The notes below the pieces were generated by a model that was not told the origin of the DNA, searched no databases, and was given only the letters and a program-made list of their open reading frames with translations. A stretch of 64,000 nt of DNA from Bilabrum cf. latius (lineage: Eukaryota). The position numbers and the translations under genes were made by a program. The stretch is taken from assembly GCA_965178125.1 (NCBI GenBank), contig OZ237739.1, positions 868,001 through 932,000 on the forward strand, read 5' to 3'. Each line of letters starts with the position of its first letter. Position 1 is the first letter of the stretch. Positions 1 through 64,000 of the stretch are shown one piece after another.

Positions 1-2305
1 CGATACCTCGCGCAAGTGCACCTAGTCTGCTACGGCGGCCCAATCGCGTACTGGATCACGCAAGCAATCGGGGTCGGACTGCTTGCGTTTCGGTGTCGAA
101 TGGCTTCCGTGCGACACGCGGGCCGAGCTTGCATCTGGACTAGGAGTGGCGTTGCTCCCGGCAGCCTTGTCGACCCTGGCTCGCTTGGAGTTTGGTGCTG
201 GAGATTCCGCCGATTCAGAACTGCTCCTGCTGCGCTTGCTGGGCTGAGTACGACCATTGCCTCCCGAAAATACGACCTGCATCAGTCCATCGCCCTGCAC
301 CTCTTTTCCAACCACCCTGACAACTCTCTGCGGGTTGGTGTCACCGCTACCGGCCCCTTGCTCTTCAATGCCTCCAGCCCGCGCGACACCCAGCGATCGC
401 AGCAGCACTGCGTCTTCTGCCGCGTCATCGACGACACCTGCAGCCGCACCTGCAGCTTTCATGGCCTCCTCGCTCCTAGGCTTGCCAAAGTTGTTCTTGC
501 CCGATACCTGCAGCCCCAGGTTGCTGCCCAGCATCAGGGCGTGGGCCTGCTGCACGCGGTGCAGCCGGTCCAGCACTCGGTCCATCACCACGGTGCCGTC
601 CTCAAACACGGCGTCCTACTCGTCCTCGCCCTCCTCGTACGCCTCGTTGCGGTTAACCACGTCGAAGCCCGAAGGGAACATGGGTCCTGCAAAGGTCTCA
701 GACCTGCGCGGCATGAGCACCCAGGGAGCCCCAGTGTCGGCGATGAAAACGATCTGGTTCTTCGAGGGGTTCGATTCTACGCACGCAGCATCGCCGCTGT
801 AGGCAGGCAGTCGTATGCTGTGCATGCTGCCTATTGCTCCTCGCTGGAACAGAAACACCTGGCCTGCCTTCACTCCCGTGTCTCTTGGATCAGGCAATGC
901 AATCACCCATCGCTGGTCAGGCGACAATGCAGCCTGCGCCAGAGTTGTGCCATCCACGGGGTCAGCGTATGTCTCCTGCGCTTCAAGCTCGCACCCGCTG
1001 GAAGATTCGGCGCTGGTCTCCGTCTTAGCAGCTGCGTCGTCCTGTGCCGTGGATGATGCGCTGGAAGCGCCTCTGCTACTTGCACTGGCCCCAGAGGCTA
1101 CACCTAAGGCCTCAGGCTTCGCGACAATGTCACGCTCGGTGCATGTAAGCACGTGTACACCTGACTTGTTACACAGCAGGGCCACTGGGTCACCCCACTG
1201 GAACACGCTGTCCCGGCCGCTGCCTGCAGGCGCGCCCGATACCTCGCCATGACCAAGAGGCGGTTCCACCTCGCGGAGAGTTGGCGTCCCAGACGATGAA
1301 GCGGTCGGACTTACACCTAGCAGCGCCAGACTGAACCCGGGATCTGCTGGAGGTACTGGGCCTCGAGCTCTGGTCACGCTCACCTCCACCAGCTGGTGGT
1401 CCCGCGTTGCCAGAAGCAGGGTGGCCGAGGGAGGCTGCAGGGCACTGTCGGGATCGCTATCCGCGGCCATGCCTTTTCGGCGCATCCATGCTACGGATGC
1501 CCCGGCTGCGTCGGAGCCAGGTGCCTTGCGATGGGCTGCACTGGCAGGGGCTGTTTCAAAGGCGGCATCGTGCGGCTGCGATGCCCCGAGGCTGCCAAGG
1601 TCCACAGGGACGATTGACGCTCGGGATATCGAGCGGACTGGCGGCTATACAAGGCAACCTGGGCTTCCAACTCCTGCTGCCACTTGCGCCCTTGCAGCGA
1701 TGGCAGTCTTGGCACGTGCCAGCCCGTCAGGTTTGAAATTGATGACATGTGGGGGACCTTTCAGCAAAGTGCAAACAAGCAGGCCTGGTTCTCGTGGGTG
1801 CACGCATATCGACCGGATTCCAGAGGCCACTCTGCGAAGTACGATATTATGAAACAACAAACAGCGCGGCAGAGATTTGATTCTCGGTTCTACATGGCTG
1901 ATTGTCACGGGCGACGTTGCAGCCAAACGAAAGGCCTTACTTTGCGGCCCCTAGCAGCGATCCATCCTCAGGATCAATTGCACCAATAAATCCGTCTCCT
2001 CTGCCAAAGTAGAGGACCCTGGCGTTGCGACTCCACTCCAGAGCAGTAATCGTGTCTGCGAACTGCCCGACTGCCGGCTTCACTCCGTTTAGTTTGGCCG
2101 TTGTGCCGCGGGACGATCGATAGACAAATTTTCGTATCAATGTCATTATAGTCCCGACATCATAAATGCAGAGATGCCCACCAGTTCCTGCACAAGCAAG
2201 CAAACCGCCGAGCATGCTGAATCTGCTGCACGTAAACGCAATCTTGCTCGGAAGCCTCAGCCGACGCCATTGCCACGAACGCAAGTCGTTCGACTCGCCC
2301 TGCAT
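1..2305 (-). CDS. RBBP5: RBBP5/Swd1-like WD40 protein (COMPASS subunit-like); 3'-partial
   Basis: WD40-like strands (GHLCIYDV, ITALEWSRNARVL). FAGPMFPSGFDVVNRNEAYEEGEDE resembles the RBBP5 FAPDFxELxENxEYEERE hinge. GT-AG intron at 1832-1940. In-frame TAGs at 1645, 616 and 22 are read through, and the frame runs off the window. Confidence 0.65.
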
Positions 2306-2533
2306 CCTTCAGGAAGAAATTCAAGTTATTGGCACGTTGCCGCCTGAATCGAATCAAGCCCAATTTTTTTTGGTGATTCAGCGAACGTTCGTGTGTAGTG
2401 GCTCCTTGGCTTGTTTTTGCTCGACCGTAGGTGCAAAGAAATGCATAATGCGGGCAAACAATCGCTGCGTATCACTCAAAGCAACATTTCCCCAGCGTGG
2501 CAGAAAACCGCGTCTCTCCCTGCGATTTCCGCA

Positions 2534-3920
2534 TCATGCCGTTGCTGTGCCGTTCCATGCCGACTGCACCGCGCCCCCGACTGTTGCAGCCGCATTCGCC
2601 AATGCAGACGCGATCATTTTACCCGTCTCAGTTCGTTGAAGCTGAGCTTCCGCCAGTCTCCATGGATCCACGGCCGTGGGTGAGGCCGCCCAAACGTCCC
2701 AACCATACTAGCGTCCCGCGAGGTTGTGGGTCTCAAGCCAGCCAGCAGCCTGCCTTGAGGCCCGATTCAGCTCTTCCGACATGAGGCCAGAGGGTGACCA
2801 CCACTTCACCTTCTGGGAATACAGAGAGACCAGCCTGCAATAGCACGCTACAAAGATCCCCAGGCCGAGCACGACCCACACAAACACCCCCAGCTCGGAG
2901 CGCGCGCCCCCTCGCTTGGCCGCCTCCACCGCCAGAATGGCCCCCAGCCCCGCCAGCATGGCCAGCCCGCCCGCTGCCAGACCCCCGAGCACAGTCTGCC
3001 CCTGCCCGTCCTGCATAGCGAAGAAGGCCGGGCTGCCTTTATCATCCAGGGCGTATGCAGGGGGCGTGCGGATGATGCAGTAGATGACCCCGCTGATGCT
3101 GATGGCCATGACCACGAGGCTGAGAGCGAGCCAGAGGGCGGGCCTGCGGTAGAGCATCCAGCTCGAGGGGTCGGCCGCCATGGCTGCAGCCAGGATCGCC
3201 ACGACGATGGCGACGACGATGGCCATGGGCCTGTACGCCGCCAGGGACACGAGCTAGGGCACATTTCCTGCTTCTGGCTGGTCCTGAGCGATCATCTTGA
3301 GGATCCGATCCACTGACTGATCCGAGCCGGGCTCCAACACATATGAGGGCTCGAATGGCCCACGGCTCTTCGAGCCATCGCCGACCGTCGGCGGCAAGTA
3401 CGCGACATATGGTACATTCTACAGCCCATGCGCTCTGAAAGGGCCCTAGGACTTGTCGAAATCTGCAGGAATGAGAAATTCGCATTGGAAGAAGAAACAC
3501 GTAGAAGCATTGCGGCATCATGAATATTACAGAAGCATATGCCGGAAACTTACCAACAAGCGCGAAGAAAACAGAGCTCTTATTCAAGAACGTGCTAGTC
3601 TCATTCCCAAATTCGCTCGCTTTATCCCATCCAAGGCCGTACCGAATCGATCGCTGGACCGCCTCGATATTGGCCTGGGCAGCTACGCAATTGGAACACC
3701 TGTAGCGTGGATTCCTGGCAGTGAATAGGGTAACCATTCCATATTTTCTGGTCTTTGCGAACGCGTACTTCTCGTACTTGGCATGTAGCGGCAGAAGGCC
3801 ACCGCTTGTGTATTTTGAGGCTGCAGATCGCAGCTTCTTCAGCAGCTCGTCTGCGACTGCTGCGTTTCCTAGGGTAGTCAAGCAAGCCCCCAAAAGAAAT
3901 AAGCCTATCTTCGTGAGCAT
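2534..3920 (-). CDS. OST3: Oligosaccharyltransferase OST3/OST6 (MAGT1/TUSC3) family subunit, ~431 aa
   Basis: Signal peptide, thioredoxin-like LFTA...CSNC, DFDKS(Q)GPF..GL(Q)NVP, then TM helices with ISGVIYCIIRTPP. Intron at 3463-3553. In-frame TAGs at 3446, 3419, 3254 and 2708. Ends at TGA 2534. Confidence 0.88.
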
Positions 3921-4089
3921 TGCAAACAGATTCGATTGTAAACGGCACGGTTTGCATGGATCAGCGGATGCCAAAAATCATGACGAATAGCCGGGCATCA
4001 TTGCACGTTTGTTTGTGGCTGCTCATCAAAGCACATTCGCAGCGATCTTTTCTCGGAGGCCGGCGCCATCGCTGTATTTACGCTAAAGC

Positions 4090-5199
4090 ATGCAGTGGGT
4101 GCATAATGTAATCGAATCTGTAGCTAGCAAGGAAGTGGACTGGAGAGTTGCAGCTGGAGGCCTTGCTGGACTTGTTGTGGCAGGCATGGTGCTGCACCGC
4201 ATTCTCACGCCCTCGAAAGACATTGAAGGTGCTATTGTTGTGATTACTGGGGCATCGAGCGGTATCGGACGGGCCGCTGCGAAGCAACTCGCCGTAAACA
4301 AGGGCGCAACTGTCATTGCACTGGCCCGGCGTCGCGAGAAACTGGAAGAGCTCGCAGACGAAGTTAAGGGCTCCAGTGGAAAAATCATACCTGTTTCTTG
4401 CGACTGCTCCAGCGGCGAGGAGATTATGAGAGCTGTCGCTACGGCGCGCTCGGAACAGGCGCAAGGCAAGCCGTTCGCAGGAGTCATCAATAACGCTGGA
4501 ACTGGGCTCTGGCATTTCTTGCACGAGCTGGAAGATACCTCTGAAGTATATTCTGCCATGAAAGCACCGGTATGTGCATCGCTCGTCACGACGAAGTCGT
4601 TCCTGCCGCTGCTTGCGGAGAGCGCCAAGGCCCGTTCAAAGGCGATGCGTTAGGCAGGGCTCGCCTCGTGGTTCATGACCCCACCGGGTGCACCGCCTGC
4701 CCCAAGGATCCTCTCGGTGACATCTCCTGCATCCGTGGTGCCAATGCCCGGCGCGACGTGCTACTCAATCGCGCGGCGAGCTGTGCGCGGCTTCACTGAC
4801 GGCATGCGCGCAGACCTGCGAGGCACTGGGATCGAGGCGCAAGAGGTCTTGCTCGGAGAGGTGTCTTCGTCCTACTGGGCCAACAACCCCGGGAGCAGGG
4901 AGAGCCTCCCAGGTATCTCCAAGATACTTCCTACTATGACGGAGGAGCAAGCTGGCGCCGAGGTGGTCTCGGCCTTCACGGCATCAAGTGACTCCAATGT
5001 CGTGGCACCGGCTTCCGTGTGGCTGCTCATGTGGATCCACTGGCTCATGCCCGGCATCTTCGAGGCGGTGCTGTTTGCCACCGCCCCGACGGCTCGCCTG
5101 GATGACATCATCGCGAGCGGAGGAGGTGCGGCGGCAGCGCAGTCCGGAAGGCCGCGTGCCTCCAGTCGGTTCAGGGACGAAGAGAAGAAATAGAGCTGA
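4090..5199 (+). CDS. Short-chain dehydrogenase/reductase with N-terminal membrane anchor, ~369 aa
   Basis: TGASSGIG Rossmann motif, NNAG, and YSIAR (YxxxK variant). ORFs 4090-4653 and 4675-5193 are in one frame, joined across TAG. Ends TAG-AGC-TGA. Confidence 0.9.
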
Positions 5200-5318
5200 T
5201 GCCCCGCTAGACGATTATGCGTTTGATTGCAGGTAGACTTGTTTGCTTGCTTGCTGCTGATTGCCTGTGCCATCAAGTAACATTTTGTTGCATCGCATGG
5301 GGCGTGGGCCCCGGCTCA

Positions 5319-8300
5319 TCAGTGCACGCCGCCCTACACTGCCGGCGGCCTCGGAGGCAGTCTCCTCCTCCCCCGACCAATCGCTGTGCTTGACGACAGA
5401 GGCGCACTGCCTTGTTGCTGCCTGACTGTGTTCGGTCTTTGGGCCGGACCGGCTGATCTGGACACTTGTGTGGATCGGCTCATACTTGAGTGGTAGTCAG
5501 CTGGTCGCACGACCCCGCGTTCGAGTGCAGAGAGGCTGACACGGCGCATTTCAATTCCAGTGGAAGACTAGGGGTGCGGTTCACGCATATCCCCCCTCTC
5601 TATCCTGGGCGCGGCTCGCCTCGGATGTTCTAGTGCATTGCCATGACCCGCAAGCTATATGCCAACCGCACTGGGGGGAGCATGCAGGCTCCGCATGCCA
5701 GCAAGAGATTGTTTTGAGTGATCTGGACCCTCTAGCTGAAACAGTGAGATGGGCTGCGCCGACCGTGCGGCAGACTCAAGCTCAGTACCCAACGACGGAA
5801 TCCTCTCGGATGTTTGTTGCTGCAGGCCACTAAGTGAGGACACCCCAGACTCTGTCGAACGACGGGAGTCACTGGGTCTATTAATCCTGTTCGCATCGTT
5901 CAGTACATCTTGAAGTGCTTCATATTCGACCGCAAGCGCTTCGGCACGGCTCTCCAGCATCTGACACTCTGACTCTAGCTCGGCTGTCCGAGTCCTGTGC
6001 CGTTCCATTTCGGCAGCCATGCGCGCCTTCTCCCTGCCCGCTTCCAGCAGCTTCTTGGACTGCTCTGCACACAGCGCTTTGAGAACTACATGTTCGTGCT
6101 TGTCATCTTGCTAAAGGGCGCTGCTTGCTACCCCGCCCGGCCCTGCCGACTAATGCAACTGCGCCTTCTCAACGAGACCCTTGACCTGCTCTTGCAGCCG
6201 AGACCTCTCCTGAATAGCGGCATCCAGACGAGCTTGCTGCAGCTTCAGCGTCATGACCTGGGTCTCATGCTCATGGTCAGCTGCATCATGGGGCATGATC
6301 TAGCACTCAGCGGTCACAAATTGCTGCTACCATCGATGGCTAGCTGTGTCAAGTGTTGCCACTTCGACAACACTCGCTTCAATAGCGGATGCCAGCTCGA
6401 CATGCAGTGGTGGTATGCATGCACTGCAGCATAGCTTTGAGCAATGAAGTTCCTTGGATGGTTGGTGTAGCCTTTGGGGTGCGTGGGTGCTGCCAGTCAG
6501 ATGGTGCTGAGCGGTGGTGAGTCCTCTCTCGACGAGCTCGTCGCGTAGTTTTTGCGTGACTCGTCGCTCCTGCTGCAGCTCGTCCCGTAGATTCCGAAGT
6601 CGACGACGAAATCCTGGAATTGCTATGGCTCGGGCAGGTCTCGGAATGACGTGCGCTGAGAAGCTAGCGATGCCCATGTCCCGGGTCGTCCACGGCTGTG
6701 CTGCTGTGGGAGATACCGAGACTACAGCGACTGGCACAGAACTGGTGCTACAAACATCAAGAATGCACACCCTTGGTGCTATAAAGACGCGTGTCACGTC
6801 CAAGTCAGACTGTAGCCGGTCCCTGGTAAACTTTCTCCAACCTTCAACGTGCTCGATGCTCTTGCGCCGGCGCTGTCTCGTGGACCGTGGCATAGATCGC
6901 ATGGACTGCGACATCCTCGGAGTGCTGGGCTGCTGCCTGCCCATGGCAGCCATTTTCTCCTGAATCTTACGAGCCCTGGTCTTGTGAGCTGCCGATATGC
7001 CCTGTTCAGCCCGCAGCTTCTTCTGCAAGCTCTTGACACGGTCTTGCAAACGCTGTACAGCAAACGGACTCGTTGGGGGCTTCAGCCTCTTGTCCGGTGC
7101 CCCATTGATATCTTTCAAATGCGCTTGCAGTCTCTGAACCTTGCTCTGCTCCTAAAACAGTTCCAGCTCTAGCTCTTCGATCCGTTCAACAGCTAGTGCA
7201 AACTGCTGCTACACCTCATCCATCTGCGCCAACTGCTCCTTAGCCTCCGACAGGTGCTCAACGAGTTGCTTCACTCCTGTCTACAGCCGAAGGATACGGG
7301 TAGTCTAGTCTGCAATTGTCTGCACCGCTTGTGCGATTGGCTTAACTGCAGCCGCACACACGCGCCTGTCTCCACGAAGTGTTGGCTTCGCTGCAGCGTG
7401 GGCTTGCACACCCCTCGACCGGGTTGCGCTAGGCGGACGTCTCGGACGATCCCCCGGCAGACCAGAAGCAATGGACGCTCTCACGTCCTGCAGCTGCTTC
7501 TGCAACATTCCACGGCGGCGCTACTCCTTCTTCAGGCGGCGCTCCAGGTCTACGACCTTGTCGTCGTCTGTCTAAGGCTGCACACTCGCCAATGCAACCA
7601 CCAAGCGGGACAGTACTGGACGTTGCTCGAGTTTCGATCGCCTCGGACCACTCTATAGTACAACAGGTCTGACATCGCAGCCATCAAACTGCTGATTTCC
7701 CCAGGGTGCGCTTCCTGCGGAGTTAAGCAAGTCCTTATGGCCTACACTGGCTTGCATTGTGTCACACTGAAGCCCAACATCTACCACGCAACAGCCAAGT
7801 ACAGAAGCTGCATCGTCGAGCCATCCACGAGAACGATTCACGGGTTGATGAAAGGCTCGATCCGTCACGGTCGGATCGGCAGGGCTACATCGCCTAAACA
7901 TGACGCTATCGCTGGCGGCCCTGGCCTCCTGCGCGGCGGCGTCCTTGTCGGCGGCGTCCTTGCGGGCCTCGGCGGCCTGGTCCTGCGCCTGCTGCGCGTC
8001 CTTGCGGGCCTGCGCCAGAGCCGCGGCGGAGGCCTGGGCCTGCTTGTCGGCGTCCACGGCACGCAGTCGGGCGGCGCTGAGGTCTTCCTGCATGCGCGTC
8101 ATCTGATCTTGTGCCTGGTCCAGCTGCTTCTCCAGCGCGGCCCTGCGCTTGCCGGCGTCTGCATCGGCGTCTCGCGCCAAGTCCTGCAGTCGCTGGGCCT
8201 GCTGCTGCGCGGCGTGCAGATCGTGTCTGGCCTGCTCGAGGCTGGCGGCTGCGTCTCGCTGGTCCCTGGCGGCCTGGTCGGCCTGCTGGCGGGCGTCGGT

Positions 8301-11300
8301 GGCATGCTGCCTGGCTTGCGCGGCTTCCTGCTGCGCATCGTCGAGCTGTCGCTGCATGGCGTCTGTGCGGGCGCGCAGGGCCTCGTTGTCGGCCGAGGCC
8401 TGTGCGAGCTGGCGCCGCAGCTGTCCTGCATCCGAGGTGGCTCCGTCCTGCGCTGAGGCCAGCTGCGCCTCAGCGGCCCTGGCTCTCTCGGTGGCAGCGT
8501 CTGCCATCTTGCGCAAGTCGTCCCTGTCGTGCCTGGACTTGTCGCGCTCAGCCGCGAGTTCTTGTCTGGCGGCGTGTTCTTGCTGCTGCGCGTCCTGCAT
8601 GGCCCTGGCCTGTCTGTCGCTGGCGGCCCTGGCCTCCTGCGCGGCGGCGTCCTTGTCGGCGGCGTCCTTGCGGGCCTCGGCGGCCTGGTCCTGCGCCTGC
8701 TGCGCGTCCTTGCGGGCCTGCGCCAGAGCCGCGGCGGAGGCCTGGGCCTGCTTGTCGGCGTCCACGGCACGCAGTCGGGCGGCGCTGAGGTCTTCCTGCA
8801 TGCGCGTCATCTGATCCTGTGCCTGGTCCAGCTGCTTCTCCAGCGCGGCCCTGCGCTTGCCGGCGTCTGCATCGGCGTCTCGCGCCAAGTCCTGCAGTCG
8901 CTGGGCCTGCTGCTGCGCGGCGTGCAGATCGTGTCTAGCCTGCTCGAGGCTGGCGGCTGCGTCTCGCTGGTCCCTGGCGGCCTGGTCGGCCTGCTGGCGG
9001 GCGTCTGTGGCGTGTTGCCTGGCTTGCGCGGCTTCCTGCTGCGCATCGTCGAGCTGTCGCTGCATGGCGTCTGTGCGGGCGCGCAGGGCCTCGTTGTCGG
9101 CCGAGGCCTGTGCGAGCTGGCGCCGCAGCTGTCCTGCATCCGAGGTGGCTCCGTCCTGTGTTGCAATTAGTTGAGCATTCAGCTCCGAATTTTGCGACTG
9201 AATCTCGTACAACTGCTGCTTTGTGGCTTTCAATCTGGATTGTACTAGCTCCAGCTCAGCTGTCCACTAGTCCTGAGTATTCCTGTGGTGCTGCAGGTCT
9301 GCCGCGGCCTTCTCTTTCAGCGTCGCAAGTCTGGATTCAACTTCTGCTGCTCGTGCGGTTGTAGCAGCCAGTTGCGACTAGAGATTCTTAACGGTTAATT
9401 GAGAGTGCTCCAGATCATGGGCCTGTGCGTTGCACTGTTGCGTGACTCGCTTGAGCTTGATGGCGGCATCTGCCCCTTCGGATGACGTGGCAGAGGTCTC
9501 TTTCTGCAGAGTTCGAATGTCATCAAGCAGCTATGCGTTGCGCTGTTTCACGATTTGAACCTCCGAAGTGAGGTGGGAGCACTCAGACTGCGCTGAACCT
9601 AGCTGTGCCTCCGACTCGATTGCTCGTGCTCTGGCGGCCTTCAATTCATCGGAGACTTTTTCGAGCTCAGCATGGACCGCGCCATACTTCTCTGCCGACC
9701 TTGACGTCTAAGCTTCTATCGATTCATGCAAGCGGCTGAGCTCCTGTTTTGCGGCATCGAGTTGGCCCAGTGCCGACTTGTGCTTCGCCTCGACGTTGGA
9801 CGTCTGCACCTGCGAATCATGCCGGCTTCTCTCCAACTCCGTGATCGTGCGGCGCAGATCTGCTAGCTCTGACAGGGCTGCAGTCTGTTGCTCCGATGCT
9901 TGTGATGCTGTTTGCGCAGCTTCTTGTGTTGCCAGGTGCAGGCGCTTGGTCTACCGTTGAATGGTGTCTTCAGCTTGAGCGAGCTCGACCCTGGCATCCT
10001 GTAGCTGCTTCTTCGTTTCAGCTTGGACATCCTAGGCCAGCTTCAACTCGGATGCCGCTCGGTCCATTTGCTGCTCAAGCAACCGCGACTCTTCGGCTAG
10101 CTATGTCACCTTGGCATTGTGAGTAGACTAGTCAGCTCGGGCCTTCTGCTTGGCATCTCGTATCTCAGCCTCCAACTCAACCTTTTCAAGACGTGCTGCC
10201 TCCAGCGCGACCTGGGCAGAGGTTCCGTGCTCAAATTTGACCTGGAGCCTTTCAACCTGCCCCAACAGCTGGTCTCTCTCTGACTGCATGCTGTCCAGCT
10301 ATTGACGCATCGCAAGAATCTTTTGCATCATTTCTGACTTGGACTTTGCAGCAGAAGCGGACGCGGCAGTAGTGATAGCCTCTGCCTTCTACTGTGCTTC
10401 CATTGTCGCAGACTCAATCATCTAGCGGGCCTTTTGCTGAGCAACCGCTTCTTGCTGCTTGATCCGTGACTCGATCTATTGGAGCTTCATGCCGGCGTCG
10501 TCGACTTGCGTCAGCTTACCGGCCAACTCTTGTCGTAGTTTGGCACAGTTCTCTACCAAGCGATCATGTTCCTATTTTGCATCCCTTAGTAGAGCTTGCC
10601 TGTGCTGCGTTGCGTCAGATTTTGCGACCTGTAGCAGAGACTCTGCTTCTTCCTTGGCCCGCGCCACGGCACTCTATGCCTCAGCACGAGCTGCTGCAAC
10701 GCAAGCCTCGGCCTCATCGCTCGCTTTCGCGTGCATTTCGCTTGCAGCCTTGTCCATGGATCTCGCCCGCTACTTTGCGTGCTCAAGAATGGAATCTGCC
10801 GCTTGCTTCGCCTCTGCTCGCGATTTGCGACCCAACTCGGCAGCAGCTTCGAGCGCGTCACGCTGTTCACTGGCAGCATCTTCCATTATCTGCTGAGCAG
10901 AGGACCTAGCAGTCTGGATGATCTCGTCTGCACGGTCCTTGGCGTTGTCGTGGGTGAGCTAAGCGCTGGACTTACCCTCGGCGAGCAATCTCTATGCCTC
11001 GTCACGAGCTTCAGACAAGAGCGATTCTGCCTTGGCTTGAGCCGTAGCGCGAATCTCAGCTGCAGAAGATCGAGCCGATTGCAGCTATCGCCCGGCCTCT
11101 TGTGCAGCATCTTCGATACTTTGCTTTGCCCTGGCCTCGGCCTCCTCTTTGATGGAGGTTGACTCTGCCGATGCTTTGACTCTCATCTTCTCCAGGTTCG
11201 CGCGCAGCTCAGCCTCGGATTCGCCGTACTACTATTCTAGATCGCGCTTCAGATTTGCGTGCCTTGCTCGCGTTGCAGTCTCCTCGCTCGCGAGTTGCTT

Positions 11301-13544
11301 CTTCAATCGGCCAAGCGAATCCTCTAGGGACGCCTTGGCCGCTTGTGCCCTCTCCTCAGCCTCGGCCAGGTCACGCTCGATGCGTTCTCGTGCCTCTATC
11401 TGCCTGGACTCGAGCTGCTCCAAGGCTTCCTTGTGGCGAGTCTCGGCGTCCTGTCGCTCCATCTTAACTCGATCCGCTGCTTGTCTGCTGGCGGACTTGG
11501 CCTCTTCAGCAGCAGCCACCCTTGCATCTGACACGAGGCCACGACCGTGCGCCAATGCGCTCTTCACAGTCCCACGGAACGTCTCGAGCTGCTCATGCAA
11601 GCCATCCTTCTCCTGCTCAAGCTGCTATCGTACACGATCAAGCTCGTGCCGGATGTCCTTTGCTGCTCGGGCGTGCTTCGCCACTGCGTCGTCAACGCTT
11701 CGCTTCGCTGCTTGTGCCTGTTCTCTCGCGCGCTCCACATCTGCTGCGCAAGCTGCCTTTGCCTGCTCTGATTCTTGCCGAAATGACTCCCGAAGGTGCT
11801 CAAGTGAATCTGCAAGCTCGGACTTGAGGCCTCTAAGCTGCTCGTCGCAGTCTGCCTGAACCTTCGCGACGGTTGCCTGGCACTGGGACCTGATCCTGTC
11901 CTCTTCGATTTTGCACTGAGCCTCCTCCTGCTCCAGCCGGGCTGCCATCGCCTCTCGCTGGGCCGCTTCTTCCTTCGTCACAGTGCTGCGGATCTCCGCC
12001 AGCTTGCCTTCTTCCTGCTCCATTTTCGCCTGCAGCCTTCCCTTGCTCACCTCAAGGTCGCGCAGCTCGGACCGGATGCGCTCCGTGGCAGCCTCGCAGG
12101 CCTCCTGAGCCTCCTCCATTTTCGTAGCCAGCGATGCCTCGATCCCAGCCTCCATCTCGTCGTAGCCTGCGAGCAGCGCGTCTGCTCTCTCTTTCACTTG
12201 CTGTCTTGCGGTTGCCAGGAGTTCTTCTGCCTTCGCCTTCCAGCGCTTGCACCGCTCCTCGATCGAGGCGTCCCGGCGGGTGTACGCCTCCACGATGTCA
12301 CCGAAGCGAGGGACTCGCATAGATTTTGATCCTTTCAGTGATGACAGCGACGAAATGTCCGGGGCGGGCGGCACGATGGCATCGGCGGCGAGCTCGTTGA
12401 TGCTGGCGTCGAACGGCTCCGCCAGGTTGCGCACCCAGTCCACGTTGCCGTTCCGGAGCGACCTGAGTGTCGAGTCGAGCATGCCCCGGAGCCTCTTCGG
12501 AACCAGCACCGAGGATCCGAGAGCGAGAGCTGGGGTAAGTGAACGAGGGTAATGGCTTCCGATGCCTTGGGATGCAGTACCGCTCGATGAAATCATCGTG
12601 CCGTTCTGCTGGACTATGGCTTCCTGCACCGCACCCCCAGCCGCAAAGTTGATCGTCATTGTGCCAGAGGTAGGAAGAGAAGGATTGTTTGGCTCATCGG
12701 TTGCCAGGATAGAAGAGCCATCGCGGTGCCCGCTGGCAGGCTTGCCGTCACCTCCTGGCCGCCGACCCTGCTGGTCCTAGAGTCGTGCCATTGGCACTGC
12801 CAGGTTGCCCATGACTGGTGTGGCCCCAGCCCCATCAGACTGTCGGCGAACCAGAGAAGCGCCCATCAGCAGCTGACTAACAGAGGCTCTGCCCGTGTCT
12901 GAGGGTCCAGGCACTGCATCAATGCCGTCTTCGTGCGGATGCAGCCGGGTGCTCCTGCCAGGTCCAAAGGATGAATGCCCGGCCGGAGGTCTCGGCCTTT
13001 CACTCTTTTCTGTTGGGTCTTCGACAAAAACTCCTGTAGCACTATTCGCGGTACCGCCAACGATGGCAGCAGGCTGTTGGCTTGTGCCGTCGTGGGCAGG
13101 CGGCTAGCGTCGCTAGATGTAGCCAGAGTAAGAACCAGACAGACCCTGGCTTTGGCGCTTGCTTGAGTCCGGGACCGAATCAACCATCTGCATAGAGATG
13201 TTTGGGGTCTGAGGTGGCGACACTGACCTAACCCCACGATATCTTAGTCGTACTGCTGCAGACTGCTGCTGCCCTCGGTTTAGCATTTCGCGACTCTGCT
13301 ATCGCTTCCCGTCGGTAGTCAGGGGATCCAAACCACGGGTGTTCGCACTAGTTACAAGTGCATGGAATATTGATCCCTCTCTTGGTGCGCTGTGTGCCGT
13401 CGAGGGTAGCCCACCAGGAGGGGATGGCGGAGGTCGCCGGGCAGTTGCTAGCACTCTACGATTCAACGACTTCCTTCCATCATGGTCTCGAGTATATTGT
13501 AATCCAGCAACTCTAGATAATAGCGCGTTTACTTCGGCATTCAT
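5319..13544 (-). CDS. Very large coiled-coil protein, ~2740 aa, apparently single exon; start uncertain
   Basis: ORFs 13299, 11625, 11232, 7653, 7305, 6327, 5655 and 5334 share one frame. The gaps I read contain TAG but no TAA/TGA. Composition is A/E/Q/R/K/L heptad-like. Ends TGA TGA. Confidence 0.8.
7909..9158. repeat. Near-identical in-frame direct repeat, period 708 bp (236 aa), ~1.8 copies
   Basis: 7909-8450 matches 8617-9158 with only a few substitutions. The ORF track shows duplicated translations offset by 708. Confidence 0.95.
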
Positions 13545-13796
13545 TGATGTGGCTCGTGAATTGATGGTGTTTGCACGATACAAGCTCGACTCTATCTGGT
13601 TCCGCAACTATTGCGCAGCGCCATTATAACGACTACTTATATGATCCGATCAATAAACCACACACGAAACACGCGGCCAAGCGTTGAACAAGGAAGCCGA
13701 GACCGAATCTTGGTGACCGCAACTAGCTGGGATAATTGCCGCTACTAAGCTTATATACATCTAGTCTACCCTCTGAAGGCCACAAAACTTAAGAAG

Positions 13797-14985
13797 ATGG
13801 AAGGATTCACAAGTTCTCGACGCAGAAATCGACGGAGTGCTCGTTCGCTTCTTGCGGAAGAAAGCGCCGCTTAGGAGCGAGCTGGGCACTCTAGTCGAGG
13901 GAAGCGGAGGGCAAACGGGATTCCAGACTCAAGCTTAATACGGCAGGAGGCTGAGGGCGATGTTGCTGCGGGGCGCCAGCTCAGAAATCGTAATTCTGCA
14001 AGGCGTTCCAGGGACAAGCGCCTTGCCCAGGAGTCCTCGTTCGCACAGGCTGCGACAGAGCTTGAGCAAGCGTAAGAATCATAATAACTACAGCCTAATT
14101 GCAATCTGTAATGCAAGGAGTCAAATCGGCCCCTTCATAGCTCTTTTGCCATTCCACGTTTGCAGACTCATCCTGGAAAGGTCCTCACTGTCAACCGCTG
14201 GAACGCACGCGGTGAAGGCCGCTGAAGCCGCCTCGAGGGAAGCTTTTGTGAAGCTTGAACCCTAGCGCCGCGCAGTCGGCTCGAGAACTGATACTCGGGA
14301 TGAGGAGCTCCAGCGAAAAGCACGCGAGGGCGATGACGATGCCAGGCGAATCTTAAAGAATCGGGAGAGCGCTCGAATGTCCAGGCAGCGTCGCATCGAT
14401 GCCTGGAATAAAGCTTGCCTCAGGCTGCTGGTAGCAGCCGCCCAAGTAGAGACTGGCCTAATGCCTCGCGCTGCGGAAACTGCTCGCTCTGTCCAGGCCG
14501 CCATTGATGAGGCCCGCAAGTGCCAGGCCGAGTTCGGCGCAAAGGCCTCTGGCCCCAGTACCAGCGCGCGAGCGAAGGCGACACTCGCTGGGTCTCCTGC
14601 GCGGGCGCGGGCTTGGACAGACTCATCCTCGGTGGGCGCGTCCACTGTCTCGCGAGGCTCTGCCCGCTCGGTGGAAGAGGGCGACAAATCGCCGGCATCC
14701 CGGCCGTCGTCTGCCCTGTCGCAGCGCAGTCGTCGTTCGGACTCGGAGCTGTCTGGGTGCGACGCGCCTCTGCCCACGCAGTTCGGCAGCTCGGCTGACT
14801 TCTCCCGCGGGCTCATGCCCCGCTCGCTCGGCACGGGCCGTTCCGGGCCCACGTAGTCTCTTTCCTCTCTTCCCCACTCGCAGCAGTCGCACGGCGTGGT
14901 GCTGCCATCGGGCTCGGCAACTCGCCGCGGCTCTCTGGATTCGACCATGGACAACCTATCACCGACTGTCCATGCATTGGCATGA
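13797..14985 (+). CDS. Protein with two bZIP-like basic regions (paralog A1), ~364 aa
   Basis: RQLRNRNSARRSRDKR in exon 1 and RRILKNRESARMSRQRR in exon 2. Phase-2 intron at 14072-14165. TAGs read through; ends TGA. Confidence 0.78.
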
Positions 14986-15190
14986 GTTGGGCACGGTCAG
15001 CGTCATGTCGGGCTTGTCCTTTGGGCATGGCTTGTGCATGGTGCTGATTTGTTGTTCGTCTCAGTTGTTCTATTGTTGTATCTCGTAGTGTTGCGTGACG
15101 CATGGGCACTGCGACTGGGCTCGGCTTGAGCTGGGCCTGGTTGCATGCGTGTGGATTGACGTTGACTTGCGCATCTCGGCTCTCTATTCC
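14382..15190. repeat. 809-bp segment duplicated at 17778-18586 (~99% identical)
   Basis: Direct comparison: offset 3396, about 6 substitutions seen. Confidence 0.95.
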
Positions 15191-15969
15191 ATGGCATGGT
15201 GTCTAGTGTCCGACGGCTGCCTGACTATATGCAGGTGCCGTAGGCTTGGCCTTTGCTGTTTGCGAGCATCGTGGTAGAGGGTGTTGCGTTTCGGTTAGTA
15301 GCTCGCGGTTTCGTTTGTGGTGATTGCCTCGATGGTACTGCCATTTTGCTGTTCAGCAGCGTGTCGTGGTCTGGTCGGTAGCCGCACAGCAGCGTATGTT
15401 GCAGTTTCGGATTGTTTGCATGGTCGTCATTAGTCGTTGTCAGTTTGCTTCGCCTGTTGAGCCTGTTTGAGCTGTGCGTCGTTCCATGGATCTGGTCCGA
15501 TCTTGACCGGGTAGGCACTCTTCATTTGCGATGTGAGACGGCGCGTGTATTCGGAGCTCGAGGAAGTGCTTTCGGCAAGATGAGGCTGTATCAGGGACGC
15601 TTTCCACACACCCTATTCGGTGTGTGTCCCCTGTTCAGTCTCGGCTCGCCATGCATCTCGGGTTGCGTGTCCGTGTAGCATTGCAGGTGTAGGAGCCTCT
15701 CTGGCAAACGTGTCCAAGATGGGCAGCGTATGATTTCTCTCAAGGCCTCAAGGGTTAGGTGCGCTTGATTGCGACGAGGTGGCGACCATTGCGACTCTAC
15801 AGACCGCAATGTGTATTCGCTGCTTGCACCTATTTCAAGCAACTTCGGTTGCCACTTTTCCGCACCGACCAATTCACAGCATTGCGGTTGAACACGACTG
15901 GCCTTGCTTCTTGAGCGCCGCCGCATGCCGTGCTGTTACGATTCCGACCGTGCGATATCCCATTGCTAC

Positions 15970-16300
15970 GTGCTTGCCTGCTGAGATGCGCTTGTTTGTC
16001 GTTCGATCCCACCTGTCGCTGGGCCCTGTGGAGGTGGGCCTGGCGGTGTGCTTGTGTTGCTGCCCGTGGGTATTCCCTGTGGGCGGCTTGTTCGCGATGC
16101 GCGTTCTGTTCCTGCGAACAGTACGGAGACAGTCTGTGGTCGATCTGGGGGAGCCGTGGTGGGCGCTGGGGCCGTGAGGTCCAAGCTGCTCGACTGCGTG
16201 CGAGAGGAGGAGGAGGAGGATAAAGACGAAGACGAAGGCGAGGGGGCGGAGGAAGAGGCGGGGGTGGGGATGCTATCGTGCGTTGGCATGATGGAAGGCA
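15970..16300. repeat. ~330-bp segment duplicated at 18675-18999
   Basis: Direct comparison: a few substitutions and a 6-nt indel in the GAG run. Confidence 0.93.
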
Positions 16301-16845
16301 GCGCAGCCATGGAGGTGGACGACTGCCACTCTCTTGACGGAGAGGGCGAGGGCTTCGACGTGGGCGCCACGTTGCTGGAGGCCAGCATGAGGCAGGAGGA
16401 CGACCACCTGTGCGCCGCCGTGTCGATGGATGGAAACATGTACCTGTCGGAAGACGAAGCTGGCATTGGCTTTGACGCGGTGGATGCGAGCAGGGCCTCG
16501 GCCTCCTCGGCCTCATCCAGCAGCTGCTCGAGCGCGGCTCGCGGCCACGTTGTGCTCCCGGCTGGGACCAAGAAGTGCGGCTGGACTGCGCCCGCGATGC
16601 CCCTCCAGCATGACATGCTGCCAGTGCGAGTAGTGGCTGACTTCGGCGCTGATTCACTGTTGGCAAGCCGTTGCCACAGCTCTACCGCGCTCGGCCGGAA
16701 ACGCTCCCGGGGTACGGACAGCGCTCTCGGTGGGGCGTCCAAGCGGTACCGCTCTGAGACGCGCTGCGTGGAAGGCGAGGAGTTGAGATTTGCGCAGGCA
16801 TTCTACATGGACTCCCGGGTTGCGGAGGAACCTTGGCTGCAGTGA
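16270..16845 (+). CDS. Hypothetical acidic protein with KR clusters (paralog B1); boundaries uncertain
   Basis: Open frame from MLSCVGMMEG to TGA. The stop overlaps a GTGAGT donor-like site. No recognisable domain. Confidence 0.4.
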   Translation: MLSCVGMMEGSAAMEVDDCHSLDGEGEGFDVGATLLEASMRQEDDHLCAAVSMDGNMYLSEDEAGIGFDAVDASRASASSASSSSCSSAARGHVVLPAGTKKCGWTAPAMPLQHDMLPVRVVADFGADSLLASRCHSSTALGRKRSRGTDSALGGASKRYRSETRCVEGEELRFAQAFYMDSRVAEEPWLQ

Positions 16846-17334
16846 GTATGTGTCTTCTGTCTATTGTGGTGCCTTCATGGCATGGTGCGGTTGGTTGGCA
16901 CTCTGAGGGAAGCCTGGCCTGAGAGCTGCGCTAAACGCGCAGGAAGGCTCAGACTCCAAGTTGATTAGCGAATTGACCCCGTGATATGTTTGATTCACCA
17001 ATTAGTCCAGTATGTGGTGATTATCCCGGTTCAGCTGTCTTTGACCACGCTGCTCGTGCCAGTGGGATGACGAATGACTGCTGGCACGTTACACCCTGCA
17101 CACAACAGCACCAGTACACGCATAGTTCCTTGTCTAACTCTAATAAAATACAAGTGAGAGCAGCACACACCGTTTACAAGTTGTTGCGCGTAATAGATTT
17201 GACAGCGGCAAGCCCGCTACGCCCACCTACACGTTTTTGTTGCAGGTCGACGAGGCTGTCCACCCTCTTTGTTCGGAGATACAGAGAGACCCCAAAACTA
17301 TACAACAAGGACAATCCGATAGATATCGAGTCAA

Positions 17335-18381
17335 ATGCAAACTACGTCGGCCCTGATTTGGGATAGAGACGAACTACGGCGACGGAGGTGTAACAATTCG
17401 GCTAAGAAGTCACGGGACAGAACTAACCACCAACTAGAGAGCTTCCCAACGGCTGCATCCATATTAGAAGGAATGTAAGTAGCTACTAAATAAATAGAAT
17501 AATAGGCGATTTATGAATGATATTCTCCGGCTCCCTATCCTTGTATACACATGCACAGATTGGACTTTGAGGTCAAAAAGTTGTCGACGGCTGATTCGCT
17601 CTTGGTCCGAAAAGCTGCTCAAAATGCGGATGAGCTGTTCGTTCCAAAATAGGTTGTACCTCGAAATGCTGCGTCCCGAAGCAAGCATGGAAGCGATGAA
17701 GAGCTGCGTGAATTGGCTGAAGCCGGGGACCCGGCAGCCATCCGCAACCTTGGCAGACGACTGCGTGAAAGAAAGCGCAGGCAGCGTCGCATCGATGCCT
17801 GGAATAAAGCGTGCCTCAGGCTGCTGGTAGCAGCCGCCCAAGTAGAGACTGGCCTAATGCCTCGCGCTGCGGAAACTGCTCGCTCTGTCCAGGCCGCCAT
17901 CGATGAGGCCCGCAAGTGCCAGGCCGAGTTCGGCGCAAAGGCCTCTGGCCCCAGTACCAGCGCGCGAGCGAAGGCGACACTCGCTGGGTCTCCTGCGCGG
18001 GCGCGGGCTTGGACAGACTCATCCTCGGTGGGCGCGTCCACTGTCTCGCGAGGCTCTGCCCGCTCGGTGGAAGAGGGCGACAAGTCGCCGGCATCCCGGC
18101 CGTCGTCTGCCCTGTCGCAGCGCAGTCGTCGTTCGGACTCGGAGCTGTCTGGGTGCGACGCGCCTCTGCCCACGCAGTTCGGCAGCTCGGCTGACTTCTC
18201 CCGCGGGCTCATGCCCCGCTCGCTCGGCACGGGCCGTTCCGGGCCCACGTAGTCTCTTTTCTCTCTTCCCCACTCGCAGCAGTCGCACGGCGTGGTGCTG
18301 CCATCGGGCTCGGCAACTTGCCGCGGCTCTCTGGATTCGACCATGGACAACCTATCACCGACTGTCCATGCATTGGCATGA
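17335..18381 (+). CDS. bZIP-like basic-region protein (paralog A2), ~320 aa; start uncertain
   Basis: RRRRCNNSAKKSRDR in exon 1. Intron 17475-17558 has the same position and phase as in A1. Exon 2 aligns with A1. Ends TGA. Confidence 0.72.
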
Positions 18382-18586
18382 GTTGGGCACGGTCAGCGTC
18401 ATGTCGGGCTTGTCCTTTGGGCATGGCTTGTGCATGGTGCTGATTTGTTGTTCGTCTCAGTTGTTCTATTATTGTATCTCGTAGTGTTGCGTGACGCATG
18501 GGCACTGCGACTGGGCTCGGCTTGAGCTGGGCCTGGTTGCATGCGTGTGGATTGACGTTGACTTGCGCATCTCGGCTCTCTATTCC
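17778..18586. repeat. Second copy of the 809-bp segment
   Basis: Matches 14382-15190. Confidence 0.95.
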
Positions 18587-18674
18587 CAACCTCGGTCCTT
18601 CTATCTCAGAGCATTCGCTAGACTGCTCCAACTATTACGGACGTGGGTTGCCAGCGCGGTGTAGCCTATTGGCT

Positions 18675-18999
18675 GTGCTTGCCTGCTGAGATGCGCTTGT
18701 TTGTCGTTCGATCCCACCTGTCGCTGGGCCCTGTGGAGGTGGGCCTGGCGGTGTGCTTGTGTTGCTGCCCATGGGTATTCCCTGTGGGCTGCTTGTTCGC
18801 GATGCGCGTTCTGTTCCTGCAAACAGTACGGAGACAGTCTGTGGTCGATCTGGGGGAGCCGTGGTGGGCGCTGGGGCCGTGAGGTCCAAGCTGCTCGACT
18901 GCGTGCGAGAGGAGGAGGTGGAGGATGAAGACGAAGGCGAGGGGGCGGAGGAAGAGGCGGGGGTGGGGATGCTATCGTGCGTTGGCATGATGGAAGGCA
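18675..18999. repeat. Second copy of the ~330-bp segment
   Basis: Matches 15970-16300. Confidence 0.93.
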
Positions 19000-19547
19000 T
19001 GCAAGAGGACGCATCCTTCATGCAGATCCCGTACGTGGAGTAGTGCCCCGAGGTGGGATCCAAGCGCAGAAGGGTAAGTGCGCACCACTGCCACTGGCAG
19101 GAAGCTGCGGCCTCGCGTGGCGAGATGGGCTGGCAAGGAATAGGCGTTAGTACCAAGCGTCGACGACGAGACGTCAACATTGACACCCATGGCGCTGAAC
19201 CACACGCCAAGCCTCATCGGAGTGAGCACAAGGAACCAGCGGCTGATACTCTTCGGCCACCGCGAGGAGCCGAACCATGTGTCCATGAGGCGTACAAGTC
19301 TGACAGACAGTGTTTTGAGCCCTTTTTTGAAGGGGCATATCCATCTATTGAAGCTGGATCCTGCCTTTGGGCAACACGAGAGGACGACGGTGAGGACGAG
19401 ACTGCATGCAGCTGCTGGCCCGAGGCGACCACAGGATGCGGAGGTCCAGTGTGGGGTTCGGGCCAGCAAAGCGAAATGTCGTGGGGGGAACTCATGATCA
19501 AGGCTTCTACATCATGCCACGATGCTACCTACGAGGCTGTACTGTAA
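18969..19547 (+). CDS. Hypothetical protein (paralog B2)
   Basis: Same first 10 codons as B1, then different sequence. ORFs 18753 and 19053 join across one TAG. Contains KRRR clusters. Ends TAA. Confidence 0.4.
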
Positions 19548-19740
19548 GGGACCTGATCACATCGCCGGAAGGGGCCTGCCCCCCCGGCGGCGGCCGCCAG
19601 CCGCGGGGCGCAGCGTGCCGCAGTGCTGGAGGTATTGGTCCTCTCTCTCCTTTTTTTATTGCTGCGCCTTCATCATTATTTTTTCATTTGTGGATGAGGC
19701 ATGAAATTGCAGTCATTAGATAATTTCTGAATATATTTAC

Positions 19741-22700
19741 ATGGCATCTGTTGACAGGCTTCGGGTGGTCCTTTTATTTGCGGTGCTCTGTTCGCTAGTA
19801 GCAGTCGTTTGGTTTGGGGCCACGTCCGTTCAGGTAAGAACGCGGGAGCAGGAAGCGCCACTTTCTTGCACCAATAATATACAGTTGGTTTCGTAGCACG
19901 GTCAAATCCGACATTGCAGGACTATGAAGATGCCGCTGCAAGTGTCCAGCGTGGGTTTAAGCGGGCTGAGGAATCTAGTGGGACAACGATGGAGACTGCG
20001 GTACCCGGCACGGAACCGAGTATATTGGCGACAGGAAAAGGATTAAGCTCGCCTCATGGCGGCCATCTGGCTACCATTGATATTGCGAAAGAGTCCTCAA
20101 AGCAGATAGGTTCATCAGCACACAGTTACCTGCTGTCACCTCGCCAGCAAAACGATCTAGAAATGATCCTAAATGGCGCCTATTCACCGCTAGAAGGATT
20201 CATGGTCCGGTATCAGTACAGATCTGTGCTAGATCGGATGCGACTCGGGCCAGAAGATGATGCAACCCTATTTCCGATTCCGGTGACACTGGCAGTTGCA
20301 CGCAGCGAGGCATCCAGAATGTACTTGGGCCAAACCCTGCAGCTTCTTGATAGCAATCGTAGGCCGCTTGCCAGTATGGATGTCCAGGACAAGTTTTCAC
20401 CTGACCTATTGGAAGAGGCGCGCCTCGTGTATGGAACTGACGATGCCCGAAAGCACCCGGGCATACTGGATGCAACTGGCTCCTCCTGTGGCCACCACTG
20501 GCCAAGTACCGGCTCTGAACGGACGGCGTTCACCAGCAACAAATGCACCTTAAGTGAAGATCAGTCATCAAGTCGCTGGAGCAGCCAGCCTTCAGCTCAG
20601 TTGCTGCAAGACGTTGTGTACGTCGGGGGCAGAGTGCAGTCAGCCGAGTCACCGCGGCACTTCGATTTCCAAAGAGACCGACTTGGACCCCGGTAGGTCC
20701 GTGAGATGGCTGCGAGCAAAGGATGGACAGGAATGGCGGCTATTCTGACCAGAAGTCCACTCCTGGGCCCGCAGCTCTCAATCCTGAGGCATGCTGCCTC
20801 TCTTTCGGGCGGGGGTGCTCTAGTGCTGGCCACTGGGGGAGAGCCAGCTGCATGCAGCCGAGCCTCTACTTTGCCCTATGCCGTAAGAATGCATTGCATC
20901 AGGGAGGCACTCACGGAAACCGGCGCGGTTCTGCTAGAGCCCGGCACGATTGCTGTGCCGCCGCAGGATGACGAGCCAGCTAGCTCGTCACAAGGTGCAA
21001 CGGAGGGTCCCATCTAGAGCACCAGCGCGGAAGGGGAATCAAACTAGATCTCCAATGAAGGTGATGCTTCCAGGAAGGAGCCACGCAGCTCTTTAGGTCC
21101 GCTGACATCTGGGCAGCAGGGCCGATTGACCCGAGGCGCTGCCGGGTTGCAACCCAACGCTAGCGAGCACGCAAGAAGGAGCCTTGCCGCCTCCCCACCA
21201 CACCGAGATGATGCCAGCAGCAATCTTGGCAAGCCATTGGGAGCCAGGCCAAGCTCTTTCAGCAGTCACGCGCGCCAAGGTTAGGCACTCGAGGCGATAG
21301 TGTCGCTGCTTCCGCTGGCTGGACGAGCTGCGGGACCCAGAGCAGCGCTGTGGCACATGATCATCATGAAGAATTTTGGTGCCACGCACGTCGTGGTAGG
21401 CAGGAACCACGCTAGCTGCCAGCTAGGAAGTGCTGCATCTGCATCTAAGCGCGGTCACGATTCCGAGCAGCACGGCTTCTACGGACACTACGACGCCTAC
21501 ACTACGGCTGTGGCGTACTCTGGGGAGCTCGGCCTCTCCGTGATAGGGGCCAGAAAGCTGCTGTGGGTGCCGAGGCTAAACTCTTTGCTACCGGCCGACC
21601 TTGTGTCTGCGCGAGAAAAAGTTGAGTATATCAGTGAAAGCGAATTTAGGGAGATGCTTGCTCTCGGGAAACCCGTGCCACCGTGGTTCTGCCCACCAGG
21701 GGTATTCAAGCTCCTGCGAGAAGCGCAGCCGCCAAGGTATGAGAGAGGAACGCTCGTCTTACTCACAGATACAGGGGATGGGCTGGGCCGTGCTTTGGCC
21801 ACCACAGTGGAAAGCATCATGACTGGCATAGTTGGGCATAAGGGCTCGCATGCAGTGGTTCGTTCTCCTACGGACCATTTTGCAAGTTCGATGGGTCATG
21901 CGTGGGGCCCGGAATGGAACCCAGTAGACGGGTGTCAACCGGCAGTGTCCCGTTCCGTGTTTACTGGGACTCAAATTGCAAAGCATGGATCCGTCGTGCT
22001 GGTCGCCTCGAGTGCTGGGTCTGATGCTGCTCTGTAGCACGCCCGATTTACCGCCACGCATGCTGGCGTCGGGTTCTTTCACGCACACGTGCTCCCATTG
22101 GCCGGTAACTGTACCGGCCAGAATTCAGCGGTCACCCCTGGTTTATCGTGGTATGAGTGGCCTGCATCGCCTGATGTTGTCTTGGATCCATCTGTCGTGA
22201 GCCGATTTCGAGCAGCTGCTTCTCTCGCGGGAGCATTGCTGAGTCACGGCTGGGTTCGCTCTGCTGCAGGCCCGCATCCCTCAATGCAGACCAAGCAGGC
22301 GCAAGAGACTAGCGTACTCGCGAAGGCCTAGTCCAGTTGGGATAAGCTCATGGAGCCGAGCTCTGCAGAGGGTACAGCACCGAGTGCGACGGGCACACCG
22401 GAAAGACTTGGTGTTCTTGGCAACACCGCCTTGAATGACAGCACACCGGCCTCTTTTATGAGTGACAAAGCGGTGGTAGAGCAGCACACCAAAGGCCGGA
22501 ACGGAGTAGAAGCAATGAGCTCGTACGCTTAGCTAGACAATTTCCAAGGCGTGTGGTCGATTGCAGGCTAGCCCGAGTAGTATCATACTGGTGATGAAGT
22601 GCCACTCCTCAATAGCTTCGGGCGGCCCAGTCGGGCACAGTGGATTTCTCGCCTGTGCAGTAAGCAAGGGCAATTTGTTCTGTCTAGATTAGGGTCGTTT

Positions 22701-23978
22701 GATGCCGAAGTCGATTTGCTGTTCGGGGCCGGACTCCACCGCATGGCCGGTGCCTTGAAGCAAGCCGCAGTCATTGCAGACTCTACACGATCGCAATCAA
22801 AGTATCCTGCTGTCATCGAGGTTCCCAGCTGGACCGTAATAGGGTTAGAGGGCGCCGTACTATCTTTGGAGGCCGAAATTTCCGCAGCTTCGGAGGTAGG
22901 AGGCTCGGCTCGATCAGCCATCCTGAGGTACTTGCGCTTGCCTTAGGCTTAGAATGCTACAGGTGGTGCTAGTAGCGTAGCAGATGTATTCATGCACGCT
23001 GCAATTCAGAGTGGATAGTACCACCGAGATGTGGATCCGTGGCATTGGGTCGGTGCTTCCAGTGGTGTGACTGGGTCTGTCCCAACTGGCAGCAAGGTGG
23101 TGGTCGCTCGAGGCATCTTATCGTTCGTACGCAGGGTGATGCGGGGTGATGATGAGCACAGCGCGGCGATTGGAGCCATAGGCGATATTAAGCAGTCGTA
23201 CGCCGCCAGTTTCGCGCCTTCTTCCTGTGGCAACAAAGCCGCAGACCAACAACAGGCGTTCCAATTGCTCGGTCCATTTTCGTCATTATCACCGGCTACA
23301 ACTTGGCGAGATCAGGTTATTGGCTCCGCTCAATCCGCGCGGTCATTCGCATGGGACTTGCAGAATACCAGCATGCAGATCGGGGCATCTTCGGCACCAG
23401 CGGTAGCGCTGGTCATCGGAGCTCGCTTGTTGCCATATCTCGATTCCATCCTGCTCATGCAGCCGTGCGCGAGCGCAATTTTGGCCCAGCCTCATTCATA
23501 GGACAGGAAGCTGGTCCGTGCGGTGCTGGACGCACGGGGCGACCTTCTGGCAGCGAGCCACCGCAGGCCCAGCAGCCCTGGATCTTCAGCTGCCGCTCGC
23601 CACCTTGCTGCAGGTGCTTCACCGTTCGACAGCAGATCGCAAACGTCACAGGTGGAGCCCCATACGCCTGCGCGTGATGACGAGCAGGCCGCTGAAGGAG
23701 CCGAAATGTCCTTGCTCGAGCCACGTGTTGCACCCGCACATGTGCCAGCAGCAGGCTCAACTCGCGAGGAAGGTCCTCACCAGGCGGCGGGTGGGGCGGC
23801 AGGAAATGGCGATCGCACGTAGTAGTCGGGTGAAGATGCTGCAGTTTCTGAGGCGAAGGAGTACATTGAGAGGTATCGCGCGCACCAAGCATGGCTCCAT
23901 TGGCGCCACGGGTCGAGGGTGCGGATCGAGGAGACAGTCGCTAGTACGGTGTCTGCGCTCCGAGAGATCGTTCAATGA
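19741..23978 (+). CDS. Membrane-anchored ATP sulfurylase-like / APS kinase-like / putative sulfotransferase-like fusion with degenerate motifs, ~1383 aa
   Basis: Exon 1 (19741-19833) encodes a signal anchor; intron at 19834-19919. Motifs PHGG, DLEMILNGAYSPLEGFM, FPIPVTL, AGPRAALWHMIIMKNFGATHVVVGRNHA and ISESEFREML..G..VPPWF. Eight ORF fragments lie in one frame, joined over TAGs. Ends TGA. Confidence 0.82.
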
Positions 23979-24095
23979 CGTCTGTGCGAGCTGCGCCATT
24001 CGAATGTTTAAGCTGCGTGTGCCTGATGTAGGACGAAGTGATGCGCACACCATCAATGGCAGTTGACTATCCCCAGCATCTAAACCAGACCAAGC

Positions 24096-27026
24096 TCAAG
24101 CATCCACTGGTTCCACCATCGCCGCGAGACTGCGGGCCGAGCCAGCAGCCAGCCACGCGTCAAAGTCGTCCTGAACCGCATCGTCTCGCATTGCTTCATC
24201 GCTGTACATGCCCTCTCCGCGCTCAACCGCAGTGGCTGCCGCCAGTTGCCTCGATGCGGCGTCATCCTCGTCCTGAATCCGGTCGCGAATGAAGCTACAA
24301 ATGGTGCCAAGCGGCATAGCAGGGACCTCTTCTTGACTCCCGACTGGTGCGAACAGTCGTGGTTGCGCTTGGGTCTGTCCACCTGCCTGCCCTGTTGTCG
24401 CCATTGCGTCCTTGAGCGCCTCCCGCACCTCGGCACACTCTAGCACATCTGCAGGCGCACCAGCGGCAGCAGCCTGGGCAATCAAGTCATCCACCTTTGC
24501 CTCTGAGCCTGTGGCAATCGCAGAATCGACTGCGCTCGTGCTGCCGAGGCCATGTTGCTTCTGAGTCGTCCGATCGCTGCCAGCAGCTCGAGTGCTGCAT
24601 TCGCACTCGTGCAGCACGCTTTGCATCCATGGGGCGTTCTCAGCTGGATGCACTCGCACTCGCACGACTAGTGCAGTGTCGGACACATCCATGCCGTCGG
24701 CGCCGTTATCTCTGTCACCATCGTCTTGGTGCTCCACCCCTTGTTTGGACTCTCCAGCCCCCGAGCCTCCTGCGTCCATGCTGCGCGCACGCTTGCGGCC
24801 GCAGTGCAGCACGAGCACAGCCTCCCCGGGACGCAATGCTCGCAGAGGAAGAAACAGACCGGGACTCAAGCCCTCAGGACCGGCGTTTCGAGCCCCTGGA
24901 TTCGAAGGCAAGGAAGCGCCGCCAGACCGACCCGTCGTGCTGGCTAGTGGCAGCTGCGCCCCGACTAAAGGAACCATGACTGGGGCCAAAGGCCCGCACT
25001 GGACAGGTGGCCCGCCCTGCGCAGTAGCGCTGTCACCCCCTCCAGCTTTGCGCCCCACCGCCCCGCTGCCTCCACCACTGATCCCTTGCGCGGTCTGAGC
25101 TGCAGTTGGACCTGCATCTCGTATCGTGGGCGAGAGCCACTCCCACTCGTCATCCCAGTCGGGATCACTCTCACGCCCGGCACTGGCGCTGGGTGTGCCC
25201 CCAGGGTTCTCGCTGGGCGCAGGCAGGAGCAGGCCCACTCCTGCCTCTCCTACCCGCATGTCAACGCCAACGGAGAAAGACTACGATGCGTACGCGCGAG
25301 CGATTCTCCGTGGCCTACTGGGGCTAGACGCGCCGCAACCCTATGTATTTGGGCTATCGCTACCCGTCAGCATTGACAGCATGCGCCCAAGTGCCTCCCT
25401 CAGCAGCCTCTCGCGGTCCTCGACCGCGCGCGCCCACCCTGGGTCACCCTGCCGGATCGGCTGCCCCCAGCGGAGACCATCCAGCACGCACCGCAAGCCG
25501 CGGTCGCACACTAGAACGTCCTGCTCCGATGCAACGAATGCATTGCCGGCCCGAGAGCTCCCGGATTCAGATGCAGCGTCCAGCCTGTAGGTCGATTGCG
25601 TGTGCAGGGCAAGGACTGCCTCAGTAATGTCTTGCACCACCCTGCGGCACTACCATCGGTCGACGGTAAGGGGACCGCAGCGCTTCAGGAGTCGATCAAG
25701 AGGTACCCCGCTGACATGCTCGAAGGCCACGCTCACCTCCAGCCCGCCCACCGATGGCGTAGATGCCCCTGCACCCCCTCGTCCATGCGAGGCGCCAGAG
25801 CCAGAGGTGGCCCTCTTCCTGTCGAGGGCCATCAACGAGGAAAGCGATGCTCGGCCGGTGTGCCTTCCAACCGGATCGGCGAACGCAGGACACAAAACCA
25901 GCTGCTGCAGCGCTACATAGGCCCGGAGACAGGCGTCCATGCCGGCCAGTGCACCCACGCTTCGTACGCTCCCCGGCCCTTCATCATCGTGCCCAGCTGC
26001 TGCAGTTGACTGCACCTTGGCAATTTCAAAGGGAACTCCGCGCATGGCCGCATCCTCCGCAGTTGTATCTGTTCTCTCGCATATTTCCAGGGAACAAGGC
26101 AGGGGATCACCTCTGGAGTCCGATGCGACCACGTGGGTCGCTGCCCTGGGCCTGAGCTCCTGCGCGATCGAGGCCGCTTCACCCAAAGGAGTGAGAGCAA
26201 AAGAGTCTCCGGTCTAGGAACTCTACCACATGGACAGAGCATCATGAAGCTTGCGCCAGCGCATCCCAGGGATGGGCCGGAGGACTCCGAACCTGGTGCC
26301 GAGGTCGGCCAGCCGCGACGCGACGGCAGGCTCGATCCGGCGCCGAGCTTCGAAGGGGGAAGAAACACCGAGCCGGTGGGATGTTGACGATGCCGATTGT
26401 GTGCCAAACGTCGCTGCTTGCATTGATTTGCGCGCGGCGCCGTCCACCATGCTGCAAAGCTCCTCCCCGGCCGCGATGGACAGGTGCAAGCTCCCATGTG
26501 GCGCTGCTGCACCTCTTGGTGCACGGCCAGCCTCTTGCAGGTGCGAGGCGCAGTCGTCAGCCAATGCCGCAGACGTTCGCACAGAGCCGCAGAATCTTAA
26601 TACTGAGAGACTCCCGGCATGTCGGCAGCTCCCAAGCGCAACAAGAGCAAGTCGCTCGAAAACATCTTGCGACAAGCACGCAGAGCCCAACCTTGCCGCG
26701 TGCATTCTCTGCGAAGAAAGACTTGGCCATCGGTAAGACGACTCCATATGAGCATACAGATTCCACTTATCGTATCGGTACGTCCTCGGCTCACCCAGAC
26801 GTCAAAGAGAGCAGCAGAATCGGCTTCGGACAGCACTCCAGCTTCACGCCCTACGGCAATCATTTTCTGCCTGCGAAAGACAATCGCTTGACAGTATTAT
26901 AATATGTGCTAGTCGTCTGGGGCAACTATACCAGTAGCCTTGATGATCTTACCATGCTAGTGGGTCTACATATCCTTGCATGCCATCTGGGAAGGTCGTC
27001 GCATAGGTTCTGAAGAGTTTCTGCAT
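24096..27026 (-). CDS. Protein-kinase-like protein, probable pseudokinase; 5' end uncertain
   Basis: VAFEHVSGVPLDRLLKRCGPL...ITEAVLALH resembles kinase subdomains V-VIa. No HRD or DFG. Introns at 26871-26952 and 26709-26794. TAG-joined frame to TGA 24096. Confidence 0.6.
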
Positions 27027-27651
27027 GCTGTTTTCGAGTCAGTATATGAATTTTATAATCAGCAGCAACGCTGTGTAATACTATGCTGAACCAGTCGCCT
27101 GAAAGGACTGCAGGCTTCGTCCAAAAATCTTGAGCACGGTTGCGAATGGTTTTGCACCAACGAACGACTTTTAAATCACATTTCTTTTCGCTACCCCCCG
27201 CAACGACGAACAGAAAGGTTCTGGAGTCGATAACTCGAAGCGAGCAGTTTAAACTCATACTAAACCCGACTTTGGTACGATTCGGGTCTGAATTGACAAA
27301 TATCAGGCTTTTTAAGAGAGCTACAGTGTATTGCGATCTGCTTGCGAGATGCAATCCTCGAACGGAGGCAGCTCAGGCAAAGCCGCAGCCTCTGACAAGA
27401 AGACCCCAGTTAAGTTTGCCTGTGTGAGAACTCGTATTAGCTATTTTGAATAATTGCGACGAATCCGCGTGCACCTTAAGCTCGCGTTGCAAGCTTGTGC
27501 GCTTCAATTTGCCGAGTGACTGGCGCCGATGGCGAGGCCACTGGACGCATTGAGCCGAAGTACGCCACCGCCAAAGTGCACCTGTGCTCGCATAGAGCTC
27601 AATGCCGCTCACTGCGATTTAAGCGCAATTGATCAACGTCGATCGAAAGCA

Positions 27652-28737
27652 ATGATTGCGTGTGGCACTGGGCAAGTCGCAACTCTCCTGCGGGTGATTG
27701 CGCTTGGTACGGATCAGTGGTACTTGTGTGCCAGTTGCGCCGGGCCAGTCGCTTTTATTGCGGACATTTTCGTTTCATTTTCTAATTTCGTTTCGCAGGA
27801 GACGTGTCGGCGCAGGCGAACCAAGTGTGACGGAGGAAATCCATGCCGCACGTGCGCAAGGCTCGGCCACGAGTGCGTCTACAACCTAACGCGCAAGAAG
27901 CGCGGCCCCAAGGTGGGAACGCTCGCCCTTCTTTAGACAGAAGCGCGATTTTTACATTCCCAGCTTGAGAGAGCAGTGGAGTCCCTGCGCTTGCTGGAAC
28001 AGTTGAGCGTGCAAGATCCCGAGGTGCGCGCCAGACGCCTAGCAGCTGAGCAACGCGCCGGGGCGCCGATCGACAGTCTTGCCGCCGCTGCCGCGAAGGC
28101 TGTCGCCGCTGCTGCGAAGCAAGCAGCCACGCTTTCCACTGGGAAGCGAGGCAGCCGCAGCCGACGGTACTCGCAGGGTGGATCAGCGCCTGCCTCCGAC
28201 AGGCAATCGCGGGGCTCCTCGGTAGGCCGAGGGGGCACTTCCCCCTCGGCATCCTCGTCCTCAGTGCGGGGAGCAAGCGAGCGGATGGGGTCAGGAACCA
28301 TGCGCGAGAGCAGCACTGACTCGTTGCAGGCCACGACGGCCCTGAGCATGGGTTTGGGTGGCGCAGGCATGCTGCAGGCACCCAACCTCGGGGGGATCTC
28401 TGGCATGGGCATGGGCATGGGCATGGGCTCGGGCATGGGCAGCAACATGTCAATGGGAGGTGGGGACTATAGAATGGGTGCCTATCCGCAGGGAGGAGGC
28501 CCGTTTTCTGCACGAGGGCAGCAGCAGCAGCAGTTGCAGCCGCAGCCGAGCAATTGGTCCCTGTCTGGTCCCCACGGGGGCAGCACGCCATCCAACGGGG
28601 GCCTTGACTAGGTGAGGCCACCGCCCGTGCTTACCAACATGATGCCATTTGCTGGGGGGATACGTGCGCAGCAGTCACAGCAGCAGCAGCTCTAGATGCG
28701 CGAACAGCATATATAGTAGGGTGCTGACTTGCAAGCT

Positions 28738-28775
<38 letters not shown>

Positions 28776-31700
28776 GACTCCCCAGGCGAGCACTGTGTCC
28801 ATCCCCCAGGAGCAGGCGAATGCCTTAGGCTCGGATCAGCATGGGAAGCAGCCAACACAAGCCGGCGCACCCACTACCAACTCAGGCACCTCCGCTGAAG
28901 GCCTAAACTCGGGCGGGCTTTCCTCCTCCGTGGCACGAAGGCAGACCCCCTCACGGGCCAGCGATTCCACCGCTGAGCATCAGGGCTCGGGGCAAGCGCG
29001 GCAAAGTGCTCTAGTGCGCACCATAGCAGAGCCTGGCGTGCAGCAGTCGCCCCAGCGCCAGCCCGAAGGCCTCAGGCCGGCGCTGGCTCAGGGCTTGCCG
29101 CGCGAGCTGGTGGATGCCGGCCTGCTTCGTACCGCTTCGCGTGCGGTTGCAGCTCGGTATCTGCACGATAGTGCGCAGGGCGCCAGTCCTGATGTCAGCC
29201 CCAAGTCGGAAGGAAAGTCTTCCGGCAAGGACGGCGAGGACGATTCAGCCGAAGCGGCCTCACAGCTGGGTCACACACGTGGCGCTGCTGAAGCCGGTCT
29301 CGAAGACAGCGGCGGCATGCAGGGATCTAGAAGGCCGTCCAAACGCGCGCGTGTTGACACTGAAGCCATCAAGGTGCCACCGGTCCGCAGCAGAGGCGCG
29401 GATAAATCTTCGAGCGCACCCAAGACGTGGCTGCCGAGTCCGCAACTGCTGATGCACGGCTATCAGGCGTACTGCACGTTCATTCGTGCCGGGTGGCCAG
29501 GCGAGCTCATGTGCAAGTCGGCTATGGAAGCCGGTGCACGAGCGCTCGGCGAGGCCTGGAGCACGCAGGGCGGCAGTGCGTCCGGTGGCCTGGACAGCGA
29601 CAGCAGCGGCCAGATCACCAGCGAGAGCCAAGGGCAGTCGCTGGGGTCTGGCGGGGCGCCCGACGGGGGGAGCGAGGGCGGGAACGGCAGCAGTACGCCA
29701 GGGAATCTTACCGGCGCTAGCACCGGCCCTGAAGATGATGACGACGATGGTGGTGGTGGTAGCGACGACATGGACGAGTGGGGCAGCGACTACTCCGAGC
29801 TGAAGGTGAACATCCAAGACCTAGGGACACTCACCTTCGCGGAGGTGGCGCGGATTGTCATCGATTCGGCCCTCCCAGACCACCGGGGCATGCTGCCGCC
29901 AGGACAGATCGGCGAAGATAGCGGAGATGGCGAGGAAGCCACTGCTGGCACAAAGCAGGGCGGCGGTGCTCGCAAGGGACGCGTCTCGCACCGCAGTCCG
30001 CCTGCCCTGCTGTCCGCCGGTAACCTGACCAACCCAAGCACCGTTCTGGCCGCCACTGCCGCCTCTCTGGCCGCCGCAGCGCTGGGTCACATGTGCCTCG
30101 TGTTGCAGCGAAAGCACGCCGTTTGCAGCAGTCGGATGTCGATACTGGCCGAGAGCTGCTTGGCTGCCGCTGGCGAGTCGTGCTCCAGGCACTAGGTCTC
30201 GGCCTGCGCCCTGCTGGGGGTGTGGCTCGGCATGCGCGGCGATGCATTTAGGGCGCAGCTCTACATCGGTAGGGCTTGGACGGGGCTCACGGCCCTGAGA
30301 ATCTCGCCGAGCGGCGGGGGCCTGGGCGCCGCGGTGCTGTATCTGAGGAACATGTGGTGCCCGCAGCTCGGCTGGGTGCCACCTAGGCCTGGGGCTGACG
30401 TGGGGGTGTTCACCAAAAAGGGCATCGCCGCCCCGGAGCAGCACGCTGATGCACTGCTGGGCTCAGTGAGTGCCTGGAAGCAGCCCACCTCGCACCCGTC
30501 CAGCGCAGTGAGCGGTATCGTGCTCGCGCGCGCCAGGCTGTCCATTGCAGCTCGCGATCCCTTCGGCATGGGACGAGGAGCCATAGATGCGGGGGACTAG
30601 GATGCGCGCAAGCGCGCCATCCGGTCTTCGGATGGGCTCGGTCACGCAGTGGTTGCAGTCGCAGACGCTGAAGCCAATCCGTCCTCGTCGGCTTCCGCTT
30701 CCGCTTCGTCGTCATCCTCTTCCTCTGCTGCCGCAAGCGCTGCGGGCTCGAGCAAAGCTGCAGCGGAAGATTTCAACGCTAGCCGTCGGGGACAGGGCGT
30801 CGGCTAGAAAGAGGGACTGGCCGCAAGAACGTACGGCCGGATCGCCGAGCTGGTGGGGTCCTCCGGGGCCCTGCTCATGCAGAGCCGCACTGGGATGCTG
30901 CGGCCAGAGCTGTGGCCCGTGATTGAGGCATCTGTGGACGAGCTGGCGGGTATCCTGGCGATGCAAGGGCAGCAGCAGCTGCTCGCCAGCAACCAGGCGA
31001 ACCCTTCCATGCTGCTCGCCATGTTTCATCTGGAGGCGCTGGGAGCGTGCATCAAGGGCAGGCAGGACGAGGCCACTGCGGCTTGCATCGCGTGCGTGGC
31101 GGCCTTTGGTCGCTTGGCGCACCGGACCCCCGTCAGCCCTCACATATGTTTCGTCGCGCGCAGCGTGCTGCTGCTCCTGCTGCGGTTCCGTTCGGAAGGT
31201 GTGCACATCCCCAGCATCGAGGACGTCTCCAAAGTGCTGGGCGGCGCGCAGCAGATGAGCCCGCGGTGGAGCGCCAGGCAGCACGCCGTGTCGATGCAGG
31301 CGAGCCCCTCGCGGCTTGTGGACAACTTCGAGGCCCCGGCCCTGCACGTAGGCCTGGCGAGCCTGCCCAAGTCGTGGGCAGCCGTGAGGTCCACTGCAGC
31401 CTCGCAGCCCAGCTCACGGTCCAGCTCTGGCTCGCGAGGACAGTCTTCTTCGCGCAGTAGCCCCGGGACCGGCACTTGGTGGGAGGCGCTTCTGTGGTGC
31501 ATCCTGAGCTCGCAGGCGCGCATCTCGAGCGCGTGCATGGAGCAGCTGCAGGCCGCCATCGAGGAGGCCGGGCAGCGCGGGTGGGTGGTCCCGCCCATGG
31601 CTGCCCATTTATCGGAGGAATTCGACCGGGCCACTGAGGCAGCCATGCAGGCTGCCGCTGCTGCCATCCAGAGGCCTCGGGCGGGCAAGTCTTCTAAGAG

Positions 31701-32793
31701 CGGGCTGCACGACGCGCTGCAGGCGGTGCAAACGAAGGGCTAGCTGCCTTGCCTGATTGAACCGAGCGAGGAGGAATCCGTGGTGGTGATGCCTTCGCTC
31801 GCTCCTATCGTGGACGCGTCCCTCTCTCGTGTGCTTGCCATCATGCAGGCCAGATCGGTGTCCATGTCGTAGCGAGACCTGCTCGCATATCGTGGGTAGG
31901 ACACGGTAGACTCCTCGGCCGGTACCTCCATCGCTGGCAGCCGCGACTCGGCCCAGGACGATGGGCAGGCCTCGGCTCGCGCGGGCCTTCAACGTCGCAA
32001 ATCTTCCGTCAGTGGCACCCCTATCAACGCAGACGGCGGGGTCGCCTCGCCGCAGTGGCAGCAGTGGCAGCAGCCGATGGGAAACTCTGGCCCCGGTCCT
32101 TAGGGACACGCCGTTGGTCCTCAGGGACAGTCTTGGCCGTCGTAGGGGGGCGGCAGACCCGCCCTTGGAGGGATCCCTGTGTCGGGGGCAGGGCCAGGTA
32201 TGGGAGCCGATGTGGCAGCTGGCATGCAGTCGCAGGGCGGGCCCATGCAGCGGGCTATCACGATGAGCAGCCAAGGGCAGGGAATTGGTGTGGGGATGGG
32301 CGCGGCTGGGCGCACCTTCTCGCTTTTTGGCCGAAGGTCGGGCGGTTCTGGTGCCGGCGCTGGTGCCGGCGCTGGAGTCGGCGCTGGAGTCGGCATGGTT
32401 GGCAGCGGTCCGATGCAGATGCCGCTGCAGCAGCCGCACTATGGCCTTTAGCAGCCACAGATGGGCGGCGAGTGGCAGCAGCACCAGCGATACGGAGGCG
32501 GTGATATGTCACAGTCCCATCATGTTGGTGGAGTAGCTGGTATGTATGGATAGGCAGGTCCGTACGGGGGTCCTGCGCAACAGCAGCAGCCCATGCAGTT
32601 TCGCATGAACCCAGGCCCTGTACGAGGCGGGGGCATGATTCAGCAGCAGCCGTACCAGCAACCGCATTCGCAGATGCGGCAAGAGTTCACCCCGAGAGGT
32701 TTAACTCCTATGGCATGGCAAGGGCGGGGAGTGCCATCGCAAGATATGGGTGGTGATGCGACAACACCGATGAATCCGGCAGATCGGCAATAA
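27652..32793 (+). CDS. Zn(II)2Cys6 binuclear-cluster transcription factor with poly-Gln and Gly/Met/Gln-rich regions; first exon unresolved
   Basis: ETCRRRRTKCDGGNPCRTCARLGHECVY..KKRGP follows an acceptor at 27798. Seven ORF fragments lie in one frame, joined over TAGs. Ends TAA. Confidence 0.85.
28738..28773 (+). repeat. (CAG)12 poly-Gln microsatellite in a Gln-rich tract that also contains TAG codons
   Basis: Seen directly. Confidence 0.95.
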
Positions 32794-33105
32794 AGTTGAT
32801 GATGTCGTCCGGCAGAAGCGCAAGATTTGTACTTGCAGCGTTATGGCTGTGATTTGGATCTCCAGGCAATGATATAAGCGGTACTGCGAATGTGTGATAT
32901 TAGTTTATTTTGACTGACTTGGACAAACTCTACTGCTAGCTTCCGAAGAGTACTAGATTGAAGTTCCGTTCGGTTCGTTTGCCCTCGTTCGTCGGAGAAA
33001 TTGCCAGTTTTTCTTTTTACCGAACAGACGAAAGACGTAGCACATTCACATGCACCCCCTCAGTCATGCCAGATGCAAAGCCCGGCCAAGACACGTGTGC
33101 TTGTT

Positions 33106-35193
33106 TCAGCTTCGCGATTCCTTCAGCAAGGCGGCCAATTCGTGTTTCCCGCCCTTGATGGCTGTGATCGCAGGAGTCTCTCCCCACTTGTTCTTGAGGA
33201 CCCTACTCGCCCCTGCTGCGAGCAGCAGGTCAATCAAATCTTTATCACCCTTGTAGGCTGCAAGATGTAAGGCAGTTTGCAGGCTACGAGGTGCTTGCAC
33301 GTTGACTCGAGCCCCAGCTTCGCGCAACAGAAACGTTGCGCATAGCCCGCGCCGATGATTCACCGCGCGCATCAACGGCGTGTAGCAGCGCTTGTCGTTC
33401 CCACTAGTATCGATGTATACAGACGAATCCTCACCGGGCAGTGTACCAGGCAGGGTTCTGTCCCGAAAGCGAAGTGCGGTCTCTGGCGAGCGACCGCGCC
33501 CCTCGCACAGCTTGCGCAGAGCTTCAACATCATCCCCTTTCGCGAGGAGTGCCTCAGTCCTCATGACGAAATTGACTGCAGTGAGGGCAGCTTTATGGGA
33601 TCCCTTGCTCTCGGATCCAAGGAGGGCGGCCAGCTTGGCGGCATCCTCCGGTTTGTTGGCCGTCTGTCTCACCAATGGGGCAGACAGGGTCCAGCAGAGC
33701 CCTCGCTCCACGTGTAGCAACCGGCTCTTCTCTACAACGACCTCGCAAACTGCCCTGCGCACTCCCGCGCTCAGGGCCCACCCACCGCCAACGATGTGCG
33801 CGCCGGGAAAAAACTCCATGATGAAGTTCAGCACGTCCTTGCACCTGCCGTGGTCCAGGTCAGCGTCCAGATACACGGCGTCAGGGGACTGCCCGATCGA
33901 CCTGAGGTGCCGCAAGGCAGCATGCATGGGGTACCGCATGGGAACCAGCCTCTGCCTCGCCGTGGGCGCCACAGTTGCACTGCCTGATGAAGCGGCCCCC
34001 TCCGTCGTGGCTGCAGCAGCAGCTGACGACGATGATGATGAAGAGGAGGAGGCTTTGCTTCCTGCGCGACCTTCGCCGCTATCGAAGCTAGAGAGCCCCC
34101 CCAACCCCATACCCATGCTCGACGTGGATGACGGCGAGCCAGAGGGAAGTAACCCCGCCCCAGCGCCCGCGCCCGCGCCCGCGACCTTGGCAGCATCGTC
34201 ATCGAGGCCCAGGCAAAACGCCTCGTACGCGCGGGGGACGGCGCCGAGGGCCGAGGCGAGCTCGCCGTGGCCATGGGCCCTTAGTTGGTCTCCAGCAAAG
34301 GGAGAGTGCCATAGATCGATCGCAAACACCTGCGCCTAAGGGCAGGACTCGAGGATCCACCGGGTAGAGAGGCCCGTCCCCGCGCCAATGTCGAAGATGG
34401 TCTTTTTCGGGGCCGCCTTGAGGACCTGCTGCAGCACGCGGCGGTGGGCTTCGCCGAATACGCGCTCGTCGTGAGACACGTCTGGGGGGTGTTTCACTCC
34501 CGTGTACGGACTCGCCATGGCGCTCAGCTCGGAGCCGGTCGATGAGCCCACTGGGACGCTGAAGGAGCTCTCGGCAGGCAAATCGGAGGATGTCCCGGGC
34601 ACTGACTTCCCGCGCTACCTGAGCTTTTCGTTTCGTGCAGCTAACTCGATCGCAGCGTTCTTATCGTCTGGCCAGCCTCTTCTGTACCATTCAATCGGCA
34701 GCTGTGGGAGCGGCGTCTCTGGTGGCTCAGAGCCAAATTTTGTTGCTTTTTCTGGGGGTTGCGATCCCGATGCCGTGGCTCCTAGTCTAGTTGTATCCTA
34801 TTGATTCATGCCTCGTGGGTGCTGTCGGGATTCAGTTCTAGCAGCGCTAGATGGGGGTTGTACCTGGGTATCGACTGGCGGCGGGCGCTTTTGACCAGCA
34901 GCCGGTTCAGTGATTCGCGGAATAGGAGGATTCCCAGCAGCAATAGCTTGTATGATGGCATCTGCCGGCCTGGTTTCCTTTGAAAATATGTTGATTGCCC
35001 TCGTCGGCGTACCTCCCTTGTCAGTCACAAATCCCCAGCCAGCCCCTCCGCCGGCCAATCGACCGAGCGGATCCTTCTCGCTACAGACCCAAAGGCTTGT
35101 ATTGTTGTGCCAATTGAATAAATACTGCTTTCCAGTCCGCCTAGAGCGGCACAGACGCCAGTGCGGGGCTCCCTCAATGTTCTCGGTTGACAT
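33106..35193 (-). CDS. WW domain - class I SAM methyltransferase-like - ankyrin repeat protein, ~695 aa
   Basis: PHWRLCRSRRTGKQYLFNWHNNTSLW (WW). IFDIGAGTGLST, VFAIDLW and DAVYLDAD (methyltransferase). TPLMRAV, TALHLAA and GETP (ankyrin). One frame over TAGs; ends TGA. Confidence 0.82.
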
Positions 35194-35424
35194 GACAGAC
35201 CGAGTATCGATGCGACTTGCTGCAAATGAGGTACTTTACAGCTCGGACATGCAGAGAAATGATACACAACTGATTGAGTCTTGCGGAAGCTGGACTGACG
35301 TGAAAAAGCAAGGTACAGCGGTGCAATGGTCTGAATCCGGATTCCGGATCACACATAATCTTCAGCGGGCCTCCTTCCACGCTTCAGAACAGAGTACAGC
35401 ACCAAAAAAGGCTTGCGTATCCTA

Positions 35425-37457
35425 TCACGTGGAGCACTTGCCTCCCTCCTTGAGGCAGCATCCGCTCTGCTACGGTGTAAGCCCCTTGCAGTTCATGGCC
35501 TTGTAGTCCACCTCGTTGAGCAACGGGGTGCCTCTCACCAGCGTTGCGTTGTGCTCCGCAGCCGCTTGGGTAAGCGCCTTGATGATGTCCGGCCGGTTTG
35601 TCACGGGGCTGCGCTCCGCAGGGTCCACCTCCACGTCGAAGATGACGGGAGGGTCGTGCCACACGATCGGCTCGTGACCGAACCCCGTGTGCGTCCCGAA
35701 GTGGGCCTTGTACGCTGACATGTTGCCCGCGCCGCGAGCTGCCAAGAGGTGCTGCCCCCTGTAGTACATGAAGGGCTTCCGATTCACCGCTGCGTCCGCC
35801 TCGGCCTTGAGGGCCCTGCCCGTGACCACTGGGGTTCCATCCCGCGCGCCCTCCATGTCGGCCCAAAGGTCTTCTGCGGCTAGTCCTGATCCGATCCCGT
35901 GGCTCCGGGCAATTCGGCGCCTCGCTGCCTCCTGCCACGTCAGCCCGGCCTGTCTCGCCTCCGTCAGCTCGCCCCCCTCGGCACCCGCCCCAAGGAACAA
36001 CGCTGTGATGTCCACGCCGTCGTGGACCACCCCGCTGGGCATGCTGGCCCCTGCCAGAGACACGAACGTGGGGTAAACGTCCAGCGAATTGGCGTATGCC
36101 AGGTTCTATGTGCCTGCGGGCACCACCCCGGGCCAGCGCACGAGCCCAGGCACGCGGAACCCGCCCTCCCAGGTTGAGCCCTTGCCCAGGTCGTCCGTGC
36201 CGTAGGTGGACGAGAACCACGCGGCGGAAAACTGACCGACCTCCCCCGCCTGGTCCACGGAGATGGCGCGCCAACCGCCGTTGTCGGTGGTGTACACAGT
36301 CGGGACGTGCGCGTCCAGCCCGGTGACCGCGAGCGTGTCGAGGATCTGGCCCAGCGACCAGTCGTAGGCATGCATGGCGTCGCCGAAGTCGCCCCTGAGG
36401 CTGATCCCCGAGTAGTTGGAGGGGTAGAAGACCTGCTCGTGGGTGTTGTCCAGAGCGTAGTAGATGAAGAAGGGCACGTCCTCCCGAGAGCCGCCCGGGC
36501 CGTGGTCCCGAATGAACTGAGTGGCTGCATCTGTGTAGTTGTAGATGAGCTGGGTGTTGATGTCCACGTCGATCCCCAGCCTCCCCACGATGGTGTTGTT
36601 GTGGAAGAGCGGAATGGCGGGGTAGGACGGGGGGCCTTCGCAGTGGGTCACAGGGGTCCCCACGAAACTGGTGAAGCCTTGGTTCAGCGGGAGGAGAGTC
36701 GTTTCGCCGTAGCTGTAGCCGAGGTGCCACCTGAGAGGATGGTGGGTGGGTGGGTGGGTGGGGGGAAGATATGGCGGTGCGAGCGAGGGCAAGCGACACG
36801 TTCAGTACAGACCACTGCACGGCCCACGCTGGAATCCCATGCGATCTCTCACTTGGCCACGGCAAGCGTGTCGAAGCCAGCGTGCTACGAGAGGGTTTCA
36901 GCCACCGTGATTTCTTCAGGGGGTAGTCCGTTGACGGAGTTGGGGTGAAACACACGGTGGTCGCCCGTACGCGGCGGGATCGTCGTCAGGTTGTTGTACA
37001 CACCCGTGCGAATGGAGAGCCTGCTAGTCAGGACCGCGGCTCGCTGCGTGCGTAAGACTGGCCGAAAGATGCAAGGATCACTATGCAAGATCAACGAAAT
37101 AGTTGAGGCCGCACACGCAGGATGCTCACCGATGGGCTGCAGATGGAGTGGGGCGTCGACCACTGCCTGAAAAACATCCCCTCATTCAGCATCCTATTGA
37201 AATTAGGAAGATTGCCAATCGTGGGATCCTGGAACGGTTCATTCCCAGCATCTGCAATCATTCAAGTCGTGGTTATTGCTGCAACCTATCACAGATAAAC
37301 TATTCAAGCTAACGCCGACACTCTCGCAGATAGACTCACCATCAGAGTAGAACAGTATCGCTCCCTTAATGGGAGGCACATCGACACCATGCAATTTACT
37401 CGAGCAAACAATTGATATGCATGCCGCTAGCAAAGAAAGAGTGCGCATGGCCTGCAC
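35425..37457 (-). CDS. Secreted formylglycine-dependent (aryl)sulfatase, ~578 aa
   Basis: Signal peptide, YSDD, CSPS|RAAVLTSR signature, K|WHLG, TTDNG, GKGSTWEGGFRVP, Cys-rich tail. Introns at 37252-37339, 37044-37129 and 36731-36852. TAGs at 36885, 36106 and 35470. Ends TGA. Confidence 0.93.
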
Positions 37458-37499
37458 AAATGTGACAGTTCAGTTGCACCTTCGACATCTGCCTCACAC

Positions 37500-37778
37500 G
37501 TGCTCCGATCGACGCGTCGGGGTATCCGGCAGCTGGAGGAGGACACGGGGGCCACGATCCGGATGGACAGAGAGGGCAACGTGTGTAAGCTGGATGCGGC
37601 CGTGGAGGCCATCCGGGAGGCGATGGGTCTGGACCTGTCCGTCGCGGAGGAGCCGCTGCGGCGTTCGCCAGCGGCAGGGGGCAGGGGGCGCGAGAGGCGG
37701 CCCGCAGCAGCCGGGGAAGGCTCTGGGGGCGCTCCCTCGGGCGCTGATGCCATGGCTCTCCGTGGAGTATTGTAGTGA
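37500..37778 (+). pseudogene. Possible orphan KH-domain fragment
   Basis: IRQLEEDTGATIRMDREG...AVEAIRE resembles the C-terminal half of a KH domain. No GxxG loop and no clear ATG. Confidence 0.3.
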
Positions 37779-37955
37779 GTGAGTGGTATTCGGCGCGCAT
37801 ACAGATTGCGACACGGAGCGCCTAAAACGTGCATAAAGACCCAATCTCTCTGTGTTCACAGGCCAATCATTGCAAAAAAGTGTGTCCGCCGCCGCATCTC
37901 AACGACGAACGGGCCGGACAGTGGAACACTGGACAGATAAAGCGGTGCCAACTCA

Positions 37956-39173
37956 TCAAACGAGGACGGTCTGCATCTGGCAGGCCAGCCCAGTGTACCC
38001 GCTGAAGCAGGAGCACAGCCCTGTGGAGGAGTCGCACACGCCTCGGTTGGCGCACTCGGCGCTCTCCGCCAGGGCATCGGGCATGGTCGGGGTCACGGTG
38101 GCGGACAGGATGATGTCGGCGGGGTTCTGGGCGCGGTGCTTGGGCTGGCAGCCGGCGTCCGTGCATGTGCCGGGCACGACGGTGACGCTCGCGAGGCGCA
38201 GGGGGCTCTCGAGGGTGAAGGAGAAACTGTCTGCGTCGTGGATGGTCACGGCTCCGTCCAGCGACTTGATGGCGGGGATGTCCAGCAGGGCGCTCTGCAC
38301 GGTGTCAGCGGTGAGAGCCTCCACGGGCAGCGGCCGAGAGGTGTGCTCGATGCCGGCCAGGTCGGTCACCACCAGGTGCACGTCGGCGGCGGTCAGGGTC
38401 AGCGAGGCATCCAGGTTCACGTCCACGCGGTAGGTGGCGCCCGTGCTGGAGGTGGGCACCGTGAGCGGGTCATCTCCCACGGGGCAGATGCGCTTGGAGC
38501 AGTCGTCACCGGTCCACCCGCCGTCGCAGGAGCATCCCTGGATCTTTCCGGCATCCCAGTTGCGGCTGTCGTACGTGCCCAGCTCCTCGATGAAGCGGCA
38601 CACGCCGTGTCCCGAGCACTGGTTAGGGCAGGACGAGCGGTCGCAAGCGTACCCCTCGAAGCCGCTGAAGCACTGGCACTCGCCGGTGGCGTGGTCGCAG
38701 TATCCCTGCGAAGATGAGGCGATGAGGCAGACTTGGATTGTATACACATCCACCGGTACTATTTCTATCAGATGGGATGCATTGGCTGACAGAGGTCTGA
38801 CCTTGTTGGAGCACTCAGCGTACTCGTGCGTGTCCACGCCGGATCCGCCCACCCAGGCAACCCCCTCGGGGCAGGTGCCTGCGAATGGATAGGAACATAC
38901 ACTAAGATCGAGCTAGGACGTGAGACCACCTCGGACTAGATGCGCTTTACGCTGTCTGAATCGTATCCAAACGGATCGGGGTTCAGCAGGAGCGTTGGCA
39001 GAACATCAAAACAGTGACTCACGCTGTGCGCAGTCTGGGCCGCTGAATCCAGTGAAGCAGCTGCATTTATCATTCTGGCCGCACTTTCCGTTGCCGGAGC
39101 AAAGGTTTGGGCAGCTAGCTGAAGCTTGCAAGGCACCAACGGTGAATGCAATGGCAATGGTTGCTGTCCTCAT
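37956..39173 (-). CDS. Tubular mastigoneme EGF-like protein (Sig1/Ocm1/Mas family), ~325 aa
   Basis: Signal peptide, CPNLCSGNGKC, AW..HEYAECSNKG.CD, WDAGKIQGC.CD, CSKRICPVGDDPLT and ECANRG.CDSSTGLC.CFSGYTG. Introns at 38879-39022 and 38706-38801. No in-frame TAG. Ends TGA TGA. Confidence 0.9.
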
Positions 39174-40792
39174 GATCGGCCTGCTTCGGAATGCTAGCGA
39201 GCAAGGTAGAGTGACTAAAATTAGCATATTTATCACGAGAACTCGCATGCACTCAATTTCTGGAGATCTCGCGAGGCGGAGCTGATGCAAAGTCCAATCT
39301 CAGCCGAGATCCGTTCGATTCGGTCTGGGCCTTCGGCACAGTCCAATCCATCAAACCGTACACAGCATAATGATCCAACTACTCAATGAAAAACAAATAG
39401 CGTGGCAAGCAACAGGAAAAGAAACAGAATCACCCACTTTCTCGGCTTCGGTTTGGGCGTGCGTTGGGCCAGGTCGCTCCGATTGGTCGCACTCGGTCGC
39501 AACCAATTGAGTTGGTTGCAACCGCCGAAGACCACGAAGAGGATTCAAAGAGGATCCATGGGGCCATGGGCCGTGGGGCAAAGCGAATTTACTCGCAAAC
39601 AACTGGCAACAAGGCCAATGCACTGATTCAGTGTATGAATTGTCGGCCACCGACGCTTTGAGGCAGCCGCGGGGGCTATTCTGCCGGTGGACCTCATCGC
39701 AACATGGCCCGCACGCAAGTCACCCTGCCCGCACTACCAGATCCGTGCTGACCCCCCCGTTCCAACCGCCAGCTCGGTGCTGACTCCCTCATGCACGCAG
39801 CTGAAGGCCAGCACCAAGAGTCCCAGGGCCTGCAGGGCACCCTGCGCGATCCAGCGGCCGGGCCCGCAAGTGCGGCTGGGTGCACTGCACGACAGGTTCC
39901 ATTGTTCCCTCAGTGCGCCGAGATCTGGCCTCGAGCCCCCCTGGACCCCAACGGTTTGCTTTCCACTGCCCAAACCCCTACCGTGAGCCCGGGCCCGTCC
40001 CACTCCCATCCCACCTGGCATCGCCCCTTGCTGCACCCTGGTCCTGATCCTGATCCTGGTCCTGGTGCTATCCTAGACACGCTACTGCCACCCCAGCCAA
40101 CAGCACCCCGCAATCCGCAATGTACGCCCACAGCGCCACAGCTGCCCAGATCACTCGCTGCAGCACCCGCCCCCCACACCCGCCAGTTCCCCTCTCACCC
40201 TCCCTCTCACCCGCCATATCCCCTCTCACCTAACTACTCCCCCCCGAGCATGCACCCGAGTCTTCAGTGGCCACAGGCAGCATGGACTGCACAGAGAGAG
40301 ACAGGTCGACTCGAGCTTTAAGCAGGTGCTCAAGCGGCACACTTTGCTGGCAGGAGAGCGCGTGGATGTCGATAAGCACATGTCGATCGCGACGAAACGA
40401 ATAGTAGAATACTCGGATAGCCTTCACGGCGATTCTTGTCGCGTGCAGACCTCCCGAGATCTCATGGGCGCGCCCATTGGCAGCGCAGTGCCGGTGCCTC
40501 CCATTGCCGATGCGAAAGGCCGGTCGAGAGCCGGGCAGGAGTCATGGGTGCCCGGTCCGTGGGCGGGGCGGGGGCGAGGACGGGGGGTGGAGCTCCTCTT
40601 CCTCCACGACCGCCACCACCACTGGTCAATCGTCATCATTGCCTAGTAGGGCGTGACTTCGAATCGGTGCGAAGAGATGAATTCCACACCGTGCTGGATT
40701 CATCATTTGCCAAATCTGGTTAATACAAAGGTTTACAGCGGACATTTGGCAGTTTAGCCGGACGCAACGGATCAACATCCCCTTCGGACATC

Positions 40793-43000
40793 ATGGAGTA
40801 GACTTCGTAGCCAACATCAGCATCTGAGTTTCCACTGAGAAAAACTGTGATTATCGCAGCTGTAGTGTGGATAAACTCGTTTTCCACCCTTGTTACGGCT
40901 CCATTCTTGCCATTTATGGTCCAGGACATGTTCGGTGGCAGTTTGAAAGACGAAGAAATAGGGTTCCGATCTGGCTTTGTTGAGGCTTGCTACCAGGTGG
41001 GGCAGGCTATTGCCTCATACTTATGGGGTAGTTTCTCAGATGTGCACGGAAGGCGCCCTGCACTGCTGATGGGGTTGCTCGGGACTGCGGTATCCACTGT
41101 TGCGTTCGGAATGAGCAAGTCCTTCGGTGCCTTATGCTTCATCCGCTTCGTATGGGGTGCACTGAACGGGAATATTGGCGTTTCGAAGAGTGCACTTAGT
41201 GAAATTCTGCCTCAGGAGCATCAGGCCCGGGGTTTTGGCTTTATTGGCATGGCTGCCGGTTTCGGCCGCCTCCTCGGTCCAGCGTTAGGTGGGATACTCG
41301 CCCATCCTGCAGAGAGTGGCGTAGCTGCCTTCGATACCGCATTCTTGCGGGAATATCCATACGTACTGCCATGCATAATCAGCAGCTGCGTGACGTGCGT
41401 AACCTTGATTTGCTGCTACTTTGCGATCGAGGAGACGCTCGTCTCAGCACACTCAGGGTGGTGGAACAATTGGATGAGGGCACCCGGTTGGGGGTGCGGG
41501 GCCGGTGCCGGTCAGGCCCCGCAGGAATCTGCATCTATGCCAGGTAAAGGGGACTATAGCAGGGTACATGGCGGATCAGTGGGCGCATCTGGGCATGGGC
41601 GACGCATGGGCACCGGACTGGAACTGGTGAACGGGTCCAGTAGTGAGGAGGAGGACGATGGATCCGTGGTCGATGAGGGTAACGACTAGGAAGGCTTCCT
41701 AGTGCAGGGCAGGAGAACAATAGCCGCTTCAGCTGCACCGCGAACTTGGGCTCAGGGCCGTTAGGCCGGGTCCAAGAGTCGTGGTGGTGCCAGATACGCG
41801 CGCGCTGGGGAGGACAGCAGCGACGAGTCGATCGAGGGCGGTCTGGTGCTGCTTGACGACCACGATGGCGGACAAGGGCCCGAGGATGGTGCGATCCAAG
41901 GTGCCGCTGCAGGTTTGGAGGAACAAGGGGTCAGGGAACAAGGGGTCAGGGAACAAGGGATTAGGAGGGCCATCACCGCAACCTAGCTCGCTGCAGGGTC
42001 GGACAGGCGTTCGGCCGCCGCCCCCGCCCTTGCAAGAGGGCAGGGGCCTCGACTTGCCGGCCCTACACGAGAGAACCGGGGTCAGGACGAGGGCGATGAG
42101 GACGAAGTAGAGGAAGGCCAAGGCAGCGCGGGCGCGTGCGAGCTGCTGAGTCGGCGGCGGGTATTCGCGCCCGCTGCCCTCTACGGGGGTCTTGCCTTCG
42201 TGGCTCTGGCTGGGAACGAGGCCCTGCCACTGCAGGCACTCAACGATGCACAGCACGGCGGATTCGGGTTCAGGGCGAGGGACATCGGGCTGTGCATCAC
42301 GCTGGTTGGTCCGGTGCTGCTCATCTATCAGATGCTCGTGTACCCCAAGGTAGTGGAGGCGATGGGACTGCTGGGGTCGACCAACGCCGCCCTCATCTGC
42401 TTCTCCCTCTCCCTCGCACTCACGCCTTGGCTGGGCTTGCTGGCGCCCTATTCGAGCTGGGTGCACTGGACCGGGCTCATGGCCGTAATCGTGCTGACAA
42501 CCGTGTGCAGGGTTACTGCCTTCATCAACACGTTCCAGCTAGTCGCCAATGCGACCTCATCGGCCAAGGAGAGGGGCAAGGTCAACGGCATTGCCCAGTC
42601 GTTTGCTGCTGCTGGGCGCGTGGTGGCACCGCCGTTCGGCACGATGGTATTTGCGTACTTTGCGGGCCTGAACAGGGGCTGGCCCTTGAACTGGCATGCC
42701 ATGTGGATCATGCTCTCCGTGGCTGCCCTCGGCGTGCTGGGCATCGCTCGCACGGTCCCAGAGGAGAACGAGAGAGCCTACCTTGAGGGCAAGAGCGGCA
42801 AGGGCAGGGGCGGTGCAGCTGGAGGGGGATCCACCAAGACGGCGGACGGCGGGGCCCCGGAATCGTCCGGTTAGGAATCGGAGGACCTGAGCGCGAGAGT
42901 GGAAATGTCACGGGTGACAATCTCCGAGTCCAGGCGCAGCAACAGCAGCGATGAAGAGCAACCTAGGCTCGTCGAACGGTGTGATGTAGATAGCGACTGA
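40793..43000 (+). CDS. MFS transporter (DHA1/ZIFL-like) with a long central loop, ~735 aa
   Basis: WGSFSDVHGRRP motif A, GALNGNIGV, LLGPALGG and EYPYVLPC. A second 6-TM half lies in the same frame. TAGs occur only in the termini and the loop. Ends TGA. Confidence 0.92.
41921..41958 (+). repeat. 15-bp tandem repeat (GAACAAGGGGTCAGG x ~2.5; EQGVR)
   Basis: Seen directly in the MFS loop. Confidence 0.85.
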
Positions 43001-43654
43001 CGAATGAACTCATTGATATCTTCAGTACTGCTTGTATCTGCAACGAGTGCACACATAAATCAACCTAAGCCTATCATCTGACGGGTCTGGGGGTGCCTAG
43101 AAGAAGACTGCCTCGTTGTGCCCACACTCCTTGCATGTCGCATCTTTCGTTCTGCTCAATGTCGGATCCGTCACAACGTCAGTCTTTACCTTGTCCAACG
43201 CATCCCTGCGAAAACAATGCAAATATATAATGCAGACGAAAAGGCGTGGGTATCGACAAGATTGACTGGAACCAGACCGGGCCGTTCTATTTGCTTACGC
43301 AGCTGTTGTGATAATCTCGTGTTTGAAGACGCACAACCGATCCCCCGCGTATTCAGAATGTCCACAATTCTTGCAATTATACTTCAGTTTCATCTCTGAT
43401 CGTTTCTCTTTTGGGTACATGAGGGAATCACTGCGAAAAAAGTTGGAAGCACCGATGTCCTAAATGAAAGCAATAAGACAGACAATAACCGATTGCAGCG
43501 TAGCCGTATGCTTGATAACACTACTAAATACCTAACCACTCTGGGCAAAAGTACATGGTCGCCATCTTGGCGAACAAAGCCAGGATAGTGAAAAAGACAA
43601 TTATGGTATTTTCCCAAATCTGCTCACTACTTCAGGTCGCCACGCCAGTCGCAG

Positions 43655-45262
43655 TCAGTTGCGGCCTTTTCTGCGCCTGCGCAGCGACTCCCGCTCCTTG
43701 TTAATGTCCTACAAGCCCATTATCACGGTTTTGCTCCTGGTAGCCTTACCTTTGCTGTGGCTGCCACCGACAGCCGGCGAGAACAAGCTTCGTGCCCTCA
43801 TCACCCTGTCAGGTGAAGCAAGGGAATCCCCAAACACCGCCGCCGCCGCACTCGCGTGGCGGCCGCGTCTCGGCAAAGACGCACGCACCCGCGATTTCTG
43901 CTTGAGCACGCGACGCATGCGCCGCTCGAAGCCCCGGCGGCCTGTCCGGAGCCCCAGCTCGGCCTGCTTGATGCGACCCTCCCACTACCGGAGCACTTGC
44001 TCGGCTGCTCGCTCGCCGGCCAGCAGCAGCCCCTCTTTCCCGCCTGCATGCAGGCCCACCGTCTCATAATCGTCTTCGTCGAGAGATTCGCCTCCGGATC
44101 CGTCACCAGGCCGCCTGGACAGCAGTGCCTGCTGGCCTAGGGCAACCCGAACGGACCAAGCCGCCGCGGAAGCCGCGATGGAGCCGGCCGACGGCAGCGG
44201 CACCCACTCACCGGCATGTGCACCCATCTCAACGTCCTCGTCTTCATCATCATCCTCATTCTCGTCCTCGTCCTCGTCCGCATCGATGTCGTCGTCCATT
44301 GCGGCAACTGCATCGTCCGGCTCGTCTTGCTGGTCCGTCATATCCGCAGCATCAGCACCAGCACCACCATCACCATCACCGTCATCTTCTTGCATGGCTG
44401 CGGCGCCACCATTGTCACTGGTACCCTGCAGCTGCACCGTGAGGCCGCCGCCGCCGCGCCTTTTCTTCTTTGCGGGGGTCGCCTCGTTCCCGCTGCTGCC
44501 ATCTGCCGCCTTGCTGCCCACATCGGCAGAGATGCCACCGCGACTGTCAGCGGCATCTGGCTGGAGGCCCGACGGAGTGGCCTCGGTTTCTTCGGTAACG
44601 CTGCGATTCGTATCAGCCTCCAGCTCGTCACGGCCCCGCTTGCGACCTGCACGGACCTGCGACTGGCTCTTCGTGACACTTTCGCCCAGGGAGGCCGCTG
44701 CTTGAGTACCAGGCTCACCACCATCGTTGGCATCGTTTGCTTCGGCTGCGCGTCTCCCATCGACTTCTTTCTCCTCTTTCTCCTCTTCTTCCTCCTCCTC
44801 CTTCTCCTTCTCCTGGCCCATGCTGGGCTGCAGGGAACTGCCCGCAGGTGTATCGCCTGGAGGGCTCGCTTGCGTTGGTGACGCCCCACCCTCCTGATAG
44901 TCTTCCTTCGCGTCCTGCTCCTTGGCCGCCAAGACTGGCTTGCTGGCATCGTCATTGGTGTCACCGGAAGCAGCGGGAGCTCCCTCTGGGGATGCATCCG
45001 GCTCCCTCACTGCATCATTCCCAAGGTCCTTGCCCTCCTCTTCCTTCTCCTCATCCGGCGCACCGCCGATCCCGAGGCCCATCGCAAACGCGTCTTCCAC
45101 GGATAGGCGGAAGTTGCGCAGCAGGCGCTCGAAGTGCTGCCTGGCCACGGATTCGTCCCCATCCCCGCGATTCATCGCTGCCTCCCGCACTCGCTCCACT
45201 GTGGCGATCTGGCGGTCAGTGTAGGTCTTGCCAGAGGGCTACTTGCTCGAGGCAGCTGCTGT

Positions 45263-45309
<47 letters not shown>

Positions 45310-47488
45310 TCGAGGGCCTCGCAGGGGGAGCACCTGTTGTTGCCTGGTCCAATTGTGCAGGTGTACTTCTGGGCTGCTCAGCGTCTTGTGTTGCGGCACC
45401 CTCCGACTCTACCTTGCCTGCACCATCACCGGCGCCACCGCCAGCTGACGCGTCGCTCTAAGTTCTAGTTCGCTTGCGCCGAGCTCTGAGTGCCAGCGCA
45501 GCAGCACGCATCGCCGATAGCGAGTCGTCGCTGCCGTCGCTATCCTGCGAGCGTTCTTCCTCGCTCGCCTGTTTCTGCTCAGTTCCTTTCTTCGCCTCAT
45601 CCTCCTCCTCCTCCTCTTCTCCATCCTTCACCTTGTCCGCATCTGTTTGCTGGCTGCGTGCACCCCGTCGGCGCACCCCGAACCTGCCTGCCGGCATATG
45701 CATCACGTCATCCTCTTTGTTTTGGCCCTGGTCCTCATCCGCGTCGTCATTTTCATCTTCCATCGTGCTCATCATCGCAGCACTCCCCGCAGCTCCCTTG
45801 GAATCGCCCCCCTCCTCCTTGTCTCCCTGCTCTTGCGATCCAGCGCCTTGCCAGCCGTCATCGTCCGCCTCCTGGTCGTCTCCTCCCTGTGCTGCCCAAG
45901 CAGGCGAGCCATTAGGTGTCTCAGCATCACCGCCATCCTCACCATCCTCCTCATCTTCCCCATCGCCATCGCTGCCGCCGTCTTCCTCCTCGTCCTCGCC
46001 CTCCTCCTCATTTCTCCTGACTTTCTCGTCTTCATCGCTTTGCTCATCCCCACCTCCTGAGACTGCCCAGCTTGGACCAGCATCTTCCACCTCATCCGCA
46101 TCCTAGGCCTCGCCTCCGCCCTCGCCCATACCCTTACCGGTCGCACTGTCCTTCGCTGCCTCCTGTCCAGTTAGGCCCCAGGCAGCGCTCTCGTCGGCAG
46201 CGCCAGCATCCGCGCTGGGAATCCAGCCGTCATCCCCAGCGTCACCTTCATTCGCAGCATCATCACCCCAGGCATCTGCTGCGTCCACTCCATCGGCGAC
46301 CGTGACTCCAGTCCACGGGTCTGCTGCAGCGGGAGCCGATGCAGCATTGGAGCCCTCGGTCCCTGCACCCCACGCGCTTGCGCCTGCCCCATCCGCCGCT
46401 TCATCACCGTCCCCGTCAGTATTACGAGCCCCACCGCTGCCTTGGTTCCACCCATCATCTCCACCATGCCCATCCCCATCCCCATCTTCATCTTCATCTT
46501 CGCCGCCGTCGTCTTCATCCTCGGCAGCTTGACCAGACGCCCACGCAGGCTGCTGGTCCTCGTCACCGTCCCTCGCCCTCGCCTCCTCCTTTTCCTCTTC
46601 GTCCTCGTCCTCAGCATCATCACCAGGATCCTAGTCTCCTTCATCTTCTTCGTCGCCGTCATCCTCGTCCTTGCGTTCGCCGTTTTCGTCTCCATCGTTC
46701 TCCTGCTCTGCACCACCGCCAGGCTACTCGCCCTCCCCACGGTCAGGAGCCGATCCGATGGCATCGTCATCCCCCCCTGTCGCCGCAAGCGCCCAATCGG
46801 GCTGATCTCCGCCGGAATCGAGCTTCTTAGAAGGAGAATTGCTAGATCCGAACCAGCCGTCGGGATTCTCGTCTGATGTTGCTTGCTCATTGCCAGCGAC
46901 AGCAAGCGCAGGTGCAGGCGCAGCTACGACCGAGGATGGTTCAAATGCATCAACCTTGTCAGAAGAGTCAAACGAAAATCCACCCGAGTGCGGCTATTTA
47001 AAGTCCCAATCCTACCCTGAGCCTTGCTTGGTGTCTTCGGCTTGCGCAGCTAGTCCGGTGTTGCTGGCGTTGGCAGTGCCATCGCTCCAACCATTAAAGG
47101 CATCACTGCCGTCCTTCTACTCAACCGTGAGGTTTGTTGATCCAAGGTTCCAGTCTGTTTGTTGTCCGCTATCGCCTGCAAACATAGATGAAGGTCAGGA
47201 CACTACAGCATGATGCCGCAGCTCCGTAGTCAAGTAAGCTAGCGGTGGCACAATCTCACCAGTGTTTCCCCAGTCCAAATCAATGGGCGCGTCTGTAGTT
47301 CCATCTGCAGCACCCGTTTCGGCGTTGACATTCTCTGCACTTTCTGTTGTGTTTGGATCACCGGCAAACGATGCGAAACTCAAGCTCATTTCAGCTGTAT
47401 CATTCAGGACAGCACTAGGCTCAGAATCGTTACCGTCCGCTCCACTGCCACCAAAATTCCCCCAACCATCGGTTCCGTCATCAGCCAT
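43655..47488 (-). CDS. Highly acidic low-complexity protein with periodic Trp motifs, ~1249 aa
   Basis: ORFs 47195, 46103, 45458, 43985 and 43709 share one frame. The 84-nt intron 47176-47259 removes a TGA. Basic C-terminus; ends TGA. Confidence 0.75.
45263..45310. repeat. (GATGAC)n hexamer microsatellite encoding poly-Ser on the minus strand
   Basis: Seen directly. Confidence 0.92.
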
Positions 47489-47961
47489 CACACTGCAGAC
47501 AACAAAGGTAGCCAAAAAAACTAGTGTATCCAAGAGGACCGTAGGCCCGGCGGCACTGCGCAATTTTAGCGGAACATACAATCGATGAGGAGGGGCGGCA
47601 ACGCTTTAAGTGATCGTCTGGAATACTGATGCAACGCTTTTATTGGTATGTATTACTACCGGAAATGACCCAAGGGATGCTGGCCATGCCACGTGATAAG
47701 CACCAGGATCGTACTCTGCTGAGCAAGGGCAAGGGCTGGCTTCGCGTGCCGTGGTTGCGACCGTGCGTCGTGTGAAGATGAAGAAACTTACCGTTCATCC
47801 GATGCAACGAAACCTATTCTGGCTGCAAACACTCGGGCACTTGTCATTTGAGAAGTTCACATTGCTATCTGCACTTCACAATGATATAATTTTTGGATAG
47901 GCTTGCAACGAACTGCTTTTATAAGATAAGTAGGGAGCCTGATCAACATCAATATTTACTC

Positions 47962-50900
47962 ATGTAGCAGAATCGACGAGCTAGGCGGCGATTTAGCGCC
48001 GTTCCCCTTGCAGAATTAGCTAGATTTTAGAAAGGTGTGGATACAACCACGAATAGAACTGTCGACATAGCACAGCTTTTAGGATCTGTCGTTTTGCCGG
48101 ATGCAGCGCAACGCGACCAGACTCTTGAGATGCAGGGATTGGATCATGCAGCGACGCAGGATACGCGGGAGGCTACACCAGAAAAGAAACGAGAAAGATC
48201 AAAGAGGGGCCGCCGCCAAGCAGGTCGAAGGCACTCCATGGACGCGGTCCCGGCGGACGCAAGGCAGTCTGGCACTCCGAACGATTCGTCAAGGCAGATG
48301 ATGAGAAAACTACTGATGGCGAGCGTCTTTGTCAAAGGCCCGCTGGCTCAAGACTCTCTTGCAGATCCAGCAGAGGGCTCATCCCTCAATGAGTCGGATG
48401 ATGTCCACGACAGAGCCCACTCCCCGGCGCGACGGTAGGAGCAGGACGAGGATCGATCCCACGACGATATCACCATCCACAGTGCCGCGGAAGAAGCGAG
48501 AGAATCCGCGAGCGAAAGCGAACGCGCCTCTCCAGCCGCTGTATAGGCATCGAAGGCATCATCTCCGTCCCTCGCGTACACATCATCCCTTGGCAAAGCC
48601 ATGGCAAGCGGCCGCCACCAGCGGGAGCAGGAGGCGAGGGCAAGGGCAGCCGACCTGCAGAAACACAGGAAAGCTGCCATGCGGAGAGCAGCTGCGGACG
48701 GTTATGCCAAAGGCGTGGATTCGTTTGCGTACGGAGGCCCACCCGAAAGGCCAGGTACGGGGTACGTGGATGTCAAGCAACTCAAGGAGCATTTGGGCGC
48801 AGTGGACAGCGTGAGAAAAGGGGCGGAGGCGGCGGTTGCAGCGGGTGCGACGGCGGCAGGATCGTCCTACCGATCCCCTCAGAAAAGTAGGAAAAGACCT
48901 TCAAACATTCGGGGGAACGTCGCGCTCGCATCGCAAGATAAGAAGGGGCATCTGTCGTACGGAGCCAGACTCAGAGCTGCTAGGCGGCTGAGGCGATTCA
49001 GCGTCGGGCCTGGCCAGATGCAGAAGATGTATCAGATTCAAAAGGACGTGCTAATGGAAATAGCCGAGTCTGGAATCGTAGCAGAGGTGCCTGTCGAGCG
49101 CACCGAGTCGCTTGCGCAGGCGTGCGTGCCGTACGAGCTAGCCTCGGCTGCCACCGGGTCTTTGATTCACTCGCCGACGAAAATGGGTGGCAGGCGGTCT
49201 TCCGTGGCAGCGCCCGGTCAAGTCAATCAGACCGGCGTGAGTGCTGCGGCAAAGCCCGGGTACGTCGTACCGTACGCGCTGCAGGGCAATTTATAGCACT
49301 ACACCATCCAGGGGATGCTGCGGCGGCAGGAGGCCAAGCAGCACCCAGTCCTCAAGAGAGTCCTTCGCCGCATATGGGACGCCGTCAAGTCGCATGTGGG
49401 GGAGCATCAGGTGTGCGTCACTCACGCTGGGTATGTCGATGCAATGACGAAGCTGTACATTGCCCTGGTGCCGGACTCGGGTATCGATGACCCAAAGGTG
49501 AGGGCTGCCGGTGACGACTGCCCCGCGGAGATTCGAGCCAGAGCTGCGGTGGACGAGGCACGCGCGGTAGCAGAGCTAGACTGGGCCCGGGACACGTACG
49601 CGGGCGAGAGCAAGCCTCCGCTATCCTACATGAACAGGCAGCAGATCAGCAACTGCATCCTGGAATTAGCAGACTAGTGGACGGAGAGTGCGTCGGCACG
49701 GGAGTACATCCAGTTCGCACTCTTCTGCCTGCACTATCTGTCTCCAGACCTAGAGTCTCCTCCTCCGGGGACTCACTGGGGCACGTTGGAGCACGCGTGG
49801 CTCCCAGATGAGGACGGAGAAGGCTGGCAGGGGATAGAGCAGCGACCCCTGAGCCAAGGGTCAGCAGGGTCCAGGCCAGGCAGCAGGGCAGAATCGCGAG
49901 GCGCCTCTCGGGTGGTGGAGATCAACGGCAGGAAGGTCATCGTCAGCGTGGAGGCCGGTGAGATCGTCGGATTGCGACTCAGGCGCGTTGACTCGGCAGC
50001 AATGGCAGCCGTGATGCGAGAGAGAGGGGAGATGCAGGTGTCGCCGCGCACAGAGAGCCTCTTGGCCGGTGCAGGGCAGGGTATACTGACTACTTCTGCT
50101 ACGAAGCAGGCAGCAGGCCTGACCTCGTCGTCCAGCGTGCACGCGCTGGGCCTCGGTCCGAGGCTAAGGCCTCAAGCAGGAGGCTCTGTGGCTGCACCTG
50201 GCATTTGGGAGGAAGAAGCGCCGGGCGTGTTCACAAACCGTTCGCTGCTAGCTGCCACGGAGGAGGCCGAAAAGAGGGCAAGCGCACGTCGAATCGCATC
50301 GAACCGTCGCAGGCAATCACTGGCTGCAGGCGTGATGGCTCTGTGGAGCAAGAAATCGGGCCTGACTCCTGCCTCGCGAAAAGCTCGCTGGGACAAGCTG
50401 CTCGGCTCGCGCGCAAACACGGCGTAGCAGCAGAAATCCCCAAGTGCCTCGCAGCAGCCGCGTCGCAATGCCCCGCGGGTATTGGCATCATTCAGGCTGG
50501 GGTCCTCCAGCAGGCTTAGCCCAAATAGCAGCGGCAGTGGGTCGGCTGTGCATAGCACCGGCCCGGCTGTGGCCAATAGCACCGTCCACTCAGCTGGGTC
50601 GTCTCGCCGCAATTCCATGCCCACTCTATCTTCCATCTAGAAGTTCCGCAAGGCGCTGCAGAGCGACAGATTTAAGGCAATGGTAAAGGCTATGCGCAAG
50701 AGCAACGCCGCCAAGGAGGCAGAGGCAGAGATGCAGGCCCGACTGGACGGTTCCTCTGGCCAGAGCGGCGGTAGGCGGCACTCGCTATTCGCTCTCGGGG
50801 CTGGCATGGTCGACGCTGATCGAAAGAAGGAGTTGAGGCAGAAAGCGATTCGAGCCGCTGCCAAGACCAACTAGGCTCTGGCCCTGCGTCTCCTCGAGGG

Positions 50901-53900
50901 AAAGTCGCTCAACGGCCCGACCGCCCATCTGCAGACGCCTACCACGCCACGGCGGCCATTTGCGTCACCAAAGAGCGTGCCAAAGGGCAAGTTTGCAGAC
51001 GCATTCGGCGAAGCAGCGAGGCAGGAGGCCGATCGCGAAAGACACGTGGCCAAGCAAGTCGTTCTGTACGGCGTCGGCGACGGCCTTGTGCATCGCACGT
51101 GGGAGCTCGACGGCGTGTTTCCCATTCGAGAAGTCAAGCGAGACGCGAGGCGGGCGTCTATGTCCGGTGACGCGACAAAGTCTGCCCAGACGAGGTAGCC
51201 CCCGACGTTGCCCAAGTCCCGGCCCTACCCTCGCTCTCTTGAGGACCTGGACCAGTGGGAGGTGGGCGAGCTGTTCGACATGCGGTATGGAGCCAGAATG
51301 CCTAGCCAGATGGGAGCGCAATACGATCGAGCTGCGGATTATCTCGGCCCTGATGGACGGGCCACGACCCCACTTACTCGACTTGCGATTGATTTGGCAG
51401 GCAATGGTCGGCACTCTCGAAGCAGAGGGGGCAGCCGAGGCGGGCGACGGCCGCGAAGTGGCGGCTACGGTTTAGCATTCAGCAGTATTGGAGATGATTT
51501 GACTGAAGCACCGCTCAAGACCCTGCCTACTAGCACGGCACTTCGCCGCCGGCAGCTGCGAGAAGTGCGCGCAGCTCTGGACGATGCCGCCAGCGATGCA
51601 TCCTGTCTTCCAATCTCAGACGTGCCTGCAGCCTCAGACGTGCAGCGAGCGGAGGAGATGGAGCGGATCGACCCGGCAGGTGGAGGCAGCAAGGCAGGGA
51701 AAGGGAAGAAAAACCGCAGGATCAGTGCAGCCGCAATATCGTATGGGAGAAACGGTGCAATTGGAGGTGGACCTGACGGCTCAGCTGGAACCGAGCTGCT
51801 GCCCTACAGCGTGCCTGGAGCTGCCCTCGACGCTACAATCACATCGACCGAGCTGAAGCAAGAGATAGAGATCGTCGAGCATCGTGCACCGAAGGTATCT
51901 CGAGCTGGTGTGTACAAACGCGTGTACGTGGGACCAGCCAGCAGGGGTTGGCGCTGGCGAGCTGTCGTAAAAATGCCTAGCGGGCAAGAAGCAGTGATCG
52001 GTGACTTTGACGATCAGGCTTCCGCTGCAGTGGCACATGACGTCGCAGTGAGGCGACTGTACCCGTCACGGCCTACATAGAGCAGTTCAAATGGAGAACC
52101 ACGCACAAATTTTGATCTTGCCGGGCACCTGCTTCAGCCAGATCAAGTCAGTACAGTGCCCAGACTGTACTGGCCGGCTGCATCCCGATCAGTGGCAGTG
52201 AGGCACTCAACGGCTGCCAAGTCTGCCTAGTTTTAGAGCCTCCCTGGTGACTCCGGGGAAGAGAACAGCTCTGATCAAACAGATTTTGACTCTGACCATG
52301 GCACTGCTTCGAGCGAGTCTGACGCAGGATCCATATTTGGAGCATCGAAAGGACCAGCTGCAGCCGGTGCAAAGCACTCACCTGGGCCGAAGCAGAAGGG
52401 CGGATTCGATGTCGACAAGTTTCTTAAGTCTGGCATGATCAACGTGGCGTCATCCTTCAAGCAAACCGCTATGCGTGCAGGCTCTCTAGGGTTGTTCTCT
52501 TCACCCTCGATCTCGTCGATTGGGTCGCACCGAGGGGAGGAGCCGGGTAGCGAGTAGTTTGGGGTCCCTCCATCTCCTCGATCGCTCAAGGGTGCCAGCG
52601 GGTCACTTAGAACAGCTGTTGGCATGCTCTCACGCGTCACGTCTAAGTCATCGCTGTCATCTGACAAGGAGCCGACAACCGGCTCGTTTAGACCGCCCAC
52701 ACTCGACCCGGCGGTCGTGCGGGGATCCAGGAGTCCAGGCACCTAGAGCACAGGTGGCAGGATCAGCCCTGCAAGAAGCCGGTTGCCAAGCGAGGCTTCT
52801 TCCGCTTCGTCCGCATTGAGCCCCCGCTTCTCCGGCGCCAACGGCAAGCCCGCAGCGCCTCTGAGCCTCAGTGACGTGGTAGGCGTTGATTCTCCGAGTT
52901 TTGAGCTTGGCCCGGCGCTCGGCACCCAGCACAGTGGTGTGGGTGGTGAAGGTGCACCTTCACAGCATAGTATGGCTGGTTTTCCATCACCTCAGCATTC
53001 GCCCTCGTCCTTTGGCAAGCTGAGTCGCTCCTTAAGCAAAGGATCAACCTCACAGGACATGCGCAGGTCCGGTTCGAGCCGAGGCGGTGGCCGCATGAAG
53101 CCAAACGTCGACATGATGCTGCGGCAGCCCATGCCACCTCCACAGGTTGTGCATGGGCCCAAAGCAGCAGCAGTCAGGGGCGCCAAAGAGTGGGCTGCGC
53201 TGCGGTACCAGCACCGTGTAACCGAGCTTGGTGGCGGTGCGTCGCGCGGCATCGGCCCTGGCATGTCAGGCGCACAGGAAGTGGAAGAGGACATCCGTCT
53301 CCGGCGTCTTGCGCTGGGGGATGAGGCGGCGGCTCAGCTTGAGAGAGAGACCGAGGCAAACCGCCCAAGTGCGGCCGCCTTGCTGCGGCAGCACGCGCCA
53401 CTGGCATCACGATCCACAAGACGCGCAAAGCCGAAGCTGCTCCGGGCCTTGCCGGGGTGGGTGGAGTCCGATCTTGTGTCCCTGCAAGCTGGGAATGCTT
53501 TGCTGAAGCAGATAAAGGAGGCAGCGGGACCTGCCAAGGTAATCTATGCGGGGTCATCGAAGGGACCTCGTCAAGCTCGAAGACCGCGAACCAGCGCTGC
53601 ATCCGAGTACACGACTGACGACGAAGACATCGTGCTCGAAGCGCGGGTTCCTCAGGAGCTGCTTGATAAGGCGGGCATGGTAGGAAGGCTGAGAGTCGAG
53701 GATGGCAAGCGGCGAGGTAACTTGGTGGCGCATGGAATTTCAAGTCCCAACAGCAAGCATGTGAGGAAAGCTGCTCGAGCTGGAAGGAAGCGCGGAATGA
53801 AGACGCGGACGAAGCGCGGGAAACGGTCTAGCAAGTTCGCAGGTCCTACTACGGGAGGCGAGGTGATCTTTGATGAATCGCAGCTCGGCCCCCAGTCTTC

Positions 53901-56900
53901 GCGCCCCCTGCAGCCGCCACCACGAGCGGGTTCTAGCGCTGGGGGATCCAGGCCAGGCTCCAAGCCAGGCTCAAGGGCATCGAGAAGGGCAAACAGCAGA
54001 GGCAAGCGGCGTCCAGGAACGCGCGGCACGGGTTCAACGTCCAACAGCAGCCAGCTGGGAAAGGATCTGTGGGGTAATAGCACCGGCGGCAACGATGGCC
54101 TGGACGGAGCCATGGGAGCGATCGCAGCTGCAGCAAGCGAGCTGCATGGTGTCTTTGACCCTGACAACATGGGAGGTTCTCTGGATGACCTGATCGGGCC
54201 TGGATCGGACCGCCAGGCATCTGCAGCCTTTGACGAGGATGGCGACACAAGCGACAGCTCGGGCGATGAGCAGGTGCTTCTTCAGTCTCGAGAGGATAAG
54301 CAGCCAACAGTGGGGACCCCTCCGTAGCCCCGGCCATCTCCATCGCCAGGCGACCTTTCTGGGCTACGGAAGGAGAGGGTCAGGCGGGCTTCGCTTGCGG
54401 GCAGCAAGCGCCGAGCCACACCGTCCGCTCGATTCGGCTCGCCGGACGGACGCAGCTCGAAGCTGGGCGCCACGAGCAGGCCCAAAAGCCGGCCAGGGGT
54501 TACTCCGCCGGAGATACTCAAAGACAGGGAGTACATGAAGAAGCAGGAGCAGACAAAAGCTGCTATTTAGCGCATGCGGGCGCAGTCACTCGTCCGAAAA
54601 GTGAATGCGGCGAAGCGAGCCGTGAGAGTGCTGGCCAAGCTCACGGCTACGGCAGCGCGACGCTCCTCCGCCATCTCTGTCGCTGAATCGGAGGCGAGTC
54701 GAGCCGAGTCCATGAGCATCGCGACACCAAGAGGGCTGGTCCATACGAGCAGTGTGGGGGCTATGTTTACTTCGGCCGATACGCACGGGCCTGACGCGAG
54801 CTTCTCCAAAGCAGGCCACGCTCTTCGTGTTACGCACGGTGCTCGCGGTCGACGTCCGTCCGTAGATTTGTTGACGAAGTCTTAGGAGATGGCACTGGTG
54901 ACCCCCTAGCAGATGGCAAGCCCGTCAGGCGACCAGCCAAGCGCCGTGAGTGCAGAGCAAGAGCCACCAAAAGGCAAAGCCAAGGTGCCGTTTGGTGGCT
55001 CAGCTAGCCCTGCTGATGGCAGCGAGGGCGGTGTCACAGGCCCGCACGAACCAGGAGCAACGGCTGAAGCATCCCATGGGTCGCATTGTGAGGCAGAACC
55101 AGCAGAAGGAACTGCAAGTTCCGGCGGCAGCAGGCCCCCAACCGCTCCCGCACCCACAGCAATGGACACAAATCCCGCAGAAGAGCTCGATGCGAGGCGA
55201 CAGCGCCGGAATGACAGGCGAGCGGCCGCCGCCATGGCAGCTGAGCTCTCCACGCTCGGAAGAAGGCTCTCTCAGAGCGAAGCATAGTTGTATGGGGTGA
55301 TAGCTGCCAGCGATGAAGCCACTGGCGGCGTGAAGAATGTCGACGAGGTGCTCCAACAGCTGCAAGGCATCAAGAAGCACGTGACTGGAGATCCCACAGC
55401 GGGGAGTCCTGGGCTGTTGGGCGACACGGCTAGCACGCTTAAGAAGGCAGCTTCGAGCACAAGCGTGAGAAGGGCAGCTGCCAGCCGTCGCTTGGCAAGG
55501 TCGTAGAAGGGTAAGAAGGGGCGCCGGGCGTCGCGGCGCCGCAGTAGCCTGCTGCGATCAAGGGCAAGGCGCAAGCAAAAAGACGATAGCGCAGGCGAAG
55601 GAACTAAGACTAACGTGGAAGCTGTGTCCCTGCATGTAGAGCCGGCTGGGGAGGTTGATCCTGCACCGTATTTTTCTGCAGAATCCTACGGAGCAGACCT
55701 CGACAGCGACGGGGCTATGAAGAGGCGACGCAGGGCAAGCAGCAATCGCCTTGCAAGCTCGTCTCGGCACAGCAGCAGATCGCAGTCTCCCACTGCTCGC
55801 AGTAGCCCACAGTCACCACGGGCGTCCACCCCGTCGGCGAGGAAATCTATGGATGCTGCGGAACAGGAGCCCGCTTCTCTGGCTTCTCCTGCTGTTCTCA
55901 AGGAGCGATCGCATTCTCCGCCAAAGACCAGCAGACAGGCAGCATCTGCGGCAAGACGAAACCGCGCCATTGCTATTCGAACAAGAGAGTCCAAGGGACT
56001 TGCAGTGCGAGCCCCAGTACCCGAGCACCTGTAGGGGAAGGTAGGCTCGGCGCCTTTGGGGCATCCGGTTGCAGCTCGACTGGACGAGAGCGATACAGCC
56101 GAAGGAAGGGCCTCTGAATCGGAGAGTCCCCGTGCTCGACTGGTCGGCATCGATTAGCATGTCAGCCTCCTTGCGGCACCCTCAGACTCTCTTGGCATCG
56201 TGAGCTCAAGGTCAGGGCGCCGGCCTGGCAGGCACAGCCCACGACTTGCAGTGACTGATATTAGGCCCGACGGGATTGCACCTGATCATCCAGAAGGCTC
56301 TGGGATGGGCAGTCGGGCGGCTGCGCCAAGGATGCCTGGATCTACATTATTGAAGCGCGCGGTCTCCATGTCACCAAGGCTCACGGGTGCGGCAGGGCAA
56401 GCGGCCCTTGTGGGCATGGCAGGGGCAGGAGGCAAGGGAGCCCTCGTCCGGTCGACGAGCCACCAGGAAATGGTAGCACTGCAGGGGGCGATGCCACCGC
56501 TTCTAAATACCATGCATTCGAACCGCGCCGCGCATCGTACTCGCCATGCACCTATCCTTCGGTTGCAACCAAGCGAAGCAGTTCCGAACCGGCACCGTCA
56601 AGACAGCGGTGGATCCACGTATTCGTCCCTTGGACCAGTAAGCCGCCGCTTAGGCAGCGGGGGTGAGATGCCGGGCACATCTGCCAAGCCTAGCCGAGTT
56701 GCGGTCATTGACATCCACGCCATGATCGGTGCTATCGATGCGCTGATCGAAGAGCAGACGGCTATGACCCAGTACAAGAAAGAAAAAGCAGCGGAACTTG
56801 TCGAGCGCAGGAAACAGGAACTGGAGGCGCTGGATCGCCGCAGAGCCGAGGAGGAAGAAGTCAGGCAGAAACTAGCCGCCTAGAATGCCAAGGAAGCCGG

Positions 56901-59900
56901 GGCCTCTGTGGCGCTTGACACATCCGTTCTGGATGGTACCATTCGTCGCCCGCGATACGGCCGGAAGCCGCAGTAGCAACTGCTTGTTCTGCCTCATCAA
57001 ATGCTCAAGAAAGCTGCTGTTGCGGCGTTCAATCAGCCAGAAAGCTCGCAGATGGATCGGCATGGCTTCCGCGCGTTTCGAGGCAACGCAGGTCTAGTGC
57101 ACGGTCGAGCATTGCTCTCGGGCTGTGGACTCGACGAGTTCAAGCCGTCTGGCAAACTAGCCGTTGAGGGCCATAGAGCAGGGCTGTTCAAGCCTGGTTA
57201 GAAGTTCCGCAGAAGGAGCGTGCACTTCGTTGGCCCGGTTCCCGCGTCATATGCACCCGAGCCTGAAGAAGCGCTCCGGCGGGCGCAGGCGGGCTTCGGC
57301 CGGTACTGGCACGCTCGATCCGATGGGACGACATCCATTCAGACTACGACGGACTATCACGGAGCGAGCGTCCGAGTTGATCCAGACACCCACCCGCGCA
57401 GCGTCGTGGCACCAGGGCCGGCAGTGCGAGCTCGCTTGGGTCGAAGATCGAGTGCACCGACTCGATTCGGCGGTGCGCGAGGACAGGAACAGCTGCAAAC
57501 AGGGTATTCCAGTGATTCTAGCACCGCCAACGGCGAGTATGGCGGGGCATTTGTGTACTCAGATGCAATGCGAGCTCGCCATCCACACAGGCACGGAGCC
57601 AACAAGGCATCCGCGAACAATTTCAGCATGTAGTCTGGTACCCATGACCATGTGTGGGAGCCTCTCCTTGAGCTACTTGGTGTTGACGACAGCGATGCTG
57701 AGCAAGCAAGTCGCACGAAGCCACGCGAAACCTCGAGTTCTGTGGACTTGAGCGCCGCCGATGGCGCTGGGCGGGACAACCTGGCCATTGTTGGCGTTGC
57801 TGAGAGCATGCCTGATTTGTACGAGACCGGCATGGTAGTACCACTCCCGATCCAGGCAGTTGCAAGCGTCCCAGAGGTCAGGCACGCCCTGATTCGGGGC
57901 GAGGAAGGGATCGACCTCTCCGCCATCCGTCGCAGGAATCGGAGGCGGGCTCGGCGCCGCATGAAGGAGCGGAAGCTGAGGCAAGCGGAGCACGAGCTGC
58001 GAGATCTCGAAGCAAAATCCGCATTGCTCTCCATGAGGCACAAGCAGGAGCGCAGTCGCATCGGTGCGATTGAGAAGGAAATCGTGCAGCTGCAGTAGGA
58101 CGAGGACGAGCTGGCAGGCATCGAGCGGGACCCTGCAGGGGGCGACTATGCCGTGCTGTCCAGCGACGACGACTTTGAGCGTTCGTCCACATTTGGCGAG
58201 GAATAGGACGGCTGGTAGGAAGGCAAGCAGCGTCTCGCTGACACCCCTCAGGTACGAGTGCGCGAGCCTGTCGTCGATCCGACCTCGCATGGCAGGCCCT
58301 CTGCGGCGTCGACTGTCCAGGCTAAGCCCAGGCCCAGGCCCCCCGTGCAACCGCGGTCGCGGCCGAAACACCTGCAGAGGGTTGCGGTGGGTGGCAAGGT
58401 GCTGCGTGGCAGACTATACGATGGCTTGTCGTCTCGTGAGGGCAGGAAGCTAGAGCAGATCGTGTCTACTTCGGAGCTGCAGCCTGCCGTCAGGCCTGCG
58501 CATGGCGTGCCGCCTGGTCTGGCTGGTCTCATGTCACATAGCAACATATCTCCAGGGGAAGGGGCGCAAGCGCTGAACTATTTGGCTCTGCTGTAGCGCA
58601 TTGACGTGATGGTATCGAGGCGGCTGCTTCAGCTGCAAGCAATGCAGCGCGGGCAACTGCCTGGAGCTACGCACTCCATAGGTGCGCACAGGGGTGGGGG
58701 TGGTCTTGGAAGAAGCCTTAAGCAGCTATAGGAATCACGAGCCTCCCTCGGCATTGCTAGTGGCGCCACTGGTCAAAGGCAGGTTCCATCGCTTCGCATG
58801 GGCCGTCTTCGCCTCGACGGCCCCCCACCAACCGTGGGGGCTCCACGGCAAGGCAATGGACTTGCTTTGCTCAGCAGCAGATCAGTAGCCGCGATCGAGA
58901 GCTCGGAGCAGGTTGCGCAACACCGCAGCGGGCGCATCGCAGAAAGGATGCGAGGCGGCGCAACGCAGTCCCAGCATCGCATAATATCTATGGAGGGTGT
59001 TCCACACAGCGCCTCTAGCGGGCTCTTGGCCACAGTGTCACCGAGAGGGCCCATGCCACCTCCTAGAAATGCGCCCTTGCGCGTGTCGTTGGGGCAAGGG
59101 AGTAGAAGCCGGCACAAGCTGGGCCGTGTCACTGGAGGTGGTGCAGCATTAGCGGATCCAAGGGGACTGGAGGCAGTCACAGTGCCGGCTCTGCACACCG
59201 TGTCCCACTCTGCCTATGCCAGCTAGCCCACCCTTCCGGCAGAGTAGAGCTCTTAGGTTCGCAGGGCTGCAGAGAGAGAACTTGCAGCCACATCTACTGC
59301 CGCTCTGCAGACTCTGTCTGGTATGGTGGGTCTGCACCGGTCCCCGGGCCCGTCCACGGCAAGGCATGGCCGTTCGGCCAGCAAGCATCCCGCTGCCGGG
59401 GCTGCAGCTGGAGAATCCACAGCCAGAAGCAGACCAAGGGATGCCCGATATGGACCAAATTTCGTTTCATTTGAGCATAAATCGGGGGAGCCGCCCGCGA
59501 GTGCGACGCATGCCGCTGGCGGCCGCGGCCCCGAGACGAAGACGAAGGGAGATGTGCCAGTGGGGCCTGAAGTTGGAGAGGAGCGTGACCCGTGGGATGC
59601 AAACGGGAAGCGTGCAATCGCGTTGGCTAACGCTGCGAGAGCACAGATATCCAAGCCGATGAAACGCGACCCAATCAGCAAAAAGGCTGTCAGTGGGGCG
59701 GCCGGCAGTGTCGCTCGGGCAGCGAGTGGCAAAGCTGCCGGGTAGAAATTGGAGCGCCGAAGGGCGCGGGCCTACAAGGACTCCTTGCGGCGAATCGGGC
59801 TTATTCAGCTCGCGTCTGACCCACTTACACATCACGTGCTTGCAGGCGGCGCTATGGCTGGTGCGAAGCCAAAGCGAAGGCGACTGAAGGGGAAGCGCCG

Positions 59901-60003
59901 GGTGGCGAAGGATGGCATCGCCAGGCAGTTGGCTCAGCTCCACCGCCACGGAGCGGCGGCTGCATCTGTATCGGCCGCTGAGCGCAATGAAATATTGAAT
60001 TGA
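47962..60003 (+). CDS. Giant (~4013 aa) largely disordered protein with an AP2/ERF-like domain and an EF-hand-like helical domain
   Basis: Twenty ORF fragments in one frame; 19 end in TAG and the last in TGA. AP2-like GVYKR..WRWRAVV..IGDFDDQASAAVAHDVAV..TNF at ~51900-52115. Helical domain at ~49310-49740. Start uncertain. Confidence 0.82.
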
Positions 60004-60173
60004 GGGCATGAGTGCCATTCGAATCGCCACGCTCCGATGCGGGTTTGTGCCCAAGGCTGCCCCAGAGCAGGTGCCACGGTCCCAACTCAGCGAACCACCA
60101 CTATGTAGGTTCCCTACGAACTTCTCAATACCACGTCTGCTGATGGGCCTTCCACTTCAACATTTCTAAGTTC

Positions 60174-63100
60174 ATGGGGAGAATTACCGTGTTTATCAAG
60201 CCTGATTGTAAGTATTGCGATAAATTGAAATCAATTTTGATTCAATCAATCAGGACGCACGTAATTCCCGCCCAGGAAGCCAGTAAAAGGGCCCAAGCTG
60301 ACAGAGCTTCGAATGCCGCAAGCGGCATAACCAGCGAACCAGAAGCGGCTGCTGGTACTGAAACCGAAAAACCAACGGCGTTTTATGGAATCTAGCTTGT
60401 CACCATCGACGTCTCGTTGGATACCGCCAGGTCGAAGCAGTGTATGCAGCTGTCAGGCAGCCGGACGGTGCCGCAAATGTTTTTCCAAGATGAGTACATG
60501 GGAACAGATAGAACAGTCGGTATTTTTGCGTAGTGTGGAACACTTCGAGCCCGTCTGTTGCAGTTAGCAAGGTGAGATGGATAGCACAGTGGTGCAGAGC
60601 CGCGAGGTGTTTTGCTCATCCACAACTCTTGGTGCGGATTTCTTCCTTCCTCGATTTTGCCATTCGCAGCGAGCCCCACATGGATACATTTCCCCCTGCT
60701 CCACTGGCAGAGGTTGTGAAGGTTTCGGAAGACTCTGCGTTTTCGAGCTAGCCGACTCTGCGGCAAGTTCGAGGCCTGCGGCAGTGGGGCTTCAAGACCG
60801 TCATCAACCTGTCCCATCCGCGCGAGCAGAGCTTTCTGCGCTCCGAGGGAGTCGTTTGTCGCAGCACTGGCATCGATTACTTATCAATACCGCCGTCGAA
60901 AGCCCCCGTGTTCCCCCTGGCCCACGTCGAAGTGGACCTGCTTCCAAGCATCTCGATGCCCACCCCACCTAGCTTGCCGGGCACGCGAGACCCCGGCACG
61001 TCCTCTACTGCATGTGCCAAGGCTTCCAAAGATGGAAATGCTTCAGCATCTACGCTCACGGCCCCATCAGGACCAAGAAGTCGCGTGCACAGCGCAGGTG
61101 ATGTGAGCTCCAGCCCGCCCAGCCCTGGCGCAGCGTCGGACGGGCGATTAGAGGGCTCACAGCAGGCAAGTGGGCATTGCATGCCACCAAGCGGAGAGCC
61201 AGCTCACCACCCGACACCAAGCGGGGAGCCGTCCACTCGATGCACAGGGTCAGAAGGCCCCGCTGCCACCGACCGATGCGGAGGATCGGCACTCCAAGAT
61301 ACAGTGGCACGCGTGGACGGAGGGAGCTGCACAGGTCCAGCTCGATTGGGCGGTCAAGAGCAGCGAGATATCGCTGGAGATAGATCCATAGCAGGCCCAG
61401 GAGCGCAATGTGACAGTGATATCAGAGAGTCGTGTGACGAGGGGGCAGCAGGCCGTGCAATTGACGTGTCCCGGGACCCGGCCGGAGGGAGCGATTCGGG
61501 CCCAGGGCCAAGCGTTGGAGTGGACAACCTCCCGTGCACAACACCCGAGGGGGACACGTGCACCGGGTAGGATGCAGTGTCCGGGCAGTGCGTCAAGATG
61601 GAGGAACACAGACAGCTGACAAGGGGTGTCACAGTGACGCAGATCGATTCCAGTACCCCGATCGAAACTGACCACCCGATTCCCGCGCTCCAATGCAGCC
61701 AGAGCAACCCGTGTCCGGCCCCGGGGGAAGTGCCGCCGTCCGCCGTTGTAAAAGCACTGACGCCAGTTCCCGCAGTGCCTGTGCGTGGTGAAGCACCCAC
61801 TCGTGCTCCCGCGGTCTCGACTCGGTCCTAGCTGGAAGCCGGCCTTCGCGGCGATTTGGCTGGGCCTTCTGGCAGTACATGCAAGCGACCCGCTAGCGAT
61901 GGAAACGAGTCGGACAGCTGCTCTGGTCCCGAGTGCGCCTCAGAAGCCCATGCCTTGAGCCAAGACGGGCGGCCTACCACACCGGGTGCCTCAGAAGGCG
62001 GCTACGCGAAGGCTGACCTCGGCGGTCAGGACAGTTCCTGCGAGGCTCGGAGCCTGCATGGTTCAGGGCGCTGGGACCGGGACACAGACGCATCCCATGA
62101 AGACAAGAGCGCCCGGGGCAAGGTAGCCCGAGGTGACGCTGCATCTCCGGCCCTGCGGGCAGGCATGCCCGAGCTGACACCGCTTGCGGGACCGCGTGCC
62201 ATGTCGGGGCACGAGGACGATCTCGCGCTGCCTGGCGCTGCCTCGCTCGCCTTGCCACCGGCCGGTGACGGTAGCAACGCCCAGCCAAGCGAGTACGCTC
62301 GATCGGACGGTGGTCGCGAATCCCAATCCCCCGGGGGTCAGGCGCAGCCTTCCTCCAGATAGGACGCCCGATGGGGCAAGGGACTCCCGCACGGGCTGCT
62401 GCAGCGAGGCGTGGCTCACGCAGTGTCCAGGACCAGCTCGTATGGAGCCAAGCAAGTGGCAAGGGCGGCGGCGGGGGCGGGTCCATCGCCCCAAACATCG
62501 ACTGCAACGCCACCTGGCCCGAGTGGCAGTGACGTGCGCAGGCAGCGGAGTCGCTCTGTTGGCGAGCTGGGCCAGGCAGCCGCCGCGATCGGGCTGCGGA
62601 TGGGTCGAATCCGGCACCGAGGGGCTGTCATGGAGGTGCCTGCGGACGAGTATGCCCTGAGGAGCGGGGCCGTTGCGTTCGGTATCTCTCTCACCGAGGC
62701 TGTGCGGAGGCCGCAAGGCCCAAGCAGCGAAGGCGGTGCCGTGGGTGCTAGTACTGGCGTGTCTATAAAGGACCGCTTCGGCAGAAGCACAGGCGTGGGC
62801 GCACGAGTAGTGGCCTAGCCTCAAGGCGATCCGACTGGCCTACTGGCCCCTACTGGGGACTCTGGTGCTCCTAACACCCATGCGGTGGCCGAGGGCTCAC
62901 AGGGTGAAGGTGAAGGCTCCCTTGCCGGTGGAGGCTCCGAGGGCGGGTGCACCGAGGGCACGGGCACCAGCGGCGGGGAGCGGGCCACTTTGGCCACCAG
63001 CATGACGGAAGTGTCCAGGGTGTGGGAGTTTGCCGCTGGGGATCTAGGGGGGCGCGGTGATCCGGGGGACCAGGCGTGGACGGCTGCGTGGGCGGAGCGT

Positions 63101-63427
63101 GTGCTGGAGCAGCTGGAGGCGGTGCCGAAGCCTGTCCTGGTCCACTGCCAGACGGGCGCGGCGGCGTGCTGCGTGTGTCTCCTGCGAGCCGCGAGGAAGC
63201 TTGGCGCCAAGCCGAAGCAGGTGCACAAGTGGTCAAGGGATCTGGGTCACTCGCTTGCAGGCCACAGCGACCTTGAGCTCGTCGTTTCCGAGATCCTCAA
63301 GCCAGCGAACCCCGAGATCCTCAAGCCAGCGAACCCCGCGACAGCCGAGATCGCTGCTGCCAGTAGTGATGCCTCTGACGCAGCCAAGAGACCTGCGACC
63401 GGAGTGCGCCCCGTGCAAGGAAGCTGA
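60174..63427 (+). CDS. Glutaredoxin fused to a split DUF442/PTP-fold (sulfurtransferase/phosphatase-like) domain, ~1051 aa
   Basis: KPDCKYC and TVPQMF (glutaredoxin). Intron at 60572-60669. SS(Q)PT..GFKTVINL..E..GIDYLSIP and, ~720 aa later, PKPVLVHCQTG. Ends TGA. Confidence 0.8.
63290..63337 (+). repeat. 24-bp perfect tandem duplication (EILKPANP x2)
   Basis: Seen directly. Confidence 0.92.
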
Positions 63428-63504
63428 TCTAGTGTTGTGTGGTATACTAATGCTGTGTTATCTGCCTGCATGGCCATGATTGCTTGCAGTTTGCAGACTG
63501 TGCA

Positions 63505-64000
63505 TCAAGTCGACATGCCCGCAGATCCGCCCCCGGCCCCACCAGAAGCCGCACCCTCCGCTTCTGAGCTCTCAGCCGCAGCCGCAACAGGTTTGATTCC
63601 GGCTACTCTTCGTTTGTCTCGCTCGCCGCACCATGCCTTCACCCATGCCTTCAAGCGATCGATGTTCGCTCTCTGGTCGCCAATGCTCTCGCTTTTCACC
63701 GTATGAACGACACCTTCTGCAAATGCTTCCCTGGCCTCATCTTCACACACGTTCATGATTTCTGCCGTCACATTCTCTTCTACCTTTGTCTTGGAATAGC
63801 CCCGTGCCTTCAGCCGATCGAAAACCGCAGTGTTGCCAGCTTTCAATACTAGGACCAGATCGAACCATCGTTCTGGGAAAAGCTCGCTCGAATGGAAATC
63901 TACGATATTTCCTCCCTTGATGCCTGACATGGAAGGCTCCATTTCGTCAAGTAGTCTGTCTTCAGCATCCTCGTCGAGGACGTGAGTATCAAATGTTTTA
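63505..64000 (-). CDS. AK6: Adenylate kinase 6 / Fap7 / CINAP; 5'-partial
   Basis: LDED..DRLLDEME, GGNIVDFHSSELFPERWFDLVLVL and DRLKARGY..KVEENVTAEI. Ends TGA. Confidence 0.93.
   Translation of the reverse strand, partial: KTFDTHVLDEDAEDRLLDEMEPSMSGIKGGNIVDFHSSELFPERWFDLVLVLKAGNTAVFDRLKARGYSKTKVEENVTAEIMNVCEDEAREAFAEGVVHTVKSESIGDQRANIDRLKAWVKAWCGERDKRRVAGIKPVAAAAESSEAEGAASGGAGGGSAGMST

Follow-up and report, generated by a model that had tools for sequence, protein, structure and literature searches.

The window, by which we mean the whole stretch of DNA analysed here (64,000 nucleotides), is GC-rich (~60%; 0.58–0.66 in each 4-kb bin) and carries the genes and features listed in Table 1. They include a gene fusing a glutaredoxin domain to a DUF442-like domain, hereafter called the anchor gene, and a giant ORF.

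Table 1. Genes and features of the window discussed in the text
Feature	Positions	Strand	In-frame TAG	Terminator, basis, or remarks
Anchor TAG, in the AFSS-TAG-PT motif of a DUF442-like (BLH_phosphatase-like) domain	60749..60751	+	60749	Sequence and homologue column
Anchor gene, exon 1, glutaredoxin domain	60174..60571	+	60393, 60531	Pfam Glutaredoxin match
Anchor gene, putative GT..AG intron joining the glutaredoxin and DUF442-like frames	60572..60669	+		98 nt; inferred
Anchor gene, exon 2: DUF442-like N-half, low-complexity insert (~700 aa), C-terminal P-loop-like half (VLVHCQTGAAAC)	60670..63427	+	60749, 61568, 61829, 62360, 62816	TGA
Giant ORF, 4037 codons	47890..60003	+	36	TGA; main source of the orthologue test
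Coiled-coil ORF, 2776 codons	5319..13649	-	40	TGA
Zn2Cys6 (Zn_clus) protein ORF	27520..32793	+	15	TAA
OST3/OST6-family gene, C-terminal part	2534..3517	-	4: 3419-3421, 3254-3256, 2708-2710, and one more further upstream	Pfam OST3_OST6, E=2.1e-23
PUA_2 and ATP-sulfurylase-like ORF	19878..23978	+	15	
MFS transporter ORF	40724..43000	+	6	All TAGs in hydrophilic segments
Acidic low-complexity ORF	43655..47194	-	10	
Sulfatase ORF	35425..36801	-	2	

If TAA and TGA alone are taken as stops, the longest ORF in the window has 4038 codons, compared with 538 under the standard code; when TAA is made a sense codon instead, the longest ORF still has 538 codons, and nothing is gained. The 15 long or domain-bearing ORFs (~16,800 codons) contain 150 in-frame TAG codons and neither TAA nor TGA, a count that is to be read with the facts that the ORFs were themselves defined with TAA and TGA as stops and that stop retention is a result for the window only. 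The two other frames of the same ORFs hold 46 and 70 TAA and 240 and 379 TGA codons, indicating that the in-frame pattern goes beyond chance. UAG makes up ~0.9% of the codons (about one TAG per 110) and, read as glutamine, ~15% of the glutamine codons. Based on the share of CAA among CAR codons (28%), TAA would be expected in frame ~60 times, and its absence led us to conclude that TAA does not encode an amino acid in this DNA and that the code is one in which only UAG is assigned to glutamine. Among the 13 complete ORFs, 12 terminate with TGA and one with TAA.

Removal of the putative intron from the anchor gene yields a product of 1051 codons free of TAA and TGA, and three homologues (P0006, P0008, and P0011) each align to it by BLASTP in one piece across the predicted junction. 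The homologues carry a Glutaredoxin domain and PF04273 (DUF442), and the window gene displays the same domain order once the intron is removed; in its source, one homologue bears the name glutaredoxin/PTP-superfamily phosphohydrolase (DUF442). PF04273 was matched by four of the 15 homologues scanned, two of which reach the Pfam gathering cut-off. The window's own domain showed no PF04273 match even at E ≤ 10. Unlike PF04273 domains, it is interrupted by the long insert and lies below any Pfam threshold. Its P-loop reads HCQTGAAAC, in which the arginine of the CX5R motif is missing. The C-terminal part of the gene is 42–61% identical to its homologues. One 47%-identical homologue carries the NCBI label Symbiodinium sp. 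KB8. A comparison of the N-terminus with shorter proteins gave no homologue among 204 candidates.

The frame around the anchor TAG reads AFSS-TAG-PTLRQ, and with glutamine at the TAG the motif becomes AFSSQPT. In an exhaustive search with HMMER, the anchor gene had 41 homologues at E ≤ 1e-3; all of them except P0043 were aligned, giving 40 sequences. The initial annotation had placed this TAG at a conserved glutamine motif, and the alignment bears this out: the TAG is in frame, and the column opposite it holds Gln in 35 of the 40 homologues, Leu in three, Ala in one, and Met in one. The same column does not contain a single Glu (0/40), which argues against TAG being a glutamate codon. The sole DUF442 structure matched, 3gxg (E = 0.44), has Leu at this position. 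Not all conserved columns of the anchor gene agree with glutamine. The column opposite TAG 60531 is mixed (Lys in six, Gln in four, and Thr in three of 18 homologues), and that opposite TAG 60393 in the glutaredoxin domain is mostly Glu (8 of 17 homologues, with Gln in one). The latter column bears out the earlier reservation that glutamate is not formally excluded at every site.

The giant ORF has an orthologue, L001, in a metagenome, with 53% identity over 3076 aligned pairs. L001 (3193 codons) has 44 in-frame TAG codons and neither TAA nor TGA in frame. The giant protein of the window gave weak leads towards AP2 (an atlas score of 0.80 and the PDB entry TEM1 AP2 at E = 0.14) and no Pfam match. 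TAG stands opposite TAG at three positions, and 40 pairs of TAG with another codon are well aligned (local identity ≥ 0.3). The residues opposite TAG in these pairs are Gln (16), Glu (6), Ala (4), Lys (3), Ser (3), Gly (2), Arg (2), and one each of Asp, Thr, His, and Asn, and the codons are mostly CAG (13) and CAA (3). Gln thus stands opposite TAG in 40% of the pairs, compared with a self-conservation of 37% for CAG/CAA and of 65% for Glu. This tabulation shows that, in sequence terms, TAG follows the substitution pattern of CAG and CAA and not that of the Glu codons. In a leave-one-codon-out likelihood test on the same alignment, in which 51 of 52 control codons were assigned correctly, TAG was assigned to Gln, with Glu in second place 29.7 natural-log units behind; the margins of CAG and CAA themselves were 25.7 and 22.6 natural-log units. 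The CAA share in L001 is 40%. The bulk of the statistical weight comes from this one fast-evolving gene pair.

The reading that TAG encodes glutamate rather than glutamine draws on several of these observations. Glu comes second in the likelihood test, it occupies almost half of the column opposite TAG 60393, and it is found opposite TAG in 6 of the 40 pairs with L001, at one of seven sites in fragments from closer relatives, and at one of two sites in the OST3 gene (see below). It is also the residue opposite TAG 20694–20696 in Penicillium ATP sulfurylase; the yeast enzyme has Gln there. Furthermore, the hydropathy of the neighbouring residues is unable to separate Glu from Gln. However, the 29.7 units separating the two readings come from a test that recovers nearly every control codon, Glu is opposite TAG in 15% of the pairs and opposite true Glu codons in 65% of the pairs of the same alignment, and the AFSSQPT column is devoid of Glu. 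We therefore regard glutamate as a very improbable meaning of TAG.

The same alignment bears on whether the TAGs are translated as such at all. They might be edited from U to C to give CAG, or lie in pseudogenes, introns, or assembly errors, and editing would find some room in the fact that no sequencing run holding the window is on record as RNA. In L001, however, the TAG-rich frame is kept in a protein that has diverged by 47%, and L001 has 44 TAGs of its own, of which only three share a position with a window TAG; pseudogenes and assembly errors are thereby ruled out. The letters of the window over the TAG sites recur in independent public runs, where the pieces listed show 0 differences, and the frames are open across all TAGs without splicing. 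Taken together, a reading in which the TAGs are not translated is hardly credible. The homology continues beyond the TAGs, and the sequence comparisons show UAG to be read through in conserved genes.

On a check of all coordinates, further TAGs of the window were found in the contexts from which the initial annotation had argued. In the Zn2Cys6 protein ORF, TAG 28693 and the TAGTAG at 28714–28719 are in frame within a Gln-rich stretch. The same ORF contains an internal repeat said to pair a TAG with a CAG, and both copies, GGTCCTTAGGGA (32095–32106) and GGTCCTCAGGGA (32116–32127), are present and in frame; with a spacing of 21 nt, TAG 32101 pairs with CAG 32122. The pattern GGTCCTYAGGGA has two matches against 0.03 expected, and two were reached in 1 of 100 shuffles. 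The repeat at 32095–32127 is small but real. The contexts DLE-TAG-TAG-YGE and RVR-TAG-QLEQ both occur in the minus-strand coiled-coil ORF. In the OST3/OST6-family gene, GL-TAG-NVP lies within the Pfam match; the initial annotation had likened it to a putative LQNVP motif of yeast Ost6, and the PDB yielded no Ost3/Ost6 chain. A homologue search with this gene gave a single match, the relative P0005, which has Gln opposite TAG 3254–3256 and Glu opposite TAG 2708–2710 and retains 68% identity downstream of the TAGs. In the distant homologues of known structure (ATP sulfurylase, sulfatase, and DUF442), the columns opposite TAG are variable or unaligned; TAG 36106–36108, for example, falls in a variable column that holds Lys, Val, and Thr in solved sulfatases. 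Three pairs of internal paralogous repeats, 97–99% identical, do not differ at any in-frame TAG.

The absence of TAG from transmembrane helices, another point of the initial annotation, was also reproduced. The 10 TAGs of the OST3 and MFS ORFs all lie outside hydrophobic segments, with a neighbour hydropathy of 0.18 at most, and none of the 150 TAGs of all ORFs has a transmembrane-like context. The neighbour hydropathy of TAG (-0.61) is close to that of Gln (-0.61) and Glu (-0.62), with Leu at -0.43 and Tyr at -0.36. A test based on the composition of neighbouring residues placed Gln outside the top eight for TAG; this test was without power because it recovered only 26 of 55 controls and misplaced CAA, which ranked 9th. 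The poly-Gln, coiled-coil, and transmembrane-avoidance contexts are thus compatible with glutamine, as had been proposed, but are weak evidence when taken alone.

Closer relatives provided an additional comparison. A homologue search with the giant ORF gave four matches (P0001–P0004), their number being limited by low-complexity words, which flooded the 8000 scored candidates. Opposite seven window TAGs these fragments have Gln, Gln, Gln, Glu, Gln, Gln, and Gly, and when they are pooled with the OST3 relative the count becomes six Gln, two Glu, and one Gly. Three of the four fragments stop exactly one residue short of a window TAG. P0001–P0005 are fragments because they were annotated under the standard code, which interrupts nearly all long genes when it is applied to this genome or its relatives.

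A reading in which TAG has no single meaning also has to be weighed. TAG might be decoded by near-cognate tRNAs as a mixture of Gln with Tyr, Lys, and others, or depend on context and still terminate some genes. The window and L001 contain no cognate tRNA (tRNA and Rfam scans of both gave no match of any kind, tRNA genes included), the residues opposite TAG are somewhat mixed, and ambiguity of this sort is undetectable by comparative data. On the other hand, inefficient or mixed decoding would be very costly at the observed TAG density, with 36–40 TAGs in single genes. Tyr and Trp are opposite TAG in none of the 40 pairs with L001, the residues opposite TAG are no more varied than those opposite CAG/CAA, and not one of the 13 complete ORFs needs a TAG terminator. 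We regard a mixed or context-dependent meaning as very improbable.

With the likelihood margin, the anchor column, and the closer relatives all favouring Gln, as the initial annotation had proposed, we conclude that the window is very probably part of the nuclear genome of a GC-rich eukaryote with few introns, which uses UAG as an ordinary glutamine codon and UGA (mostly) and UAA as stops. Such a code would be explained by a dedicated tRNA-Gln with the anticodon CUA, pairing with UAG but not with UAA, and by an eRF1 that no longer recognizes UAG efficiently. This combination is the mechanism proposed for other UAG-only codes. In Tetrahymena, tRNA-Gln(CUA) is described as reading UAG and not UAA, and an eRF1 altered at the threonine of its GTS motif is described for Iotanema (PMC5304391). 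The window itself does not contain an eRF1 gene.

Changes of UAG to Gln are rare, but genetic codes of this kind were known before. Assignment of UAG alone to Gln corresponds to NCBI table 15 and that of both UAR codons to table 6, and Karpov 2013 is reportedly the source paper for the claim that the aphelid Amoeboaphelidium uses the latter. Nuclear codes that give UAG and UAA different meanings are rare, and few lineages using them are listed in PMC11687900. Those with UAG alone as Gln comprise the fornicate Iotanema spirale, the ciliate Protocruzia tuzeti, and two phyllopharyngean ciliate lineages, according to PMC5304391 and PMC11687900. The window resembles the codes of these lineages in that UAG is sense and matches Gln in homologues and that UAA and UGA are stops. 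Unlike those lineages, it is 60% GC and intron-poor and carries genes for a fungal-type Zn2Cys6 protein, OST3/6, a sulfatase, and teneurin-like EGF proteins. This is not the picture expected of a ciliate, and no feature links the window to a metamonad.

UAR-to-Gln codes are described for many ciliates, Ulvophyceae, Hexamita, Streblomastix, and the aphelid Amoeboaphelidium protococcarum (PMC5304391, PMC11687900, PMC6299283). They share with the window the change from stop to Gln and differ from it in TAA, which is missing from its ORFs. An aphelid (Amoeboaphelidium) origin, suggested by the fungal-type domain, was rejected on the GC content, which is 40.5% and 39.9% in the Amoeboaphelidium genomes (PMC10608142, Table 1) and 60% here, and because TAA is not sense in the window. 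UAG is further described as Leu in the rhizarian exLh and some ciliates, as Ser in Scotinosphaera, and as Glu in an oligohymenophorean ciliate (PMC11687900). In these UAG-only codes UAG is decoupled from UAA, as in the window; opposite TAG in the 40 pairs with L001, however, Leu is found in none and Ser in three, and both are far below Gln by likelihood.

In the main texts of the open-access papers searched, we found no description of a UAG-to-Gln code from a GC-rich organism outside the ciliates and metamonads. We tentatively suggest, as a possibility somewhat short of an even chance, that the window and L001 belong to a GC-rich, intron-poor lineage with fungal-type Zn2Cys6 proteins that has not yet been described as using a variant code, that its UAG-only-to-Gln code evolved independently of those of ciliates, Iotanema, and Amoeboaphelidium, and that the change is older than the separation of two or more members, between which the orthologous protein now differs by 47%. 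If so, this apparently unrelated lineage would add one more independent origin of UAG-to-Gln with UAA as stop and would be a test case for the decoupling of UAG from UAA by eRF1 and a tRNA with the CUA anticodon.

One sequencing run, X10, represents a relative of the window that differs from it at ~7–10% of positions over 43600–63500. The 40 listed of its 1526 differences affect 37 codons, 14 of them synonymously and 23 non-synonymously, and one involves TAG. A site that counts against the glutamine reading is 43685–43687 in the acidic low-complexity ORF, where the window has TCG (Ser) and a relative's contig has TAG.

When the standard code was applied to the window, the longest stop-free frame was 538 codons. 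Reading TAG as sense extended it to 4038 codons, while reading TAA as sense instead left it at 538. Calling frames with only TAA and TGA as stops gave the five long ORFs in the table and several shorter ones. Fifteen ORFs (~16,800 codons) contained 150 TAG, 0 TAA, and 0 TGA in frame, confirming the in-frame sense TAG reported in the initial annotation. The two other frames of the same ORFs contained 46 and 70 TAA, 240 and 379 TGA, and 137 and 120 TAG; thus, TAG is equally frequent in and out of frame, and TAA and TGA are excluded in frame. Complete ORFs terminated with TGA (12/13) or TAA (1/13). A Pfam scan of the frames called in this way, with TAG masked as X, found OST3/OST6, short-chain dehydrogenase, PUA_2 plus ATP-sulfurylase, fungal-type Zn2Cys6 cluster, ankyrin repeat, sulfatase, teneurin-like EGF, MFS, and glutaredoxin families, which are eukaryotic. 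The GC content is ~60% across the whole window, and scans of it for tRNA genes and Rfam families gave no match.

Features of the window (ORFs called with stops limited to TAA and TGA)
Feature	Coordinates	Strand	Remark
Long ORF (giant ORF)	47890-60003	+	36 in-frame TAG
Long ORF	5319-13649	-	40 in-frame TAG
Long ORF (ATP-sulfurylase-like)	19878-23978	+	15 in-frame TAG
Long ORF	27520-32793	+	15 in-frame TAG
Long ORF	43655-47194	-	10 in-frame TAG
Glutaredoxin ORF	60144-60575	+	just upstream of DUF442-like domain, different frame
Putative GT..AG intron, 98 nt	60572-60669	+	joins glutaredoxin and DUF442-like frames
OST3/OST6 ORF	3045-3977	-	Pfam, profile positions 6-77
OST3/OST6 ORF	2537-3517	-	Pfam, profile positions 76-290
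Tandem duplication	7906-8450 / 8614-9158		inside coiled-coil gene
Segmental duplication	14382-15190 / 17778-18586		
Segmental duplication	15970-16300 / 18675-18999		

Scanning JGI metagenome contigs with the 4037-codon giant protein returned one locus, L001 (10,793 bp, GC 0.557), whose open frame of 3193 codons has 44 in-frame TAG, no TAA, and no TGA; this relative shares the code of the window. The two sequences, each with TAG written as X, were aligned by MAFFT (3076 aligned pairs, 53% identity), pairs were kept only if the 14 flanking columns were at least 30% identical, and both directions were pooled. The residues opposite TAG in the 40 well-aligned pairs were Q (16), E (6), A (4), K (3), S (3), G (2), R (2), and D, T, H, and N (1 each), with Leu, Tyr, and Trp absent; three TAG-TAG pairs were additional to these. 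The Gln codons facing TAG were CAG (13) and CAA (3). Only 3 of the 41 aligned TAG positions of L001:1215-10793 were shared with the window, so TAG and CAG/CAA interchange freely between the two lineages. In the same alignment, the Gln share opposite TAG (40%) equalled the self-conservation of ordinary Gln codons (37%); that of Glu was 65%.

The only serious rival, that TAG encodes Glu, failed against Gln in a likelihood comparison built on the substitution table of this alignment itself: Gln led Glu and Lys by ~30 natural-log units at each quality threshold tried. The margin of TAG, 29.7, resembled those of CAG (25.7) and CAA (22.6). As a control, every sense codon with at least 25 observations was treated as unknown; the correct amino acid was recovered for 51 of 52, the one failure being ATG, for which there is no synonymous codon to inform the test. 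The proposed Gln reading is supported by the margin of 29.7, by Q in 16 of the 40 L001 pairs, and by Q in 35 of 40 homologues at the TAG of the DUF442-like domain. As for TAA, CAA makes up 28% of CAR codons, which predicts ~60 in-frame TAA for the ORFs of the window and ~29 for L001. None was found in either. Although TAA served as a stop in defining the ORFs, appreciable sense usage of this codon is incompatible with TAA-free frames of 4037, 3193, and 2776 codons. TAA does not serve as a further codon for Gln. The analyses demonstrate both the TAG-to-Gln assignment and the split between UAG and UAA.

Among closer relatives, four ORF fragments from Logan assemblies, 73-96% identical to the giant protein, span seven window TAGs, at which they carry Q, Q, Q, E, Q, Q, and G. 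Three of the four stop exactly one residue short of a window TAG, which is where a gene caller using the standard code would end them if it met a conserved TAG. In an OST3 fragment (68% identical), Q faces TAG 3254-3256 and E faces TAG 2708-2710; the fragment is well conserved past both, which are therefore not terminators. Among the 40 differences listed out of 1526, there was one case of TAG in a relative's contig at a window TCG.

All six sites or contexts cited earlier for Gln (the DUF442 site, a mini-repeat, a poly-Gln tract, an OST3 site, coiled-coil contexts, and TM helices) were located at the positions given and are in frame. The mini-repeat with TAG/CAG, GGTCCTYAGGGA, has two copies with a spacing of 21 nt, where 0.03 would be expected. 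A Gln-rich stretch holds the TAGs at 28693 and 28714-28719. The OST3 and MFS ORFs have 10 TAGs, and neither these nor any others of the 150 in all ORFs fall in a hydrophobic segment. The OST3 TAG site (GL*NVP) would match the LQNVP motif of yeast Ost6; no Ost3/Ost6 chain was found in the PDB by sequence or by a two-sequence profile. A neighbour-composition classifier placed Q outside the top 8 for TAG; it recovered 26 of 55 controls and also failed for CAA. Given this weakness, the context arguments fit Gln but have no probative value. The hydropathy of neighbouring residues (TAG -0.61, Q -0.61, E -0.62, L -0.43) shows only that TAG acts like a polar residue, and comparison of the internal duplications revealed no TAG differences.

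The claim that TAG 60749 lies at a conserved Gln of a DUF442 domain would be weak if judged on Pfam and structure alone: Pfam gave no DUF442 match for the domain encoded in the window even at E<=10, and the single matching DUF442 structure, 3gxg (E=0.44), has Leu opposite TAG. Domain residues 1-100, searched exhaustively by HMMER against 1.84 billion representative proteins, gave 41 homologues at E<=1e-3, of which 40 were aligned; P0043 was omitted because it matched as six short stretches. Opposite TAG 60749, within a conserved AFSSQPT motif, these have Q (35), L (3), A (1), and M (1). Among 15 scanned homologues, PF04273 (BLH_phosphatase, formerly DUF442) matches four, two above the curated cut-off, and four have an upstream glutaredoxin domain; the source name of one homologue is glutaredoxin/PTP-superfamily phosphohydrolase (DUF442). 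The gene (60144-63427) appears as a two-exon fusion of glutaredoxin and a DUF442-like PTP-fold domain, the latter interrupted by a low-complexity insert of ~700 aa. The predicted spliced product has 1051 codons with seven TAG and no other stop, and its junction is crossed by single BLASTP alignments to three homologues. The glutaredoxin-exon columns look less tidy than that of TAG 60749: homologues have E in 8 and Q in 1 of 17 at TAG 60393, and K6, Q4, and T3 among 18 at TAG 60531. The P-loop is HCQTGAAAC (family consensus HCxxGxxA). The CX5R motif bears an arginine that, by this consensus, seems to be lacking throughout the family, suggesting that the protein may not be a phosphatase.

By analogy with the known codes described below, UAG would be decoded by a tRNA-Gln(CUA), which, as a passage of PMC5304391 states, pairs with UAG and not UAA; an eRF1 with weakened UAG recognition may also be involved. 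Neither gene was found in the DNA covered by the analysis. The aphelid Amoeboaphelidium protococcarum is credited with a UAR-to-Gln code in passages of PMC5304391, PMC11687900, and PMC6299283, which cite Karpov 2013, whereas in the window only UAG is reassigned. Amoeboaphelidium was ruled out as the source by the GC content of its assemblies (~40% in Table 1 of PMC10608142, against ~60% here) and by TAA not being sense here. UAG-only-to-Gln is an already known kind of variant, listed in PMC11687900 for Iotanema spirale, Protocruzia tuzeti, and two phyllopharyngean ciliate lineages. Being GC-rich, with Zn2Cys6, OST3/6, and sulfatase, the window is unlike a ciliate genome. A full-text search of openly accessible papers found no such code described in a matching organism, and the lineage of the window may be a new member of this group.

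The OST3/OST6 match is divided over two frames within 2537-3977 (-), which implies an intron or frameshift between them. The ATP-sulfurylase-like protein (1366 aa) has AILTRSPLLGPQL in place of the AFQTRNPMHRAH of solved enzymes, so that its nucleotide-binding motif looks degenerate and the protein is possibly a paralogue without catalytic function. In the giant protein, 51920-52060 may encode a divergent DNA-binding domain of AP2 type, which is a lead only: look-alike clusters in an atlas include AP2 (score 0.80), the single PDB match is the TEM1 AP2 domain (E=0.14), and Pfam gave nothing at E<=10. The acidic low-complexity part (44200-45600) of the 10-TAG long ORF draws contigs of many unrelated organisms, with summed depth up to 4777 and numerous joints and loose ends; results drawn from reads in this stretch are unreliable. 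The three duplications are 97-99% identical and recent, and the two segmental pairs form one duplication with ~3.4 kb spacing, carrying a bZIP-like ORF pair.
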